Below are positions 1-64,000 of a stretch of DNA of 64,000 nucleotides, one piece after another (the first letter of the stretch is position 1; every line of letters begins with the position of its first letter). This DNA is from an uncultured virus (IMG/VR IMGVR_UViG_3300032326_001218) (taxonomy: Duplodnaviria; Heunggongvirae; Uroviricota; Caudoviricetes), in the IMG/VR virus record IMGVR_UViG_3300032326_001218; one strand, written 5' to 3'. Both the position numbers and the translations under genes were made by a program. A model generated the notes under the pieces. That model saw nothing but the letters and a program-made list of their open reading frames with translations. It was not told the DNA's origin and made no database searches.

Positions 1-1
1 T

Positions 2-799
2 GCAGGTAACACAACAACTGCATTAGATATTCCTGAAATCGATCTTGAATTAAAATCAGAGGCTATCGTTGCTAAGACTCGTAAGTTGAAAGCAGTATGG
101 ACTCCTGAATTAGCACAAGACTTAAACGCTTACCATTCAATTGATGCAGAAGCTGAATTAACTTCTATGTTATCTGATTACATCTCTTTAGAGATTGATT
201 TAGAAATTTTAGATATGTTAAAAGCTAACGCATTAACTACTGAATACTGGTCAGCAACAATTGGTGAAGAATACTTAAACAACGGTGCAACTGGTCAAGG
301 TGCATGGGGTTCTTCAGTTCCTTCTGGAGCAAACACTTACTATACTAAGAACACTTGGTATCAAACATTAGGTGTTAAGTTGAACAAAGTTTCTAACAAG
401 ATTCACCAATTAACACTTCGTGGTGGTGCTAACTTCGTAGTTGCATCTCCTGATGTTTGTACTATTTTAGAATCAATTCCTGGCTTTACTGTAAACGCTG
501 ATAAAGACGCTTTACAATTCGCAGCTGGTGTAACTGCAGTTGGTTCTATGAGTAACAGATTCACTGTGTACAAAAACCCTTATATGACTTCTAACGAAAT
601 CTTAATGGGCTTCAGAGGAAATAACTTCCTTGAGACTGGTGCTGTTTACGCTCCATATGTACCATTGATTATGACTCCATTAGTGTACGACCCACAAAAC
701 TTTACTCCGCGTAGAGGTGTGATGACTCGTTACGCTAAGAAGATGGTTCGTCCAGAATTCTATGGTAAGATTTACATCAAAGATTTAGCTAATATCTAA
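2..799 (+). CDS. gp23: Major capsid protein, T4 gp23-like (5' end lies outside the window)
   Basis: Frame is open from position 2 (AGNTTTALDIPEIDLELKSEAIVAKTRKLKAVWTPELAQDLNAYH). It carries typical gp23 motifs AKTRKLKA-WT-ELAQDL, YAPYVPL and P-RGVMTRY. The ORF-track start at 86 is an internal TTG. Confidence 0.96.
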   Translation, partial: AGNTTTALDIPEIDLELKSEAIVAKTRKLKAVWTPELAQDLNAYHSIDAEAELTSMLSDYISLEIDLEILDMLKANALTTEYWSATIGEEYLNNGATGQGAWGSSVPSGANTYYTKNTWYQTLGVKLNKVSNKIHQLTLRGGANFVVASPDVCTILESIPGFTVNADKDALQFAAGVTAVGSMSNRFTVYKNPYMTSNEILMGFRGNNFLETGAVYAPYVPLIMTPLVYDPQNFTPRRGVMTRYAKKMVRPEFYGKIYIKDLANI

Positions 800-835
800 T
801 CTTGATAGAATCTAACTAACGATTCATAAAAAAAG

Positions 836-864
836 AAGGGGGTGAGAAATCACTCCCTTTTTTT
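836..864 (+). terminator. Rho-independent terminator after the capsid gene
   Basis: AAGGGGGTGA-gaaa-TCACTCCCTT stem-loop followed by a T run; an upstream A run suggests it may be bidirectional. Confidence 0.85.
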
Positions 865-882
865 ATGCTTTTATTTTTATGT

Positions 883-890
883 ATATTTAT
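883..890 (+). promoter_or_regulatory. ATATTTAT putative late-promoter motif
   Basis: Lies 24 nt before ATG 915; the same motif recurs in 11 intergenic regions. Confidence 0.65.
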
Positions 891-914
891 TAATAGTAAA
901 AACTCAAATAAATT

Positions 915-1757
915 ATGCTAACAGAAATAAGTTGGAATCAATTCCTTACAATGCCTGGTGTTGAAAAACTATCATTAACGGAACAATCTAGACAATATTC
1001 ATTATATTGTGAACAATTAGCACAAGAAAGATTATTCTATTATAATTCAAATCCTTATGGCGGTGGTGGTTCTACGGCAACTACTGATGAATTTCCTGGT
1101 GGTGGTACTGGGGCAGTAACATTTAATGGTACTAATCAATACTTTACTGCATTGAATTCAGATGTAGTGAATTGGTTGCCTGGTACTGGTGATTTTACAA
1201 TTGAGTTTTTTGTTAAAAATGGTAGTCAATCAGTTGGAGCACCTAGAATATTCTCATTAGGATTTGATACTGGTGCAACTATTGGGATTTCACAAGAAGG
1301 TGGTGGTCTTTATGTATGGCCTTATGGAGCTGAATTATTTGGAACATATCCTGCAAACTATGGTAATAGAACTGCTTGGATGCACGTAGCAATTTGTAGA
1401 AGTGGAACAACTACAAAATTATTTATGGGAGGCGTATTAAAAGCTACTAAGACCGGTGATACAAGAAATATTAATGATTCAATTAACCCTGGCTTTGATT
1501 TAAATGTTGGTGTTGATAATCCGGAAGCAATGTTCCCTAATTGGTGGGCTGGTAAATTAACAAACTTCCGTTGGGATAATTCAGCAATTTACACTGGTTC
1601 TTCATTAACAGTACCAACTGCACCATTAACTAAAACGGCAACAACTAAACTATTAATGTTAGGTGGTGGTTCTACAAATCCTGTGTATGATGCAGCTAAA
1701 CTTAATACTTTACAAAACAATGGTTCTGTTTGGGATGCAGAAACTCCATTTTCATAA
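915..1757 (+). CDS. LamG/concanavalin-A-like domain virion protein (possible capsid decoration or adhesin)
   Basis: GDFTIEFFVK...WMHVAICRSGTTTKLFMGG pattern of LamG-like beta-sandwiches, after a short helical N-terminus and a Gly linker; directly follows the capsid gene. Confidence 0.7.
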   Translation: MLTEISWNQFLTMPGVEKLSLTEQSRQYSLYCEQLAQERLFYYNSNPYGGGGSTATTDEFPGGGTGAVTFNGTNQYFTALNSDVVNWLPGTGDFTIEFFVKNGSQSVGAPRIFSLGFDTGATIGISQEGGGLYVWPYGAELFGTYPANYGNRTAWMHVAICRSGTTTKLFMGGVLKATKTGDTRNINDSINPGFDLNVGVDNPEAMFPNWWAGKLTNFRWDNSAIYTGSSLTVPTAPLTKTATTKLLMLGGGSTNPVYDAAKLNTLQNNGSVWDAETPFS

Positions 1758-1776
1758 TTAATTGGAACAATATAAC

Positions 1777-1811
1777 AAAGGTAGGTGGGTAATTCTCATC
1801 TACCTTTTTTT
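1777..1811 (+). terminator. Rho-independent terminator
   Basis: AAAGGTAGGTGGG-taatt-CTCATCTACCTTT stem (with G-T pairs) followed by a T run. Confidence 0.8.
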
Positions 1812-1835
1812 ATTTTACCCCTTTCCAACAATTTT

Positions 1836-1843
1836 ATATTTAT
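1836..1843 (+). promoter_or_regulatory. ATATTTAT putative late-promoter motif
   Basis: 22 nt before ATG 1866, directly after a terminator. Confidence 0.65.
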
Positions 1844-1865
1844 AAGAGTATTAAACTGATTTTAT

Positions 1866-2249
1866 ATGGCAGCTGGAAAATATTCTTTTATAATAGAGCA
1901 AGGAGCAACAACAAATTTTCAAATAAATTGGACAGATTCTAATGGAAATCCGGTTGATTTGAGTGGTTATCATGCAAGAATGCAAGTTAGACCTGGTATA
2001 GATGCATCTGAAGTTTTATTAAATCTATCATCATCGCTTTCTGATTCTTGTGGTACTGGTATTCATTTGAGTGGAAGTAACGATATAACTCCATTACAAA
2101 GTGGTTCTATTGGAATCTACATTTCTGCAGCATCATCTTCTTTATTGACATTTAATGAAGCATATTATGATTTGGAATTAGTAAAAGGATGTGAAGTACA
2201 TAGATTATTAGAAGGTAAGGTAAAATTATCTAGAAACGTAACAAGATAA
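1866..2249 (+). CDS. Small beta-sandwich virion adaptor protein (fibre-attachment type)
   Basis: IEQGAT...PVDLSGY-ARMQVR...YYDLEL...RLLEGKV pattern typical of small phage fibre-anchoring domains; precedes a fibre gene. Confidence 0.55.
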   Translation: MAAGKYSFIIEQGATTNFQINWTDSNGNPVDLSGYHARMQVRPGIDASEVLLNLSSSLSDSCGTGIHLSGSNDITPLQSGSIGIYISAASSSLLTFNEAYYDLELVKGCEVHRLLEGKVKLSRNVTR

Positions 2250-2250
2250 G

Positions 2251-5200
2251 ATGTCAGTAAAAATAACGGAAAATATAACTAATACAAAGGTAACGGTAAA
2301 TCCCGCGGATATCACTGTAAATAATAATGTTAATAAAATTACAGTCCAAACCTTTGTACCTGAAATTTCAATATCACAAACAGGAGCATCTGGTAGAGAT
2401 GGTATTTCGGGTACATCAGGTACTTCTGCGGAATTTGCATCGGTAACGATTTCTGAAACAGCACCGGATACTGGTACTTCTGGAAAACTTTGGTTTAATT
2501 CAAACGAAGGAACTCTTTATGTTCAGTATGATAATGGTGAAGAAATAATTTGGATACCTACAAACGATTTAGTAGGAGCTGATGGTTCTTCTGGTTCATC
2601 TGGAACTTCCGGTTTAGATGGAACTTTATTCGGTTCATCTGGAACTTCTGGAAGCAGTGGCACATCTGGTAGTTCTGGTTCATCGGGAACATCAGGTAGT
2701 AGTGGCACTTCTGGTACATCTGGAAAAGATGGTACATCTGGAAGTAGTGGCACATCTGGTAGTTCGGGTTCAAGTGGAAGTAGTGGCACATCTGGTTCTT
2801 CTGGAAGCAGTGGCACATCTGGTACATCTGGAAAAGATGGTACATCTGGAAGTAGTGGCTCATCCGGAACATCTGGAAGCAGTGGCACATCTGGTTCATC
2901 TGGCACATCCGGTTCATCAGGAACTTCTGGCTCGTCTGGAAGTTCTGGTACATCTGGGCAAGATGGCACATCTGGTACTTCTGGTTCATCTGGTACAAAC
3001 GGTACTGATGGTACTTCTGCAGAATATGCCGCAGTTTATATAGCAACCGAAGCACCAACAACTGGAACAAACGGAAAGTTTTGGTGGAATAGTAACGAAG
3101 GAACTTTATATATACAATATGAAGATGCAAACGGAACAAATTGGATACCTACAAACGATTTAGTGGGAGCTGATGGAACTTCAGGCTCATCTGGTAGTAG
3201 TGGTAGTAGTGGTTCATCTGGAACTTCTGGTTCTTCTGGAAGTAGTGGTTTATCAGGTAGTTCAGGAACATCCGGTGTAAGAGGTGAAGTTTATAGAACA
3301 ACTTCAACCACTTCACATACGTTAGGAAATGCTGGTACAATTGGCGTGGCAACTGGATTAGGATATTCGGTGGCACAAGATATAATAATAGCAAATAGTT
3401 TAACCAATCATCAAGTATCACAAATAATTTCATACAACACAAATACAGGTGAATTGATATTTGATTCACCATCACAAACAGAAGGTAGTGGTACATATAC
3501 TTCTTGGATTGTAAATTTAGATGGTGCAGCTGGTGGAGATGGTTCATCTGGAAGTTCTGGTGTAAATGGGAGTAGTGGCACATCTGGTTCATCTGGAGAA
3601 AGTGGAACATCTGGTTCTTCTGGCTCATCTGGAGAAAATGGAACTAGTGGGTCATCGGGTACATCCGGTTCATCTGGTGAGAGTGGTTCTTCTGGTTCTT
3701 CCGGTGAAAGTGGCACATCGGGTTCATCTGGTGAAAGCGGTTCTTCGGGAACGAGTGGAGAAAGTGGAAGTAGTGGAACATCCGGTGAAAGCGGAAGTAG
3801 TGGTTCATCTGGTAGTAGTGGAGAAAGTGGTACATCTGGTATAGATGGGACTAACGGAACAAATGGAGTAGATGGTTCTTCTGGTTCTTCGGGCTCATCA
3901 GGAACTTCTGGATTAAGAGGAGATTCTTTATTCGCATTAACTGGCTCAGTTTGGGCAACAACAAATACATTAGAGATTACTGGTTCATTAACTATAACAT
4001 CTTCGGGTACTTTCACAAATATTGGAACTGCAAGATTTTTAGGAAATGTAACAACAACTGGTTCATTATTAGTAAGTGGTTCAACAACTCAAATAGGAAA
4101 TAATACGTTATTAGGTAATACTTTATTGAGTGGTAGTATCATCATTAGTGGTTCGGATAATCCAACAACTCCTACAATTAGAGTATTTGGTGATATTCAA
4201 ACCGATGGTGTAATTAAGTTTGACCCGGTTAATAAAACAATTGATAATTCTATTTCAGCATCTTATATATTTGTAAGTGGTTCTACAAACGATTTATACT
4301 TCTCACAAAACGGAGATGGGTATTCAAATATAACTCGTTTAAGATGGATTGAGGGTAACTTATACACCGGTCTTTTGGGTGGTGGTGTAATTTCTCAAAT
4401 AGATTCAAGAAACTACAAAATTGGTAAAGGTAGTGGTATTATTGTAAATCTAAATGCATCTACTGGTTCAATAGAGCCATATCCAACCGTTCAATATGTT
4501 AGTTGGAACGATTTATCATCATCTATAAATTCCCTATCAGCATCTTATGACCAACAATTTGTTGGTATAGATAATACTGGACATATCGTAAAGCAAGGAA
4601 CTCCTTTTGTAAATGGGCAATTTAATACTTTAATCAATATTGGTTTAGTATTACACCAAAACAATTCTACAATTAATGCTGTTAAAACACAACCATCTCT
4701 TTCTTATGGATTAGGACAAAGAGTTGATATATTTACCAGAGCATTTGGTCCTCTAAAACTTGGTGGATTTATTCTTTCTGGTAGTGGAACTCAAGGAATA
4801 CAAGTAACATCTGGTACTGGATTTTTACAAGGAGCAGCATATACCTATGACGCAAATGATGCTGATTATGTAATTGATGGTGGTACAACTACATCAAAAA
4901 TATATAGATACTACAACACATCTTCATATACCGATAACATTTATGATACAAATGCGGCAGCTGGATATACTGTATTAGACCCAACACAATATTCAAATAA
5001 CGGAACTTTAACAACGGTAGATGGTACAAACGCGACAAACTCTCAATGGACAATCCAAAGAGTATTTTGGTTTCCTAATTCAGTAGCAAAAGCATTTATA
5101 GTTTATTATGGTAATGCACAATATACAACACAAGCGTTAGCATTAGCAGGATTGCAAGAAGAAAGATTTTCAGAAGCACCTAATACGGCAGCAAATGCAA

Positions 5201-6717
5201 TTTATTTAGGAGCAATTTTATTAAGAAAAGATTTTACTTGGGCAGATTCGGCAACATATAAATTAGTACCTGCTGGTCTATTCCGTAGTGTATCTTCTGG
5301 TGGTGGTGGAACTGCATTAGCAGGAGCAAATGGTACTTCTGGTACTTCTGGTGTAAGTGGAACATCCGGTGTTAATGGTACATTCTTTGGTTCATCGGGA
5401 ACATCTGGATTGAGTGGAGCTGGTATCGCAAACTATTATGGTAACTTTTTTTCAACTGGTTCTCAACTTGTGACTGGTGCAAATATCGCAACAACCGCAT
5501 CATTGGAAAGTACTGGTGATGTAAGTGGAATTAGTATAGTAGATAGTAGAAAAATAACAGTAGCGAATACCGGAGTTTATGAAATTACATTCTCTGCGCA
5601 AGTTGAAAAAACACAAGGTAATGCGGCATCAATATCAATATGGTTTCAAAAAAATGGTATAAAGATTGATAATTCTGCATCTTATACTTCATTAGCATCA
5701 AATTCAGTTTATCAAATTGTAACTGTACCGTTTATCATATCCTTAACTGCGGGAGATTATTTAGAAGTTGTATTTGCATCTGATTCTCAATATGTAAGAA
5801 TAGTTGATATTGCGGCAAACGCAGTTGATAGTTCGCCACAAGCACCATCTCTAATTGTAACTGCAAAACAAGTTGGTGTGGCAGTTGGTTCAACATCCGG
5901 AACAAGTGGAACATCTGGTTTAACAATTCAAACGGGTTCATTTGCAACAACTGGTTCAAATGTATTTATTGGTAATCAAACTATAAGTGGTTCATTAATA
6001 GTAAGTGGTGCATTAAGAACAAACATAATAAGTGGTGGATTAAATGTAAATGGTGGTATCACTGGTTCTTTACAAGGAAATATAACCGGCAATGCAGCTA
6101 GTGCTGGGACTGTTCTTATAGTAAACGCTTCTGCGAATCAAAACTACGCAATGCTATTCACAACTGCTGGGGTTAATGGATATTTATCACCATCTACTGA
6201 TGTAGCTGGTGGTGTATTATATAACCCATCCACAAACAAAATGGAATTGACCGGTTCATTGGCAGTGACAGGTTCAATGACAATAGCAAGTGGTTCACTC
6301 ACAATGCCAAATAGACCGGGTGTTAGAGTAACGGGAGCAGGTGGTGCAAAGGTAGCAGTAACAACATTATCTGGAAGTTATCTAAATGTAGATTGGCAAC
6401 AAAGTAATGCTTGGGATAATTCAACTGGTACGTTTACTGCACCAATAGCAGGATTGTATCAAGTAAATTTGGTAACAAGAACAAACTCAAATACATTGGG
6501 TACGATATCTCAACTTATAGTTTTCAAAAATAATACAGGTGGAACAACCGGAACTCCGCAAATAATGATTGAATATGCTGCAAGTACTACTATGAACCAT
6601 ACTGGAGGTTCTACTATTTCTAAATTAGAAGTAGGTGATACACTTAAAATGGTAGTTGCAGTTGGTGAAATCAGTTTTGATGCAAACGATAACTTTTCGG
6701 TAGCATATATAGGATAA
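2251..6717 (+). CDS. Collagen-like (Gly-Ser/Thr-Ser) fibre protein with BclA-like and C-terminal C1q-like domains
   Basis: Long G-X-Y tracts; a duplicated AP..G.G..W.NSNEGTLY.QY module; an internal ITVANTGVYEITFSAQ...LTAGDYLEV domain and a C-terminal WDNSTGTFTAPIAGLYQV...KLEVGDTL domain, both C1q/TNF-like. Confidence 0.75.
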   Translation: MSVKITENITNTKVTVNPADITVNNNVNKITVQTFVPEISISQTGASGRDGISGTSGTSAEFASVTISETAPDTGTSGKLWFNSNEGTLYVQYDNGEEIIWIPTNDLVGADGSSGSSGTSGLDGTLFGSSGTSGSSGTSGSSGSSGTSGSSGTSGTSGKDGTSGSSGTSGSSGSSGSSGTSGSSGSSGTSGTSGKDGTSGSSGSSGTSGSSGTSGSSGTSGSSGTSGSSGSSGTSGQDGTSGTSGSSGTNGTDGTSAEYAAVYIATEAPTTGTNGKFWWNSNEGTLYIQYEDANGTNWIPTNDLVGADGTSGSSGSSGSSGSSGTSGSSGSSGLSGSSGTSGVRGEVYRTTSTTSHTLGNAGTIGVATGLGYSVAQDIIIANSLTNHQVSQIISYNTNTGELIFDSPSQTEGSGTYTSWIVNLDGAAGGDGSSGSSGVNGSSGTSGSSGESGTSGSSGSSGENGTSGSSGTSGSSGESGSSGSSGESGTSGSSGESGSSGTSGESGSSGTSGESGSSGSSGSSGESGTSGIDGTNGTNGVDGSSGSSGSSGTSGLRGDSLFALTGSVWATTNTLEITGSLTITSSGTFTNIGTARFLGNVTTTGSLLVSGSTTQIGNNTLLGNTLLSGSIIISGSDNPTTPTIRVFGDIQTDGVIKFDPVNKTIDNSISASYIFVSGSTNDLYFSQNGDGYSNITRLRWIEGNLYTGLLGGGVISQIDSRNYKIGKGSGIIVNLNASTGSIEPYPTVQYVSWNDLSSSINSLSASYDQQFVGIDNTGHIVKQGTPFVNGQFNTLINIGLVLHQNNSTINAVKTQPSLSYGLGQRVDIFTRAFGPLKLGGFILSGSGTQGIQVTSGTGFLQGAAYTYDANDADYVIDGGTTTSKIYRYYNTSSYTDNIYDTNAAAGYTVLDPTQYSNNGTLTTVDGTNATNSQWTIQRVFWFPNSVAKAFIVYYGNAQYTTQALALAGLQEERFSEAPNTAANAIYLGAILLRKDFTWADSATYKLVPAGLFRSVSSGGGGTALAGANGTSGTSGVSGTSGVNGTFFGSSGTSGLSGAGIANYYGNFFSTGSQLVTGANIATTASLESTGDVSGISIVDSRKITVANTGVYEITFSAQVEKTQGNAASISIWFQKNGIKIDNSASYTSLASNSVYQIVTVPFIISLTAGDYLEVVFASDSQYVRIVDIAANAVDSSPQAPSLIVTAKQVGVAVGSTSGTSGTSGLTIQTGSFATTGSNVFIGNQTISGSLIVSGALRTNIISGGLNVNGGITGSLQGNITGNAASAGTVLIVNASANQNYAMLFTTAGVNGYLSPSTDVAGGVLYNPSTNKMELTGSLAVTGSMTIASGSLTMPNRPGVRVTGAGGAKVAVTTLSGSYLNVDWQQSNAWDNSTGTFTAPIAGLYQVNLVTRTNSNTLGTISQLIVFKNNTGGTTGTPQIMIEYAASTTMNHTGGSTISKLEVGDTLKMVVAVGEISFDANDNFSVAYIG

Positions 6718-6740
6718 AAAAATTAAATAAAGGTTTTTGA

Positions 6741-6748
6741 ATATTTAT
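6741..6748 (+). promoter_or_regulatory. ATATTTAT putative late-promoter motif
   Basis: 16 nt before ATG 6765. Confidence 0.6.
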
Positions 6749-6764
6749 TAAAAGAAACAAACAA

Positions 6765-7961
6765 ATGGCATTAACTTTTCCAATATCGGCATCAATAGGA
6801 CAGACTTACCAAACTGGTAGTTCCAACACTTACGAGTGGACGGGGACCTATTGGAAAATCAAAAATGTAATCAATTTCAATGCATTTTCTGCATCAATAG
6901 TAAGTAGAATTGATAATATAAATGTGACTGGTGGGAGTATAAATAGTTCTTCATTTGCAACAACTGGTTCAAATACTTTCAGAGGTCAGCAAGTTGTAAG
7001 TGGTTCAATTCTAATTAGTGGTTCATTTATACCAGCTACACCAAGTGGTAGTTTCACATCATCATTCAGTTTAGGTTCTCCTACGAATGCTTGGAAAGAC
7101 CTTTATATATCACAAGGTTCAATCATTTTCGTAGATGCAATTACAAGAGCTACTTCATCGTTCTCAATAACAACCGATGTTGATGGAGAAGAAAATACTG
7201 TACAATATTCTGCAGCAATAACCGCATCTAAATATTTTGGAGATGGTGGTGGATTATATAACTTACCATCAAATACAAATTGGAATAAAAATAAAGAATA
7301 CATTCTAAGAAATACCGAACAACTAACTTTTTCAGGTGATTATATTTTAGAAGATTGTGCTTTATTAATTGAAGGCAGTACAACAGCTAGTATTGGTAAT
7401 TGGATACCTGTAAACTTTAACGGAGATGGTACTATAACTCGAACTTCGGATAACACATATAGAATTGATGGTCCAAATGATGATGATGCTGATGGATGGC
7501 TTTTCATAAAGAAATACTTTGATACCGAAACAACAATGTCAATAGATTACTCATGGGGTACTTCGGATGATGTTGGAGAAGATTGGCCAATATATGAAGT
7601 ATCGCAGCAAGAACCAGAAGAAGTAGATATTATTAATAGATTGGCAAATACTAATACTCAAACCGAAAATGGAACTTGGACAATCAATGTACCCGCTAAT
7701 AGATGGGTAGCAATTGGTGTTTATAGCACGGATAGTTGTTGTGGTAGTGGTAGTTTGCAACTTACACTTCCATACGAACCTAATAATAATATAGTACTAT
7801 ACTCAACAAACAAATCATTCAAAAAAGAAGGAACAATATTTATAGGTGGAAATCTATTACTTAAAGATAGTGTTATTGAAAATAATGGTAAGATAAGTGT
7901 GGGTGGTGAAGTTATACTAATAGGAAGTTCATCAATAGTAGGAAACGGAATAATAATATAA
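6765..7961 (+). CDS. Virion fibre-associated protein
   Basis: 398-aa ORF with an MALTFP...TYEWTGTYW N-terminus, the SFATTGSNTF motif shared with neighbouring fibres, and a YFGDGGGLYNLP fibre motif. Confidence 0.6.
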   Translation: MALTFPISASIGQTYQTGSSNTYEWTGTYWKIKNVINFNAFSASIVSRIDNINVTGGSINSSSFATTGSNTFRGQQVVSGSILISGSFIPATPSGSFTSSFSLGSPTNAWKDLYISQGSIIFVDAITRATSSFSITTDVDGEENTVQYSAAITASKYFGDGGGLYNLPSNTNWNKNKEYILRNTEQLTFSGDYILEDCALLIEGSTTASIGNWIPVNFNGDGTITRTSDNTYRIDGPNDDDADGWLFIKKYFDTETTMSIDYSWGTSDDVGEDWPIYEVSQQEPEEVDIINRLANTNTQTENGTWTINVPANRWVAIGVYSTDSCCGSGSLQLTLPYEPNNNIVLYSTNKSFKKEGTIFIGGNLLLKDSVIENNGKISVGGEVILIGSSSIVGNGIII

Positions 7962-7965
7962 AAAT

Positions 7966-10134
7966 ATGCAATACATTCAATTACAAGGGCAACAAAGCTC
8001 AAGATTAGATACCCCATTAGAAGAAGGTAGTTTCAATTTGTTTATAGATTCAAACGATGGAGCTATCAAAGCAAAAGATAGTGAGGGAAATATAACAAGC
8101 GCCGGTGGTGGTGGATTGGTGGAAACCACTTATACTGAATTATATGGTTTATGGGATGATGCGGCACTAACTCCTGGTACTTACTATAAGATTACCAATT
8201 TTAGAACTTGCTATGACCAACCTAATTATGATGTTAATGGGTTTACAATTACAACAGGTAACTATAAAACAGGAAGCCTTTCACCTATAATTGTATTAGC
8301 ATTAGATTCTGGTTCTTTGGCAGCTGATGCATTCCAACCTGAACATCCAAACGATAACATTAAATACGATATTTCATTTAATCAAACCGAAGTAACATCT
8401 AATCCTGCATTTGGTAGAATTATATATAGAAAAGATGAGAGAGGAAACGTAATGGATTATGACTTTAGAGAAGTTCGTTTCAAAAGATACGATGTATATG
8501 TTTCTGATAGTATATATGATGGAACGATTAGTTTAAGTATGACAGGTAGTGCCGGTTTTATCACAGGTAGTGGAACGAGTTTTACTAATACTTTTGCTTC
8601 TGAAAGTATTGTTGGTATTTTAGATACAAATAATAATCCTCTTGTAAGTTATTACGCAGTTTTACAAGTATTGGGTGACCACGGAATGGTTGTTACTGGA
8701 AGTACAATTCATACCGTTTCCAACAAACGATTAGTTAATGCAAGAAGCAGAGCAGGATTATCTTGGAAACAAAATAATATCTTATCAAATACCAATGAGT
8801 ATGAATATCTAACTTTCCAAGCCACTAATTGTTTTAATAATGTAAGCACAAATAATATTGAATATACAAAGTGGTCTGAAGATTTAGATAATACTTTCTT
8901 ATTACCAAACAATGTTTTTAGAGATGGTTCGTATCTAAATAATTCATTTGCACGTGATTTTAGAAATAATACATTTGATGATGATTTTGATAGTAACACA
9001 ATTACAGACCAGTTTTACAATAACAGCATCTATGATGATTTTGATAATAACACAATCAGCGCTCCATTTTATGATAACATAATTGATTGTAATTTTCAAC
9101 ATAATTTAATTATGGATTCGTTCTATAATAATAATTTGGGGGATGATGATGGAATTGATGTTGATAATAATACTTTTAAAGGTAACTTTAACAATAACTT
9201 CTACTCAGGTTATAATGATATGTCATACAACACATTTAATAAAGATTTTAGTGGTAATATCATCAATCGTTCATTTAGAGATAATACTTTTTATTATGCG
9301 TATAACAATGTTTTTGCAGCGGAGTTTAATGATAATAAAATAGGTGATGGGTTCTATGATAATGTTATTAACGAATCTTTTTATGATAATATTATTGGAA
9401 GTGATTTCTATGGTAACACTATTGCAACTCCTAATGAAAATAATGGAAGTTTTCAACACAATGTAATTGGAAATAATTTTTATAATAACACAATTGGTTC
9501 TAATTTTTCATATAACCAAATTAGAAATTTCTTTTTTGATAATACTATTGCAAGTGATTTTGGATTCGGTGGCGGAAATTATAGAGGTAATGTAATCGGA
9601 AACAATTTTAATAACAATACTATTGGTGAATATTTCTATGATAATAATATCGGAGATAATTTTGAGTATAATACAATAGGTGATTACTTCCAATTTAATA
9701 GGGTAGAGGCAGCTATTGGTTATACCGATTTTACCGAATATTATGGAAATCTTATAAGCGTTTCATTCTCCAATGGAATTGCGGGAACGGATGGAACTTA
9801 TAGTAATGTAACTCAAACATCAACTTCTGGCATTGGAGTAAATGCTGAATTTGAAATTATTGTGACCGGTAATACGGTAACTACTGTTAATGTTACTAAT
9901 GGTGGAAAATTGTATCGAGAGGGTGATACTATAACAATAGCATCTGGTTCATTTGGCGGAACTAATAATTTAGTTTTAACTGAAGATGCATTAAGCTTAG
10001 TACCAGAGGTTTATAGAAACTATAATAAAAATATTCAAAGAGCCGCTAATGGAAATGCTGTATTAACTGCAATTTTCACTGGTGAAGGATATTATCCTTT
10101 CATAACTGAATTCATCACACAAGCAATAGATTAA
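7966..10134 (+). CDS. Virion protein with Asn-rich beta-solenoid repeats
   Basis: 722-aa ORF with tandem ~10-residue N-x-I-G-x-x-F-x-x-N repeats (about 8930-9700). Confidence 0.65.
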   Translation: MQYIQLQGQQSSRLDTPLEEGSFNLFIDSNDGAIKAKDSEGNITSAGGGGLVETTYTELYGLWDDAALTPGTYYKITNFRTCYDQPNYDVNGFTITTGNYKTGSLSPIIVLALDSGSLAADAFQPEHPNDNIKYDISFNQTEVTSNPAFGRIIYRKDERGNVMDYDFREVRFKRYDVYVSDSIYDGTISLSMTGSAGFITGSGTSFTNTFASESIVGILDTNNNPLVSYYAVLQVLGDHGMVVTGSTIHTVSNKRLVNARSRAGLSWKQNNILSNTNEYEYLTFQATNCFNNVSTNNIEYTKWSEDLDNTFLLPNNVFRDGSYLNNSFARDFRNNTFDDDFDSNTITDQFYNNSIYDDFDNNTISAPFYDNIIDCNFQHNLIMDSFYNNNLGDDDGIDVDNNTFKGNFNNNFYSGYNDMSYNTFNKDFSGNIINRSFRDNTFYYAYNNVFAAEFNDNKIGDGFYDNVINESFYDNIIGSDFYGNTIATPNENNGSFQHNVIGNNFYNNTIGSNFSYNQIRNFFFDNTIASDFGFGGGNYRGNVIGNNFNNNTIGEYFYDNNIGDNFEYNTIGDYFQFNRVEAAIGYTDFTEYYGNLISVSFSNGIAGTDGTYSNVTQTSTSGIGVNAEFEIIVTGNTVTTVNVTNGGKLYREGDTITIASGSFGGTNNLVLTEDALSLVPEVYRNYNKNIQRAANGNAVLTAIFTGEGYYPFITEFITQAID

Positions 10135-10143
10135 TAAAAAAAT

Positions 10144-11673
10144 ATGTTTGAAAGTAAAATAAATAGAGGAAGGGCAAATGGATACGCTCCGTTAGATGGT
10201 AGTGGTAAAGTTCCATTGGATAAATTACCACCAATCCAATCAACAATTAATACCGGTTCGTTTGCAACAACTGGTTCTAATACTTTTACTGGAACTCAAA
10301 CAATAAGTGGTAGTGGAGATACCTTATTTACAATAGGAGCATCAAATAGTTTTGGAGGTAATTCGTTTGATTTGAGGGCAACTGGTTCTGAAGGTTCTAC
10401 AATCAATATGACATCCAACGCAATTTCTCAATTTGGAGCTTTCGCCGATATTAATGATTATAGTGGAGATGCATCGGTATTTTCAAATTCAGTAATTGGA
10501 GGTCCTGTTTCAGATGGACCTATTGCAGGAATAGCAGTACAAAAATCAGGTTCATTCCAATCTGCTTGGTTATTTGGTTATGATGGTAAAAGTGCTTTTC
10601 CTGGTGATATTAATATTGGATACGAGCAATTTGGTACTGGTAAAATTTATTCTGGTTCACTAAACATAACTAATGGTGATATTAATTTAACTGGTTCTTT
10701 ACTAATGACTGGTTCTATTACATTAAATGGAGTAACTTATACAAGTTTGACAGGAAATGGTGGAACATCAGGTGAAAGTGGTACGAGTGGAGTAGATGGT
10801 ACATCTGGAACTTCTGGTGAAAGTGGCACATCCGGCGAAAGTGGTACAAATGGAACTTCCGGTACATCTATATTGTTGGACTCTACTTTAACATTTGAAG
10901 GTAATATAATTTCAGGTAGTAGTGTTCCGCAAACTGGTACACAAATAACAATTGCACAAGACTACTATGGTGGTACTGCTTTGAATTCTACTGGATTAAT
11001 TGTAGCTGATAATGCAGAAAGTAGTGGAGTACAAAATGGATGGATAATTAGATTTTATGATGGTACAATAAGGACAGTAACTGGTAATTTTGTCCCATCT
11101 GGACAACCTTTTAGAACTATTGCATTTGGTTCATCTGTATCGCTTAATCCAGGGTATCCTTTGACTATAGAAAGTCCAGATTACCAACTTGGTTCAGAAG
11201 CTTTTGTAGAACTTAAAGTGGGTGAACATAGTATAGTATTAGGTGATGATGGTATCCTAAAATTAAATAATGGATTAGGTGAAATATATGCAGATGCTGC
11301 CAATGGTTCGGTTAGAATTGGAACTGCAGCTGAAAATGTAGCACCAAACTCACAAATTATACTTGGTGTAGGAAATGAGGTATTAAAAATCAAAGCTGGA
11401 CCTCCTTTAAGAGAATGGACTTTTGGAGAAAATGGTAATTTTAATTTAACTGGTAGTATAAATGGTGCTCGTAACTTACCAACAACCGGTTCAAACACTT
11501 TTATTGGAAATCAAACTATAACGGGTTCATTAAGTATAAGTGGTAGTGGTAGTTTGAATGGCGGTAATATAGTATCATCAAATAGTGTTATGAAAATGGA
11601 AACTATATCATCAGCATCCTACGCAGCACTTAATCCACCTGTTAGTGGAACTCTTTACATAATAATAGGATAA
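10144..11673 (+). CDS. Fibre-like virion protein
   Basis: RGRANGYAPLDGSGKVP N-terminus, two TTGSNTF motifs, a short G-T-S tract and a C-terminal YAAL-P-SGTLYII motif common at phage fibre ends. Confidence 0.65.
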   Translation: MFESKINRGRANGYAPLDGSGKVPLDKLPPIQSTINTGSFATTGSNTFTGTQTISGSGDTLFTIGASNSFGGNSFDLRATGSEGSTINMTSNAISQFGAFADINDYSGDASVFSNSVIGGPVSDGPIAGIAVQKSGSFQSAWLFGYDGKSAFPGDINIGYEQFGTGKIYSGSLNITNGDINLTGSLLMTGSITLNGVTYTSLTGNGGTSGESGTSGVDGTSGTSGESGTSGESGTNGTSGTSILLDSTLTFEGNIISGSSVPQTGTQITIAQDYYGGTALNSTGLIVADNAESSGVQNGWIIRFYDGTIRTVTGNFVPSGQPFRTIAFGSSVSLNPGYPLTIESPDYQLGSEAFVELKVGEHSIVLGDDGILKLNNGLGEIYADAANGSVRIGTAAENVAPNSQIILGVGNEVLKIKAGPPLREWTFGENGNFNLTGSINGARNLPTTGSNTFIGNQTITGSLSISGSGSLNGGNIVSSNSVMKMETISSASYAALNPPVSGTLYIIIG

Positions 11674-11676
11674 GTT

Positions 11677-12462
11677 ATGCCAGTATTTGGAAATGCAACT
11701 GATATAAAATTTAATGGAATATCCGCAACAAAAGCATACTTAAATAACAATATTGTATGGACACCACCAACTCCATCTTTTGCAGGTGTGACAAATGGGT
11801 TAGTATTTAATTTACAAACTGCACCCTCATCTGGAACAATTTGGACAGATAGTAGTGGAAATGGATATAATGCAATCATATCAGGCTCGGCAACTTATGT
11901 ATCCAATAATGGTGGTGGTATAAAACTAAATAATTCACTTCAAAATGGTGGTGGAAATGATTTTATTAGTGTTCCTTATAATATTAGTTCAAATACTGTA
12001 ACTGTTGAAATTGTAGCATCTTTTAATCCAACTTCATTTTGGGGAACTATATGGGCCAATGAGGCATATAGTTTTAGTAGAGGATATTTTGCATATATGG
12101 CAACTTCAACTGGTATAACATGGGGTTCACCTACAACGAATGTAACAACTGCAACTATAACTGCTTCAAATGCCATAAGACATTGGACATTTGTAATAAA
12201 TGGTACAAGTAAAATTTTATATTTGAATGGCAGCCAATTTGCAACGGCAACCACTAATAACCCAAATGGTGGATATGCAACATCTGAATTCCTTTTTGGT
12301 GCAAGACATACGAATATAGGAACTGGTGCGGTTGATAAAATGAATAGTAGTATTTCTGCAAATCAACCTGTGTTTTATCAAATGAGAGTTTATAATAGAG
12401 CATTATCGGCAGAAGAAGTAACAACAAATTATAACGTAGTAAAACCAATATACGGAATATAA
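11677..12462 (+). CDS. LamG/concanavalin-A-like lectin domain protein (candidate fibre-tip adhesin)
   Basis: WTDSSGNGYNA...TVEIVA...HWTFVING...LYLNG...MRVYNRALSAEEV pattern of LamG-like domains. Confidence 0.8.
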   Translation: MPVFGNATDIKFNGISATKAYLNNNIVWTPPTPSFAGVTNGLVFNLQTAPSSGTIWTDSSGNGYNAIISGSATYVSNNGGGIKLNNSLQNGGGNDFISVPYNISSNTVTVEIVASFNPTSFWGTIWANEAYSFSRGYFAYMATSTGITWGSPTTNVTTATITASNAIRHWTFVINGTSKILYLNGSQFATATTNNPNGGYATSEFLFGARHTNIGTGAVDKMNSSISANQPVFYQMRVYNRALSAEEVTTNYNVVKPIYGI

Positions 12463-12493
12463 TTCTTTCCAAACACTATTCTTTTTGTTTCTA

Positions 12494-12501
12494 ATATTTA
12501 T
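12494..12501 (+). promoter_or_regulatory. ATATTTAT putative late-promoter motif
   Basis: 27 nt before ATG 12529. Confidence 0.65.
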
Positions 12502-12528
12502 AGGTAACGTTTAAAATAAGTACTTATA

Positions 12529-13695
12529 ATGGCATTAGAAACATTAATATATCCTGGCTCATCTTCGTTTTTCCCAGGGCAAACCCCTTTTGGAATATAT
12601 GATAATGATTATGAGTTCCAAGAAGAAGCTCCAAAGGTAGCACTGTGGTGTGCTAGAAGATTGGGGTATCCTATTCAAAATATAGAACTTTTGGATGAAA
12701 ATTTTTACGCTTGTTTGGAAGAAGCCGTATCGGAATATGGTGCGCAAGTAAATCAATTCAATATTCGTAATAATTTAGATACTTTAAGAGGAAAATCTAA
12801 AAGCACAAATCTTTCAAGTAAATTAGTTCAGGGTTCAAATCTACCAACTTTAATTGGTATTTCTGATGCGTATGGTACATTGGCTGGTGTTGGTGGAAAT
12901 ACCGATATTAAGAAGGGATATATAGAATTACAGGCCGGACAACAAGAATATGATTTAGATACTCTTTGGAGTGCGGTTTCTGAAAGTGGAAAGCGTATTG
13001 AAATTGTTAAAGTATTTCACGACCCGGTACCTGCAATTAATAGATTCTTTGACCCATATTCGGTAAGTGGACAAGGTACGTTAAACCTTATTGATGAATT
13101 TGGATTTGGTTCTTACTCTCCAGCAGCACAATTTATATTAATGCCAATATTTGAAGATATGTTGAGAATTCAAGCAATTGAATTTAATGACCAATTCAGA
13201 AAATCGGCATTTACTTTTAATATTGTAAATGGTAAAATTAGAGTATTCCCAAGACCAACTACACAGCATATTAATCTTTATGGAAAATTGCATTTTGATT
13301 ATTTTGTAAGAGATGAATTTGTGACCAACTCTACAAACGTAACACCGGATGTGATTTCCGATTATTCTGATATTCCTTATGATTTTATGGAATATGGTGG
13401 AATTAATGATGTGGGTAAACAATGGATTAGAAAATATACACTTGCATTGGTAAAAGAAATGTTAGGTGCTGTGAGAGAAAAATATTCACAAATTCCAATA
13501 CCTGGAGCAGAAATTCAATTGGATGGAGCTGCATTAAGAAGTGAAGCCCAAACCGAAAAAGAATCTCTTATGACACAATTGAGAGAAACTTTGGAAGAAT
13601 TAAGTAGAACAAAGCAGTTTGAAAACCGAAACACAGAAGCTACCGCACATCAAGAAATGTTACGAAAAGTACCTTTAGCAATTTATATAGGTTAA
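12529..13695 (+). CDS. gp13: Neck protein / head-tail adaptor, T4 gp13-like
   Basis: RRLGYPIQNIEL near the N-terminus and WIRKYTLALVKEMLG-VR-KY--IP-PG--I-LDG--L--EA near the C-terminus; position before gp14- and gp15-like genes. Confidence 0.85.
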   Translation: MALETLIYPGSSSFFPGQTPFGIYDNDYEFQEEAPKVALWCARRLGYPIQNIELLDENFYACLEEAVSEYGAQVNQFNIRNNLDTLRGKSKSTNLSSKLVQGSNLPTLIGISDAYGTLAGVGGNTDIKKGYIELQAGQQEYDLDTLWSAVSESGKRIEIVKVFHDPVPAINRFFDPYSVSGQGTLNLIDEFGFGSYSPAAQFILMPIFEDMLRIQAIEFNDQFRKSAFTFNIVNGKIRVFPRPTTQHINLYGKLHFDYFVRDEFVTNSTNVTPDVISDYSDIPYDFMEYGGINDVGKQWIRKYTLALVKEMLGAVREKYSQIPIPGAEIQLDGAALRSEAQTEKESLMTQLRETLEELSRTKQFENRNTEATAHQEMLRKVPLAIYIG

Positions 13696-13699
13696 TATT

Positions 13700-14155
13700 A
13701 TGGCGAGATTTGCATTATCAAGAGATATAAGGTTCTTTGAGAGCATAGCCAGAGAATTGGTTGATGTTGTTGTTGAAACCAGTGTAGTTTTATACAAACT
13801 AATCATAGAAGATAGTAAAACTAATTTATACGGAGAATCGTTAAATAAAACATACTATCAAGGATTAGAGTGTACTGCTATGATTGAAAGGGAATCTTCT
13901 ACAAGTGATTATGAAGGATTCGGACCAGATAAAAATCAATTAGTAGAATTTCGTTTTAACCGATTTACTTTAGAGGATAAGGGATTTTATCCTGAAGTTG
14001 GTGATATCATTTTTCATAATAATGGATATTTTGAAATTGATAATATAAGAGAAGACCAATTAATTGGTGGACAAGTTGAAAATAAATTTTCAATTATATG
14101 TTCTACATTTATGACTAGAAGAAGTACGATACAAACTGAAATGAGAATTGTATAA
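13700..14155 (+). CDS. gp14: Head closure / neck protein, T4 gp14-like
   Basis: NLYGES...GFG...PEVGDII...FEI motifs and synteny after gp13. Confidence 0.75.
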   Translation: MARFALSRDIRFFESIARELVDVVVETSVVLYKLIIEDSKTNLYGESLNKTYYQGLECTAMIERESSTSDYEGFGPDKNQLVEFRFNRFTLEDKGFYPEVGDIIFHNNGYFEIDNIREDQLIGGQVENKFSIICSTFMTRRSTIQTEMRIV

Positions 14156-15213
14156 TGGAAAAAAGAGAAACAAATAGGGCCAAACAATTATCAATAGATA
14201 AACAATTCCAAAAAGGAGTTAAGATTATAGATGTTGATTCTGCAATAGCTGATTATATGTCTAAAGTTATTATTCCAAATTTAGAAGAAAACGGAAATTT
14301 ATTAAAAGTTCCTTTAATTTATGGTAATGCGGAAAGATGGGAAGGAGCAAGAAAGCAAGGGTATTTAAGAGATGCGAGAGGCAGAATTCAAATCCCAATG
14401 ATAATGTTCAGAAGAAGTAGTATTCAAAAAAATGAATCTATGCCAGTTTTCAAAGAGGCAGGAACAATACAATATGCTAAAAAATATTCTGCAAAAAATA
14501 GATATGATAGATTTTCAATAATGACCGGTGCTCAACCTGTTTATGAAATTTATAGTGTATCAATTCCATCATATGTAACTATACAATATGAAATGGTAAT
14601 TTGGACATCTTTTACCGAACATATGAACGTATTAGTTGAAGCATTTCAAAATCAAAGTGAAAGGTATTGGGGAATGGAAGATGGTTTTAAATTTAAAAGT
14701 TCAATTAGTTCTTTTGAAACTTCACAAGAAGTTGCACAAGGAGCTGAAAGAGTTATTAGAACTTCATTTACTACAACTGTAAACGCATATCTTTTACCTG
14801 AAATTGTTGATAACAAACCAACTATGAATAAATCATTCAGTCCAAAAAGAGTTGTTTGGGGAGTTGAAACAGACCTTTCTGGAGGAAAATTTGCAGGATT
14901 GAATGTGTACCAAGAATATGCAGATGTTGTAAATTTTATTGCAATACGAGGACATCAAGAAGCAGTCTTTGTTAATTCTACAACTGCTAAATTAATAAAT
15001 GTAAAACAACCAGTTTTACCAAATGAGTTGATTGGTGTATTTGATGTAAATAACTGGTTTAGGGTTTATCTAAATGGTGATTTTATATCTCCAACATATT
15101 ATACATATGTTTATGATGGTAATGCTAAAGAAATTACATTTACATTTACTTTATCATATCCAATAGAAGTTACCGATGAAATTTTAATAACTGGTAAATT
15201 CCAAGAGCTATGA
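14155..15213 (+). CDS. gp15: Tail terminator / sheath stabiliser, T4 gp15-like, with an extra C-terminal domain
   Basis: KVPLIYGNAERW...RIQIPMI...P-YVTIQYEM-IWT gp15-like motifs and synteny. Confidence 0.75.
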   Translation: MEKRETNRAKQLSIDKQFQKGVKIIDVDSAIADYMSKVIIPNLEENGNLLKVPLIYGNAERWEGARKQGYLRDARGRIQIPMIMFRRSSIQKNESMPVFKEAGTIQYAKKYSAKNRYDRFSIMTGAQPVYEIYSVSIPSYVTIQYEMVIWTSFTEHMNVLVEAFQNQSERYWGMEDGFKFKSSISSFETSQEVAQGAERVIRTSFTTTVNAYLLPEIVDNKPTMNKSFSPKRVVWGVETDLSGGKFAGLNVYQEYADVVNFIAIRGHQEAVFVNSTTAKLINVKQPVLPNELIGVFDVNNWFRVYLNGDFISPTYYTYVYDGNAKEITFTFTLSYPIEVTDEILITGKFQEL

Positions 15214-15566
15214 ACATAAAATTATTAAAAAATATAATGAAAGAAGTAAATGAGCCAAATGAATATGAATTTTTTTCATATGATTTGTCACATCCTTACT
15301 ATTGGATTTATAAACTTGATAATGTTAGGGTTAAAACTTTATATGAACCACTTACCAAGTTTAGAAAAACAACCGCAAGATATGATATTTTTATAAATGG
15401 TTTATTTATTAGAGAAGCGGATTATATTTTAGAACCAGAGGGAAATGGATTATTTTTAAAATTTATCAGAAGTCAGTTTCCAGAATTTGACCGTTTTGGA
15501 AATCCATATGCGTTAATTGAATCGGATGAAGTAAAAATAACAGGTGATGTAGAAATTATTAAATAA
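15210..15566 (+). CDS. Small structural protein resembling the gp15 C-terminal extension
   Basis: YDIFINGLFI...DY...F...DEVKITG matches FRVYLNGDFI...YY...F...DEILITGK in the preceding gene; ATGA overlap. Confidence 0.6.
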   Translation: MNIKLLKNIMKEVNEPNEYEFFSYDLSHPYYWIYKLDNVRVKTLYEPLTKFRKTTARYDIFINGLFIREADYILEPEGNGLFLKFIRSQFPEFDRFGNPYALIESDEVKITGDVEIIK

Positions 15567-15952
15567 TGGCGAGAAAAGTACCAAATATCAACAAATCAAA
15601 TATTCTTCAAAAAAGAGATAGATTGGCATTTAAACAATTTGTTTTAGATGTTAATATTGATACATTCATATATTCATTTAGTCCGGATTATATAAATTTA
15701 GATGAAAGTGGACAACTATTTACATTATATCTTTTAGATAAAAAGTTTAATATAGATATTTTAGAAATAGATAGTGTGAAAGATTATATTGATGTATATT
15801 TATTTGGAGTAAAGCAACCTCAAGATAGATATGAAATTCGTGTAGATGAAAATAATATAGAGGTTACATTTATTGTTCCTATAACATTAGCTCCTGCTTC
15901 CGTTGTGGCAACTGATTTTGAAATAAAAGGTAAAATATCTGATATACTATAA
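15566..15952 (+). CDS. Small structural protein of the same domain family
   Basis: IDVYLFGVKQ...RY...VTF...DFEIKGK; translationally coupled through TAATG overlaps. Confidence 0.55.
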   Translation: MARKVPNINKSNILQKRDRLAFKQFVLDVNIDTFIYSFSPDYINLDESGQLFTLYLLDKKFNIDILEIDSVKDYIDVYLFGVKQPQDRYEIRVDENNIEVTFIVPITLAPASVVATDFEIKGKISDIL

Positions 15953-18900
15953 TGGCAAGACTGATACCACGTAAACAAATTGAAGAACAACAGGATATAA
16001 GTAGTTCACTTAACATTAGACAAAACGTTAATGTTGGAAACGATGCCATTATATCTGGCTCATTATTCGTATCTAAAAGTTTCTTTTTAGGAACGGAAAC
16101 GGGCTCTAAAAGTGAAATAACTGGTTCGGTTTTTTTAACTGGCTCATTAACAATTGATGGACAATTAAAAGTTGCAGCACCTGAAACCGTTCTTGCGGTA
16201 ACCGCATCAAACACTTTATTAGCGGTTGATACTCAACGATATGCTGGTATTCTTGCAAAAGATTTTGGTGCTAACGTACCAACACTTTATGTATCTTCAA
16301 CTGATGGGGATGATACAAACGATGGTAGAAGTATTCAATATCCACTTCGTACAATTAAAAGAGCGGCTTCATTGGCATCTCCGGGGTATGATGGTAGATA
16401 TGGATTTGATACTGGTTCAATATTCAATGGATATGTAATCAAGGTACAGGCTGGAACGTATTTAGAGGATAATCCTGTGATTCTTCCTAAAAACACAACC
16501 ATTTGGGGTGCCGGTTTGCGTATCACCAAGATTAACGCGAAAAACCCCACAGAAGACCTTTTCTATGTAAACTCTGGATGTTATATTGCGGAAGTAACAA
16601 TGGGTGGTTTGAGATTATATCCAGACCAAATAAATCCTGAAAAAGGATTTGCGGTTGCTTTCCAACCTGGTGCATTTATTACAACTTCACCATACGTTCA
16701 GAACTGTTCTCAAATTTCAAATCAAGAGAATTCATTCACCGAACTTTATGAAGATATCCCACCAGGCGGCGGAGGTCTTTACGTTAATGGTGATGTGATA
16801 GATCCAGATTCTCCACTAGCTTCAATGGTATTGGATGCTTATACTCAAATTTCTCCAAATGGTGTGGGATGTTTGGTAAATGGTAGAGGTTTCATTCAGT
16901 TGGTATCTTTCTTTAATAACTTCTCATATTATTCTATTAGAGTAAATAATGGTGGACATGCTACCCTAAACAACTCAAACATTTCGTTTGGTTTATATGG
17001 TATGTATGCATCCGGTTCTCGTTTTATTTCTGGTAGTGGTGGTAATATTGCTGCTAGAGATTCTGTTAGAGGAACTTGGAGTTGTGTTGTTGATGTATTG
17101 AATAAAGGATTGGAAAACGGATTACCTACAATAACAAAATTAAATACTGATGAAGGTATTCGTTTAACTTCTCCGGCATTATACACACAAAGTAGAGTAT
17201 CTGCTGGAACTTCATTATCAACTGCTGCAGCGGAAGAAATATCGGCTGATTATAAATTAATAAGTGCAATTGTTGACAGTGGGGTATCAAACTTTCCAAC
17301 TTTATTGGCAAAGAGTTCTATAAAAGGATATGGATTTGATTCTCCTTATAATATTTTAGGAGCAGAGCAAATAACATCATCTATATCAGCATCAAATGCG
17401 GATTTAGTTCAAATAAGTGCATCTTATGCCGCTATTTTGAGTATATTGGCAAATGGTACGGGTTCGTTTAATTTTAGACCAAACACAAGTGCAAGTAGAC
17501 AAATAGGTAATGATGTTATACAACCAATAGGGAGTGTAGCAACAAACTATACTTCATCGGTAAGTGCATCGTTTAACAATATAATTAATATTATTAAATC
17601 AGGCCTTTCTGCTAAACCAACGTTTATCTCAAATACAAGTGCTAGTATTAAAGCTGGTAATACCGAACAAGTAATGCTTGGTGTGACATCATCATTAGCA
17701 ACAATAAATTCGGTAAGTGCTAGTTTTAGTATTGTTTATAACATTTTAGCAAATGGTACCGGTAGTAATATTTTACCAATACCAAACAATCATCAAAAAT
17801 CATTTGTAATAACAAACACAAATAGTTCTTCATTTGATTTTGAAGGAATTGGTAGTAATCCTACATTAACTTTATTTAGAGGAGAAACCTACAAATTCAA
17901 CGTAGATGCAATAGAAACATTTGGTGGAATTGAATATCCATTTTGGATTAGAACACAGCAGATAGAAGGTATTAGTGAGAAATTTGATTATAATATTGGT
18001 ATGGTTAATAATGGTGATAGTAGGGGAACAATAACCTTTACAGTACCATATAATGCACCAAATAAATTATATTATGTATCACAGAATAGAAGTTCTATGG
18101 GTGGTGAAATTAACATAGTAAATTCATCTACAACCCCATTTGAATTAATTAGAAATACATTAACATATCCAGCCACAATACAAAGTGGTTCAATAGCTAA
18201 AACTGCTATTGATATCATAACTGCATACGAAATATTAGTAAATAATAAAGAATTTATTAAAGATGAAGTTATTCAATTTGTATCTTCTTCTTGGAGTGAA
18301 TTTTACTATCCAGAAGAAACTTGTAAAAGAGATGTTGGATATATTATTGATGGTGTAGCAAAAGACCTACTTTTTGGGGGTAATGAAGAAAGTATTAGAA
18401 ATGGTTTATTTTATTATCAATTTCCATCCGAAGCAACTACAACACAATTAGGACCAACATTAACTGCAGTTAAGCACGCAGCGGGTGTTGCATTAAATTT
18501 GATTAGAGGTAGAGTATATGTAGAACCAAACAATGAAGTAATTGATGTTTGGGATACAATCAGGGATAATAGAACATTTATACAAAATGAAGTTATAACT
18601 TATCTATCATCATCTTGGTCTAATTTTTATTACAACGAAGTAAAATGTAGACGTGATACTGGTTATATATTAGATGCTGTAGCAACTGATGTAAAATACG
18701 GTGGTAATGAAAGAGGTATAACTGCCGGTGAATACTATTATTTATATCCTTCATTAGCAATTGTACAAGGAGATGGAGATGGTGTTGGGCAATTAGGACA
18801 AACTGTGGATGGTATAAGATATGCTAGTGGATTAGTTGATAATCTATTAAAAGGAAAAACATTTACATCACCTAATGCATCAACTTTATCTGCATATAAT

Positions 18901-21900
18901 AATTTAATTAATAATAAAGAATTAATTCAAAACGAAACAATCCAATTTATTAATGTTGCATTTCCAAATTTAAAATATAATCAAGCAACTTGTAGGAGAG
19001 ATGTTGGTTATATCGTTGATAATGTGGCAACGGATTTACTATATGGTGGTCTTGAACGAGGTGTAATTGCGGGTAGATATTATTATGATTTCCCATCACA
19101 GGCTACAAGAACACAAAAATCATCAACTATTGCGGGTATTCGTTATGCAAAAATTATTGGAGATACTATTGTTCAAAATCAAATATTAGATACACCTCGT
19201 ATTGTTTATAATGATGAGAGAAACTTCAGATTATCCGGACTAACAAATATAACATCATCTTTTGGTGGTGGTACGATTGAACAAACTTCGGTTGGTAATT
19301 CATTTTCAATTATAGAAGGAATTGTGGCAAGAGGATTGGGTTCAATTAAATCACTATTGGCACAGAATACTGGATTAAATTGGAATAAGTACAATCCAAT
19401 AAATGTAACTACCGGTTCTCAAATAACCTCATCTTATACAACACCGGATGAAGTAGATAAAATTGGTAAGAGCTTTGATATTGTAAATACAATTATTGGT
19501 GGTGGATTAGCAGCAGAGCCTTTATTCACATCGTCTCAAGCAAATGCAATTGCCGTAACAGGTACACCGCAAATAACAGCTTCATTAGCAGTTAGTGGCT
19601 CGGTTACATCATCTATATCGGCATCAATTGCGTATGTAGCAACTATAATAACAAACGGTACTGGTTCATTAGGTGCGTTGGTTTCAAATCTAAATTCAAA
19701 TGTAAAAGTAACCAATACACCACAATACATAACTGGTTCTGGCTATTATGGAACATCTACTGAAAGTACACAATTAAGTTCTTCAATAAAAATAATCACC
19801 GATATATTAGAAGGTGGATTATCTTTTGTACCTACTCTTATATCAAATGTAAGTGCAAGTATTAAAGTAACAAATGTACCACAATATATTTCTTCATCTT
19901 ATTCGGCAAGTGTAAATGATGTAAACTTTATATCATCATCAATATCAATAGTAACAAAGATAATTGAAGGTGGAGAGTTCTCAGCACCTACATTCCAACC
20001 ATATACAAATAGAATAACATCATCTAATAGTGTAGCAGCTTATGAAATACTTAAAAACAATATTCCATTTATACAAAATGAAACTATTGCTTATTTAAGT
20101 TCTTCTTGGGCTGGATTTGAATATGATGAAACTAAATGTAGACGTGATTTAGGATTTATATTGAGCGGTTCCGCAGAAGATTTAATATGGAATGCAAATT
20201 CGGCATCTATATTTAACGGATTATTTTATTGGGAATTCCCATCACAAGCGCAAGGAGCTCAACTACAACAAACATTAGATGGTATCAACTACGCAAGTAG
20301 ATTAGCACAAAAGGTAATTCAAAATATAGAATTCACTGCGGTAGGAAATGATGCGTTGAACGCGGCAACCTTATTGGTAAATAACAAAACATTCATACAA
20401 GATGAAACAATCGCGTATTTAAGTTCTTCTTGGAGTGAGCATCCATATAACGAAACAACTTGTAAAAGAGATGTTGGGCATATAATAGATGCAATTAGAA
20501 CTGACTTAGTTTATGGTGGTAATGAAAGAAGTAGAAACGCTGGAGTATTCTATTATCTATATCCATCTGAAGCAACTGGTTCACAATTACTTCCAACGTT
20601 AGATGGTATCAACTATGCGGGTAGAATGATACAAAAGATTGTTACTGGTTCGGTATTCGTTTCGGCAGATGGAAATAAAGTAAATGCAAGTAATTTAATA
20701 TTAAGAAACAAAAACTTAATTGCAAACGAAGTAGTTGCTTATGTAAGTTCTTCTTGGAGTGAAGCAGAATACAATCAGGCTAAATGTTTAAGAGATACTA
20801 AATATATTTTAGATGCTGTAAGAACTGACTTGGTATATGGTGGTAACGAAAGAACTAGATTTGCAGGAGAATACTATTATAGATATCCATCAGCAGCAAT
20901 TGTAGGTGGAGTACCTTCGGCAACACAACAATTAGACCCAACTATAACCGGTGTAAATTACGCAAATCAATTAGTACAAAATATAATTAAGAATGTTGTA
21001 TTATCTGCACCATCTACATCAGTATTAAATGCGGCAAGTTTATTAAAAACTAATAGAGCATTTTTACAACAAAATACCGTTGATTACGCAAATGAAACGT
21101 ATCCTAATTTAGATTATATTGAAAGTAAATGTTATAGAGATGCTGGATTTATTGTAGATGCTGTAATTACTGATTTGGTTTATGGTGGCAATGAAAGAAG
21201 TATAACTGCCGGACGATTCTATTATTTATATCCATCTCAAGCTACCGGAGTTCAATCCGAAGAAACAATTGATTCACTAAACTTCACAAAAGGTTTAGCA
21301 AAATTAGTAGCAATTGGTGGAAAAGAAATAGAAGATGGTTTTGATATTGTATCTAAAGTAATTGAAAGTGGAAGTAATACAGCACCTAACGTAGTATTAA
21401 ATACTACTGCTGGAATTAAAGCAACCAATGCTCAACAAATTACATCATCTATATTAGTAGTAGCAAACGATAAATCCATTGTATCAGCTTCATTTGGTAA
21501 TGTACTTAATATTGTATCAAACGGAACTGGTTCAATACCAACAAATATTGTTAAAAATACAAATAGAGGTGTAAATGTTTTAGGTGGTACACAAATAACA
21601 TCTTCAATAACACCGGCTAATTCCGAAAAAACAAAAGTAACTACTGGATTTGATATCGTACTTGATATTGTAGAAAATGGAACAGGTTCAATTCCAACTA
21701 TTGTAACAAATGTAAATTCTTTAATTAAACGAACTACTACAAATAGTTACATAACAACTGCATCAATATCATCTACATATCTTACATCTTCAAATAATAA
21801 TTTTGATATTGTTTTGGATATTGTTGAAAATGGAACTGGTTCTTTACCTACGTTGATAAAAAATGTTGACGGGTTAGTAAAAATAACAGATACAAATCAA

Positions 21901-24900
21901 TATACATCTTCGGTAATTGTATCATCTTCGTTGGCAAGAAATATATCTGCAAGTTTTGATACAATTATAAACATATTAGAAAATGGTACTGGTTCATTAC
22001 CTACTATTACTTCAAATGTAAATAATATTAAAGTAACCGATGCTACTCAATATTTAGGAGGAACACCGGCAACGCAAACGGAAGCTAATGCAATATCTGC
22101 ATCAATTTCTATTGTAACAAATATAATAGCAAATGGAACGGGTTCATTACCGATTGTAACTTTATATACATCATCAATATCATCTTCAAATGTAATAGCG
22201 GCTTATACTATTCTAAAAAATAATTTAGATTTCATAGTATCGGAAAGTATTGCATATTTAAGTTCTTCTTGGTCAACTGCATCTTACGATGAAAGTAAGT
22301 GTAAACGTGATTTAAGATTTATATTAAGTGGTTCGGCTGAAGATTTATTATGGAACGCAAATTCAGCATCAGTATTCAATGGTGTTTATTATTATCAATT
22401 CCCATCTCAAGCACAGGGTGCACAATTAAACCAAACAATTGATGGAATAAACTACGCTAGCCGTTTAGCACAAAAAATAGTATTAAATACTTTATTTGTA
22501 ACACAATCGGCGCAAATTAAAGATGCGTATAGTTTATTAGTTAATAATAAAGAATTTATTAAGAATGAAGTAATACCTTATATAAGTTCATCTTGGAGTA
22601 CACATCAATACGTTGAATCAACTTGTAAGAGAGATATAGTACACATTATAGATGCAGTTTCTACTGATTTATTATATGGTGGAAATGAGAGAACAATAAA
22701 CGCTGGAGTATTCTATTATCTATATCCATCTGAAGCAACCGGTTCACAAATAGAGGAGACTGTTACTGGTATTCAATATGCTAGAGATATTGCATTCAAA
22801 ATTATTAGAGGAAATACATTTACTAAAGTATCTCAAAATAAATTAGAAGCAAAAGAATTAATTTATAACAATAGAGAATTTATACAAAACGAAGTTATAA
22901 GTTATGTATCTGCCAGTTGGAGTACGATATCTTACAATGAATTAACTTGTAAAAGAGATGTTGGGCATATTTTAGATGCCGTAACAACTGATATAGTTTA
23001 TGGTGGTAATGAGAGAAGTATAAATGCCGGTGTATTCTATTACGAATACCCGTCACAAGCAACAACATCTCAATTGGGGGCAACATTAAGTGGAATCAAA
23101 CATGCGAAAGGTTTAACCGATAAAGTATTAAAGAACTCAACATTCGCATCGGCATCTAATTCAAATACTTCAGCATACGAATTGATATTCAATAATAAAT
23201 CATTTATACAAGATGAAACTATTGCATATCTATCTTCTTCTTGGAGTACATTCCCTTATAACCAAACTACTTGTAAGAGAGATATTGGTTATATATTAGA
23301 CGCAGTAGCGACTGATATCCTTTACGGTGGAAACGAAAGAGTGGCTGAGGCAGGAGAGTATTATTACTTATATCCTTCATTGGCAACCGTAGGTAACGAT
23401 GGTGATACCGGTGGACAATTGAATCAAACTTTAGATGGTATTAAATACGCTAAAGGAATTACTGAAAAGATTGTAGCAAATATATTATTACAATCTCCAA
23501 CAACATCTGAATTAACTGGATTTAATTTATTAACGGATAATAAGAAGTTTATACAAAGTGAATCAATCGCTTACTTATCTTCGTCTTGGAGTGGTGATGA
23601 TGGATTCTCTTATAACGAAACTACTTGTAAGAGAGATATTGGATATATTATAGATGCAGTAAGAACCGATTTATTATATGGTGGAAACGAAAGAAGTTCT
23701 AAAGCAGGTGAGTACTATTATCTATACCCATCTGCAGCAATTCTAACGGGTTCTATTTCACCAACCACCGAAACTCAAAAAGGACCTACACTTGATGGAA
23801 TACAATATGTAGCTGGTACTGCACAAAATGTAATATCAAATAAAGTATTGATAGCACCAACTGGATTTGTAACATCATCAGTTAATTTATTAAGACAGAA
23901 TAAGAAGTTTATACAAAACGAAACTGTACAATACATAGACGCATTCTTCCCTAATTTAGTTTATTTAAGAGAAAAATGTAGACGTGATGTTGGGTATATT
24001 TTAGATGCAGTTATAACTGATACTTTCTACGGTGGAAATCAAAGAAGTGTTATAGCTGGACAATATTATTATTTATATCCATCTTTAGCAACAAAGAGTA
24101 CGCAAGTTAGAGAAACTGTGGAAGGTGTTGAATACGCTAAAGCATTAGCTAAGGCAATAGCACAAAATATTAAATTAAATTCACCAACACTAACATCAAA
24201 TACTGATAATAACATAAAGGTTTCTGGTGTAACGCAATTTACATCTGCTAATAGTGGAAGCTCTGCTGAAGTAACAAATGTTTCTTCATCATTTAGTATT
24301 GTAACTAAAATTATTGAAGGTGGTGTTGAAGTAAAACCAGCAATCATATCAAATGTTGAAAATAGAATAAAAGTAAATAACATTTCTCCAATCACATCAG
24401 CAAGTGCTGCAAGTACAACTGAAATTGGTTTAATTACTGCTTCATTTAATTTGATTACTGATATTATTGAAAATGGTTCTGCATCTTTACCTGATTCATT
24501 AGTTTCTAATTTCCCATCTTTATATGGATTTAATTTAGAGACACCAAACTTATGGAATATTAGTTCAGATTCTCAAACAATTGGAACTGGAACATATCCA
24601 ATCCAAACAAATATTGCAAGTTCTTCATTTGGAAATGTGATTAATATAATTGCAAATGGTACTGGTTCAATTCCTATATTGGTAACAAACGCTAGTGGTT
24701 CAATTACAAAGACGGGATTACTACCAATTGCAAATACACAAACCGCTGGGCAATTTGAAATAAATAAAGTATCATCTGGATTTGGGATTATTTTGGATAT
24801 CGTAGAAAACGGAATTGATGTAATTTCTACAATTACACCGAATGCATCGTCATCTATAAAAATAACCGAAACTCCACAAATTATAAGTGGAAGTGGTGGG

Positions 24901-27900
24901 GCAAGATTGCAAGGTAAATTAGTATCAGCATCTTTTGCAACTGTGATTGATGTGTTATTAAACAATGGAACATCTTCTATTGGATTTAGACCATCAACAT
25001 TCCCAATAGCAAATTCAAATACAAAGATAAATTCGGCATATAACTTATTAGTAAGTAACTCTAAATTTATAGTTGATGAAACTATTGCATATATGAGTTC
25101 GTCTTGGAGTGCATTTGAATATACTCAAAGTAAGTGTGAAAGAGATTTAGCAGGAATTATTAGTGGTTCGGCATTTGACCTTTTATATGGCGGTAATTCA
25201 GCATCTTTATTTAATGGTAAGTTCTATTTTGATTATCCATCCCAAGCTACTGGTTCACAATTAGACCAAACTATAACTGCATTAAAGTACGCAAGTGGTG
25301 TGGCTGAAAAAGTTGTACAAAATATTTTATTAACACATATATCAGCATCTGCTACTATATCAGCATCTTTTGAAGCACTTACTAAAAATAAGGCATTTAT
25401 TCAAAGTGAAAGTATTGCGTATGTAAGTTCTTCTTGGAGTGAGTTTGGATATGATGAGATTAAATGTGCTAGAGATATTGGATACATTGTAGATGCAGTA
25501 AGAACCGATTTATTATATGGTGGAAATGAAAGAAGTGTAGTGGCTGGTAAATATTATTATGATTTCCCATCTCAAGCTACCGATTCTCAATTAGAACCAA
25601 CTTTAACTGGTATTAGATACGCAAAAGGATTGGCATTGAATGTAATTAAAAATGTACAATTCTATGTAACTTCATCTTCTACTATAAATTCTTATAATTC
25701 AATTAGAAACAATAAGAAGTTTATTCAAAGTGAAAGTGTTGCTTATATAAATGCTAAATACCCTGATTTCTACTACAATGAAGAAACTTGTAAGAGAGAT
25801 GTTGGATATATAATTGATGCGGTGGCAACTGATTTACTATATGGTGGAAATGAGAGAAGTAACAAAGCTGGTGAGTTCTATTACTTATACCCATCCGAAG
25901 CTACCGGTACTCAATTGACCGAAACAATAGATGGAATTAAATACGCAGCTAGATTAGTATCTGCTTCTATAAACAATTGGTTGATACCTACACCTGTATC
26001 TCAATCATCTGGTTTAACTCCATCAAACGATTTATTAAAGATTGCGGCATACGATTTATTAACTCAAAACATAGGATTTATCCAAAGTGAGAGTATTTCA
26101 TTCTTATCATCTTCTTGGAGTGGATTTGAATATGATAGTTCGGTATGTTCTAGAGATATTAGATACATTGTTGAGGCAGTAGCGGGTGATATCCTTTATG
26201 GTGGAAATCATAGTAGTTCATTAGCTGGAATTTATTATTGGGATATTCCATCAAAAGTTACTGGTTCTCAATTAGACCCAACCGTAACGGCAATTGATTA
26301 CGCAAAAGGTTTAGCAACTAAATTAGTTCAGAATCTTTCATTTAATACTGCTTCATTGGATGTTTCATCATCGGTAGCATTATTAAGAAACAATAGAACA
26401 TTTATTGTAAGTGAAAGTATGGCTTACTTAACTGCAAGTTGGAGCACTTTTGAATATGATAAGGTAAAATGTGCTAGAGATTTAGGATACATATTAGATG
26501 CGGCAACTACTGATTTATTATACGGAGGAAACGAAAGAAGTGTAATAGCTGGTGACTTCTATTACAAATATCCATCAAAAGCAATCTTATTGGGAGATGG
26601 TGATGGTGTTGGACAATTAGGACAAACGGTTGATGGTATTAAATATGCAAGTAGAGTAGCACAAAAGATTGTGGGTGGTGCTATATTCGTAACCGCATCA
26701 ATTGAAGCATCTGCATCATTTGATTTGTTGAGAAAAAATAAGGCGTTTGTTGCAGAAGAAACAATTAAATATGTATCTTCATCTTGGAGTAGTGTATATT
26801 ATAACGAAGCAACTTGTAAGAGAGATGTTGGATATCTAATAGATGCAGCGGCAACCGATGTGTTATATGGTGGACAAGAAAGAAGTGTAATAGCAGGGCA
26901 GTATTATTATTTATATCCTTCTAACGCTATTAATTCAGGTGTTCCATCAACCCAAAACCAATTAGACCCAACACTTACTGGTATCAGATATGCTGGAAAA
27001 TTATCTAAAAAGGTAATAACCAATCCAACATATTTAGTACCTTCGGCATCTTTACTAACAACCGCGAAATTGTTGACAGATAATAAAGAATTAATACAAA
27101 AAGAAACTATAACATTCTTATCTTCATCTTGGAGTGGATTAAAGTACAATGAAGTAAGTTGTTCTCGTGATTTAGGATTTATCATAGACGCAATTAGAAC
27201 TGACTTAGTTTATGGTGGTAATGAAAGAAGTATTGAAGCGGGTTCTTACTACTACAAGTTCCCATCAGTAGCAATAGTAGATAGTTATAGTGATAATAAT
27301 GGACAAAAGAAACAAACGGTAGATGGTATTAACTTTGCAAGAGGACTTTCTGAAAAGATAGTTGCAAATACGTTATTAACTTATTTGGCTCCATCAACTA
27401 AAAGAAGACAAGCGGCAGAACGATTAAAACTTGGTAAAGAAGAATTAAAGCAAAGAGCAATTGGATACACAAATGGAGCATTCCCATATTTAGTATATAA
27501 TGAGGCAAGTTGTTCACGTGATACTGGATTTATTGTAGATGCGTGTGTAACCGATTTATTATATGGTGGAAATGAGAGAGGAATTAGAGCGGCATCTTCA
27601 TACTACGATGGACAATATGGAAGTGCAATTGCAGTGACTAGAGACCAATTATTAGAAACTCTTGAAACTAATAGATATTTAAGAACAAGAGCAGAGTTTA
27701 TAGCAGCGGGTGCACCATTGGAATCATTTGGTTCATTGATTGTGGCAACTGGTATTGACTACTCTTATAATGGTAGTGGTGTGACATTCAAAGCATTACC
27801 TCCAAATCAGGGTGGTAGTGGTGTTGCAAATCCAGCATTTGAAATTACCGAATTGGGTGGTGGTAGAATCTTCTTTACCTCTGGTAACCAAGATGGTGAC

Positions 27901-28017
27901 TTTAGAATTGGTACTGGTTTAAGTATTAATCAGGCAACTGGTACTCTTGTGGGTAGAACATTTAGTAAATCTCTATTCTCATTAGTAACTCCGTTCTCAT
28001 TGGCACTACAAATTTAA
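15952..28017 (+). CDS. Giant 4021-aa virion protein: pectin-lyase-like beta-helix, 21 phycobiliprotein-like CxRD repeats and a degenerate cupredoxin-like domain
   Basis: LYVSSTDGDDTNDG...LRTIKRA...IKVQAGTY-E--P beta-helix start; 21 repeats of L..N..FI..E...Y.SSSWS...Y.E..CxRD.G.I.DAV.TDL.YGGNERS..AG.YYY.YPS; intact frame. Confidence 0.85.
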   Translation: MARLIPRKQIEEQQDISSSLNIRQNVNVGNDAIISGSLFVSKSFFLGTETGSKSEITGSVFLTGSLTIDGQLKVAAPETVLAVTASNTLLAVDTQRYAGILAKDFGANVPTLYVSSTDGDDTNDGRSIQYPLRTIKRAASLASPGYDGRYGFDTGSIFNGYVIKVQAGTYLEDNPVILPKNTTIWGAGLRITKINAKNPTEDLFYVNSGCYIAEVTMGGLRLYPDQINPEKGFAVAFQPGAFITTSPYVQNCSQISNQENSFTELYEDIPPGGGGLYVNGDVIDPDSPLASMVLDAYTQISPNGVGCLVNGRGFIQLVSFFNNFSYYSIRVNNGGHATLNNSNISFGLYGMYASGSRFISGSGGNIAARDSVRGTWSCVVDVLNKGLENGLPTITKLNTDEGIRLTSPALYTQSRVSAGTSLSTAAAEEISADYKLISAIVDSGVSNFPTLLAKSSIKGYGFDSPYNILGAEQITSSISASNADLVQISASYAAILSILANGTGSFNFRPNTSASRQIGNDVIQPIGSVATNYTSSVSASFNNIINIIKSGLSAKPTFISNTSASIKAGNTEQVMLGVTSSLATINSVSASFSIVYNILANGTGSNILPIPNNHQKSFVITNTNSSSFDFEGIGSNPTLTLFRGETYKFNVDAIETFGGIEYPFWIRTQQIEGISEKFDYNIGMVNNGDSRGTITFTVPYNAPNKLYYVSQNRSSMGGEINIVNSSTTPFELIRNTLTYPATIQSGSIAKTAIDIITAYEILVNNKEFIKDEVIQFVSSSWSEFYYPEETCKRDVGYIIDGVAKDLLFGGNEESIRNGLFYYQFPSEATTTQLGPTLTAVKHAAGVALNLIRGRVYVEPNNEVIDVWDTIRDNRTFIQNEVITYLSSSWSNFYYNEVKCRRDTGYILDAVATDVKYGGNERGITAGEYYYLYPSLAIVQGDGDGVGQLGQTVDGIRYASGLVDNLLKGKTFTSPNASTLSAYNNLINNKELIQNETIQFINVAFPNLKYNQATCRRDVGYIVDNVATDLLYGGLERGVIAGRYYYDFPSQATRTQKSSTIAGIRYAKIIGDTIVQNQILDTPRIVYNDERNFRLSGLTNITSSFGGGTIEQTSVGNSFSIIEGIVARGLGSIKSLLAQNTGLNWNKYNPINVTTGSQITSSYTTPDEVDKIGKSFDIVNTIIGGGLAAEPLFTSSQANAIAVTGTPQITASLAVSGSVTSSISASIAYVATIITNGTGSLGALVSNLNSNVKVTNTPQYITGSGYYGTSTESTQLSSSIKIITDILEGGLSFVPTLISNVSASIKVTNVPQYISSSYSASVNDVNFISSSISIVTKIIEGGEFSAPTFQPYTNRITSSNSVAAYEILKNNIPFIQNETIAYLSSSWAGFEYDETKCRRDLGFILSGSAEDLIWNANSASIFNGLFYWEFPSQAQGAQLQQTLDGINYASRLAQKVIQNIEFTAVGNDALNAATLLVNNKTFIQDETIAYLSSSWSEHPYNETTCKRDVGHIIDAIRTDLVYGGNERSRNAGVFYYLYPSEATGSQLLPTLDGINYAGRMIQKIVTGSVFVSADGNKVNASNLILRNKNLIANEVVAYVSSSWSEAEYNQAKCLRDTKYILDAVRTDLVYGGNERTRFAGEYYYRYPSAAIVGGVPSATQQLDPTITGVNYANQLVQNIIKNVVLSAPSTSVLNAASLLKTNRAFLQQNTVDYANETYPNLDYIESKCYRDAGFIVDAVITDLVYGGNERSITAGRFYYLYPSQATGVQSEETIDSLNFTKGLAKLVAIGGKEIEDGFDIVSKVIESGSNTAPNVVLNTTAGIKATNAQQITSSILVVANDKSIVSASFGNVLNIVSNGTGSIPTNIVKNTNRGVNVLGGTQITSSITPANSEKTKVTTGFDIVLDIVENGTGSIPTIVTNVNSLIKRTTTNSYITTASISSTYLTSSNNNFDIVLDIVENGTGSLPTLIKNVDGLVKITDTNQYTSSVIVSSSLARNISASFDTIINILENGTGSLPTITSNVNNIKVTDATQYLGGTPATQTEANAISASISIVTNIIANGTGSLPIVTLYTSSISSSNVIAAYTILKNNLDFIVSESIAYLSSSWSTASYDESKCKRDLRFILSGSAEDLLWNANSASVFNGVYYYQFPSQAQGAQLNQTIDGINYASRLAQKIVLNTLFVTQSAQIKDAYSLLVNNKEFIKNEVIPYISSSWSTHQYVESTCKRDIVHIIDAVSTDLLYGGNERTINAGVFYYLYPSEATGSQIEETVTGIQYARDIAFKIIRGNTFTKVSQNKLEAKELIYNNREFIQNEVISYVSASWSTISYNELTCKRDVGHILDAVTTDIVYGGNERSINAGVFYYEYPSQATTSQLGATLSGIKHAKGLTDKVLKNSTFASASNSNTSAYELIFNNKSFIQDETIAYLSSSWSTFPYNQTTCKRDIGYILDAVATDILYGGNERVAEAGEYYYLYPSLATVGNDGDTGGQLNQTLDGIKYAKGITEKIVANILLQSPTTSELTGFNLLTDNKKFIQSESIAYLSSSWSGDDGFSYNETTCKRDIGYIIDAVRTDLLYGGNERSSKAGEYYYLYPSAAILTGSISPTTETQKGPTLDGIQYVAGTAQNVISNKVLIAPTGFVTSSVNLLRQNKKFIQNETVQYIDAFFPNLVYLREKCRRDVGYILDAVITDTFYGGNQRSVIAGQYYYLYPSLATKSTQVRETVEGVEYAKALAKAIAQNIKLNSPTLTSNTDNNIKVSGVTQFTSANSGSSAEVTNVSSSFSIVTKIIEGGVEVKPAIISNVENRIKVNNISPITSASAASTTEIGLITASFNLITDIIENGSASLPDSLVSNFPSLYGFNLETPNLWNISSDSQTIGTGTYPIQTNIASSSFGNVINIIANGTGSIPILVTNASGSITKTGLLPIANTQTAGQFEINKVSSGFGIILDIVENGIDVISTITPNASSSIKITETPQIISGSGGARLQGKLVSASFATVIDVLLNNGTSSIGFRPSTFPIANSNTKINSAYNLLVSNSKFIVDETIAYMSSSWSAFEYTQSKCERDLAGIISGSAFDLLYGGNSASLFNGKFYFDYPSQATGSQLDQTITALKYASGVAEKVVQNILLTHISASATISASFEALTKNKAFIQSESIAYVSSSWSEFGYDEIKCARDIGYIVDAVRTDLLYGGNERSVVAGKYYYDFPSQATDSQLEPTLTGIRYAKGLALNVIKNVQFYVTSSSTINSYNSIRNNKKFIQSESVAYINAKYPDFYYNEETCKRDVGYIIDAVATDLLYGGNERSNKAGEFYYLYPSEATGTQLTETIDGIKYAARLVSASINNWLIPTPVSQSSGLTPSNDLLKIAAYDLLTQNIGFIQSESISFLSSSWSGFEYDSSVCSRDIRYIVEAVAGDILYGGNHSSSLAGIYYWDIPSKVTGSQLDPTVTAIDYAKGLATKLVQNLSFNTASLDVSSSVALLRNNRTFIVSESMAYLTASWSTFEYDKVKCARDLGYILDAATTDLLYGGNERSVIAGDFYYKYPSKAILLGDGDGVGQLGQTVDGIKYASRVAQKIVGGAIFVTASIEASASFDLLRKNKAFVAEETIKYVSSSWSSVYYNEATCKRDVGYLIDAAATDVLYGGQERSVIAGQYYYLYPSNAINSGVPSTQNQLDPTLTGIRYAGKLSKKVITNPTYLVPSASLLTTAKLLTDNKELIQKETITFLSSSWSGLKYNEVSCSRDLGFIIDAIRTDLVYGGNERSIEAGSYYYKFPSVAIVDSYSDNNGQKKQTVDGINFARGLSEKIVANTLLTYLAPSTKRRQAAERLKLGKEELKQRAIGYTNGAFPYLVYNEASCSRDTGFIVDACVTDLLYGGNERGIRAASSYYDGQYGSAIAVTRDQLLETLETNRYLRTRAEFIAAGAPLESFGSLIVATGIDYSYNGSGVTFKALPPNQGGSGVANPAFEITELGGGRIFFTSGNQDGDFRIGTGLSINQATGTLVGRTFSKSLFSLVTPFSLALQI
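18217..27690 (+). repeat. 21 internal ~108-aa CxRD repeats in four blocks (3, 4, 6, 8)
   Basis: Cys codons at 18322, 18646, 18991, 20137, 20461, 20785, 21130, 22300, 22624, 22948, 23272, 23626, 23977, 25135, 25465, 25789, 26146, 26470, 26815, 27160, 27511; spacing is often exactly 324 nt. Confidence 0.95.
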
Positions 28018-28045
28018 AAAAAAAAGAAAATAAAAATAAAAAGAA

Positions 28046-28963
28046 ATGGCAGAAGTTTTTGTACCCTTAAATCGGTTTCAGTCAGTAGTATCGGGATTGA
28101 CCGGAGAACAAGATGAAATATATGCAACTCCTCTTGGGGTATCATCTATTGTACTGTCTTGTCAAATTACAAATAATAGTTTGGTAACACAACCCGTTAC
28201 TATATTAGTAACATCTAATAGAGAATTACCGGTTCCTAATTTTGAAGGTCTTTTAATAAGCGGTTCTTTTTATAGTGGCTCTACATCTTTGGAAAATTTT
28301 AGTGGAAGTTTTGCTAGTGCATCTTTGTTACTAAATGCGAACAGACAATTTTTAAGAAAAGAAATAGCAGCATACACACAAAATCAAAATAGTTTATCAG
28401 AAACTCCATTTACTTTTATATCATCTTATTTTGAACAAAACACATTAGATGATGTTGATGCAATAAAATATGATATAGTTAATAACACAACAATCAGAAC
28501 AAATAAAGCAGCAAAAGCATACTTTGATAAAAATGGAGTATCTGCGATTGCAACAACCGAATATTCGGCTTCTATATTTGCTTTAGATTATTTAAAAGTA
28601 TTATCTAATCAAATTATAAAAAATCAATCAACAACTGGCTCGGCCGATTCTCCATTATTATTTCAAAATGTAGTTACTCAATCAGTACTAACTGGATTTA
28701 CAAATGGAACTCAAGCCGGAATTTCGGCATCTATCTATTTGGTTAATAGTTTAGTAGATGTTATCAAAGCAACTATTGAAAATCCAACATTTGTTGAACA
28801 ACCGCCAGTTGAATTGGTGACAAATGTAACAATACCAGTAGCAGATTCACTTTCACCGGTGGTTTCTGGTAAATTGGTACTAGAAGAAGGTTACGGATTT
28901 ATAGTTTCCGGCTCAACCAAGCTATCGGTAGTTCTATCTCTACTTGAATCTGCTAATGAATAA
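28046..28963 (+). CDS. Fibre partner protein, paralogue of 41525..41857, with one inserted Cys-less helical repeat
   Basis: N- and C-termini align with the 110-aa ORF (IY..P....IV....I.N and LV..V.I....S.....KLVLE); the middle (LLLNANRQFLRKEIAAY...DAIKYDI...ALDYLK.L) resembles the repeat of the upstream giant protein. Confidence 0.7.
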   Translation: MAEVFVPLNRFQSVVSGLTGEQDEIYATPLGVSSIVLSCQITNNSLVTQPVTILVTSNRELPVPNFEGLLISGSFYSGSTSLENFSGSFASASLLLNANRQFLRKEIAAYTQNQNSLSETPFTFISSYFEQNTLDDVDAIKYDIVNNTTIRTNKAAKAYFDKNGVSAIATTEYSASIFALDYLKVLSNQIIKNQSTTGSADSPLLFQNVVTQSVLTGFTNGTQAGISASIYLVNSLVDVIKATIENPTFVEQPPVELVTNVTIPVADSLSPVVSGKLVLEEGYGFIVSGSTKLSVVLSLLESANE

Positions 28964-28981
28964 CGATAATATTATCTATTA

Positions 28982-29011
28982 ATATTTATAGGTGATTTTT
29001 TTGATATTTAT
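28982..29011 (+). promoter_or_regulatory. Two ATATTTAT motifs (28982-28989 and 29004-29011)
   Basis: Both lie upstream of ATG 29032; the second is 20 nt before it. Confidence 0.65.
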
Positions 29012-29031
29012 AATAAAGCTGGAAAGTACGA

Positions 29032-32000
29032 ATGGCAATTAGTAATCTATTATCAGGTAGGGTAAGGGTAGTATCCCCAAAAAACGTAACACAAGACAGG
29101 TATCAATTCGTTGATTTATCTCAAGTTGAACCAAATTTGGGTGTTCCAAATTTTAGTGCCTCACTTTCCGGTTCTCCGGCTATCGTAGTTTCGGATGACC
29201 AAGGTAATAGAGGATTTGTAAGAAGTTTAGATTTAGATAGAGTAACCGGACAATTTACTGGTTCTTTTACTGGTAGTGCTGAATCTTTAAGCGGTAGTTT
29301 TACTGGTTCATTTTCTGGCTCATTTTCTGGTTCTTATTTTGGTGATGGTGCTGGTTTAATTAATTTACCAGACACAATACGTTTAGCTAGTGGTTCTGCA
29401 ACCGCATCAATTTCTCCTAATTTTGGATTACAAATAAATGTTGATACAACGATTGCAGAAAATTTATATGTATCAAAATCAATATATGCTGAACAATTAG
29501 TTGTTAGTATAATTTCTTCATCTGTAATATACTCATCCGGTTCAAACAAATTTGGTGATGAGTTAAGTGATAAACAAGAATTTACCGGTAGTGTAACAAT
29601 TACAGGTTCTTTAGCTGTAGAAAATCAAATTATATTTGGCGAAGCAAGTGGTTCTTCTATATCAGCATCATTTACTGGTTCTTATTTTGGAGATGGTGCC
29701 GGATTATTTAATTTACCACAAGCTACAAAATTAGCAAGTGGTAGTGTAACTGCATCTGTTAGTCCTGAAAATGGATTTGTAGTAACTTCAATAGAGAGTG
29801 GTTCTATATTTAGTGGTAGTGTAAAATTATCATCTGGTTCATTTTTTAGTGGTTCTGGTAGATTCCTATTTGATATACCTGAATCCGCTTTATCATTTGC
29901 ACCTTTTAGAATTGCAAGTGGCTCGGTAACAGCATCTGTTTCTCCTGTATTTGGGTTTAGAGTTGAATCTGCTGCGAGTGGTTCTGAATTTACTGGTAGT
30001 ATTAAATTGGCATCCGGTTCATTCTTTAGTGGTAGTGGTAGATTCCTATTTGATATTCCAGAATCTGCACTCTCTTTTGCACCTTTTAGAATTGCAAGTG
30101 GTAGTGTAACAGCATCTGTTTCTCCTGTATTTGGGTTTAGAGTTGAATCTGCGGAGAATGGTTCTGAATTTACCGGTAGTGTTGATATAAGTGGTTCGGT
30201 AAATGTTAATGGTGATGTAACCGCATCTTTCTTTGTGGGAGATGGTAGTAAATTAACAAATGTACCATCGCTTGTTGCACCTAGAATTGCAAGTGGTTCT
30301 GCTACCGCATCAATATCACCTGATAAAGGATTAGAAGTTAATACATCTGTTACAATAGCGGGTTATTTGGTAGCAACTGGTTCAATTTCGGCATCACAAT
30401 TTAGTGGTAGTGGTAGAGGATTATTTGATATACCTCGTTCGGCATTATCAGAAGAAGTATTTAGAATTGCAAGTGGTAGTGTAACTGCATCTGTTAGTCC
30501 TGATGAAGGATTTAGAGTAATATCAGCAGATAGTGGTTCTCAATTTACCGGTTCCTTAATTGTAAGTGGTAATATATCACTAACTTCTGGTTCATCGTTT
30601 AGCGGTAGTGGTGAAAGATTATTTAATATTCCTAGAACGGCTTTAGCTCCAGATGCATTAATTTCAAATTTAATTGCAAGTGGTAGTGTAACTGCATCCG
30701 TAACCGATGTGGACGGTTTCGTTGTAAAATCGGTTGCAAGTGGTTCAACGTTTAGTGGTAGTGTTTTCTTATCATCTGGTTCATTCTTTAGTGGTAGTGG
30801 TGAAAGATTATTTAATATACCTCGTTCGGCTATTTCTAATTTAGATGTTAATTTAATTTTCTCTGGCTCTGCAACCGCATCTATTGACCCGGTAAAAGGA
30901 TTTAATGTAAACATTTATAGTAAGTTTAGTGGAAGTATGATTGTTTCATCTTCAAACTATCCAATTCCAAGTCAATCATTAAATACCGTATTTGATGTAA
31001 CCAATGGCGGATTTAGTTCGTATGTGTTTACTAATGCAATAAGTGGAATAAATCCAACATTAACGTTAGTAAGAGGTGTTACTTATACCTTTAATATAAG
31101 TGCAAGTGGACATCCGTTTTGGATAAAATCCGGAAGTGTTCAAACAGGAACTGGAGGTTCATATAATACGGGTGTTACGAATAATGGAACTGATAATGGA
31201 ACTATTACATTTAGTTTGGATGAATTAACACCTAGTAACTTATACTACGTTTGCCAGAATCATAGTGCAATGCAAGGTAGTATCAATGTTGTTAATTCAA
31301 TTGAAATACCTGCCGAAATTACATTTATTGGAAAAACCAATATAACAGGAAGTTTAGGAGTAAGTGGGAGTGTATTTTTAGGAAGTGGTTCATTCTTCTC
31401 CGGTAGTGGTAGAGGATTATTTGATATTCCACTATCAGCATTTACTGGTGATGCATTTAGAATTGCAAGTGGTAGTGTAACTGCATCGGTTTCACCTGCT
31501 TACGGATTTAGAGTAGAATCTTTGCAACTTGGAAGTGAATTGACAGGTAGTGTTAGAGTATCGGGTTCACTTACTGCTGAAAGAATATTTTCACCTGAAT
31601 TTAGCGGTTCTTTTGAAGGTGATGGTAGTAGATTAAGAAATGTACCATCAATAGAAGGAACGAGAATTGTATCTGGATCTGTAACTGCATCTGTTTCTCC
31701 TGTATATGGATTTAGATTAGAAGGGGCTAATAGAGCAGAATTTTCATCATCAATATTAGTAAGTGGGAGTGTAGAAATATCATCTGGCTCATCGTTTAGT
31801 GGAAGTGGTCAAAGATTATTTAATATACCAAGAACAGCACTTGCTCCTGATGCACTATTTAGTGAAAAAATTGTTAGTGGTAGTGTAACTGCATCCGTTT
31901 CACCAAATGAAGGATTTGTAGTAACCTCAATAGAGAGTGGTTCTATATTTTATGGAGAGGTAAAAGTAATAAGTGGTTCTTCGTTCTCTGGTAGTGGTAG

Positions 32001-35000
32001 AAAATTATTTGATATACCTGTAGCCGCAATATCTGATTTAGATACATCAAAAATATTTAGTGGTTCGGCAACCGCATCTATTTCTCCTGATAAAGGATTT
32101 TTAGTAAATACTGGTGTAACCATTAGAGATTATTTAGTAGTAACCGGTTCAACTGATATAAAATCTAATTTAGTTGTAACTGGTTCTTTTGTAGTAAATC
32201 AATCATCATTATTCAAATCTGGTGTTTCTGCATCGGTATTTAGTGGTAGTGGTGCCGGATTAACCAATATACCATTCTCAGCGTTATCTCAAGAAATATT
32301 TAGAATTGCATCGGGTTCAGTTACGGCATCGGCATTACCAGATAGAGGATTCATTGTTGAATCTACATTATTGGGTTCTGAATTTTCTGGCTCAATTGAT
32401 ATTAGTGGAAGTATATTTGCATATGGAAATATAGAATTACAAAGTGGTTCATCGTTTAGTGGTAGTGGTAAAAATTTATTTGATATACCTGAATCTGCTT
32501 TATCATTTGCTCCAAATAAAATAGCAAGTGGTAGCGTAACTGCATCGGTTTCACCTGTATTTGGTTTTAGGGTACAATCTGCCGATAGTGGTTCTGAATT
32601 TACTGGAAGTGTTGGTATAAGTGGAAGCCTTTTAGTAAGAGGTGATGTAACTTCAACAAGCGGTTCTTATTTTATCGGTGATGGTAGATATCTTTCTAAT
32701 ATTTCATTAGCTAATTTATCAATTGATTCTACAAAAATATTTAGTGGTAGTGCAACAGCATCTATTTCACCTAACAACGGATTTGAAGTAAATGTTCATT
32801 CCAGAATTGATGGTAGTTTTATAGTATCATCTTCTGCAAGACCATTACCTACTGAATTAATAGATAACACAATATATGTAACAAACGATGGAAGTAGTGC
32901 GTATGTTGTAAGTAATGGATTAATATCCGGTTCAAATCCAACATTAACATTAGTAAGAGGTGTTCAATATACATTCAATGTTAATGCGGTAGGACATCCT
33001 TTATGGATTAAATTTGTAAATTCAACCGGTACAACTAATACCGTAAGTCAAAGTATTACAAATAATGGTGATGACAATGGAAATATTGTATTCACTCCGT
33101 ATTCTGGTTCACCTAATATTCTATATTATAATTGCCAATTGCATTCATCAATGGTGGGGCAACTCAATATAGTTGATTTTTTAGAAATAGCACCGGAAAT
33201 AACGTTTATAGGAAATACACAAATTACAGGTAGTTTAAATACATCTGGACCTATATCAGCTTCAATGTTTACTGGAAGTGGTAGAGGATTATTTGATATT
33301 CCACGTTCTGCATTATCGGAAGAAGTATTCCGTATTGCAACTGGTAGTATTACTGCATCTGTAACACCGGAAAGAGGATTTTTAGTTGAATCATTGGAAA
33401 GTGGTTCTACTTTTAGTGGTAGTATCTTTATGGCTAGTGGTTCATTCGTCAGTTCATCTGGTAGATTGTTATTTGATATACCTCGTTCTGCCTTAACCGA
33501 AGATGCATTAATATCTGCGGAAATCAAATCTGGTTCAGTAACTGCTTCGGTAAGTCCGGTTGATGGTTTTAAAGTTTTAACACCATTTACTTCTTCGGTT
33601 GATGAATCTGGTTCATTTAGTACTCAAATTGCATCACAATTTAGTGGTTCGGTATCTATAAGTGGAAGTTTATATATTAACGAGATTGCAAGTGGCGGCC
33701 TGTTTTTAAGTTCTGGTTCTTCATATTATGGTGAAGGTACTTATTTACGAAATATCCCTCGTTCAGCATTAACCGAAGATGCATTAATATCTACTGAAAT
33801 CAAATCCGGTTCAGTAACCGCATCGGTAAGTCCAGTTGATGGGTTTAGAGTAATAACTCCATTTACTGGTGGACTAGTTGGTTCTCAATTCACTGGTTCA
33901 GTTGAAGTTAGTGGAAGTATTAGAGCAACGGAATTCTTATTTGGAGATGGTAGATTTATTACAAATGTAGTAGCGGCTGCAGCTCCATTTATAGCAAGTG
34001 GTAGTGCAACTGCATCGGTAGCAAATGGGTTTGATTTTAGAGTAATCACTGCAGCAACTGGTTCTGAAATTGGTTCTGAATTTACCGGTTCAATTGAAGT
34101 TAGTGGAAGTATTAGAGCAACGGATTTCTTCTTTGGTGATGGTAGGTTTATCACTAATGTTGTAGCAAGTGCGGCACCTTTCATCGCAAGTGGTTCGGCA
34201 ACTGCATCGGTAGCAAATGGATTTGATTTTAGAGTAATAACTACTGCAACTGGTTCTGAAATTGGTTCTGAATTCACTGGTTCAGTTAGTGTAAGTGGTT
34301 CATTAATAGCAGATGATTTAACTGCAAGAGGATTTGTATTTGGTGATGGTAGATTCTTAACAAATGTACAAGCGGCAGCAGCACCTTTGATAGCAAGTGG
34401 TTCGGCAACTGCATCGGTAGCTAGTGGTGATAAGTTTATAGTAAATGCTAGTAGTGGTTCACAATTCACCGGTTCAGTATCAATTACCGGTTCATTAACC
34501 GCATCTTTATTCATTGGAGATGGTGGCGGATTATTCAATATCCCACCTGAAGCGATTGAAAATTTAGAGTTAGCTAAAATTAACTCTGGCTCTGGTATTG
34601 CAATTATTGACCCAACTAAATTAGATGTAAACGTACCAATAACCGCAGCTCGTTATGATGGTGATGGTAGTGGATTATTTAACATTCCTGCTGAGGCATT
34701 AGAAGATTTACAATTAGATAGAATTATATCTGGATCTGTTGAAGCGGTAATTTCTCCAAACAAAGGATTAGAAATAAATACATCTGTTAGAATATTCTCT
34801 GGTTCATTAGCAGTAAGTGGTGGAATATTTGTAACTGGTTCCGATGTTGTACTTCAATCTGGTAGTAGATATGTTGGTGATGGTAGTGGATTAAGAAATA
34901 TCAATATTGCCAATTTAGCATTTGAAACGGCTATATTAAAATCGGGTTCTCAATTTGCTGAAATATCTCCAAATTTAGGATTTAGAGTAAGTACATCGGC

Positions 35001-38000
35001 ATCAATAGATGGTGATTTGGATGTTGTATATGATATAACTGCACATAATATATCTGCAAGTGGTACAATATTTGCACCAACTATTAGTGGTTCGTTCTTG
35101 GGTACATATAATTTCCAAGGAGTAGGACCTACTGCAAGTGCGGAATATGATATTTTAAGATTTGATGAGAATAGAGGATACTTTGTACCTCAACCTGAAA
35201 CATCATTAACCGAAACTGTATCATTTAACAACGTTAGTGATTTAACAATTGTACATAATTTGGGTATTAGATATCCAGTGGTACAAGTGTACGCAACTGG
35301 TTCGGAAGACCAAATATTACCTGGCACCGTTAAATCAATTGATGAAGATACAATCCAAATTAAATTTGCTGGATTAACTTCTGGACATGTTGTGATTGGT
35401 AGTGGTGGTTCATTAATTAATGGTACAATACCTGGTAATAGAGTATTTGGTGAAGTTCTTTCTGCATCATATGCACGTAGAGCTGAAGTTGCTGTATCGG
35501 TTCAAGGATTTGATTCAGCATCACTTGCATCATTATCGGCTTCATTGGGAGATTCATCACAATATGTAAGAAACAATCAAACATCATCAATGGCGGTGTT
35601 TAGTGCTGTAAGTTCTTCTTACGCATTAACCGCATCTTATGCATTAAATGGCGGTGGTAGTGGAACTGAATTATTTATTTATCATACCAGTTCACTAGTA
35701 AAATCACAAGTTGCAAAGATAAACTTTAGTGGTTCTGGAGTGGATGTGATTTCATCTGGTTCCGATGGTGTATTGGTAACGATAAATGGTGGGGCGGCTC
35801 AAACTTCACTTACTGCATCTTATATTTTATCAACTGGAGTAGATGGACCGAGAGGAATGGATAGTGTTACATATGCTGTTAATTCATTAACCGCATCTTT
35901 TGCATTAAATTCGGCAAATACTGATACATCTTCATTCCTTAATATTAATAGTGACCAAACAATAAACGCATCACTTACAATAAGTGGAAGTTTAGGTGTT
36001 AGTGGTAGTATAATGCTTGGTGGAATCGTATCCGCATCGTATGATGAGGTTGTAACTTGGGACCCAATAACTAAAAAATTAGGATATAGAAACGTAGCAG
36101 CAGCAGTAGGTTCATCTGGAACCGGAGGTTCATCGGGTTCTTCTGGTACATCTGGTGTTACTGGTACTTCTGGTTCATCTGGAAGTAGTGGTTCATCTGG
36201 AAGTTCTGGAAGTAGTGGAAGCTCTGGTATAGATGGAAGTAGTGGTTCATCTGGAAGTTCGGGAAGTTCGGGTAGTTCAGGTTCAACTGGTACATCCGGT
36301 TCATCTGGTTCATCTGGAAGTAGTGGTTCATCTGGTTCATCTGGAAGTAGTGGAACTTCGGGTTCATCGGGTTCTTCAGGAACATCAGGAAGCAGTGGCA
36401 CGAGTGGCACATCTGGATCATCAGGTTCCGATGGAAGTAGTGGAACTTCTGGTTCATCTGGTTCTTCAGGCACATCAGGAAGTTCTGGTTCTTCTGGAAC
36501 ATCTGGAAGTAGTGGCACATCTGGAACTAGCGGCACATCTGGAACTTCTGGTTCTTCTGGTTCTTCTGGAAGTGGAGGCACTTCCGGTAGTAGTGGTTCA
36601 ACTGGTTCAGCAGGCACATCTGGTACATCTGGAACGTCAGCAACATCTGGAAGTTCCGGCTCATCGGGAACATCAGGAACCTCTGGAACATCAGCAACAT
36701 CTGGTACATCTGGTACTGCAGGTAGTAGTGGTACATCAGCATCATCCGGAAGTGGAGGTACTGCGGGCACATCGGGAAGTTCTGGTTCATCTGGAACATC
36801 CGGGTCATCTGGTACATCTGGTACATCTGGTACCGCAGGTAGTAGTGGTACATCGGCATCATCTGGTACCGGTGGTTCTGCTGGTACATCCGGTACAACT
36901 GGTACGAGTGGCTCATCTGGAAGTGCCGGCTCAGCGGGTACATCTGGAACTTCTGGTACATCCGGGTCATCTGGTTCTGATGGTAGTGGTGGTTCATCTG
37001 GTACAACTGGTACAAGTGGCTCATCTGGTACAACTGGTTCAGCAGGTTCATCTGGTACATCGGGAAGCTCTGGTACATCTGGAGAAGACGGTTCATCAGG
37101 AACTTCTGGAAGTAGCGGCACATCTGGTTCTGCAGGAACTTCTGGTACGAACGGCTCTGCAGGTTCATCTGGAAGTAGTGGTTCATCTGGTACTTCTGGA
37201 AGCAGCGGAAGTTCCGGTTCATCTGGTTCATCGGGAAGTAGTGGTTCATCTGGTACAACTGGTTCCGATGGAACATCTGGAAGTAGTGGGTCATCTGGTA
37301 CATCTGGTACTGATGGTACATCTGGAAGTAGCGGCACATCGGGAAGTAGCGGCTCATCTGGTACAACCGGTTCATCTGGCTCATCTGGAAGTAGTGGAAG
37401 TAGTGGAAGTTCAGGAATAGATGGCACATCGGGAACTTCGGGCTCAACTGGTACTGCTGGTTCTTCTGGTAGTTCTGGTACAAATGGCTCGCATGGTACA
37501 TCTGGTAGTAGTGGAACGGGAGGTTCATCTGGTTCATCAGGAACTTCTGGAAGCAGTGGAAGCTCTGGTTCATCCGGTAGTTCGGGAAGTAGTGGTTCAT
37601 CTGGTACATCTGGTAGTTCTGGTTTAGATGGAACATTTTTCGGAAGTTCAGGAACATCCGGTTCATCTGGTAGTTCAGGAACATCAGCAACATCTGGAAC
37701 TTCTGGCTCATCGGGAACAAGTGGTGTAGATGGAACATTCTTCGGAAGTAGTGGTAGTTCAGGTTTAACTGGTACATCTGGTACATCGGGCGAAACGGGA
37801 ACATCGGGTACATCTGGAGAGAGTGGTACATCTGGTACAAGTGGTGTAGATGGAACATTCTTTGGAAGCTCAGGTACAACAGGTACATCTGGAAGTAGTG
37901 GCTCATCCGGTTCATCTGGTATATCAGGCACCGATGGTACTGCCGGTACATCTGGTTTAGACGGAACATTCTTTGGTACATCGGGTACATCTGGACAAGA

Positions 38001-39831
38001 TGGCACTTCGGGTACATCTGGAAAAGATGGTTCAAATGGCACATCCGGTTCATCTGGACAGGATGGCACTTCGGGTACATCTGGTTTAGACGGAACATTC
38101 TTTGGTTCTCATGGTACTTCTGGTAGTTCTGGCTCAACTGGTTCAGCAGGTTCTTCTGGAACTTCTGGAGAAAGCGGTACTTCGGGTACATCGGGAGAAA
38201 GTGGCACTTCGGGTTCAGCCGGTTCATCTGGTACTTCGGCGGAAGGTTCATCTGGTTCATCTGGAACTTCTGGAGAAAGTGGTACATCGGGAACTTCTGG
38301 TTCGGATGGCACATCTGGTTCAGCTGGTACATCGGGTAGTTCTGGTAAAGATGGTACGTTATTTGGTTCATCTGGAACATCAGGTAGTAGTGGAACATCG
38401 GGTTCATCTGGTTCAACTGGTTCATCAGGAAGTGCAGGAACGGGTGGTACTTCTGGTGTAAGTGGTACATCGGGTAGTTCTGGTAAAGATGGAACATTCT
38501 TTGGTTCATCTGGAACTTCTGGTTCATCTGGAGAAAGTGGCACATCTGGTAGTTCTGGACAAAGTGGAACTAATGGTAGTGCTGGTTCTTCTGGCTCATC
38601 TGGTACATCTGGTAAAGATGGTACATTATTTGGTTCTTCTGGAACGAGTGGGGAAAGTGGTTCATCTGGAACTTCTGGAGAAAGTGGTACATCGGGAACT
38701 TCTGGTTCGTCTGGTACATCTGGTTCTTCCGGATTTGATGGTACATATTTTGGTTCATCTGGAACTTCTGGAGTAAGTGGTACTAGTGGAACATCTGGTC
38801 AGAGTGGTACATCGGGTGTAAGTGGTACTGCCGGCACATCTGGTAGTTCTGGTAAAGATGGTACGTTATTTGGAAGTAGTGGTGTATCGGGAACTTCTGG
38901 TACATCTGGAGTAAGTGGAACTGCTGGTACATCTGGATTGGGTTCATCTGGTTCATCTGGAACTTCTGGTAAAGATGGTACTTTATTTGGTTCATCTGGT
39001 ACATCTGGTAAAGATGGTACAAACGCAACCGGTGAAGCAGGTACTTCTGGTACATCTGGTACAACACCTCCTGGCTTTACATCTGGTACATCTGGTGAAA
39101 CCGGTACATCTGGTACATCTGGTACAACTCCTCCTGGTTTCACATCTGGAACATCGGGTAGTTCTGGTGAAACCGGTACATCCGGTACATCTGGCACAAC
39201 TCCTCCTGGTTTCACATCTGGAACATCAGGAACTTCTGGAATAAGTGGCACCGCCGGTACATCTGGTACAACTCCTCCTGGTTTCACATCTGGAACATCT
39301 GGTAATAGTGGAACTTCTGGTACATCTGCACCCGGATTTACATCTGGTACATCTGGTACATCTGGTTTCCCATTATCTGGTAATACCGAAGATGGTATAT
39401 TAACTTACAATGCTGTTGCATTTGGAGCAAATGTTGAATCAAACTTAACATTTAATGGTAGTACATTAACTGTAACCGGTAATGTAATATCAACAACCTC
39501 TATTGCGGCAACTACATTTAGAGAAACATATTCTGACCGAGGAACCGGTGGAAGTGTAACATTGGACCTTTCAACTGGTAACAACTTCAGAAGACAATTT
39601 AGTAGTAATGCAACTGTTGCATTCTCAAACGCACCTGGTTCAAACGCATTTGGATTTACTTTAGTTACTGTAAATGCGGGGGCATATACTATAACTTGGC
39701 CAATTAATGTTGATTGGGCTGGTGGAAGTACACCAACATTAACTTCCGTTGGAACTGATATTTTGGTATTCTATACTTATGATGGTGGTACTACATATTA
39801 TGGATTTGTAAGTGGTAAAAACTTTAGTTAA
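29032..39831 (+). CDS. Giant 3599-aa fibre: about 24 IxSGSxTASxSP repeats, two cupredoxin-like domains, a ~1085-aa Gly-X-Y tract and a C-terminal adaptor domain
   Basis: Repeats read from the translation; two GHP...YYxCxxHxxMxG motifs; C-terminal ITWP..V.WAGG..PTLT..G.DILVF...DGGTTYYG domain typical of phage fibre ends. Confidence 0.85.
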   Translation: MAISNLLSGRVRVVSPKNVTQDRYQFVDLSQVEPNLGVPNFSASLSGSPAIVVSDDQGNRGFVRSLDLDRVTGQFTGSFTGSAESLSGSFTGSFSGSFSGSYFGDGAGLINLPDTIRLASGSATASISPNFGLQINVDTTIAENLYVSKSIYAEQLVVSIISSSVIYSSGSNKFGDELSDKQEFTGSVTITGSLAVENQIIFGEASGSSISASFTGSYFGDGAGLFNLPQATKLASGSVTASVSPENGFVVTSIESGSIFSGSVKLSSGSFFSGSGRFLFDIPESALSFAPFRIASGSVTASVSPVFGFRVESAASGSEFTGSIKLASGSFFSGSGRFLFDIPESALSFAPFRIASGSVTASVSPVFGFRVESAENGSEFTGSVDISGSVNVNGDVTASFFVGDGSKLTNVPSLVAPRIASGSATASISPDKGLEVNTSVTIAGYLVATGSISASQFSGSGRGLFDIPRSALSEEVFRIASGSVTASVSPDEGFRVISADSGSQFTGSLIVSGNISLTSGSSFSGSGERLFNIPRTALAPDALISNLIASGSVTASVTDVDGFVVKSVASGSTFSGSVFLSSGSFFSGSGERLFNIPRSAISNLDVNLIFSGSATASIDPVKGFNVNIYSKFSGSMIVSSSNYPIPSQSLNTVFDVTNGGFSSYVFTNAISGINPTLTLVRGVTYTFNISASGHPFWIKSGSVQTGTGGSYNTGVTNNGTDNGTITFSLDELTPSNLYYVCQNHSAMQGSINVVNSIEIPAEITFIGKTNITGSLGVSGSVFLGSGSFFSGSGRGLFDIPLSAFTGDAFRIASGSVTASVSPAYGFRVESLQLGSELTGSVRVSGSLTAERIFSPEFSGSFEGDGSRLRNVPSIEGTRIVSGSVTASVSPVYGFRLEGANRAEFSSSILVSGSVEISSGSSFSGSGQRLFNIPRTALAPDALFSEKIVSGSVTASVSPNEGFVVTSIESGSIFYGEVKVISGSSFSGSGRKLFDIPVAAISDLDTSKIFSGSATASISPDKGFLVNTGVTIRDYLVVTGSTDIKSNLVVTGSFVVNQSSLFKSGVSASVFSGSGAGLTNIPFSALSQEIFRIASGSVTASALPDRGFIVESTLLGSEFSGSIDISGSIFAYGNIELQSGSSFSGSGKNLFDIPESALSFAPNKIASGSVTASVSPVFGFRVQSADSGSEFTGSVGISGSLLVRGDVTSTSGSYFIGDGRYLSNISLANLSIDSTKIFSGSATASISPNNGFEVNVHSRIDGSFIVSSSARPLPTELIDNTIYVTNDGSSAYVVSNGLISGSNPTLTLVRGVQYTFNVNAVGHPLWIKFVNSTGTTNTVSQSITNNGDDNGNIVFTPYSGSPNILYYNCQLHSSMVGQLNIVDFLEIAPEITFIGNTQITGSLNTSGPISASMFTGSGRGLFDIPRSALSEEVFRIATGSITASVTPERGFLVESLESGSTFSGSIFMASGSFVSSSGRLLFDIPRSALTEDALISAEIKSGSVTASVSPVDGFKVLTPFTSSVDESGSFSTQIASQFSGSVSISGSLYINEIASGGLFLSSGSSYYGEGTYLRNIPRSALTEDALISTEIKSGSVTASVSPVDGFRVITPFTGGLVGSQFTGSVEVSGSIRATEFLFGDGRFITNVVAAAAPFIASGSATASVANGFDFRVITAATGSEIGSEFTGSIEVSGSIRATDFFFGDGRFITNVVASAAPFIASGSATASVANGFDFRVITTATGSEIGSEFTGSVSVSGSLIADDLTARGFVFGDGRFLTNVQAAAAPLIASGSATASVASGDKFIVNASSGSQFTGSVSITGSLTASLFIGDGGGLFNIPPEAIENLELAKINSGSGIAIIDPTKLDVNVPITAARYDGDGSGLFNIPAEALEDLQLDRIISGSVEAVISPNKGLEINTSVRIFSGSLAVSGGIFVTGSDVVLQSGSRYVGDGSGLRNINIANLAFETAILKSGSQFAEISPNLGFRVSTSASIDGDLDVVYDITAHNISASGTIFAPTISGSFLGTYNFQGVGPTASAEYDILRFDENRGYFVPQPETSLTETVSFNNVSDLTIVHNLGIRYPVVQVYATGSEDQILPGTVKSIDEDTIQIKFAGLTSGHVVIGSGGSLINGTIPGNRVFGEVLSASYARRAEVAVSVQGFDSASLASLSASLGDSSQYVRNNQTSSMAVFSAVSSSYALTASYALNGGGSGTELFIYHTSSLVKSQVAKINFSGSGVDVISSGSDGVLVTINGGAAQTSLTASYILSTGVDGPRGMDSVTYAVNSLTASFALNSANTDTSSFLNINSDQTINASLTISGSLGVSGSIMLGGIVSASYDEVVTWDPITKKLGYRNVAAAVGSSGTGGSSGSSGTSGVTGTSGSSGSSGSSGSSGSSGSSGIDGSSGSSGSSGSSGSSGSTGTSGSSGSSGSSGSSGSSGSSGTSGSSGSSGTSGSSGTSGTSGSSGSDGSSGTSGSSGSSGTSGSSGSSGTSGSSGTSGTSGTSGTSGSSGSSGSGGTSGSSGSTGSAGTSGTSGTSATSGSSGSSGTSGTSGTSATSGTSGTAGSSGTSASSGSGGTAGTSGSSGSSGTSGSSGTSGTSGTAGSSGTSASSGTGGSAGTSGTTGTSGSSGSAGSAGTSGTSGTSGSSGSDGSGGSSGTTGTSGSSGTTGSAGSSGTSGSSGTSGEDGSSGTSGSSGTSGSAGTSGTNGSAGSSGSSGSSGTSGSSGSSGSSGSSGSSGSSGTTGSDGTSGSSGSSGTSGTDGTSGSSGTSGSSGSSGTTGSSGSSGSSGSSGSSGIDGTSGTSGSTGTAGSSGSSGTNGSHGTSGSSGTGGSSGSSGTSGSSGSSGSSGSSGSSGSSGTSGSSGLDGTFFGSSGTSGSSGSSGTSATSGTSGSSGTSGVDGTFFGSSGSSGLTGTSGTSGETGTSGTSGESGTSGTSGVDGTFFGSSGTTGTSGSSGSSGSSGISGTDGTAGTSGLDGTFFGTSGTSGQDGTSGTSGKDGSNGTSGSSGQDGTSGTSGLDGTFFGSHGTSGSSGSTGSAGSSGTSGESGTSGTSGESGTSGSAGSSGTSAEGSSGSSGTSGESGTSGTSGSDGTSGSAGTSGSSGKDGTLFGSSGTSGSSGTSGSSGSTGSSGSAGTGGTSGVSGTSGSSGKDGTFFGSSGTSGSSGESGTSGSSGQSGTNGSAGSSGSSGTSGKDGTLFGSSGTSGESGSSGTSGESGTSGTSGSSGTSGSSGFDGTYFGSSGTSGVSGTSGTSGQSGTSGVSGTAGTSGSSGKDGTLFGSSGVSGTSGTSGVSGTAGTSGLGSSGSSGTSGKDGTLFGSSGTSGKDGTNATGEAGTSGTSGTTPPGFTSGTSGETGTSGTSGTTPPGFTSGTSGSSGETGTSGTSGTTPPGFTSGTSGTSGISGTAGTSGTTPPGFTSGTSGNSGTSGTSAPGFTSGTSGTSGFPLSGNTEDGILTYNAVAFGANVESNLTFNGSTLTVTGNVISTTSIAATTFRETYSDRGTGGSVTLDLSTGNNFRRQFSSNATVAFSNAPGSNAFGFTLVTVNAGAYTITWPINVDWAGGSTPTLTSVGTDILVFYTYDGGTTYYGFVSGKNFS
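36109..39366 (+). repeat. (Gly-Ser/Thr-Ser)n low-complexity coding repeat
   Basis: Near-continuous GSS/GTS triplets (ggttcatct, ggtacatct, ggaagtagt) with periodic DGT(F/L/Y)FG breaks and terminal GTTPPGFTS units. Confidence 0.95.
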
Positions 39832-39836
39832 TAGTT

Positions 39837-40736
39837 ATGGGAATTTTTAGAAGATTGATAACATCAGCAGAAGGGGGACAAGAATTCCCATTCATTATCA
39901 GAATTACTACAATTTCTGCTAATACCGTTTTTACGTTACCTATTGCCGATTATGCAGGATTTACTCCTAATTTTAATGTTAATTGGGGAGATGGTACATC
40001 TGATACTATAACATCTTCTACCGATTTAGATAGAACACATACATACGTTAATACTGGTACATATGATATTAGCATAAGTGGATTTATGCCATCTTTTAAA
40101 GTTAATAATAATACAGCAATTCGTTCACGTATTGTTGCATTGATACAATGGGGTACGGTTGGATTAAGAGCAATAGATTTTTATGGGTGTTCTAATTTAA
40201 CTACAATACCTGGCAGTGCTTCATTAAGTGGAGTAGGTGGTTATACCGGATTGGCAGAAGTTATTACGTTTGCCAGTTTTATGAGAAATACCGGAATAAC
40301 ATCAATACCTTCTGATTTATTTGCGTATTCTCCAAATGCAACTACTTTTAGTGATACTTTTACAAATACACCGATTACATCAATACCTACTGGATTATTT
40401 GATGAAAATATATCAGCTACAAACTTTGCGGCGTGTTTTAGTACTTGCACTTCATTGAGCACTGTACCATCAACTCTTTTTGATTTGAATGTAAACGCAA
40501 TTAGTTTTGCTTCAACTTTTAGAAACTGTTATGCTATAACTCAACCTTTACAATTTACATTTAACACTTCGGTTAGTACTTTTGTAAACGTATATAATAT
40601 GGCAACAACTGCTAATGCAATGACTGGAACTGCACCTGAATTATGGAATAGAGTTCCTGCTCCGTTCGGAACAGATGCTTTTAGAAATTGTATAAATTTA
40701 TCAAATTTCGCTTCAATACCTACAATTTGGAAATAA
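39837..40736 (+). CDS. PKD-like plus leucine-rich-repeat (BspA/DUF285-like) protein, candidate fibre-tip adhesin
   Basis: VNWGDGT...THTY...GTYDISISG (PKD-like) followed by ITSIP..LF.......F...F repeats. Confidence 0.7.
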   Translation: MGIFRRLITSAEGGQEFPFIIRITTISANTVFTLPIADYAGFTPNFNVNWGDGTSDTITSSTDLDRTHTYVNTGTYDISISGFMPSFKVNNNTAIRSRIVALIQWGTVGLRAIDFYGCSNLTTIPGSASLSGVGGYTGLAEVITFASFMRNTGITSIPSDLFAYSPNATTFSDTFTNTPITSIPTGLFDENISATNFAACFSTCTSLSTVPSTLFDLNVNAISFASTFRNCYAITQPLQFTFNTSVSTFVNVYNMATTANAMTGTAPELWNRVPAPFGTDAFRNCINLSNFASIPTIWK

Positions 40737-40737
40737 T

Positions 40738-41181
40738 ATGTATTTAAGAATTATAAATAACGAAATTCAATATCCGTATTCTATTGAAAATTTGAAAACG
40801 GATAATAAAAATGTAACGTTCCCATTGGAACTTACTGAAAATGATTTATTATCATGGGATATGTACGAAGTAAGACAGACTCCTAAACCAAATAACTACA
40901 CAAAAATAGTGTCCGAAGAAACTCCAATGTTAATTGAAGGAGTTTATTATCAAAATTGGGTAATAACCGATGCAAGCCAAGAATTAATCAATGCAAGATT
41001 AGAAACAAAATGGGCTGAGGTTAGAGATATTAGAAATCAACTATTATTAGAATGTGATTGGACTCAATTATCGGACATACCAACTGAAATCAAATCAGTT
41101 TGGACAGAATATAGACAAAATTTAAGAGATATATCAAACCAAATAGACCCATTTAATATTGAATGGCCAATTAAACCTTAA
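40738..41181 (+). CDS. Phage tail fibre assembly chaperone-like protein
   Basis: W..VR..RNQLL.ECDWTQL.D.P......W..YRQ.LRDI..Q.DPFNI.WP.KP C-terminal signature. Confidence 0.85.
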   Translation: MYLRIINNEIQYPYSIENLKTDNKNVTFPLELTENDLLSWDMYEVRQTPKPNNYTKIVSEETPMLIEGVYYQNWVITDASQELINARLETKWAEVRDIRNQLLLECDWTQLSDIPTEIKSVWTEYRQNLRDISNQIDPFNIEWPIKP

Positions 41182-41196
41182 AAGACGGATTCGTTT

Positions 41197-41204
41197 ATAT
41201 TTAT
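41197..41204 (+). promoter_or_regulatory. ATATTTAT putative late-promoter motif
   Basis: 26 nt before ATG 41231. Confidence 0.65.
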
Positions 41205-41230
41205 ACCTATAACAAAAGTAAGCAGGTAAA

Positions 41231-41512
41231 ATGGTAATACACAATCCCATATTTTCGGGTTCAATTTCACAGGATAGAAATTTCGCTTTTGCGGATTTAA
41301 GCGGTTCGTTTACAGGTTCATTGACGGGTTCTTTTAAAGGAACTATTGATGTACAACAGGCATCATTTGATAACCTAAATGTAAATAACCGATTATCCAT
41401 AACTGGCTCGGTAATTTTGACGGGTTCTATGAATCTAACTGCGGGTGGGTATTTAGTGGATGGTGTAAATGTACTAGATACCTCTTTAGCATATGCTATT
41501 GCTTTAGGATAA
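41231..41512 (+). CDS. Small virion protein ending in AYAIALG
   Basis: 93 aa; SGSFTGSLTGSF motif shared with the 29032 fibre; hydrophobic C-terminal AIALG. Confidence 0.6.
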   Translation: MVIHNPIFSGSISQDRNFAFADLSGSFTGSLTGSFKGTIDVQQASFDNLNVNNRLSITGSVILTGSMNLTAGGYLVDGVNVLDTSLAYAIALG

Positions 41513-41524
41513 AATAAAATATAG

Positions 41525-41857
41525 ATGGCAAACGTATTTAAAAATAGTATTACAGGTTCAATTGGAACAACAAACACAATAGTGTATTCAGTTCCAGCTG
41601 CAACCACTACTACTATTATCGGAGTTAATGTTGCAAATGTAGCAGCACAAAATATATCGGTAAGTGTAAGATTGACAGATACTTCTGCAAGCAAAACCGT
41701 ATTTTTAGTAAAAGATGTACTGATTACACAGGGTTCATCGGTAGTTCTTGTAGGTGGCGAACAAAAAATAGTTATGGAATCAACAGATACTTTAACAGTA
41801 GTATCATCGGCAGCATCATCTGCGGATGTAATTATTTCGGCGTTAGAGTTATCATAA
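41525..41857 (+). CDS. Small beta-rich virion/fibre connector protein
   Basis: 110 aa, MANVFKN...VY.VPA.TTT.IIG..VAN...KIVME..D.L.V.S; paralogue of 28046..28963. Confidence 0.65.
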   Translation: MANVFKNSITGSIGTTNTIVYSVPAATTTTIIGVNVANVAAQNISVSVRLTDTSASKTVFLVKDVLITQGSSVVLVGGEQKIVMESTDTLTVVSSAASSADVIISALELS

Positions 41858-41875
41858 AAAAAGTAAATTAGGTAG

Positions 41876-44800
41876 ATGAGTAGTTTTATAGGTATTGACC
41901 CAAATGGATTAAATCAAGTAAGTTCTAGCGTAATATCACTTTATGTTAGTGGAAGCCCTGTTATAAATGCTTCCCCAAATTCAATTAGTATCATAAATGG
42001 GATACCTTTTTCTGCTTCTAAAATTGAAACACTAATAATTGATACTCCATCTTCGGAATCACTTACAATTAATGCAAATACGTTAGTAACGGGTTCATTA
42101 TCAGCATCATTGTTTAGAGGTGATGGTAGTGGGTTATTTAATATACAAGCCGATTCAATTGGTGATATCAATAGAATAAAATCAGGTTCTGCAATTGCAC
42201 AAATTTCACCTAATAACGGATTGGTAGTAAACGTACCAACAAATATAAGTGGTGGATTAACTTTAACTGGAAATGCAAATGTAACCGGAAATGCTAATAT
42301 AATTGGTAATATCAATGTTAGTGGTAAAATTACATCAACTGAAATAAGTACAACATTAATTTCTTCATCAGTAATATATTCATCTGGTTCAAATAAATTT
42401 GGTGATGCAACTTCTGATAAACATGAATTTACTGGAAGTGTAGCAATTAGTGGTTCTATATTCGTTGGAACACCTGATACAATACCAACTGATAACACAA
42501 CAAATGAGGTGTTGGTATTGAATACAACTACCGGTAGAATTAGTAGAAGATTTGCAGCAGCAACATCAGGTACTTCAGGTACATCTGGAACAAGTGGTAG
42601 CTCTGGCTCAACTGGTTCAGCAGGTTCATCGGGAACTTCTGGCTCATCTGGTAGTAGTGGTTCATCTGGAAGCAGTGGCACATCTGGTTCATCTGGAACT
42701 TCTGGTAGTAGTGGCACATCTGGTTCATCAGGCTCTTCTGGTAGTAGTGGAAGTAGTGGAAGTAGCGGCACATCGGGTTCTTCTGGAACATCGGGAAGTG
42801 GTGGTTCTTCTGGTTCTTCTGGAACATCTGGAAGTGGAGGTTCATCCGGTAGTAGTGGCTCATCTGGAAGTAGTGGTACATCTGGTTCTTCTGGTACAGC
42901 TGGCTCATCTGGAAGCAGTGGGGTATCCGGTAAAGATGGTTCTTCTGGTACATCTGGTAAAGATGGTACATCTGGTATAAGTGGCTCATCTGGAAGTTCA
43001 GGTAGTTCAGGTACATCCGGAACTTCGGGAAGTGGAGGTTCAGCTGGTTCATCGGGAAGTTCTGGTATATCTGGAGGAACAGGAACACCTGGTACATCAG
43101 GTTCTTCTGGTTCTTCGGGCACATCAGGTAAAGATGGTACATCAGGTTCATCTGGTTCATCTGGAACATCCGGAAGTGGTGGTTCATCGGGTTTAACTGG
43201 AGCCGGTGGTGGGAGTGGTTCATCTGGTTCATCGGGTAGTAGTGGCACATCTGGTTCATCTGGTTCATCGGGAAGTAGTGGAACATCTGGAAGTTCTGGT
43301 TCTAGTGGATTAGGTGGAGCTAGTGGAAGTAGTGGTTCATCGGGTAGTAGTGGCACATCTGGTTCATCTGGTTCATCGGGAACTTCTGGTTCATCTGGAA
43401 CAAGTTCAAGTGGTGGAACGGCTGGTACATCTGGAAGTAGTGGTACATCGGGTTCTTCGGGAAGTTCTGGTAGTTCTGGACAAAGTGGTTCAAGTGGAAG
43501 TTCTGGAAGTAGTGGTAAAGATGGTGCAGTTGGTACATCAGGTTCTTCTGGTTCATCTGGAACATCGGGTTCTTCTGGACAAAGTGGTTCAAGTGGAAGT
43601 TCTGGAAGCAGTGGTTCTTCTGGAGTATCTGGCACAAGTGGTAGCTCTGGTACTTCTGGTTCATCTGGAACAAGAGGGTCTGGAGGAAGTTCCGGTTCAT
43701 CGGGTTCATCTGGAGTATCCGGTACATCCGGTTCTTCTGGTAGTTCTGGTAGTAGTGGAACTTCTGGTTCATCTGGAAGTAGTGGTTCATCTGGTTCATC
43801 TGGTTCATCTGGTTCGTCTGGTACACAAGGTACTTCGGGTTCTTCTGGTTTATTAGCATTAACCGGTACAACTGATAATGGTGTAATCACATTAAATGGA
43901 ACTGCACCAAATGGAACTGTTGAAAGTAATTTAACTTTTGATGGTACGTTGTTGACAGTAACTGGTAACGCTACAATTACAGGAAATTTAACTGTAAGTG
44001 GTACAACAACTACGATTAATACTGAAACAATCCTATTAGCGGATAATATTATAACTCTTAACTCAAATTTCACAACAGGTGCACCAACTGAAAATGCTGG
44101 TATAGAAGTTAGGAGAGGCTCATCATCAACGGTATCATTCTATTGGGATGAAAGTACTGATAGATGGTATGCGGATAATACATTACAAGTAGTAGGTAAC
44201 GTAATTCTTAGTGGTACTATTGATACGGGACAAGGTGCAACCGAAGTGTTCTTAATGAACCAAAATGTTCGTACAACCGATGATGTAACATTTAATGATT
44301 TAACTTTAAACGGTGGCGACCTTTTCTTATCAAATGGCACATCTAATAGAATTATATATAATCAATCAGGTGTTGCACAACCATCGTTCACTAACAGAAG
44401 TGCAGGTACAAAAATAGTTCTTTATCCAAACATAGGGGCATCGAGTGTTGATTACGCAGTTGGTATAGAGAATAGTACGTTATGGAGTAGTGTACCAACC
44501 ACATCGGATAGATTTTTATGGTATGGTGGAGTTTCTACGGCTATGCAATTGCAAGGTAGCGGTAATTTAACATTAGCTGGTAATTTATCAGCACTTCAGG
44601 TTGATACAGGACAAGGTTTGACGGAAGTTCACTTGATGAACCAAAATATTCGTACAACTGATACGGTAACATTTAATAATTTAAATATAACCAATCCTAG
44701 TAGTATAGACAGTTATTGGACTGCCGGTAGTGCAAATGCATGGAGATTTATTTTTGCAGATTCAGTAAACACAGGTGGTTATGGTGTTGGTGCAGGTGGG

Positions 44801-47800
44801 TTTGGTATTTATAGAAATGGAATGATTGATTATCATTTAAGATTTGATACATCCGGTAATGTTTTAGCACCATTCTCACTACGTTCTCCGATATTTTATG
44901 ATTCCGCTGATACCAGTTTTTATTTAGACGCTAACTCATATTCTAGATTAAATAGAGTTGGTGTTGGTGGTGGTGCAAACGATGTAAGTGGTATTAATAT
45001 TAATGGGGATGCAGCGATTACATCTGCAAATTATTTATACTTTGGACATACAAATGGTACATTAGGAAGTTGGCAAACACGTATAAATGCATCTGGTGGT
45101 AGACAATTCTTTAACAATAATGGATTTGAATTCAATAGAGATGGATATGGTGGTGGAATAATAATGTTTTCCGATTCATCGGCAAGGGTAGGATTTGCAA
45201 CATCAGATTTTTCATTTACGGCATCCGATAACACTGCTCTTGTTGGTAGTTTTACAAATAATAGAGTGTTTGTAAATGGTTCTATTCAACTATTAGGAAA
45301 TAACGATGCTATTGTATTTGGTAGAGGTACATCGTCATTCTTTAAAGATGAGGAAATTGGATTTGGCTGGGGTGGTGGTTGGTTTATGACCGATTCAACA
45401 TTCCTAAGAGTACGAAATGGTGCCTCGGTTATATTATATTCACCTGGTAGTATTAGAGCTGATGGTGATATGAGAGCACCAATATACTACGCTATAGCTA
45501 ATACTGCATATTTTACAAATCAGTTAGGAATTTCTAGGTATAACGAATTACGAGTAAATAAAACTTACCAAAGCGAACAATTCATTGATGTACCTGGTAC
45601 ATTCAATGGTAATAGAAGATGGGTAAGATTTAGTATTAGTAGGTTTAACGCGGGTGGTTCACCTGTTGAAATATCACTTTCACGTTCTATTAGTGATAAC
45701 GGTAGTAATCCATATGGCGGATGTACTGCTAGATTTATTATCAATTCTAGAGAATGGCATAGTGGACAAGAGAATATGTGGTATTTCTATACTGAACATG
45801 GTTCTTTTAACGCTAACCAAAATCCTTATGGATATTTTGTATATCAAGCTGGTCCAAGAGACTTAGCAGGTGGTGGATATTGGTTCTATATGTTATTATT
45901 AGATGGTGTACGATATAGAATGTCTGTATCTGCGGACATGAACTTTAATAACGATAATATTGGTTCAATTGAATATAGTGTAGCGGATCCAGGTGGTATT
46001 CCAAGAGTTCCATTGGGGTCTGGTGTAATTGGAAATAATAACACTTATAATCAAATCACATCTACAAATGCTATGCATAGTATTATGTATGATTATGATG
46101 ATAGAAACTATTATATTGACCCAAATAGTACATCAAGAATTAGAAGAACCAATTTAGTAGCAAGTGGTACGAGTTGGGATGACGGATTAAATCTCTATTC
46201 TTCGGATGAATCTAATAGATGGAATTTATTAGTTGATAATGGAGCAAGTGATTATTTAAGATTTGCGTATAATAACAGTGAAGATTTTAGATTACAACCG
46301 GATGCAACTATTTCTTATAACGCATTATACGCACCAATTTATTATGATAATGATAATTCTGGTTTTTATGTAGACCCGGCTAATGGTGGTTTTGTAATGA
46401 GAGGTGGTTCATCAAATAGAGTTACTTATACTACAAATGATAGTGGATTTAGGGTTCAAAATCCAGAAGGAAATGGTGTTAGTGATGTAAGATTAGGAGC
46501 AGCTTGGAGTAGACCTGGTGTTTACTCATCTACATACTTAATGTTAGGTTCTGAAAATTACATAGAATTTGTAACTGGAAATGGTCAAAGAGGATATATT
46601 GATAGTAGTTCAAACTTATTTGCATATGGTTCAATGCGTTCTCCTATATTCTATGATTTTAATAATACCGGATATTACGCAGACCCTGCATCTACATCCA
46701 TATTTAACGTTTTACAATTTGGAACATCAACCAATAGTGGTAGATTTGATGGTGCTGGAACTTGGGGTGTACATTTTAGAACGGATAGCGGATATATTCA
46801 ATTTGGACCTGCTAATAGTTCACATGCTCACATTTATACGGATAGACAAAACTTTTATTTAAATGCACCAATAACAATTAATGATGGGAGTTATATCAAT
46901 CAAAATGATATACGTTCTGCTATATTTTATGATAGAAACAACACATCATTTTATTTAGACCCGAATACATCAGCAACTTCATTAAGAATAGCAGGTGGTA
47001 TTGCGCAAAATAATATAGTTGGTAGACCTGTGGCATATTGGGGAGCAACTGGTGCAACCGGAGCAGTAGTTATTAAATTCCCTGGTGGAACTGGTAACTA
47101 TGGTATGATTCACGCTGTAATTGACATTTATGAATATAATGGAAATGCGGCGGCAACTGTAATTGTTGGTGGACATAACTGGAATGGACAATGGTACAAT
47201 TTTAACGCAGAAGTTTTTGGACAAACTGATAAACCTGTAAGAGTTGGTACTAAAGATGGTAGATATTGTATTGTAATTGGTAATGGTTCATCTGGATGGT
47301 CTTATGGACAAGTTGTATTAAGAAAAATACAAAATGGTACATATTACGATGGTGTAATGAATGTTGCCGAAGGGTATTCAGTAGCAATAGAATCGGATTC
47401 ATATTCATATATTTCCGGTGACCTTCGTAATTTAAGAACACCTGCATCGTTTACAGCCGGAAGTAATATTAGCGCTGGAAGTGCTATGTTTGCACCAATT
47501 TATTATGATTCAAATAATACTGGATATTATTTAGACCCAACCTCAACAAATTCATTAAGAACTGTTGGTGATTGGAGAGCAGATTCGGCAGGTTGGACGG
47601 GTGAATTTGCGGGAAAGATTCAATATCATAGTAGTAACTGGTATTTCCAATATGCTAGCTATTTTATTTTTAGAAATTCTGGTGGTAGTAATGTGGTAGA
47701 AGGTGATACCTCTGGTAATTTATGGGCATATGGTTCAATGCGTTCACCTATATTTTATGATAATAACAACACTGGATACTACACAGACCCTGCTTCTTAT

Positions 47801-50800
47801 TCTAACTTAAATGAAGGTAACTTTGTAGGTAGAATGTGGTATCAAAACTATCTTGTTAGTAGAAATAGTGGTGGTATGATGGGCGATTACAATGTAAATG
47901 GTACATCATCTAAAGTAATTTGGACAATTGGTGAATCTTGGCCACTTGGTAATATGTACGGATTGGGGTATGAGTATGGAAGTGGATACGACCATCACTT
48001 AGCATTGAGAAACAATGGTACAACTTTTTCTCGTTTTGGATTTGCCGGTGGGGCATTCATAGGTGGTACTGTTAGCATAGGTGGTGCTATGTACGCTCCA
48101 ATTTATTATGATTCAAATGATGCTGGATATTATGGTGATTTTGCATCAACATCTCGTACAAACTATATTATTGGTAATAGAATTAAATTAGTAAACAACG
48201 TAAATAATGACCCTCGTTGGGATTTCTCAGCATATGTAGTTGAAGCACAACACTGGTATGGTAACAACTCATCTATGACAATGTATATGGGTGAGGGTGG
48301 TAATACAATTCTAGTACCTGGTAGTGGTGGTATAAGACCTCGAATAATTTATGATTATGATAATGCCGGTTACTATCTTAATATGGATGGTACATCTAAC
48401 TTATACGCATTTACTGATTATACTCGTAGAGGGGCATTGAATTTAGGTAGAGAAAGAGGAAATCGTAGGGATATTACATCTGACCAAAACCACTGGACTG
48501 GTACAAACGGATGGAGTACATCTTTTGGAACTTGGGCAAGTGCTTGGGAAGGTGGATTTAGTGGCTGGGATATTTGGGGTGGTGGTACTGACCACCCGCA
48601 AGGTGGTGGATATGTTCACGCTCAAGGTATTGTATCCGGACAACACTATGCAACATCGGGAGGTGGAATTGGATATGGTTGGATGATGGTGGGAGCACAT
48701 AATGCAGATAGCCGTTGGTGGTTGAGAGGTAAATGGGATTCGTCAACTCGTCCTTGGTATGAGATAATGTTGTACGATAGAAACGTTGGTGGCGGTGCTT
48801 TTTATGCAGGAATTTGGTACGATGGTAATAACACTGGATATTATGTAGACCCTAATGGTTCTACTCAATTAAGAACTGTTTATGCAGATGATTGGTTTAG
48901 AGCACAAGGTTGTTCTGGATTTTATTTCCAATCTTATGGTAGAGGTTTATGGTCACCTGAATGTGAGGGCAATCCTTATGGACACGTAGCAACAAACGGT
49001 GGTGGTAGAAACGGATGGGGTGGATATGGTATATTTAGCCGTTATACTTTGATGAGTACCGGTGGTGATAACGTTGGTATGCATGACACTGCTAGAGGCT
49101 GGGTTTGGTATATGGATGGTGGAAGACTTCAAATGTATTGGGCCGGTGCTCGTAGAATGGTAACTGAATCACATGGTGTTTACTTTGATGCAGATGCTAG
49201 AGCTTCTATATTCTATGACCACGATACCGGATACTATTTTGATGGTAATGGTACATCCAGTATAAACAGATTTACCGATAGAACAAAGGTTGCTATGGGT
49301 ATGACTGGAAGATACAATTCACCTCGTTATGATTTTGTTGGTGGTGATACTAACTATTGGGTGGGTACAATGGGATGGGGTACAACCGATTTCATTTCTG
49401 CATTTAACTGGGGTTCTGGATTTATTGATACTTGGGGTGGAATTCCAAACTCTCCTGGTGACACATCTCACTATGTAGGGGTTCAGGCATCACATGGAAA
49501 CTTTGGATATAACTCTGGATATGGTATTCAAATAGTTGGTGGACCTATTCAAGGTTTGTGGCATACATCTTATTGGAATACAAAACGTTCTTGGTATAAA
49601 ATAGCAATGTATGGATTGAACGAAAGTTCAGGTACATTCTGGTCATCAATAATGTATGATTCCAATGATAGTGGTAGATACATTGACCCTAATGGAACAT
49701 CACAACTTCAAGAAGTTTATTCATTCTCATATAGAGGTAACGGTAACGTAGGTGGAACTGGAAACGCATCTTGGCACCCTAATGGTATCTATTCAGCCGG
49801 ATATAACTGGTTGTATGGTGGTATGAACGGTGGTGGTGGACACGCTGCTAACTTTGGCAGAATGGACGCAAATATATTCTATGATAATAATGATACTGGA
49901 TACTATGTAGACCCAAGAAGTACATCACAATTACACTATGTATTAGCAAATAACTGGTTTAGAGCACAAGGATGTAGTGGATTTTACTTCCAAGATTGGG
50001 GTCGTGGTATGTGGTCTCCTGAATGTAGTGGAAACCCTTATGGTACTGTAACTACAATGGATAATGGTAGAAACGGTTGGTTTGGATATGGCGTAGGTAG
50101 TAGATATACCTTAATGACTACTCAAGGTGATAACTTTGGATTGCATGATTCGGCTAGAGGTTGGATTTGGTATATGAGTGGAGCTGAATTGAATACCTAT
50201 TGGGCTGGTAATCGTAGATCTGTAACAACATCTTGGGGTACATACTTTGATGGATATACTGAAGCAGGTGGTTCTATAAGAGGACCTATATTCTATGATA
50301 ACCAAGATACTGGATACTATTTAGACCCACACAACACCGATGACCAAGGTTTAAGAATTAGAGGTGGTACTTTACATGGACCTAACTGGTGGTGGGGTGC
50401 TTACTTGAGAGTTGGTACGAATAGTAGAGTTGATGGTTGGGCAAGTATGTTCACTTCAAATGGTAACTTACACATTGATTCTCGTAATGGTTACCCAATG
50501 TACCTTAACTGGCACAATGGTAACGTTGTATTAGTTGAAAACTCAATAGAGGCACAAATTTTCTACGATAGAAACGATACTGGGTATTATTTTGGCGCTG
50601 GTTCTGGTGATGGTAGATTTAGATACACAAATACTAATGGTGGAATTTCTCAAGCAAACAACGAATTCCAATTTGTAACCAATAGAGCAGGTTATGTAAA
50701 TGATACGAATACTGCTAACCTACAAGCTTGTGCGAATAGTAACTTAACAGCATTTTTCTCTTGGCACAAATATGGTGTATTTGCAACCAATATGGGACTT

Positions 50801-51283
50801 GATGCGGATAACGTAATTCGTATTGGTGGTTGGTCTATGGGTGCTAATAGATGGCAATTAACACCTGGTGGTGATATGTTTGCGGCTGGTAACGTGATTG
50901 CTTATTCATCTGATGAAAGATTAAAAGAAAATATTACCACAATTAGTGATGCATTAGGAATGTTGAAACGATTGAGAGGTGTTTACTTTGATTGGAAAAA
51001 TATTGTTGATGATTTAGGATTTAATCCAGTTGATAGACATGATATTGGGGTAATTGCACAAGAGGTTGAAAAGGTGATACCTCAGGCCATTAAACCAGCT
51101 CCGTTTGACGCACTTTCAGATGGTAAATCAATATCTGGACAAAACTATAAAACTGTACAACTTGAAAAGATTGTTCCTGTATTGATACAATCTGTTAAAG
51201 AACAACAAGAAATTATAGAAAAACAAAATAAAGAAATTGAAGAACTAAAAACAATGGTTTATAAAATTTTAAATAAAAACTAA
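41876..51283 (+). CDS. Long tail fibre (3135 aa) with a Gly-X-Y tract, modular repeats and a C-terminal intramolecular chaperone (peptidase S74)
   Basis: C-terminal SSDERLKENI...L.GV.FDWK...IGVIAQEVEKV.P plus coiled coil matches the S74 autocleaving chaperone; about 16 [AS]PI[FY]YD..NTGYY.DP linkers. Confidence 0.88.
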   Translation: MSSFIGIDPNGLNQVSSSVISLYVSGSPVINASPNSISIINGIPFSASKIETLIIDTPSSESLTINANTLVTGSLSASLFRGDGSGLFNIQADSIGDINRIKSGSAIAQISPNNGLVVNVPTNISGGLTLTGNANVTGNANIIGNINVSGKITSTEISTTLISSSVIYSSGSNKFGDATSDKHEFTGSVAISGSIFVGTPDTIPTDNTTNEVLVLNTTTGRISRRFAAATSGTSGTSGTSGSSGSTGSAGSSGTSGSSGSSGSSGSSGTSGSSGTSGSSGTSGSSGSSGSSGSSGSSGTSGSSGTSGSGGSSGSSGTSGSGGSSGSSGSSGSSGTSGSSGTAGSSGSSGVSGKDGSSGTSGKDGTSGISGSSGSSGSSGTSGTSGSGGSAGSSGSSGISGGTGTPGTSGSSGSSGTSGKDGTSGSSGSSGTSGSGGSSGLTGAGGGSGSSGSSGSSGTSGSSGSSGSSGTSGSSGSSGLGGASGSSGSSGSSGTSGSSGSSGTSGSSGTSSSGGTAGTSGSSGTSGSSGSSGSSGQSGSSGSSGSSGKDGAVGTSGSSGSSGTSGSSGQSGSSGSSGSSGSSGVSGTSGSSGTSGSSGTRGSGGSSGSSGSSGVSGTSGSSGSSGSSGTSGSSGSSGSSGSSGSSGSSGTQGTSGSSGLLALTGTTDNGVITLNGTAPNGTVESNLTFDGTLLTVTGNATITGNLTVSGTTTTINTETILLADNIITLNSNFTTGAPTENAGIEVRRGSSSTVSFYWDESTDRWYADNTLQVVGNVILSGTIDTGQGATEVFLMNQNVRTTDDVTFNDLTLNGGDLFLSNGTSNRIIYNQSGVAQPSFTNRSAGTKIVLYPNIGASSVDYAVGIENSTLWSSVPTTSDRFLWYGGVSTAMQLQGSGNLTLAGNLSALQVDTGQGLTEVHLMNQNIRTTDTVTFNNLNITNPSSIDSYWTAGSANAWRFIFADSVNTGGYGVGAGGFGIYRNGMIDYHLRFDTSGNVLAPFSLRSPIFYDSADTSFYLDANSYSRLNRVGVGGGANDVSGININGDAAITSANYLYFGHTNGTLGSWQTRINASGGRQFFNNNGFEFNRDGYGGGIIMFSDSSARVGFATSDFSFTASDNTALVGSFTNNRVFVNGSIQLLGNNDAIVFGRGTSSFFKDEEIGFGWGGGWFMTDSTFLRVRNGASVILYSPGSIRADGDMRAPIYYAIANTAYFTNQLGISRYNELRVNKTYQSEQFIDVPGTFNGNRRWVRFSISRFNAGGSPVEISLSRSISDNGSNPYGGCTARFIINSREWHSGQENMWYFYTEHGSFNANQNPYGYFVYQAGPRDLAGGGYWFYMLLLDGVRYRMSVSADMNFNNDNIGSIEYSVADPGGIPRVPLGSGVIGNNNTYNQITSTNAMHSIMYDYDDRNYYIDPNSTSRIRRTNLVASGTSWDDGLNLYSSDESNRWNLLVDNGASDYLRFAYNNSEDFRLQPDATISYNALYAPIYYDNDNSGFYVDPANGGFVMRGGSSNRVTYTTNDSGFRVQNPEGNGVSDVRLGAAWSRPGVYSSTYLMLGSENYIEFVTGNGQRGYIDSSSNLFAYGSMRSPIFYDFNNTGYYADPASTSIFNVLQFGTSTNSGRFDGAGTWGVHFRTDSGYIQFGPANSSHAHIYTDRQNFYLNAPITINDGSYINQNDIRSAIFYDRNNTSFYLDPNTSATSLRIAGGIAQNNIVGRPVAYWGATGATGAVVIKFPGGTGNYGMIHAVIDIYEYNGNAAATVIVGGHNWNGQWYNFNAEVFGQTDKPVRVGTKDGRYCIVIGNGSSGWSYGQVVLRKIQNGTYYDGVMNVAEGYSVAIESDSYSYISGDLRNLRTPASFTAGSNISAGSAMFAPIYYDSNNTGYYLDPTSTNSLRTVGDWRADSAGWTGEFAGKIQYHSSNWYFQYASYFIFRNSGGSNVVEGDTSGNLWAYGSMRSPIFYDNNNTGYYTDPASYSNLNEGNFVGRMWYQNYLVSRNSGGMMGDYNVNGTSSKVIWTIGESWPLGNMYGLGYEYGSGYDHHLALRNNGTTFSRFGFAGGAFIGGTVSIGGAMYAPIYYDSNDAGYYGDFASTSRTNYIIGNRIKLVNNVNNDPRWDFSAYVVEAQHWYGNNSSMTMYMGEGGNTILVPGSGGIRPRIIYDYDNAGYYLNMDGTSNLYAFTDYTRRGALNLGRERGNRRDITSDQNHWTGTNGWSTSFGTWASAWEGGFSGWDIWGGGTDHPQGGGYVHAQGIVSGQHYATSGGGIGYGWMMVGAHNADSRWWLRGKWDSSTRPWYEIMLYDRNVGGGAFYAGIWYDGNNTGYYVDPNGSTQLRTVYADDWFRAQGCSGFYFQSYGRGLWSPECEGNPYGHVATNGGGRNGWGGYGIFSRYTLMSTGGDNVGMHDTARGWVWYMDGGRLQMYWAGARRMVTESHGVYFDADARASIFYDHDTGYYFDGNGTSSINRFTDRTKVAMGMTGRYNSPRYDFVGGDTNYWVGTMGWGTTDFISAFNWGSGFIDTWGGIPNSPGDTSHYVGVQASHGNFGYNSGYGIQIVGGPIQGLWHTSYWNTKRSWYKIAMYGLNESSGTFWSSIMYDSNDSGRYIDPNGTSQLQEVYSFSYRGNGNVGGTGNASWHPNGIYSAGYNWLYGGMNGGGGHAANFGRMDANIFYDNNDTGYYVDPRSTSQLHYVLANNWFRAQGCSGFYFQDWGRGMWSPECSGNPYGTVTTMDNGRNGWFGYGVGSRYTLMTTQGDNFGLHDSARGWIWYMSGAELNTYWAGNRRSVTTSWGTYFDGYTEAGGSIRGPIFYDNQDTGYYLDPHNTDDQGLRIRGGTLHGPNWWWGAYLRVGTNSRVDGWASMFTSNGNLHIDSRNGYPMYLNWHNGNVVLVENSIEAQIFYDRNDTGYYFGAGSGDGRFRYTNTNGGISQANNEFQFVTNRAGYVNDTNTANLQACANSNLTAFFSWHKYGVFATNMGLDADNVIRIGGWSMGANRWQLTPGGDMFAAGNVIAYSSDERLKENITTISDALGMLKRLRGVYFDWKNIVDDLGFNPVDRHDIGVIAQEVEKVIPQAIKPAPFDALSDGKSISGQNYKTVQLEKIVPVLIQSVKEQQEIIEKQNKEIEELKTMVYKILNKN
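42566..43850 (+). repeat. (Gly-Ser/Thr-Ser)n coding repeat, about 430 aa
   Basis: Continuous GSS/GTS triplets in the 41876 ORF. Confidence 0.95.
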
Positions 51284-51309
51284 ATTAGTTACTTTTTTTA
51301 AAAACACAT

Positions 51310-51317
51310 ATATTTAT
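51310..51317 (+). promoter_or_regulatory. ATATTTAT putative late-promoter motif
   Basis: 17 nt before ATG 51335. Confidence 0.6.
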
Positions 51318-51334
51318 AGATAAAATAATAAGCT

Positions 51335-51757
51335 ATGGGATATACACAAAGTTGGTCATTAAAGGGCCTAAGAAAACAAAATTACGAAGGTCTTGAAGGA
51401 GTTATCATTGGAACTAACTGGGAAGTAGTAGTTACCGATGATGATGGATATAGTGCAAAATTCACTGGAGCAACTCCATTTAAGGCAGCGGACGTTAATA
51501 TAAGTACCTTCACATCATATAATGAATTGACAGAAGAGCAGGTATTAGGATGGATAAAAAATCACGTTAGTGGTTCAAACCCATCAACAAACTATTGGTC
51601 TCATATAATTGGTAGAATCCAAAAAGATATAGACGGTCAAAGAAATGTTGTTCAGATAGTTAGCGAAAACGATTTACCTTGGTCACCAACATCTGGAAGC
51701 TCTGTTACTCCAGACCCATTATCTGGCCAAGCATTATACGAAGCTCAACCTGATTAG
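51335..51757 (+). CDS. Small tail-fibre-associated protein
   Basis: Y..SW......V....W.....D...F..Y.ELTEEQVLGW pattern, common directly after phage fibre genes. Confidence 0.6.
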   Translation: MGYTQSWSLKGLRKQNYEGLEGVIIGTNWEVVVTDDDGYSAKFTGATPFKAADVNISTFTSYNELTEEQVLGWIKNHVSGSNPSTNYWSHIIGRIQKDIDGQRNVVQIVSENDLPWSPTSGSSVTPDPLSGQALYEAQPD

Positions 51758-51780
51758 TAGATTAATTTAAAAATAGTATA

Positions 51781-51824
51781 TACCCAAAACACTTTAACTA
51801 ATAAAATTGTGTTTTGGGTATTTT
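51781..51824 (+). terminator. Inverted repeat, probable terminator
   Basis: TACCCAAAACAC-(16 nt)-GTGTTTTGGGTA perfect 12-bp stem followed by TTTT. Confidence 0.6.
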
Positions 51825-51828
51825 CATT

Positions 51829-51836
51829 ATATTTAT
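51829..51836 (+). promoter_or_regulatory. ATATTTAT putative late-promoter motif
   Basis: Just after the hairpin, 57 nt before the sheath ATG. Confidence 0.6.
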
Positions 51837-51893
51837 ATGTGTATTGTTATAAAAAAATAATACCAACAATCAAAATCAAATCGGAGAAATAAA

Positions 51894-54230
51894 ATGGCAG
51901 AAAGAATTGTATCACCTGGTGTATTCACAAGAGAAAATGACCTGTCCTTCTTAGCACAGGGAGTAGGTGAAATTGGTGGCGCATTTATAGGACCTTTCAA
52001 ACAAGGACCTGTATATGTACCAACTGTAGTAAGAACTCAATCAGAGTTTGAAACTATTTTTGGAACACCTGATGGGACCTATTATACTGAATACGCAGTA
52101 CAAAATTATTTAAGAGAAGCGGGTTCAGCAACAATCGTAAGAGTTGGTGGAATCGGTGGTTATTTCCAAACTGCACCAATTGCAATTAAAGCATCTGGTT
52201 CATTTGGAGAAAAAATCGTTGCAACTTTACATTCAACAAGAGTTGGAGATGAGACTGTGGGTTTCCCAGGAGCAGTTCTAACAAATGATGGTAGAGCAGC
52301 GTTTTCTGGTTCTTTCTTACTATCTGGCTCTGGTATTGGTTTTGTTTCTGCATCTGTATTACCATCATCTCAAAATGATATTAGAGATGTATTTGGTGAA
52401 TCTGCATTTGGTTCTAAACAAGCGTATTCATACACTTATTTTGAAAATGTAGCAAGTGAATATGATACCGATGGCGGTGGTGGACAAGGTGTTGTAATTA
52501 GTCTAGTACCATTACCAACACAAGATTTTACTAACGATGCAACTGTAGCATCTACTCCTTGGATATTATCACAAAAAGATAATAACGATAATAGATATGA
52601 ACTTTTCCAATTCCACACAATTGGTCATGGTAATGTTTATAATAGAAAATACAAAATTGGTATTTCAAACGTAAGAGCGGCCGGTGAAGATGGTTCAACT
52701 GATTATGCTGTATTCTCTGTAACACTTAGAACATATGGTGATACTGATAAGAGAAAGAGTGTAACTGAAACATGGAATAATGTAAATTTAGACCCATCAT
52801 CTCCTAGATATATTGCTAGAGTGATTGGTGACAGATATTTTGAAACCGATGCAAATGGTAAAATTACTGAATATGGTGATTACACAAACAAATCACTTCA
52901 TATAAGAGTTGAAGTTGCTAAAGAAGGTTCATTCCCTATTTCAGCAGCACCATTTGGACATAAAGCATATGAATTACCAATCAAAACTACTGCAAGTGAT
53001 AATTTAATACCTGCAGTTGTATATCAGACTGGTTCTGCTAATAATACATCTTCATCTCCATTATATTTTAGTGGATTTGATTATGAAACAACCGGAGTTG
53101 TTATTGATAACACTCAATATTTAAAACCAATTCCTAAAGATGCAACAACTGGTGCAAATACATTGTTTGCATTTGATTCGCAATTAACTTATAAGATGAC
53201 TGGTTCAGCAGCTGTTGATATGGTTAAAAGACAATTCTTGGTAGCATTCCAGGGTGGATTTGACGGTGTTAATCCAACAATTCCTATCGCTAAAGCTGGT
53301 GATAAAGACCTAAACGGTAATGATATATGGGGTCCATCTAATAACCAAGGCTTCAATTGTGGAGCATCAACTACATCTGGTTCAATCGGATATACTAAAG
53401 CAATCAACGCTTTATCTAATCCTGACGAATATGATATTAATTTAGTTGCGGCACCTGGTATCAATAGACAATCGCATCCAGCAATTACACAAAGAATTAT
53501 TGATATGTGTGAAGATAGACAAGATTGTTTCTATATCGCTGATTTTACCGATTATGATGCGGATATTACAACCGCAACTCAAGAAGCAAATTCAGTTGAT
53601 TCAAACTACGCAGCTTGTTACTATCCTTGGTTAAAAACAATTGATGTTAATACCAATAAAATGACAACTGTTCCACCATCAGTATTATTACCTGCAGTAT
53701 TTGCAAGTAGTGATAGATTATCTGCAGAATGGTTTGCACCTGCTGGTTTAAATAGAGGTGGTATTATCGGTGCTGTGAGTGTATTGAATAGACTTACACA
53801 CGCTGAAAGAGATACTCTATATGAGAACAAAGTAAACCCAATCGCTTCATTCCCTGGACAAGGTATTGTAGCATTCGGACAAAAAACATTGCAAGATAAA
53901 GCATCGGCATTAGATAGAATCAACGTAAGAAGATTATTGATTGCTGTGAAGAAATTTATTGCATCTACATCTAGATATTTAGTATTTGAACAAAATACTT
54001 CTGAAACGAGAAGCAGATTTATCAATACTGTAACTCCTTATTTGGAATCAATTCAACAAAGACAAGGCTTATACGCTTTCAACGTTGTAATGGATGACAC
54101 AAATAACACACCGGATGTAATTGATAGAAACATATTAGCAGGAGCTATCTTCCTTCAACCAACTAAGACCGCGGAATTCATCGTAATTGATTTCAACATC
54201 TTACCAACTGGAGCAAGTTTCTCAGCATAA
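51894..54230 (+). CDS. gp18: Contractile tail sheath protein, T4 gp18-like
   Basis: SPGVFTRE.DLS N-terminus; WFAPAGLNRG, LYENKVNPI, GQKTLQ, ALDRINVRRLL, LVFEQN and LQPTKTAEFI.IDF sheath motifs. Confidence 0.97.
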   Translation: MAERIVSPGVFTRENDLSFLAQGVGEIGGAFIGPFKQGPVYVPTVVRTQSEFETIFGTPDGTYYTEYAVQNYLREAGSATIVRVGGIGGYFQTAPIAIKASGSFGEKIVATLHSTRVGDETVGFPGAVLTNDGRAAFSGSFLLSGSGIGFVSASVLPSSQNDIRDVFGESAFGSKQAYSYTYFENVASEYDTDGGGGQGVVISLVPLPTQDFTNDATVASTPWILSQKDNNDNRYELFQFHTIGHGNVYNRKYKIGISNVRAAGEDGSTDYAVFSVTLRTYGDTDKRKSVTETWNNVNLDPSSPRYIARVIGDRYFETDANGKITEYGDYTNKSLHIRVEVAKEGSFPISAAPFGHKAYELPIKTTASDNLIPAVVYQTGSANNTSSSPLYFSGFDYETTGVVIDNTQYLKPIPKDATTGANTLFAFDSQLTYKMTGSAAVDMVKRQFLVAFQGGFDGVNPTIPIAKAGDKDLNGNDIWGPSNNQGFNCGASTTSGSIGYTKAINALSNPDEYDINLVAAPGINRQSHPAITQRIIDMCEDRQDCFYIADFTDYDADITTATQEANSVDSNYAACYYPWLKTIDVNTNKMTTVPPSVLLPAVFASSDRLSAEWFAPAGLNRGGIIGAVSVLNRLTHAERDTLYENKVNPIASFPGQGIVAFGQKTLQDKASALDRINVRRLLIAVKKFIASTSRYLVFEQNTSETRSRFINTVTPYLESIQQRQGLYAFNVVMDDTNNTPDVIDRNILAGAIFLQPTKTAEFIVIDFNILPTGASFSA

Positions 54231-54251
54231 TATTGGAAAGCAGTAAATTGA

Positions 54252-54259
54252 ATATTTAT
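54252..54259 (+). promoter_or_regulatory. ATATTTAT putative late-promoter motif
   Basis: 25 nt before ATG 54285. Confidence 0.65.
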
Positions 54260-54284
54260 TAATATAAATTAAAAGGAAAGAAAA

Positions 54285-54788
54285 ATGGCAGATGATTTAA
54301 TATTATCGTATGATAAAATGACTTTCGCTCAGTTTGAGCCAAAGATGAAGAATCGTTACTATATGGAAATGGCAGATACTGGCATTCCAGCATATATGGT
54401 AAAGGCGGCAAATAGACCAGAAATTCAGTTTCAAACTGTAAAGATTGACCACATTAACGTTTATAGAAAACTTAAAGGTAAAGGTGAGTGGCAAGATTTA
54501 ACTATCACACTTTATGACCCAATTGTACCATCAGCGGCACAATATGTAATGGAGTGGGTACGTTTATCACATGAATCTATTACCGGTAGAGATGGATACG
54601 CTGAATTCTATAAGAAAAATCTTAACTTCTATATGTTAGGACCTGTTGGTGATAAGATTGAAAAATGGACTATTATGGGTGCATTTATTTCAAGAGCGGC
54701 ATTTGGTGAACTTGATTTCTCAAGCGAAAACGAACCTGCAACAATTGAATTAACTCTTACATACGATTACGCTATATTAGAATACTAA
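54285..54788 (+). CDS. gp19: Tail tube protein, T4 gp19-like
   Basis: Follows the sheath; KGKGEWQDLTITLYD...EW...YKK...W.I.GAF....FGELD.S......IELTL.YDY pattern. Confidence 0.92.
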   Translation: MADDLILSYDKMTFAQFEPKMKNRYYMEMADTGIPAYMVKAANRPEIQFQTVKIDHINVYRKLKGKGEWQDLTITLYDPIVPSAAQYVMEWVRLSHESITGRDGYAEFYKKNLNFYMLGPVGDKIEKWTIMGAFISRAAFGELDFSSENEPATIELTLTYDYAILEY

Positions 54789-54807
54789 TAATCAATTTAG
54801 ATATAAT

Positions 54808-54838
54808 AAAGGGATACTCAAAAGGTATCCCTTTTTTT
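54808..54838 (+). terminator. Rho-independent terminator
   Basis: AAAGGGATACT-caaaa-GGTATCCCTTT stem followed by a T run. Confidence 0.88.
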
Positions 54839-54860
54839 ATTTCAAATTTTTTAAATTTAT

Positions 54861-54868
54861 GTATTTAT
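54861..54868 (+). promoter_or_regulatory. GTATTTAT variant of the putative late-promoter motif
   Basis: 28 nt before ATG 54897, after a terminator. Confidence 0.55.
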
Positions 54869-54896
54869 ATATACAAACAAAATAAAACACAAAGTT

Positions 54897-55661
54897 ATGA
54901 GTGAAAAGCAATTTGATTTTCCAACACAGGTAATTGAACTTCCGTCTAAAGGAAAACTTTACCCAAAAACAAACCCATTATCCTCTGGTAATATTACAAT
55001 AAAGTATATGACAGCGAAGGAAGAGGATATTCTTTCATCTGCAAATTTAATTAAAAAAGGTATTGTTTTAGATAAACTTTTTGAATCAATTATAGTAGAT
55101 AACGTTAATATTGATGATATTCTAATTGGTGATAAAAACGCAATTGTTCTTGCAACAAGACTTTTAGGTTATGGACCTAATTATAAAATATCATTTTATT
55201 CTAATAAACTTAATAAAACGGTTGAAACAACGGTAGATATATCGGAAATTAGAACAAAGGATATTGATGTAACTGATATTCAGAATATCAATGAATTTGA
55301 ATTCGTAACACCTAATGGTAAAAATAAATTAACATTTAAATTACTTACACATGGTGATGAAAGAGCGATTGATAAAGATATTCAAGCTTTAGAAAAACTA
55401 AACAAAGATACTTCATTTGAAATCACAACGAGATTACGTTACATGATTAAAGCCGTTGATGGCAATACTGATATTGGTAGAATTAATAAATTTATTAATA
55501 ATGAGTTTTTAGCTAGAGATAGTAAAGCATTTAGAGATTACGTTAAGAAGATTTCACCAGATATGAATATGGTATTTAAGTATATCCACGAAGATGGTGA
55601 GGTGGAGGAGGCGCCTATTCCAATGGGAGTAGGGTTTTTTTGGCCTTCCGAGGAATCATAG
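54897..55661 (+). CDS. gp26: Baseplate hub / tail assembly chaperone, T4 gp26-like
   Basis: P...IELPSKG..Y...I..MTAKEEDIL...L.IGD...I..A.R..GYG motifs; lies between tube and tape measure; ends GVGFFWP. Confidence 0.8.
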   Translation: MSEKQFDFPTQVIELPSKGKLYPKTNPLSSGNITIKYMTAKEEDILSSANLIKKGIVLDKLFESIIVDNVNIDDILIGDKNAIVLATRLLGYGPNYKISFYSNKLNKTVETTVDISEIRTKDIDVTDIQNINEFEFVTPNGKNKLTFKLLTHGDERAIDKDIQALEKLNKDTSFEITTRLRYMIKAVDGNTDIGRINKFINNEFLARDSKAFRDYVKKISPDMNMVFKYIHEDGEVEEAPIPMGVGFFWPSEES

Positions 55662-55857
55662 TGTACACCTACATACTCAAATTTTTGAAATGGTTGAGTA
55701 TAGTAATGGGTTTACGATTATGGAACTTTATAAAATGCCAACTTATTTGAGAATGTTTTATTACGATAAGTTGGTGGAATCTAAGAAAAAAGAAGCAGAA
55801 GATGCTAAACAAGCACAAAAAAGTAATGCACCTTCAAAAGTTAGGATTAAGAGATAG
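55636..55857 (+). CDS. gp51-like chaperone segment in the +1 frame, absent from the ORF track; probably reached by frameshift (first in-frame ATG at 55690)
   Basis: Manual translation: FFGLPRNHSVHLHTQIFEMVEYSNGFTIMELYKMPTYLRMFYYDKLVESKKKEAEDAKQAQKSNAPSKVRIKR*. The F...ELY.MP...R..Y...L pattern resembles T4 gp51 and tail chaperone C-terminal parts. Confidence 0.75.
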   Translation, partial: FFGLPRNHSVHLHTQIFEMVEYSNGFTIMELYKMPTYLRMFYYDKLVESKKKEAEDAKQAQKSNAPSKVRIKR

Positions 55858-55869
55858 TCCTAACTTTTT
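55836..55869 (+). terminator. Terminator hairpin overlapping the gp51-like stop codon
   Basis: AAAAGTTAGGATT-aagagat-AGTCCTAACTTTT stem followed by T-rich sequence. Confidence 0.75.
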
Positions 55870-55879
55870 CTTTTAATAG

Positions 55880-55887
55880 ATATTTAT
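55880..55887 (+). promoter_or_regulatory. ATATTTAT putative late-promoter motif
   Basis: 28 nt before ATG 55916. Confidence 0.65.
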
Positions 55888-55915
55888 AGTTTGAATAAGT
55901 GTAAATAAACATAAA

Positions 55916-56149
55916 ATGGCAAAAAAATATAAAATATCAGAAAACAACTTATCTGAATTTTGGGGATTGTTTCGTAGTAACAAAACACCTGAAAAACTTC
56001 AAACCATTGTAAACAATGACCCGGTGTTACAAAAGTTACAATCTGATTTAAGAAAGATACACGATAAAGCCGCTGATTATTTGGATAAAGTAAAGAAAGA
56101 TGAGCCGGATATTTATCAGTATTTGCAAAAACATGGATTCGTAAAATAA
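55916..56149 (+). CDS. Hypothetical 77-aa helical protein
   Basis: Clean ORF with an upstream motif and A-rich leader; no family recognised. Confidence 0.7.
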   Translation: MAKKYKISENNLSEFWGLFRSNKTPEKLQTIVNNDPVLQKLQSDLRKIHDKAADYLDKVKKDEPDIYQYLQKHGFVK

Positions 56150-56160
56150 AATTTTTGTAA

Positions 56161-58566
56161 ATGGCAGATGTAAGAAGTTTATCCGCTCAAGAGCTAGAAA
56201 GACAAAATCAATTACTCAAAGAGCGAGAGCAGATTGAACAGCGAATAGAAGAGCGAAATAAAAGAATAGCTGTTGCTGGGCAAGAGGAAATCAAGCGTCT
56301 CAAAAAAAGAAATGAAGAGGATAAAATTCACAGCAAAAATTTAGACGAACAATTAAAGAGTTTAAAAGAGATTGAGGACAACGCAAGTGATTATGTAAAG
56401 TTTTGGGCAGATGCGGCAGAAAAACAAGAAGATTTTTGGGAAACCTCAAATGATTTTGCAACATCATTTGCAAAAATGACACCAAAAGTAAGAGAGCTTT
56501 TAACCGATTCTAATAATGGCGGTAATCAATTTGCAGCAATAACGGCTAGAATATTAAGTCTTAAAAAGCAGGAAATAAATGCAACCGGAGACGAGTTAGA
56601 ATCGCTGCAGGAAAGAAGAAAAGCATTAGAAGGTATAAGAAGTACACAGGTAGATGCAGCTGAAGGGTTAGCAACCGAAGAAGAAAAAGTGTTGGGTATA
56701 ACTGATGCACAAAAAAGAAGACAAGAATTTCAAGCATCTATCCTTGGGATGAATGAAGAAGATAGAAAATTATCAGAACAGATATTCCAATCAAACGAAA
56801 ATTTACTAAAACAACAGGAACGATTGGTTGAACTACAAAAGCAACAAGACCAATTAGTAGGTGCATTGCCGGAAGGACTACAATCGGCGTTAACCGTTGT
56901 AAAAGATTTAATACAAGGAATTGCAGCCGGATTAGGTCCTATTGTTATATTAGGAGCTGTGTTAGCCGCTGCATTAACAGAGTTTAGTGCAATTGAAGAA
57001 GCTGCGGGTAAATTTAGAGAAGATACCGGATTAACAAAATCCAATACAAAAGAAATAGCCGAACAGGCAAAAACTATTAGAGCTGATTTTGCTGCATTAG
57101 GGGTAACTGCGGAAGATTATTATGATACTATTAAAGCCGTAACCGAAGAATTTGGAGATACTGCTAGGTTTTCTAATGCAACGGTTGCATCAATTGTAGT
57201 TTTAAACAAAAACTTTTCAGTTGCTCAGAAAGATGCCGCTGCCGTAAATATGGTATTCCAGAGTATGGCGGGGCTAAGTGCGGAAACTGCACAAAGTGTT
57301 TCAATGCAATTGGCTGACCTTGCAAATATGGCAGGGGTTGCACCATCTAAAGTATTTGCAGATATTGCCGAATCGGCTGAAGAAGCAAATCTATATTTTA
57401 GAGATGATGTAAATGCTCTTTATAAATCGGCAATAGAAGCTAGAAGATTAGGAACAAATTTAAAAGGCGTTCTTAAAACGGCAGAAGGTCTTTTGGACTT
57501 TGAAAGCGGTATAGAAAAAGAATTAGTTGCAGCTACATTTGTTAGTGGACAGTTTAATTTATCACGTGCTAGAGCTTTAGCATATTCAGGAAAAGAAATT
57601 GAAGCACAACAAGAAGTTTTAAGACAATTGCAAAGGAGTGGTGATTTTAGAGATAAAGATATGTTCACTCAAAAAGCATTGGCAGATGCAACGAATATGA
57701 CTGTGGGTGAAATTACAAAGCAATTGACTATACAGGATAGATTAAACAGTGCAACCGCCGAACAAAAGAAACTTGTATCCGAAGCAATGGATAAAGGTTT
57801 AGATATTACCGCACTCAATGAAGACCAACTTGCTGCTAAAGTAAAAGAATTAGAAAAACAAGAAGAAATTGTTGATAAAGTAAAACAATTAGAAAATTCA
57901 TTTCAAAGTGTAGTTGCACAAGTGGGTGGTGCATTAATGCCGATATTAGAAGCTTTAGCACCTATTTTACAAGCCGTACTTGCACCGATAACATGGGCAG
58001 CGGAAGGTATTAAGATGGTAGTTGATGGTTTAAAGCAAGGTAGTATTGCAGCATATGTGCTAGTTGGTGTTCTAACTAAAATGTATATAAAATCAATAGC
58101 TAGTGCAATAGCAGCTATTTTTACCGGCTTTGGTGCTATGGGGCCATTTGGAATTGCTTTAGCGGGATTGGCTGTAGCAGGTTTATTATCAAAAATAAAT
58201 CAAGCGAAACAAGTTGGTGATATGGCGATAGATGCTGGAAATACCGGTGGAAAAACTAGAATTACAACAGCGGAAGGTGGGATATTTGAACCATCTGGAA
58301 ATGACCAAATTGCAGTAGGACCTGGTGTATTAAACCGATTAGAAAGCCAAAATAGAATGGCAAATGCTGGTGGAGTACAAACTGGTGGATTGAATGCAAA
58401 TAGTGGTGTAACCCTTTTAATAAATGAAGTGAAAAAATTAAGAGAAGATATGGGTTCTGGTAAAATTAAAGCAAACGCATTCTTGGATGGTATGAAAATC
58501 ACATCAGGTATAACAAATGTATCTGAAAATTCTACGAGAAACAATTTTAGTTACGGACAACGATAA
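56161..58566 (+). CDS. Tape measure protein
   Basis: 801 aa, Ala/Glu/Lys/Gln-rich helical protein with hydrophobic Gly/Ala segments, downstream of the tube and chaperone genes. Confidence 0.8.
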   Translation: MADVRSLSAQELERQNQLLKEREQIEQRIEERNKRIAVAGQEEIKRLKKRNEEDKIHSKNLDEQLKSLKEIEDNASDYVKFWADAAEKQEDFWETSNDFATSFAKMTPKVRELLTDSNNGGNQFAAITARILSLKKQEINATGDELESLQERRKALEGIRSTQVDAAEGLATEEEKVLGITDAQKRRQEFQASILGMNEEDRKLSEQIFQSNENLLKQQERLVELQKQQDQLVGALPEGLQSALTVVKDLIQGIAAGLGPIVILGAVLAAALTEFSAIEEAAGKFREDTGLTKSNTKEIAEQAKTIRADFAALGVTAEDYYDTIKAVTEEFGDTARFSNATVASIVVLNKNFSVAQKDAAAVNMVFQSMAGLSAETAQSVSMQLADLANMAGVAPSKVFADIAESAEEANLYFRDDVNALYKSAIEARRLGTNLKGVLKTAEGLLDFESGIEKELVAATFVSGQFNLSRARALAYSGKEIEAQQEVLRQLQRSGDFRDKDMFTQKALADATNMTVGEITKQLTIQDRLNSATAEQKKLVSEAMDKGLDITALNEDQLAAKVKELEKQEEIVDKVKQLENSFQSVVAQVGGALMPILEALAPILQAVLAPITWAAEGIKMVVDGLKQGSIAAYVLVGVLTKMYIKSIASAIAAIFTGFGAMGPFGIALAGLAVAGLLSKINQAKQVGDMAIDAGNTGGKTRITTAEGGIFEPSGNDQIAVGPGVLNRLESQNRMANAGGVQTGGLNANSGVTLLINEVKKLREDMGSGKIKANAFLDGMKITSGITNVSENSTRNNFSYGQR

Positions 58567-58585
58567 AAAATAATAAATAAAAATA

Positions 58586-60544
58586 ATGCCAACTTTAATA
58601 GAATTATTTAATAATAGAGTAATAACCGAAGGACCGAATGCGGGAAAAACTGCGGAAGATGCATACGCTATTAGAAATAGTAAAGACTTACCTATACAAT
58701 CTTCAAATTTTTTATTAAGAGCAATTAATAAAAATACAAATCCTAGTCTTTTAGGTGGTGTTATTAGAAGTTTTGATTTTATCGGTAAAATAAACGAAAG
58801 AAGAAAAAAGTTTAGTGTTAAAGATAGTGAATCATTTGTAGAGCAAGAACAGGTAGGTTTACAACAATTTGCAACCACTGCAAGACCTCTAATTTATGGT
58901 GGAGATATTTTCAGAATTCTAAATAAAAGAACAACAACTTTAAGTTATATTAAACAAAGAGCTAATTTAAACAATGGTCTTTTTGGTATTACTGATACTA
59001 TTGCAAACGCGGCCGGTAATATGGCAAATGATTATATCAATAATTTATTTGCCGGTAAAAAAGGAAAAGATGCAAGACCACCTGCACCGGATTTAACTGC
59101 AGTTGGAACACAATTGGCGGTAAATGCGGCAGATAGATTATTGGGCTCAATTTTACCAATGCCAATGGTCCCTTCAAAAGTTGCGGAAGAATTGCAATCA
59201 AGAGGAAAGGCTACTAGTGGTAATAAGGCAAACGATTTTAATAGAGAGTATAATAGAGATAAGGCCATAATAACATTGGCAAATTCATCAAAAGTTCCGG
59301 GATTCTTTGCAAATCTTTTAAAAGAAAATAAAAACTTATTATCTCAAAGCGGTGGGGTTATCCAATCTACTGTAGCGGGAATTGCATCGGGACTTATAAA
59401 ATCCGGTGTAAGGTCATTGGTAACTGCAGGGATAAAGGCCGTAACAAAAAAGAAAATTGCTGCAAATAAATTACAAGCTGCCGGTGGTGTTCCTGGTAAA
59501 ACACCATTAGGAAAAGAAGATACACCTTGGTCAAGTTATAATCCATATGGAAAATCCGCGGATTATGAAACTACTAGACCATTAAGTGAGCAAACTACAC
59601 TTAAAGCGGTTTTTTTACAAAGAGTAGCCGAACAACTAAAAGCGGACCCAAATGTAAAATTACCTGCATCTGCACCTGCAACACCTCAAAAACAAGCAGA
59701 TGAAGACCTATTAAATTTTATAAATAAAGCAGCAGCTGGTTATAGTACTAGACAAAGTGTTATTAAAAATTCTAGAGATGATAGTAGAGGATTAACAACA
59801 AAAGGCGATGTACTAAATCTAACAGATGATGCGATTTATGATGGTATCACCGTTACTGATACGGATACACAAAAATCTTTTGATGATTTTGATTTTATCG
59901 CTCTAAAATTTTATTCAGTTGGATTGGATAAAACGGTTCAATTTAGATGTACCGTAACCGATTTTACCGAAACTTTTACACCATCATGGGAAACTCATAA
60001 ATTTATAGGAAATCCATTTCCATTTTATACATATGATAGTGTTGAAAGAACGTGTACTTTTAGTTTTAAAGTTTTTTCTTTGAACCTAGTTGAACATATG
60101 AACGTTTGGAAAAAACTTGATTTTTTAGGAAAACTAACCATGCCACAAGAATTTAGAGGAGCATCTGGAGCAGTTGTTCCACCTATTATTAAATTTACAT
60201 TAGGAGATTTATATGTTGCAAAACCGGCAATTGTTGATAACCTTTCCTTTGCAGTTAATCAGGATAGTCCTTGGGAAATTGGACTAAATGAAAAAATAGC
60301 AAACGGTACACGAATGTTACCTATTCCAAATATCGGTGGGTTTACTGCTTTTGTTGAAACAGGGTTGACATCCGCAAATCATAAACTTCCAATGATAATG
60401 GATATTGAGGTATCGCTTAAATTCTTGGAATCTAGACAAACAATTGAAAGTTCAAATCTATATGGATATGAACTACCTGCAACACAACTTAGTATAGACC
60501 CAAAAACACAGAAACCAGTTCCACCTAATTATACAAAAGTTTAA
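58586..60544 (+). CDS. Baseplate / tail tube initiator (gp48/gp54-like C-terminal tube-fold domain)
   Basis: C-terminal QFR......ETF.PSW....FIG.P..FY.Y...ER...FSFKV...PPIIKFTLGD......I...L....SPWEI pattern; follows the tape measure. Confidence 0.7.
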   Translation: MPTLIELFNNRVITEGPNAGKTAEDAYAIRNSKDLPIQSSNFLLRAINKNTNPSLLGGVIRSFDFIGKINERRKKFSVKDSESFVEQEQVGLQQFATTARPLIYGGDIFRILNKRTTTLSYIKQRANLNNGLFGITDTIANAAGNMANDYINNLFAGKKGKDARPPAPDLTAVGTQLAVNAADRLLGSILPMPMVPSKVAEELQSRGKATSGNKANDFNREYNRDKAIITLANSSKVPGFFANLLKENKNLLSQSGGVIQSTVAGIASGLIKSGVRSLVTAGIKAVTKKKIAANKLQAAGGVPGKTPLGKEDTPWSSYNPYGKSADYETTRPLSEQTTLKAVFLQRVAEQLKADPNVKLPASAPATPQKQADEDLLNFINKAAAGYSTRQSVIKNSRDDSRGLTTKGDVLNLTDDAIYDGITVTDTDTQKSFDDFDFIALKFYSVGLDKTVQFRCTVTDFTETFTPSWETHKFIGNPFPFYTYDSVERTCTFSFKVFSLNLVEHMNVWKKLDFLGKLTMPQEFRGASGAVVPPIIKFTLGDLYVAKPAIVDNLSFAVNQDSPWEIGLNEKIANGTRMLPIPNIGGFTAFVETGLTSANHKLPMIMDIEVSLKFLESRQTIESSNLYGYELPATQLSIDPKTQKPVPPNYTKV

Positions 60545-60547
60545 TAA

Positions 60548-62359
60548 ATGAGTGTATATAATACAGAACCTGTGAAAAAAAATACCCAAAATAATCAATC
60601 CAAATCGGTGAACCGTATTCAACCCGGATTGAATACACCTTCTGCAAACCAAAGTAAAGGGATGACAGTTAGCTTCCAAACTACTGCTGATTTAAACCAG
60701 AAATACGAAGGTAAATTGTTTGACCCGGATAAGGGAAAATTTAAAACGATAGCGGATTATCATACACAAACAAATGCGGGAATAGCCGGAGTAGGTTATA
60801 ATATAATGCTATCAGCGAATTTTGGAAGTGCTGGTGCGATTGCTGCAGGGAAAGTACTTGGTATTGGACTTGGGACCACCAGTTTAGTGTTGGGCGAAAA
60901 TTATAGTGTTGGAAAGGCAGCCGCGATAACTAGTACTGCATATGCGTTAAAAGCGTCAAATTTTGGATATGAAGGTGTTAGAAACGCAATATCAGTACCG
61001 TTAAAAAAATGGGTAGGTACTGCTACAATACAGCAAAGACTTGGACGAAATGCGGTACATGTGTGGGAACAGACTGGCCAATGGTTATATGATGAGGTTT
61101 ATCATAAGATACCCATGATAAATCCATTGGGTGCAATTCCTGGCCACCATGTTGGGTTTAGTGTAGTTCCATTACAATGGGTGGAATCATATGTAACAAA
61201 AGATATGGCAAAAAGTGCTTACGGAGCGGTTTTTGGTAAAAAGCCGTATCAGCCGTGGCAAACGGGTCAGAGCAGTATTGACCGATTATATCTTGAAAAC
61301 AGTACGTTTAGTTTATCATCTCCAAGTGGTAATTCTGTTTCAAATTATATAAAACCAGCAAGTGTGGATTTCAACGCCACGATACGTTCTATACGTCCTC
61401 CAGAAACTGTATCTGATGCCGGAGCATCAACGTATAGAGTAAAAACTAGGAAACCACCCAAAGAAGAAAAATCGGAAGAAGAACTGTTAGTAAAATTTTT
61501 GACGGATTTTAACGCAGCTGCGCCGAAAAACAAATGGGAACGTAGATGGAAAGAAATAATATATCCAGAAATATATGCAGATTATAATAAAGCGATAGGA
61601 CAAATAGGAAAACTTGCATTAAAAAAGGCAACCGGTAACTGGTTTACTAATTTAGGTCAATGGTTTCAAAACGCTATGTTTGGCGATGTTGAAAAAGCAA
61701 TTAAAAACATCATTACGGGAACAGAAGGTACGAGTAAATTATCTAATGGAATAGATTATACCGATGAAATGATTGAAAAATTAGCAAAATTTAAAACTGA
61801 TTTAGAAAATGCAGGCGGAAAATTTATAATTAATTCAGATGGAAGTTATCATTTCCAATACCCAACCGAAGAGCAAGATAAAATTTATACGGAAAAATTA
61901 AGAACCAAATTTAAATATTCAACTACAGCAGCAGGCATGTTAGCAGGCGCGGACAAAGAAGACCCGGTTGATATTGCAAAAACACAAAACAATATACCTC
62001 TTATACGAAACATGAATAAAATCGCAAACAAAAACCAGGAAGATTTAAGTTTGAGGCAATTTATCAAAAACACGTATAATGTAGATGTTTTTAAAAAAAG
62101 ATTGGGTTCAAATCTTGAAAATATACAAAAATTAACCGGAAGGACAAAAGCTCAAGTAATTGATGCATTCTATGCACAATATCCACAATACCAAACGGAA
62201 GATTATAAAGTAGAAAAACAATTAAATAAATTGCCAGAAACCTGGCAAAAAAAACAATTTTTAGGCAAGTATAATAATTATCATGGGCTGAATAGAAAAG
62301 GTCGCTCTCAATTCACATATGACCCTCGAACCGGCCTTCGCAGAATAATCACTAATTAA
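60548..62359 (+). CDS. Hypothetical 603-aa protein
   Basis: Long clean ORF 3 nt after the upstream stop; no family recognised. Confidence 0.75.
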   Translation: MSVYNTEPVKKNTQNNQSKSVNRIQPGLNTPSANQSKGMTVSFQTTADLNQKYEGKLFDPDKGKFKTIADYHTQTNAGIAGVGYNIMLSANFGSAGAIAAGKVLGIGLGTTSLVLGENYSVGKAAAITSTAYALKASNFGYEGVRNAISVPLKKWVGTATIQQRLGRNAVHVWEQTGQWLYDEVYHKIPMINPLGAIPGHHVGFSVVPLQWVESYVTKDMAKSAYGAVFGKKPYQPWQTGQSSIDRLYLENSTFSLSSPSGNSVSNYIKPASVDFNATIRSIRPPETVSDAGASTYRVKTRKPPKEEKSEEELLVKFLTDFNAAAPKNKWERRWKEIIYPEIYADYNKAIGQIGKLALKKATGNWFTNLGQWFQNAMFGDVEKAIKNIITGTEGTSKLSNGIDYTDEMIEKLAKFKTDLENAGGKFIINSDGSYHFQYPTEEQDKIYTEKLRTKFKYSTTAAGMLAGADKEDPVDIAKTQNNIPLIRNMNKIANKNQEDLSLRQFIKNTYNVDVFKKRLGSNLENIQKLTGRTKAQVIDAFYAQYPQYQTEDYKVEKQLNKLPETWQKKQFLGKYNNYHGLNRKGRSQFTYDPRTGLRRIITN

Positions 62360-62386
62360 AAAAGATAATTTTTAATAATTAATTAT

Positions 62387-62671
62387 ATGAGATATAGAAA
62401 TAATCTAATTAAAAAAACAATAGACGGAAAGGAAGTTTATATACCAAATATTTTACCAGATATTCCGGATGCATCAACTGATATATACGTTGCTACCGAA
62501 ACCGGTGATAGATTGGATTCGTTGGCGTACACTTTTTACAAAGATTCAAATTTATGGTGGATAATAGCTGCAGCAAATAAAATTCATAATGCTCCTATTG
62601 GATTTCCTGATGGGACTATATTAAGAATACCATTAGCATACCAGGCCATACTTTCTCAAATAGGTTATTAA
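62387..62671 (+). CDS. LysM-like baseplate wedge protein (gp53 / tail protein X type)
   Basis: GDRLDSLAYTFYKDSNLWWIIAAAN...G..LRIP signature. Confidence 0.88.
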   Translation: MRYRNNLIKKTIDGKEVYIPNILPDIPDASTDIYVATETGDRLDSLAYTFYKDSNLWWIIAAANKIHNAPIGFPDGTILRIPLAYQAILSQIGY

Positions 62672-62689
62672 AAATAAAATATATACAAT

Positions 62690-64000
62690 ATGTCATATCC
62701 AATATTTGGTAGCATTGATACCGATATCTATAACAACATACAAACATCAGGTAAAGCGTCAACCGGGGGAAGTGTAGATATAACACAGGCCTCAACCGAA
62801 TTGGTGCCATGGGTTCGTATTATATCTGCAACCGATAGATTGCAAGCTGGGAAATCTGGTTCTTTTGGCTTGATACTTTATTCAAATCCAGATGTACCAA
62901 TGTTTTCGGATTACCTATCATTTACAAAGAATGCAAGTAATCAAATTACGGCGATAAACCAAACCCCTAGTGTGTATGGTGGAAGATATACAAGTGGCAT
63001 GCTTGGGGTGGATTTTAGTGGAAAGGCTATCTATCCGTATCTAACCCCATGGACAGGAGACCTTGTATTAAGACCTGGACCGTTGGTAACAGCTATGGAT
63101 ATAAAGGAAGGTAAAGACCAAATATCAAGACATTGTACTTTAACTGTTAAATGTTTTTCACTTGCACAAGCCGAACTTTTACAAGAATATTTAATGGAAC
63201 CTGGGCATACTCTGTTTGTTGAATATGGATGGAACACCGATGCATCAATTGCGGAATGTATAGATACTGCTACTCCTGGAACAATAATATCTGAAGCAAC
63301 TGATGTGGGATTGGATTACTCTTTACTACAAAATAAACGAATAAGTTCATATGGTGATTATGATGCGTTTTATGGATTTATAGTGGGTGGTTCTTTGAGT
63401 TCGGAAAATGATATATTCAATTTAACAATTAATTTAAGAGGTGCACCAGGATTACCAATATTTCTACAAGGGCAACACACTTATTTAGAGTTGGATAAAA
63501 GTACCAAACAGGTTAAAAATATACCGGCAACGCAAACGTATTCAATAAATGATATTGATGAGGTTGCGACTGGTGCAAGTAGAGGTAAAACAATGGGTGG
63601 TAGAAGGTATAAATGGATGTTTAACAAACTACCTGGAAATAGACAAACAGCTGAAGTTAAAGCTATAATTCAAAAGGTATATGATACTGACCAATATGGG
63701 TGGTGGGATTTACTAAATTTTGATTATAAAGTTTCACAAGAAGTGGCTAATGCATTAGCGGATACATTTATTACTTCTATAAAAGAATTATTTGGTCAAA
63801 AAGAATTTAGTGTTGGTGGATTAACCGTTCCAAAAGATAAATTGATTTCTGAAAACCGATATATAAGATTTGGAGTTGCACTTGATATACTTAATGCAAA
63901 TAATGGATTGTGGGCATATAAAATGGGAACTCAGTCGGTTACTTGTAGAGTAAATAATTATGGATTGATTGGAGCATTTCCAAATATGTTTTCTACCAAA
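62690..64000 (+). CDS. Probable baseplate hub protein (runs off the window; absent from the ORF track)
   Basis: Manual translation of the 5' part: MSYPIFGSID...PWVRIIS...LRPGPLVTAMDIKEG...RHCTLTVKCFSLAQAELLQEYLMEPGHTLFVEYGWN; position after the LysM gene fits a gp27-like hub. Confidence 0.6.
   Translation, partial: MSYPIFGSIDTDIYNNIQTSGKASTGGSVDITQASTELVPWVRIISATDRLQAGKSGSFGLILYSNPDVPMFSDYLSFTKNASNQITAINQTPSVYGGRYTSGMLGVDFSGKAIYPYLTPWTGDLVLRPGPLVTAMDIKEGKDQISRHCTLTVKCFSLAQAELLQEYLMEPGHTLFVEYGWNTDASIAECIDTATPGTIISEATDVGLDYSLLQNKRISSYGDYDAFYGFIVGGSLSSENDIFNLTINLRGAPGLPIFLQGQHTYLELDKSTKQVKNIPATQTYSINDIDEVATGASRGKTMGGRRYKWMFNKLPGNRQTAEVKAIIQKVYDTDQYGWWDLLNFDYKVSQEVANALADTFITSIKELFGQKEFSVGGLTVPKDKLISENRYIRFGVALDILNANNGLWAYKMGTQSVTCRVNNYGLIGAFPNMFSTK

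Follow-up and report, generated by a model that had tools for sequence, protein, structure and literature searches.

Balanced repeats, covariation and predicted structures point to a tree of split globin-like domains in a giant phage protein

Interruption of a protein domain by another domain of the same kind has been described for Si3 of the cyanobacterial RNA polymerase β′ subunit (RpoC2). The insertion there occurs repeatedly, with branch points, in the form A1-B1-C-B2-A2 and up to six levels (PMC13114784). Here we describe a giant phage ORF whose product appears to share this principle, with whole domains that interrupt another domain and are hosts in their turn; this likeness is based on the last-in-first-out (LIFO) covariation of its repeats and on the ranges of structural matches in the model of one of its arms (arm 3). 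The two differ in size, with 21 domains nested up to nine deep against 8–10 domains and six levels, and in fold, which is predicted to be all-helical and globin-like in the phage protein and is a sandwich-barrel hybrid motif in the polymerase. Unlike Si3, the giant ORF is predicted to encode a virion protein, and its domains would always be split before the last helix. In the literature searched, we found no description of this nested architecture, and the deepest nesting found in print was the six levels of Si3 (PMC13114784).

T4-like cyanophages encode homologous proteins with tandem CxRD units (tblastn, 23–37% identity, 66 phage records), which belong to the same PHROGs as the giant ORF; examples are S-PM2p091, a ‘tail fiber protein’, and the ‘short tail fiber protein’ of S-CAM1. 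Common to both are the CxRD core and an amphipathic, B-like helix with a G-x-x-S-L-P-like motif at its end. In the cyanophage proteins, however, each core adjoins its helix and the two form a plain repeat, about 131 aa long in S-PM2, whereas in the nested class, represented by the giant ORF, the helices are collected in upstream runs in a bracket-like order.

The window analyzed here is a stretch of 64,000 nucleotides from an uncultured virus, and the giant ORF, with its parts, and the ORF next to it (28046–28963) lie on its + strand. The giant ORF (P0001, 15952–28017, taken from the ORF list and its translation) encodes 4,021 aa. Its product gave profile matches to PHROG 4527 ‘short tail fiber protein’ (E 1.7e-186), PHROG 5342 ‘tail fiber protein’ (E 2.1e-171) and PHROG 701 (E 3.6e-61); these names are annotations, from which the role as a virion or fibre-type protein is predicted. 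The setting is a phage tail module, with a gp15-like tail completion gene (14155–15213) on one side of the ORF, collagen-type fibre genes on the other, and sheath and tube genes downstream. The N-terminal domain (aa 1–353, 15952–17010) begins with a MARLIPRK start that is kept in full-length homologues, and showed a sub-threshold similarity to the pectate-lyase-like beta-helix family PF12708 (E 0.0038, 17.5 bits, cut-off 27). The conserved C-terminal tail (aa 3924–4021, 27721–28014) also matches the end of PHROG 3442, and a tail of about 98 aa was seen in homologues whose C-terminus is not cut.

Between these ends lie two kinds of repeat. The A unit, a C.RD repeat, is present in 21 copies, with its Cys at aa 791, 899 and 1014, followed by four between 1396 and 1727, six between 2117 and 2676, and eight between 3062 and 3854. 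The C, R and D are invariant across all 21 units, and at every one of the 21 positions no fewer than 108 of 114 homologues retain the Cys. An HMM for the B unit, refined on homologues of the giant ORF, gave 21 matches of at least 2.1 bits and four more at −1.8 bits or less. Because B1 (aa 354–388, 2.1 bits) and B11 (aa 1792–1813, 7.7 bits) are weak calls, a low threshold is needed to reach 21 B units. The units follow the order B5 A3 B5 A4 B6 A6 B5 A8, which is a balanced bracket string with a depth profile of 5, 2, 7, 3, 9, 3, 8, 0. An earlier note on this DNA had claimed the same numbers and order, which the C.RD count and the B HMM reproduced; its limits, 17050–27690, lie near the start of B1 (17011) and the end of A21 (27720). 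The subtypes that it described were also recovered: A3, A7, A13, A16 and A21 have F/Y-P where the others have SSSWS, the LIFO partners of these units (B3, B7, B11, B19 and B1) carry atypical upstream linkers, and A4, A8 and A14 have in common an SGSA.DL...NSAS.FNG subtype with a mutual identity of 56–72%. The additional cysteines reported for the outermost pair, B1 and A21, are present (Cys378 and Cys3865), but they are not a conserved disulfide, the combinations among 114 homologues including C/C in 36, V/C in 33 and C/A in 6. They make a weak argument for the pairing of B1 with A21.

We propose, with a probability of roughly 0.85, that the giant ORF encodes a virion (tail-fibre-type) protein of 21 split globin-like, phycobiliprotein-like domains, which pair in LIFO order to form a single-chain tree. 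Each A unit (about 100 aa) would give five helices, one of them bearing the Cys-x-Arg-Asp motif, and each B unit (about 50 aa) would give the sixth and last helix, packed antiparallel on the last helix of the core, together with a short extended stretch. The last helix would be encoded ahead of its own core, with whole further domains inserted between the two. The chain would go out along the B helices, turn at a tip, where a B unit adjoins an A unit, and return while closing the domains one by one. The trunk would consist of B1/A21, B2/A20 and then B6/A19, and it would carry four arms, the first with three domains and an extra tip domain, the others with four, six and five domains. The N-terminal domain and the C-terminal tail would meet at the root, through which the protein would presumably attach to the virion; for covariation with the N-terminal domain, the tail offers just 16 variable columns.

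The pairing was evaluated by covariation across 114 homologues (effective number 46.5). The LIFO partner ranked first among the 21 A units for 16 of the 21 B units, including the putative trunk pairs B1–A21, B2–A20 and B6–A19, and the exceptions were B5, B12, B13, B14 and B17. The mean rank of the LIFO partner was 1.43, compared with 11 expected by chance. The summed score was 7.43 for the LIFO pairing and 5.23±0.19 for random pairings (maximum 6.25 in 200,000); pairings shuffled within arms gave 6.33±0.19 (maximum 7.27), and none of 200,000 reached 7.43. The result persisted when the set was limited to 97 sequences free of long gaps, and with scoring from top-3 to top-20. Some covarying partners are separated by over 2,500 residues, and the pattern within arms is anti-diagonal. 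The same column pairs recur, with columns 39, 40, 43 and 46/47 of the B helix matched to columns 91, 88, 85 and 81 of A, which is an antiparallel register, and the contact columns of the B helix map onto three different helices of the A core. The inferred contacts would set the B helix antiparallel on the last helix of the A core. Covariation across homologues had been named as a check in the earlier note.

The arms can be followed along the window, with B units placed by B HMM matches and A units by the A HMM. Run 1 of B (17011–17769) contains B1 (17011–17115), B2 (17185–17301), B3 (17350–17472), B4 (17521–17625) and B5 (17626–17769), whose partners A21, A20, A3, A2 and A1 had covariation ranks of 1, 1, 1, 1 and 3. 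Between B5 and A1, at the predicted tip of arm 1, is an inserted domain of about 150 aa (aa 607–757, 17770–18222) that is neither A nor B and for which the Pfam search gave nothing at or above a family cut-off. The first A run (18223–19194; 137–140 bits) consists of the CxRD cores A1 (18223–18525), A2 (18550–18870) and A3 (18889–19194). The second B run consists of B6 (19204–19350), B7 (19399–19527), B8 (19543–19674), B9 (19684–19836) and B10 (19843–19995), which together span 19204–19995 and have their partners A19, A7, A6, A5 and A4 at rank 1 each; the second A run consists of A4 (20038–20340), A5 (20359–20664), A6 (20683–21006) and A7 (21028–21321), spanning 20038–21321. Arm 3 begins with B11 (21325–21390), B12 (21400–21543), B13 (21550–21702), B14 (21712–21852), B15 (21874–22008) and B16 (22006–22155), a run of 21325–22155 whose partners, from A13 down to A8, ranked 1, 5, 2, 2, 1 and 1. 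Its cores occupy 22201–24183, as A8 (22201–22506), A9 (22525–22827), A10 (22849–23151), A11 (23170–23496), A12 (23521–23853) and A13 (23878–24183). The last B run (24199–24984) is formed by B17 (24199–24342), B18 (24349–24495), B19 (24556–24678), B20 (24700–24828) and B21 (24844–24984), with partners from A18 down to A14 at ranks 2, 1, 1, 1 and 1. The final A run (25033–27720) comprises A14 (25033–25338), A15 (25366–25665), A16 (25687–25986), A17 (26047–26352) and A18 (26371–26694), and then A19 (26716–27030), A20 (27061–27378) and A21 (27409–27720), which would close B6, B2 and B1.

According to the earlier note, homologues with other repeat numbers should also have equal and balanced counts. 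When the B threshold was set at 2 bits, A equalled B in 82 of 121 proteins, and all 82 were balanced; the equal-count architectures in this first set span 19/19 to 28/28. Matched block changes among the relatives include B5A5, B7A7, B8A7, B6A4B4A6 and A3B1A6. The 39 proteins with unequal counts all fall in explicable classes, either cut ORFs (10 N-terminal truncations and one C-terminal truncation) or borderline B calls (B1 missed in 12, B11 missed in four, and extra B calls of 2–7 bits in 12). Among ORFs without a locus-end flag, the counts were equal in 15 of 21. Counts also balance in nested-class members that are more distantly related (18/18, 12/12, 12/12, B4A4 and B3A3).

AlphaFold models were obtained for two segments. 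The model of B15-B16-A8-A9 had a mean pLDDT of 87.3 and a pTM of 0.86, with B helices at about 93–97. For arm 3 (B11–B16 plus A8–A13), the alignment was shallow (19 rows) and the mean pLDDT of the five models varied from 45 to 79.7, the best having a pTM of 0.65. Each A core forms five helices in the models, and the B helices of the arm-3 model lie at residues 2–17, 49–68, 101–120, 152–171, 203–222 and 253–272. In this model, single-domain structural matches of about 100–125 aligned residues span from a B unit to its LIFO-partner core: 16–30 to 950–956 (B11 to A13), 29 to 841 (B12 to A12), 82 to 723 (B13 to A11), 139/149 to 606 (B14 to A10), 202/229 to 499/500 (B15 to A9) and 276 to 393 (B16 to A8), where the fold searches give the first and last aligned residues only, so that B–A contacts are read from the ranges and not seen directly. 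For all six pairs, the predicted structure thus agrees with the partners expected for this segment. Against 48,161 chains, all of the top eight matches of the smaller model and eight of the top ten of the arm-3 model were phycobiliproteins, ApcE or photocobilin. The top matches had Z scores of 8.2–10.3 (rmsd 2.4–4.3 Å over 98–114 residues), and the best were 8imk_G and 5aqd_M (both 10.3), 8or7_A (10.1), 8j2y_B (9.4–10.2) and 4xxi_A (9.3–9.6), with rmsd of 2.4–3.0 Å over 98–114 residues in these five chains; Z below about 13 may reflect a common helical-bundle arrangement, and values of 9–10 are under that safe level. A Foldseek search gave no match at E ≤ 0.001.

A tandem class, defined by fewer than two short core spacings, accounted for 119 of 146 proteins, most of which alternate A and B. 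The median core-to-core spacing in this class was 160 aa, with 24 of 1,123 spacings below 122 aa, and the median of the short spacings in the first set of 121 homologues, which are mostly nested, was 108 aa. In the tandem relatives every core has a B-like helix of its own after it; even in arrays scored as ‘A-only’ by HMM, such a helix separates the cores in diverged form. Here the covariation of B is with the core ahead of it (top scores of 0.26 and 0.22) and is not seen with the one after it (top 0.08), and it involves the column pairs that also recur in the nested class. The helix-after-core order, this covariation and the antiparallel contacts fit the earlier proposal that B supplies the last helix that the domain lacks. 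In a few tandem-class proteins (P0199, P0213) the polarity of nesting is reversed, with the core first. The neighbouring ORF (28046–28963, 305 aa), previously described as having an A-like unit followed contiguously by a B-like helix, was confirmed weakly: an unsplit A-like core was detected at aa 93–196 (A HMM, 22.5 bits) and a helix follows it at aa 211–246, but the helix scored just 2.2 bits with the B HMM and CxRD is lacking. This ORF also weakly matched PHROG 5342 (E 0.00046).

It might be argued that the A units are complete domains arranged as beads on a string, with the B units as independent small domains or linkers, and that equality and balance arose by chance or as a by-product of segment duplication. 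Phage fibres are typically tandem-repeated, a balanced order is not very improbable in a single protein that has B first and A last, and deletion or insertion of a contiguous B–A segment preserves balance without selection. The mapping of indels between architectures is also ambiguous, since the alignment removes B16/A9 and B8/A5 and does not fall cleanly on partner pairs. We nevertheless consider this explanation very improbable. The matched changes B7A7 and B8A7 are impossible from one contiguous duplication, and covariation that is partner-specific, anti-diagonal and effective over such distances does not follow from linear linkage. Moreover, cores about 108 aa apart, each lacking a helix of its own, dominate where B runs lie upstream, such short spacings are rare in the tandem class, and the B helices are packed confidently in the AlphaFold model of B15-B16-A8-A9. 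The amphipathic character of the B helices and their occurrence in runs could instead suggest that they bundle together as a stalk, for example a coiled coil, from which the A cores hang as decoration. There is some covariation between adjacent B units, and that of B20–B21 (0.39) ties with B21–A14. However, when each B unit was compared with the other 41 units, neighbouring B units among them, 15 of the 21 had the predicted A core as their top partner. The contacts with several core helices and the single B helices of tandem relatives, which have no other B to bundle with, make such a stalk extremely unlikely.

A one-to-one pairing of B and A between chains, giving a domain-swapped dimeric or trimeric fibre, an interlocked bundle in place of a single-chain tree, appears unlikely to us for other reasons. 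Trimers are common among phage fibres, intrachain contacts look the same in covariation as contacts between identical chains, and the monomer model does not separate the two either. On the other hand, the three tips without an inserted domain have B and A contiguous, with about 15 residues between them, so that closure within the chain is favoured. Every B helix is already satisfied in the monomer AlphaFold models, and a single chain would require precisely this order of nesting. The single-chain tree remains our preferred reading, and the LIFO pairing first proposed from the letters alone is largely supported by three independent tests, namely count balance, covariation and the AlphaFold match ranges.

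The domains are predicted from the models to be globin-like and superposable on phycobiliproteins. Phycobiliproteins and bilin-binding globins (PF00502, the ApcE bilin domain, BBAGs and photocobilins) were the best structural matches of both models. When profiles of the A units were searched against the PDB, phycocyanin alpha chains made up six of seven matches for the 21-unit profile and six of six for an 83-unit profile, with E values of 0.5–1.3 that are not significant. HMMER places CxRD on the Cys84-x-Arg-Asp bilin site of phycocyanin alpha (K-C-A-R-D-I-G-Y). The gathering score of PF00502 (22.2) was not reached, the best value being 12.2 bits (E 0.022) in a near-identical homologue, and PF00502 was absent from the families matched by the 21 A units (hmmscan, E ≤ 10). 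Some homologues carry a precomputed PF00502 flag. The N-terminal part of phycobiliproteins is missing from the A units; sequence alignments begin at chain residue 39–40, and the ApcE structural match spans chain residues 49–220. In phycobiliproteins, the N-terminal helix pair is used to form the alpha-beta monomer. The giant ORF further differs from phycobiliproteins in that the coding sequence of the predicted last helix precedes that of the core and that 21 copies lie in one putative virion-protein chain.

CXRD is a motif for covalent bilin attachment (PMC10151467). Both searchable records of relatives, G001 and G002, encode a bilin reductase (75.5 bits). In G001, the only record searched for it, a heme oxygenase (54.1 bits) adjoins the reductase, and a search of that record for CpeS- or CpeT-type lyases gave no match. 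We tentatively raise the possibility, which we regard as rather doubtful, that the tree is a pigment carrier, in which the CxRD of each domain would hold a bilin made by the phage heme oxygenase and bilin reductase, forming a coloured and possibly light-responsive branched appendage. Some phages whose hosts are thought not to be cyanobacteria have bilin genes that have been called enigmatic (PMC11480375, section 14), and a pigment-carrying tree, if real, would give such genes a purpose.

The giant fibre-type ORF at 15952-28017 on the plus strand encodes a protein of 4,021 aa that carries all of the A units (cores of ~100 aa with the CxRD motif) and all of the B units (~50 aa, each with an amphipathic helix). 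The earlier note had counted 21 of each, in an order that reads as balanced brackets if B opens and A closes, and this observation was confirmed. There are 21 copies of the motif C.RD, grouped as 3, 4, 6 and 8, and their C, R and D are invariant across the 21 aligned A units. A B-unit HMM, which was seeded with 11 obvious copies and then refined on homologues, detected 21 units that score at least 2.1 bits, and its four other matches all scored −1.8 bits or less; the weak calls are B1 (2.1 bits) and B11 (7.7 bits). The resulting order is B5 A3 B5 A4 B6 A6 B5 A8, with a maximum depth of 9. Two features that had been cited for last-in-first-out pairing, namely the assignment of the F/Y-P subtype of A units to B partners with unusual linkers and the common SGSA.DL...NSAS.FNG subtype of A4, A8 and A14, are present in the sequence. 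The extra Cys in each member of the outermost pair, B1 and A21, proved to be weak evidence, as V, I and L occur at these positions besides C, and only 36 of 114 homologues have Cys at both. A disulfide between them was rejected because the pair is not conserved. The statement that ORF 28046 joins an A-like unit to a B-like helix holds weakly, the core scoring 22.5 bits and the helix that follows it 2.2 bits.

The pairing itself was examined by covariation, using APC-corrected mutual information between each B and each A unit in 114 non-identical full-length homologues aligned to the protein of the window. The last-in-first-out partner was the top of the 21 A units for 16 of the 21 B units, and it ranked 2, 2, 2, 3 and 5 for the remaining five; the long-range pairs B1-A21, B2-A20 and B6-A19 each ranked first. 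When all 41 other units were allowed to compete, the predicted A unit was still the top partner for 15 of the 21 B units. The summed score of the last-in-first-out pairing was 7.43, compared with 5.23 ± 0.19 for random pairings (maximum 6.25 in 200,000 permutations). Permutations restricted to the arms gave 6.33 ± 0.19 with a maximum of 7.27, so that none of 200,000 reached the observed value, and parallel pairing within the arms gave 6.07. Within the arms the signal is anti-diagonal, for example B7 pairs with A7 rather than with the closer A4, and therefore it is not explicable by linkage along the sequence. Restricting the set to the 97 sequences that lack gaps of 25 or more, or varying the scoring from top-3 to top-20, leaves the result in place, with rank 1 in 14–16 of 21 cases from the B side and 18–20 of 21 from the A side. 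When the 21 pairs are pooled, identical column pairs come up repeatedly: B columns 39, 40, 43 and 46/47 with A columns 91, 88, 85 and 81, which join the B helix to the last A helix in antiparallel register. B also has contacts with column 46, on the Cys-bearing A helix, and with columns 59-63 on the helix after it. With the partners shifted by one, the top pooled score fell from 0.192 to 0.089. No covariation signal was seen between the C-terminal tail and the N-terminal domain, in a comparison that had only 16 variable columns.

A global antiparallel homodimer would imply pairing of B3 with A19, which is contradicted by the covariation. The main residual doubt concerns pairing that is swapped between chains rather than formed within one chain. 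Overall, the reading of the earlier note is supported, and we put the probability of one-to-one nested pairing of B and A units at about 0.85.

If the units pair in this way, homologues with other repeat numbers should keep A and B in step, and this was assessed in 120 homologues together with the protein of the window under fixed HMM thresholds. With a B threshold of 2 bits, 82 of the 121 proteins had equal numbers of A and B, and all 82 were balanced; equality was found in 43, 59 and 44 of the 121 at thresholds of 0, 5 and 8 bits. Among the architectures in balance are 19/19, 20/20, 21/21, 22/22, 23/23, 24/24, 25/25, 27/27 and 28/28, with block sizes that shift jointly (B5A5, B7A7, B8A7, B6A5, B4A3) and with entire balanced arms inserted in some relatives (B6A4B4A6, A3B1A6). 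The 39 unequal proteins at the 2-bit threshold fall into five classes: 10 ORFs truncated N-terminally, without some B units; one truncated C-terminally, in which B exceeds A by 3; 12 full-length proteins in which the weak B1 alone was missed; four in which B11 was missed; and 12 with extra B calls of 2–7.3 bits within the last A run. In the loci of relatives, 21 ORFs carry no flag for truncation at a locus end; 15 of them have equal counts, and among the other six, four miss the weak B1 only, one misses two calls and one starts at locus base 5. Balance is preserved trivially by the contiguous deletion or insertion of a B-A segment; paired expansions such as B7A7 are impossible from a single contiguous event. 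Indels mapped between architectures, with ambiguous gap placement among similar repeats, speak neither for nor against the loss of units in partner pairs.

Structure prediction is in line with the nested arrangement. For B15-B16-A8-A9 (327 aa, 29-row alignment), AlphaFold gave a mean pLDDT of 87.3 and a pTM of 0.86, with all five models at pLDDT 85–87 and the B helices at ~93–97. For the arm formed by B11-B16 and A8-A13 (956 aa, 19 rows), the best model had a pLDDT of 79.7 and a pTM of 0.65, and the other four had pLDDT values of 69, 59, 46 and 45. Every A unit was modelled with five helices. Structural matches to this arm model, each of ~100–125 aligned residues, span the predicted B-to-A pairs: residues 16-30 to 950-956 (16 rows) from the B11 unit to A13, 29..841 from B12 to A12, 82..723 (with poor rmsd) from B13 to A11, 139..606 and 149..606 from B14 to A10, 202..499 and 229..500 from B15 to A9, and 276..393 from B16 to A8. 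No row suggested another pairing. Because the search gives only the first and last aligned residues, these ranges are consistent with the proposed hairpin of B16:A8, B15:A9 and so on in the model and are not a direct view of contacts.

The role of B as the missing last helix of the domain was further supported by more distant members of the family. From 1.84 billion representatives, a profile search drew 1,008 clusters at E ≤ 0.001. Of 146 new proteins with at least three A units, 119 belong to a tandem class with fewer than two short core spacings, in most of which A and B alternate; here the median core spacing is 160 aa, and 24 of 1,123 spacings are below 122 aa. Spacings below 122 aa account for 2,088 of 2,564 in the first set (121 homologues, mostly nested), with a median of 108. 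Arrays that the HMM called A-only have spacings of 131–167 aa and a diverged B-like helix between the cores, as do S-PM2p091 and the S-CAM1 fibre. Closely packed cores that lack their own helix are thus found chiefly where B units in matching number sit upstream. For 463 B units of the tandem class (effective number 440), the covariation is with the core before B and not with the one after it: the strongest pairs with the former are B39-A84 (0.26) and B40-A88 (0.22), and the strongest with the latter reaches 0.08. These column pairs are largely those of the nested protein, which supports the view that B is the last helix of the domain, encoded ahead of its core in the nested class. Nesting of opposite polarity also seems to exist, since two proteins of the tandem class, P0199 (A1B1A2B1A2B1A2B1A1B4) and P0213 (A1B1A2B1A2B1A1B3), are balanced if A is the opening bracket and the core comes first.

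Recursive domain insertion is known, and a 2026 survey gives the six-level Si3 region of cyanobacterial RpoC2 as its complex example (PMC13114784). The phage protein differs in having 21 like domains, a depth of 9 and four tips, as well as another fold and another setting. No account of phycobiliprotein-like or nested arrays in virion proteins of phages came up in a literature search of main texts. With 21 homologous domains and nine levels in one chain, this would be the deepest and most regular domain-in-domain nesting known to us, and a repeat protein ordered by a bracket grammar and not by simple tandem repetition. The first helix made, B1, would have to await a core made ~3,500 residues later, which raises a sharp question on the folding of the chain. 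The origin of split domains could be followed in the natural series formed by the coexisting tandem, nested and reverse-nested relatives.

Profiles of the A units matched mainly phycocyanin alpha chains in the PDB (E 0.5–1.3), and the profile alignments place CxRD on the Cys84 bilin site. In an all-against-representatives structural search, the top matches were phycobiliproteins, ApcE and photocobilin at Z 8.5–10.3, where values near 10 are below the safe level of the search tool for helical bundles, and sensor globins came next. Foldseek against the PDB with the two-domain model returned nothing at E ≤ 0.001, and the ESM Atlas gave no usable match for B16+A8. As the score for PF00502 (12.2 bits) stays below the cut-off of 22.2 while fold and motif are alike, the domains are called phycobiliprotein-like and are not filed as family members. 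CXRD is the motif of covalent bilin attachment, and lyase-free attachment is reported for some bilin-binding globins (PMC10151467). At every one of the 21 positions, at least 108 of the 114 homologues retain the CxRD Cys. The 4,021-aa protein may bind pigment. The closest complete relative (G001, 274 kb, rated 100% complete), whose fibre is 97% identical in the B11-A13 arm, encodes a heme oxygenase (54.1 bits) and a ferredoxin-dependent bilin reductase (75.5 bits) in overlapping genes at 95.8-96.9 kb (774-1899 of its locus L055); a CpeS- or CpeT-type lyase was not found in this genome. A second relative, G002, has a bilin reductase at 131.3-131.9 kb. What such genes are for in phages with presumed alphaproteobacterial hosts has been called enigmatic (PMC11480375). 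Phycobiliprotein-like cores with an almost invariant bilin-site motif are present in phages that encode bilin synthesis, which makes the role of phage bilin genes directly testable. In cyanophage S-CAM1 (locus L057), the homologous gene, annotated as short tail fiber protein (8320-19317), lies ~1 kb downstream of one whose annotation is CpeT-like antenna protein (6719-7255), and such proteins are related to bilin lyases.

By annotation, the PHROGs that the 4,021-aa protein matches are short tail fibre, tail fibre and virion structural proteins. As a whole, this protein gave sub-threshold noise alone against Pfam (Wza_C, RT_RNaseH_2) and a single chance match against the PDB by phmmer. Its distant relatives, at 23–37% identity, are in 66 phage records, 65 of which are named for Synechococcus, Prochlorococcus or other cyanophages. 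At the tip of the first arm, between B5 and A1, lies a strand-rich insert of ~150 aa (17770-18222), which had no family match above threshold and no detected similarity to ORF 915-1757. Some homologues (P0023, P0024 and P0034; loci L008 and L026) have insertions of ~420 aa within a B run, and precomputed Pfam annotations flag F5/8 type C and other domains on some. The arms seem to take up extra self-contained domains with the balance kept.

A structural module of the T4-like myovirus type makes up the window, which encodes a fragment of a major head protein, a tail completion protein resembling gp15, and the sheath, tube and baseplate hub. The sheath shares 46.5% identity with its counterpart in Microcystis phage Mel-JY01. 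Collagen triple-helix repeats are present in three more long or giant ORFs: 2251-6717 (1,488 aa, E 3.8e-42), 29032-39831 (3,599 aa, E 3.7e-100) and 41876-51283 (3,135 aa, E 4.3e-46), the last of which ends in a Peptidase_S74 intramolecular chaperone domain. A tail-fibre assembly chaperone (40738-41181; Phage_tail_APC, E 1.9e-15) is encoded between the collagen-type fibre genes. The G+C content rises to 0.43–0.49 across 36-40 kb, a site of collagen repeats.
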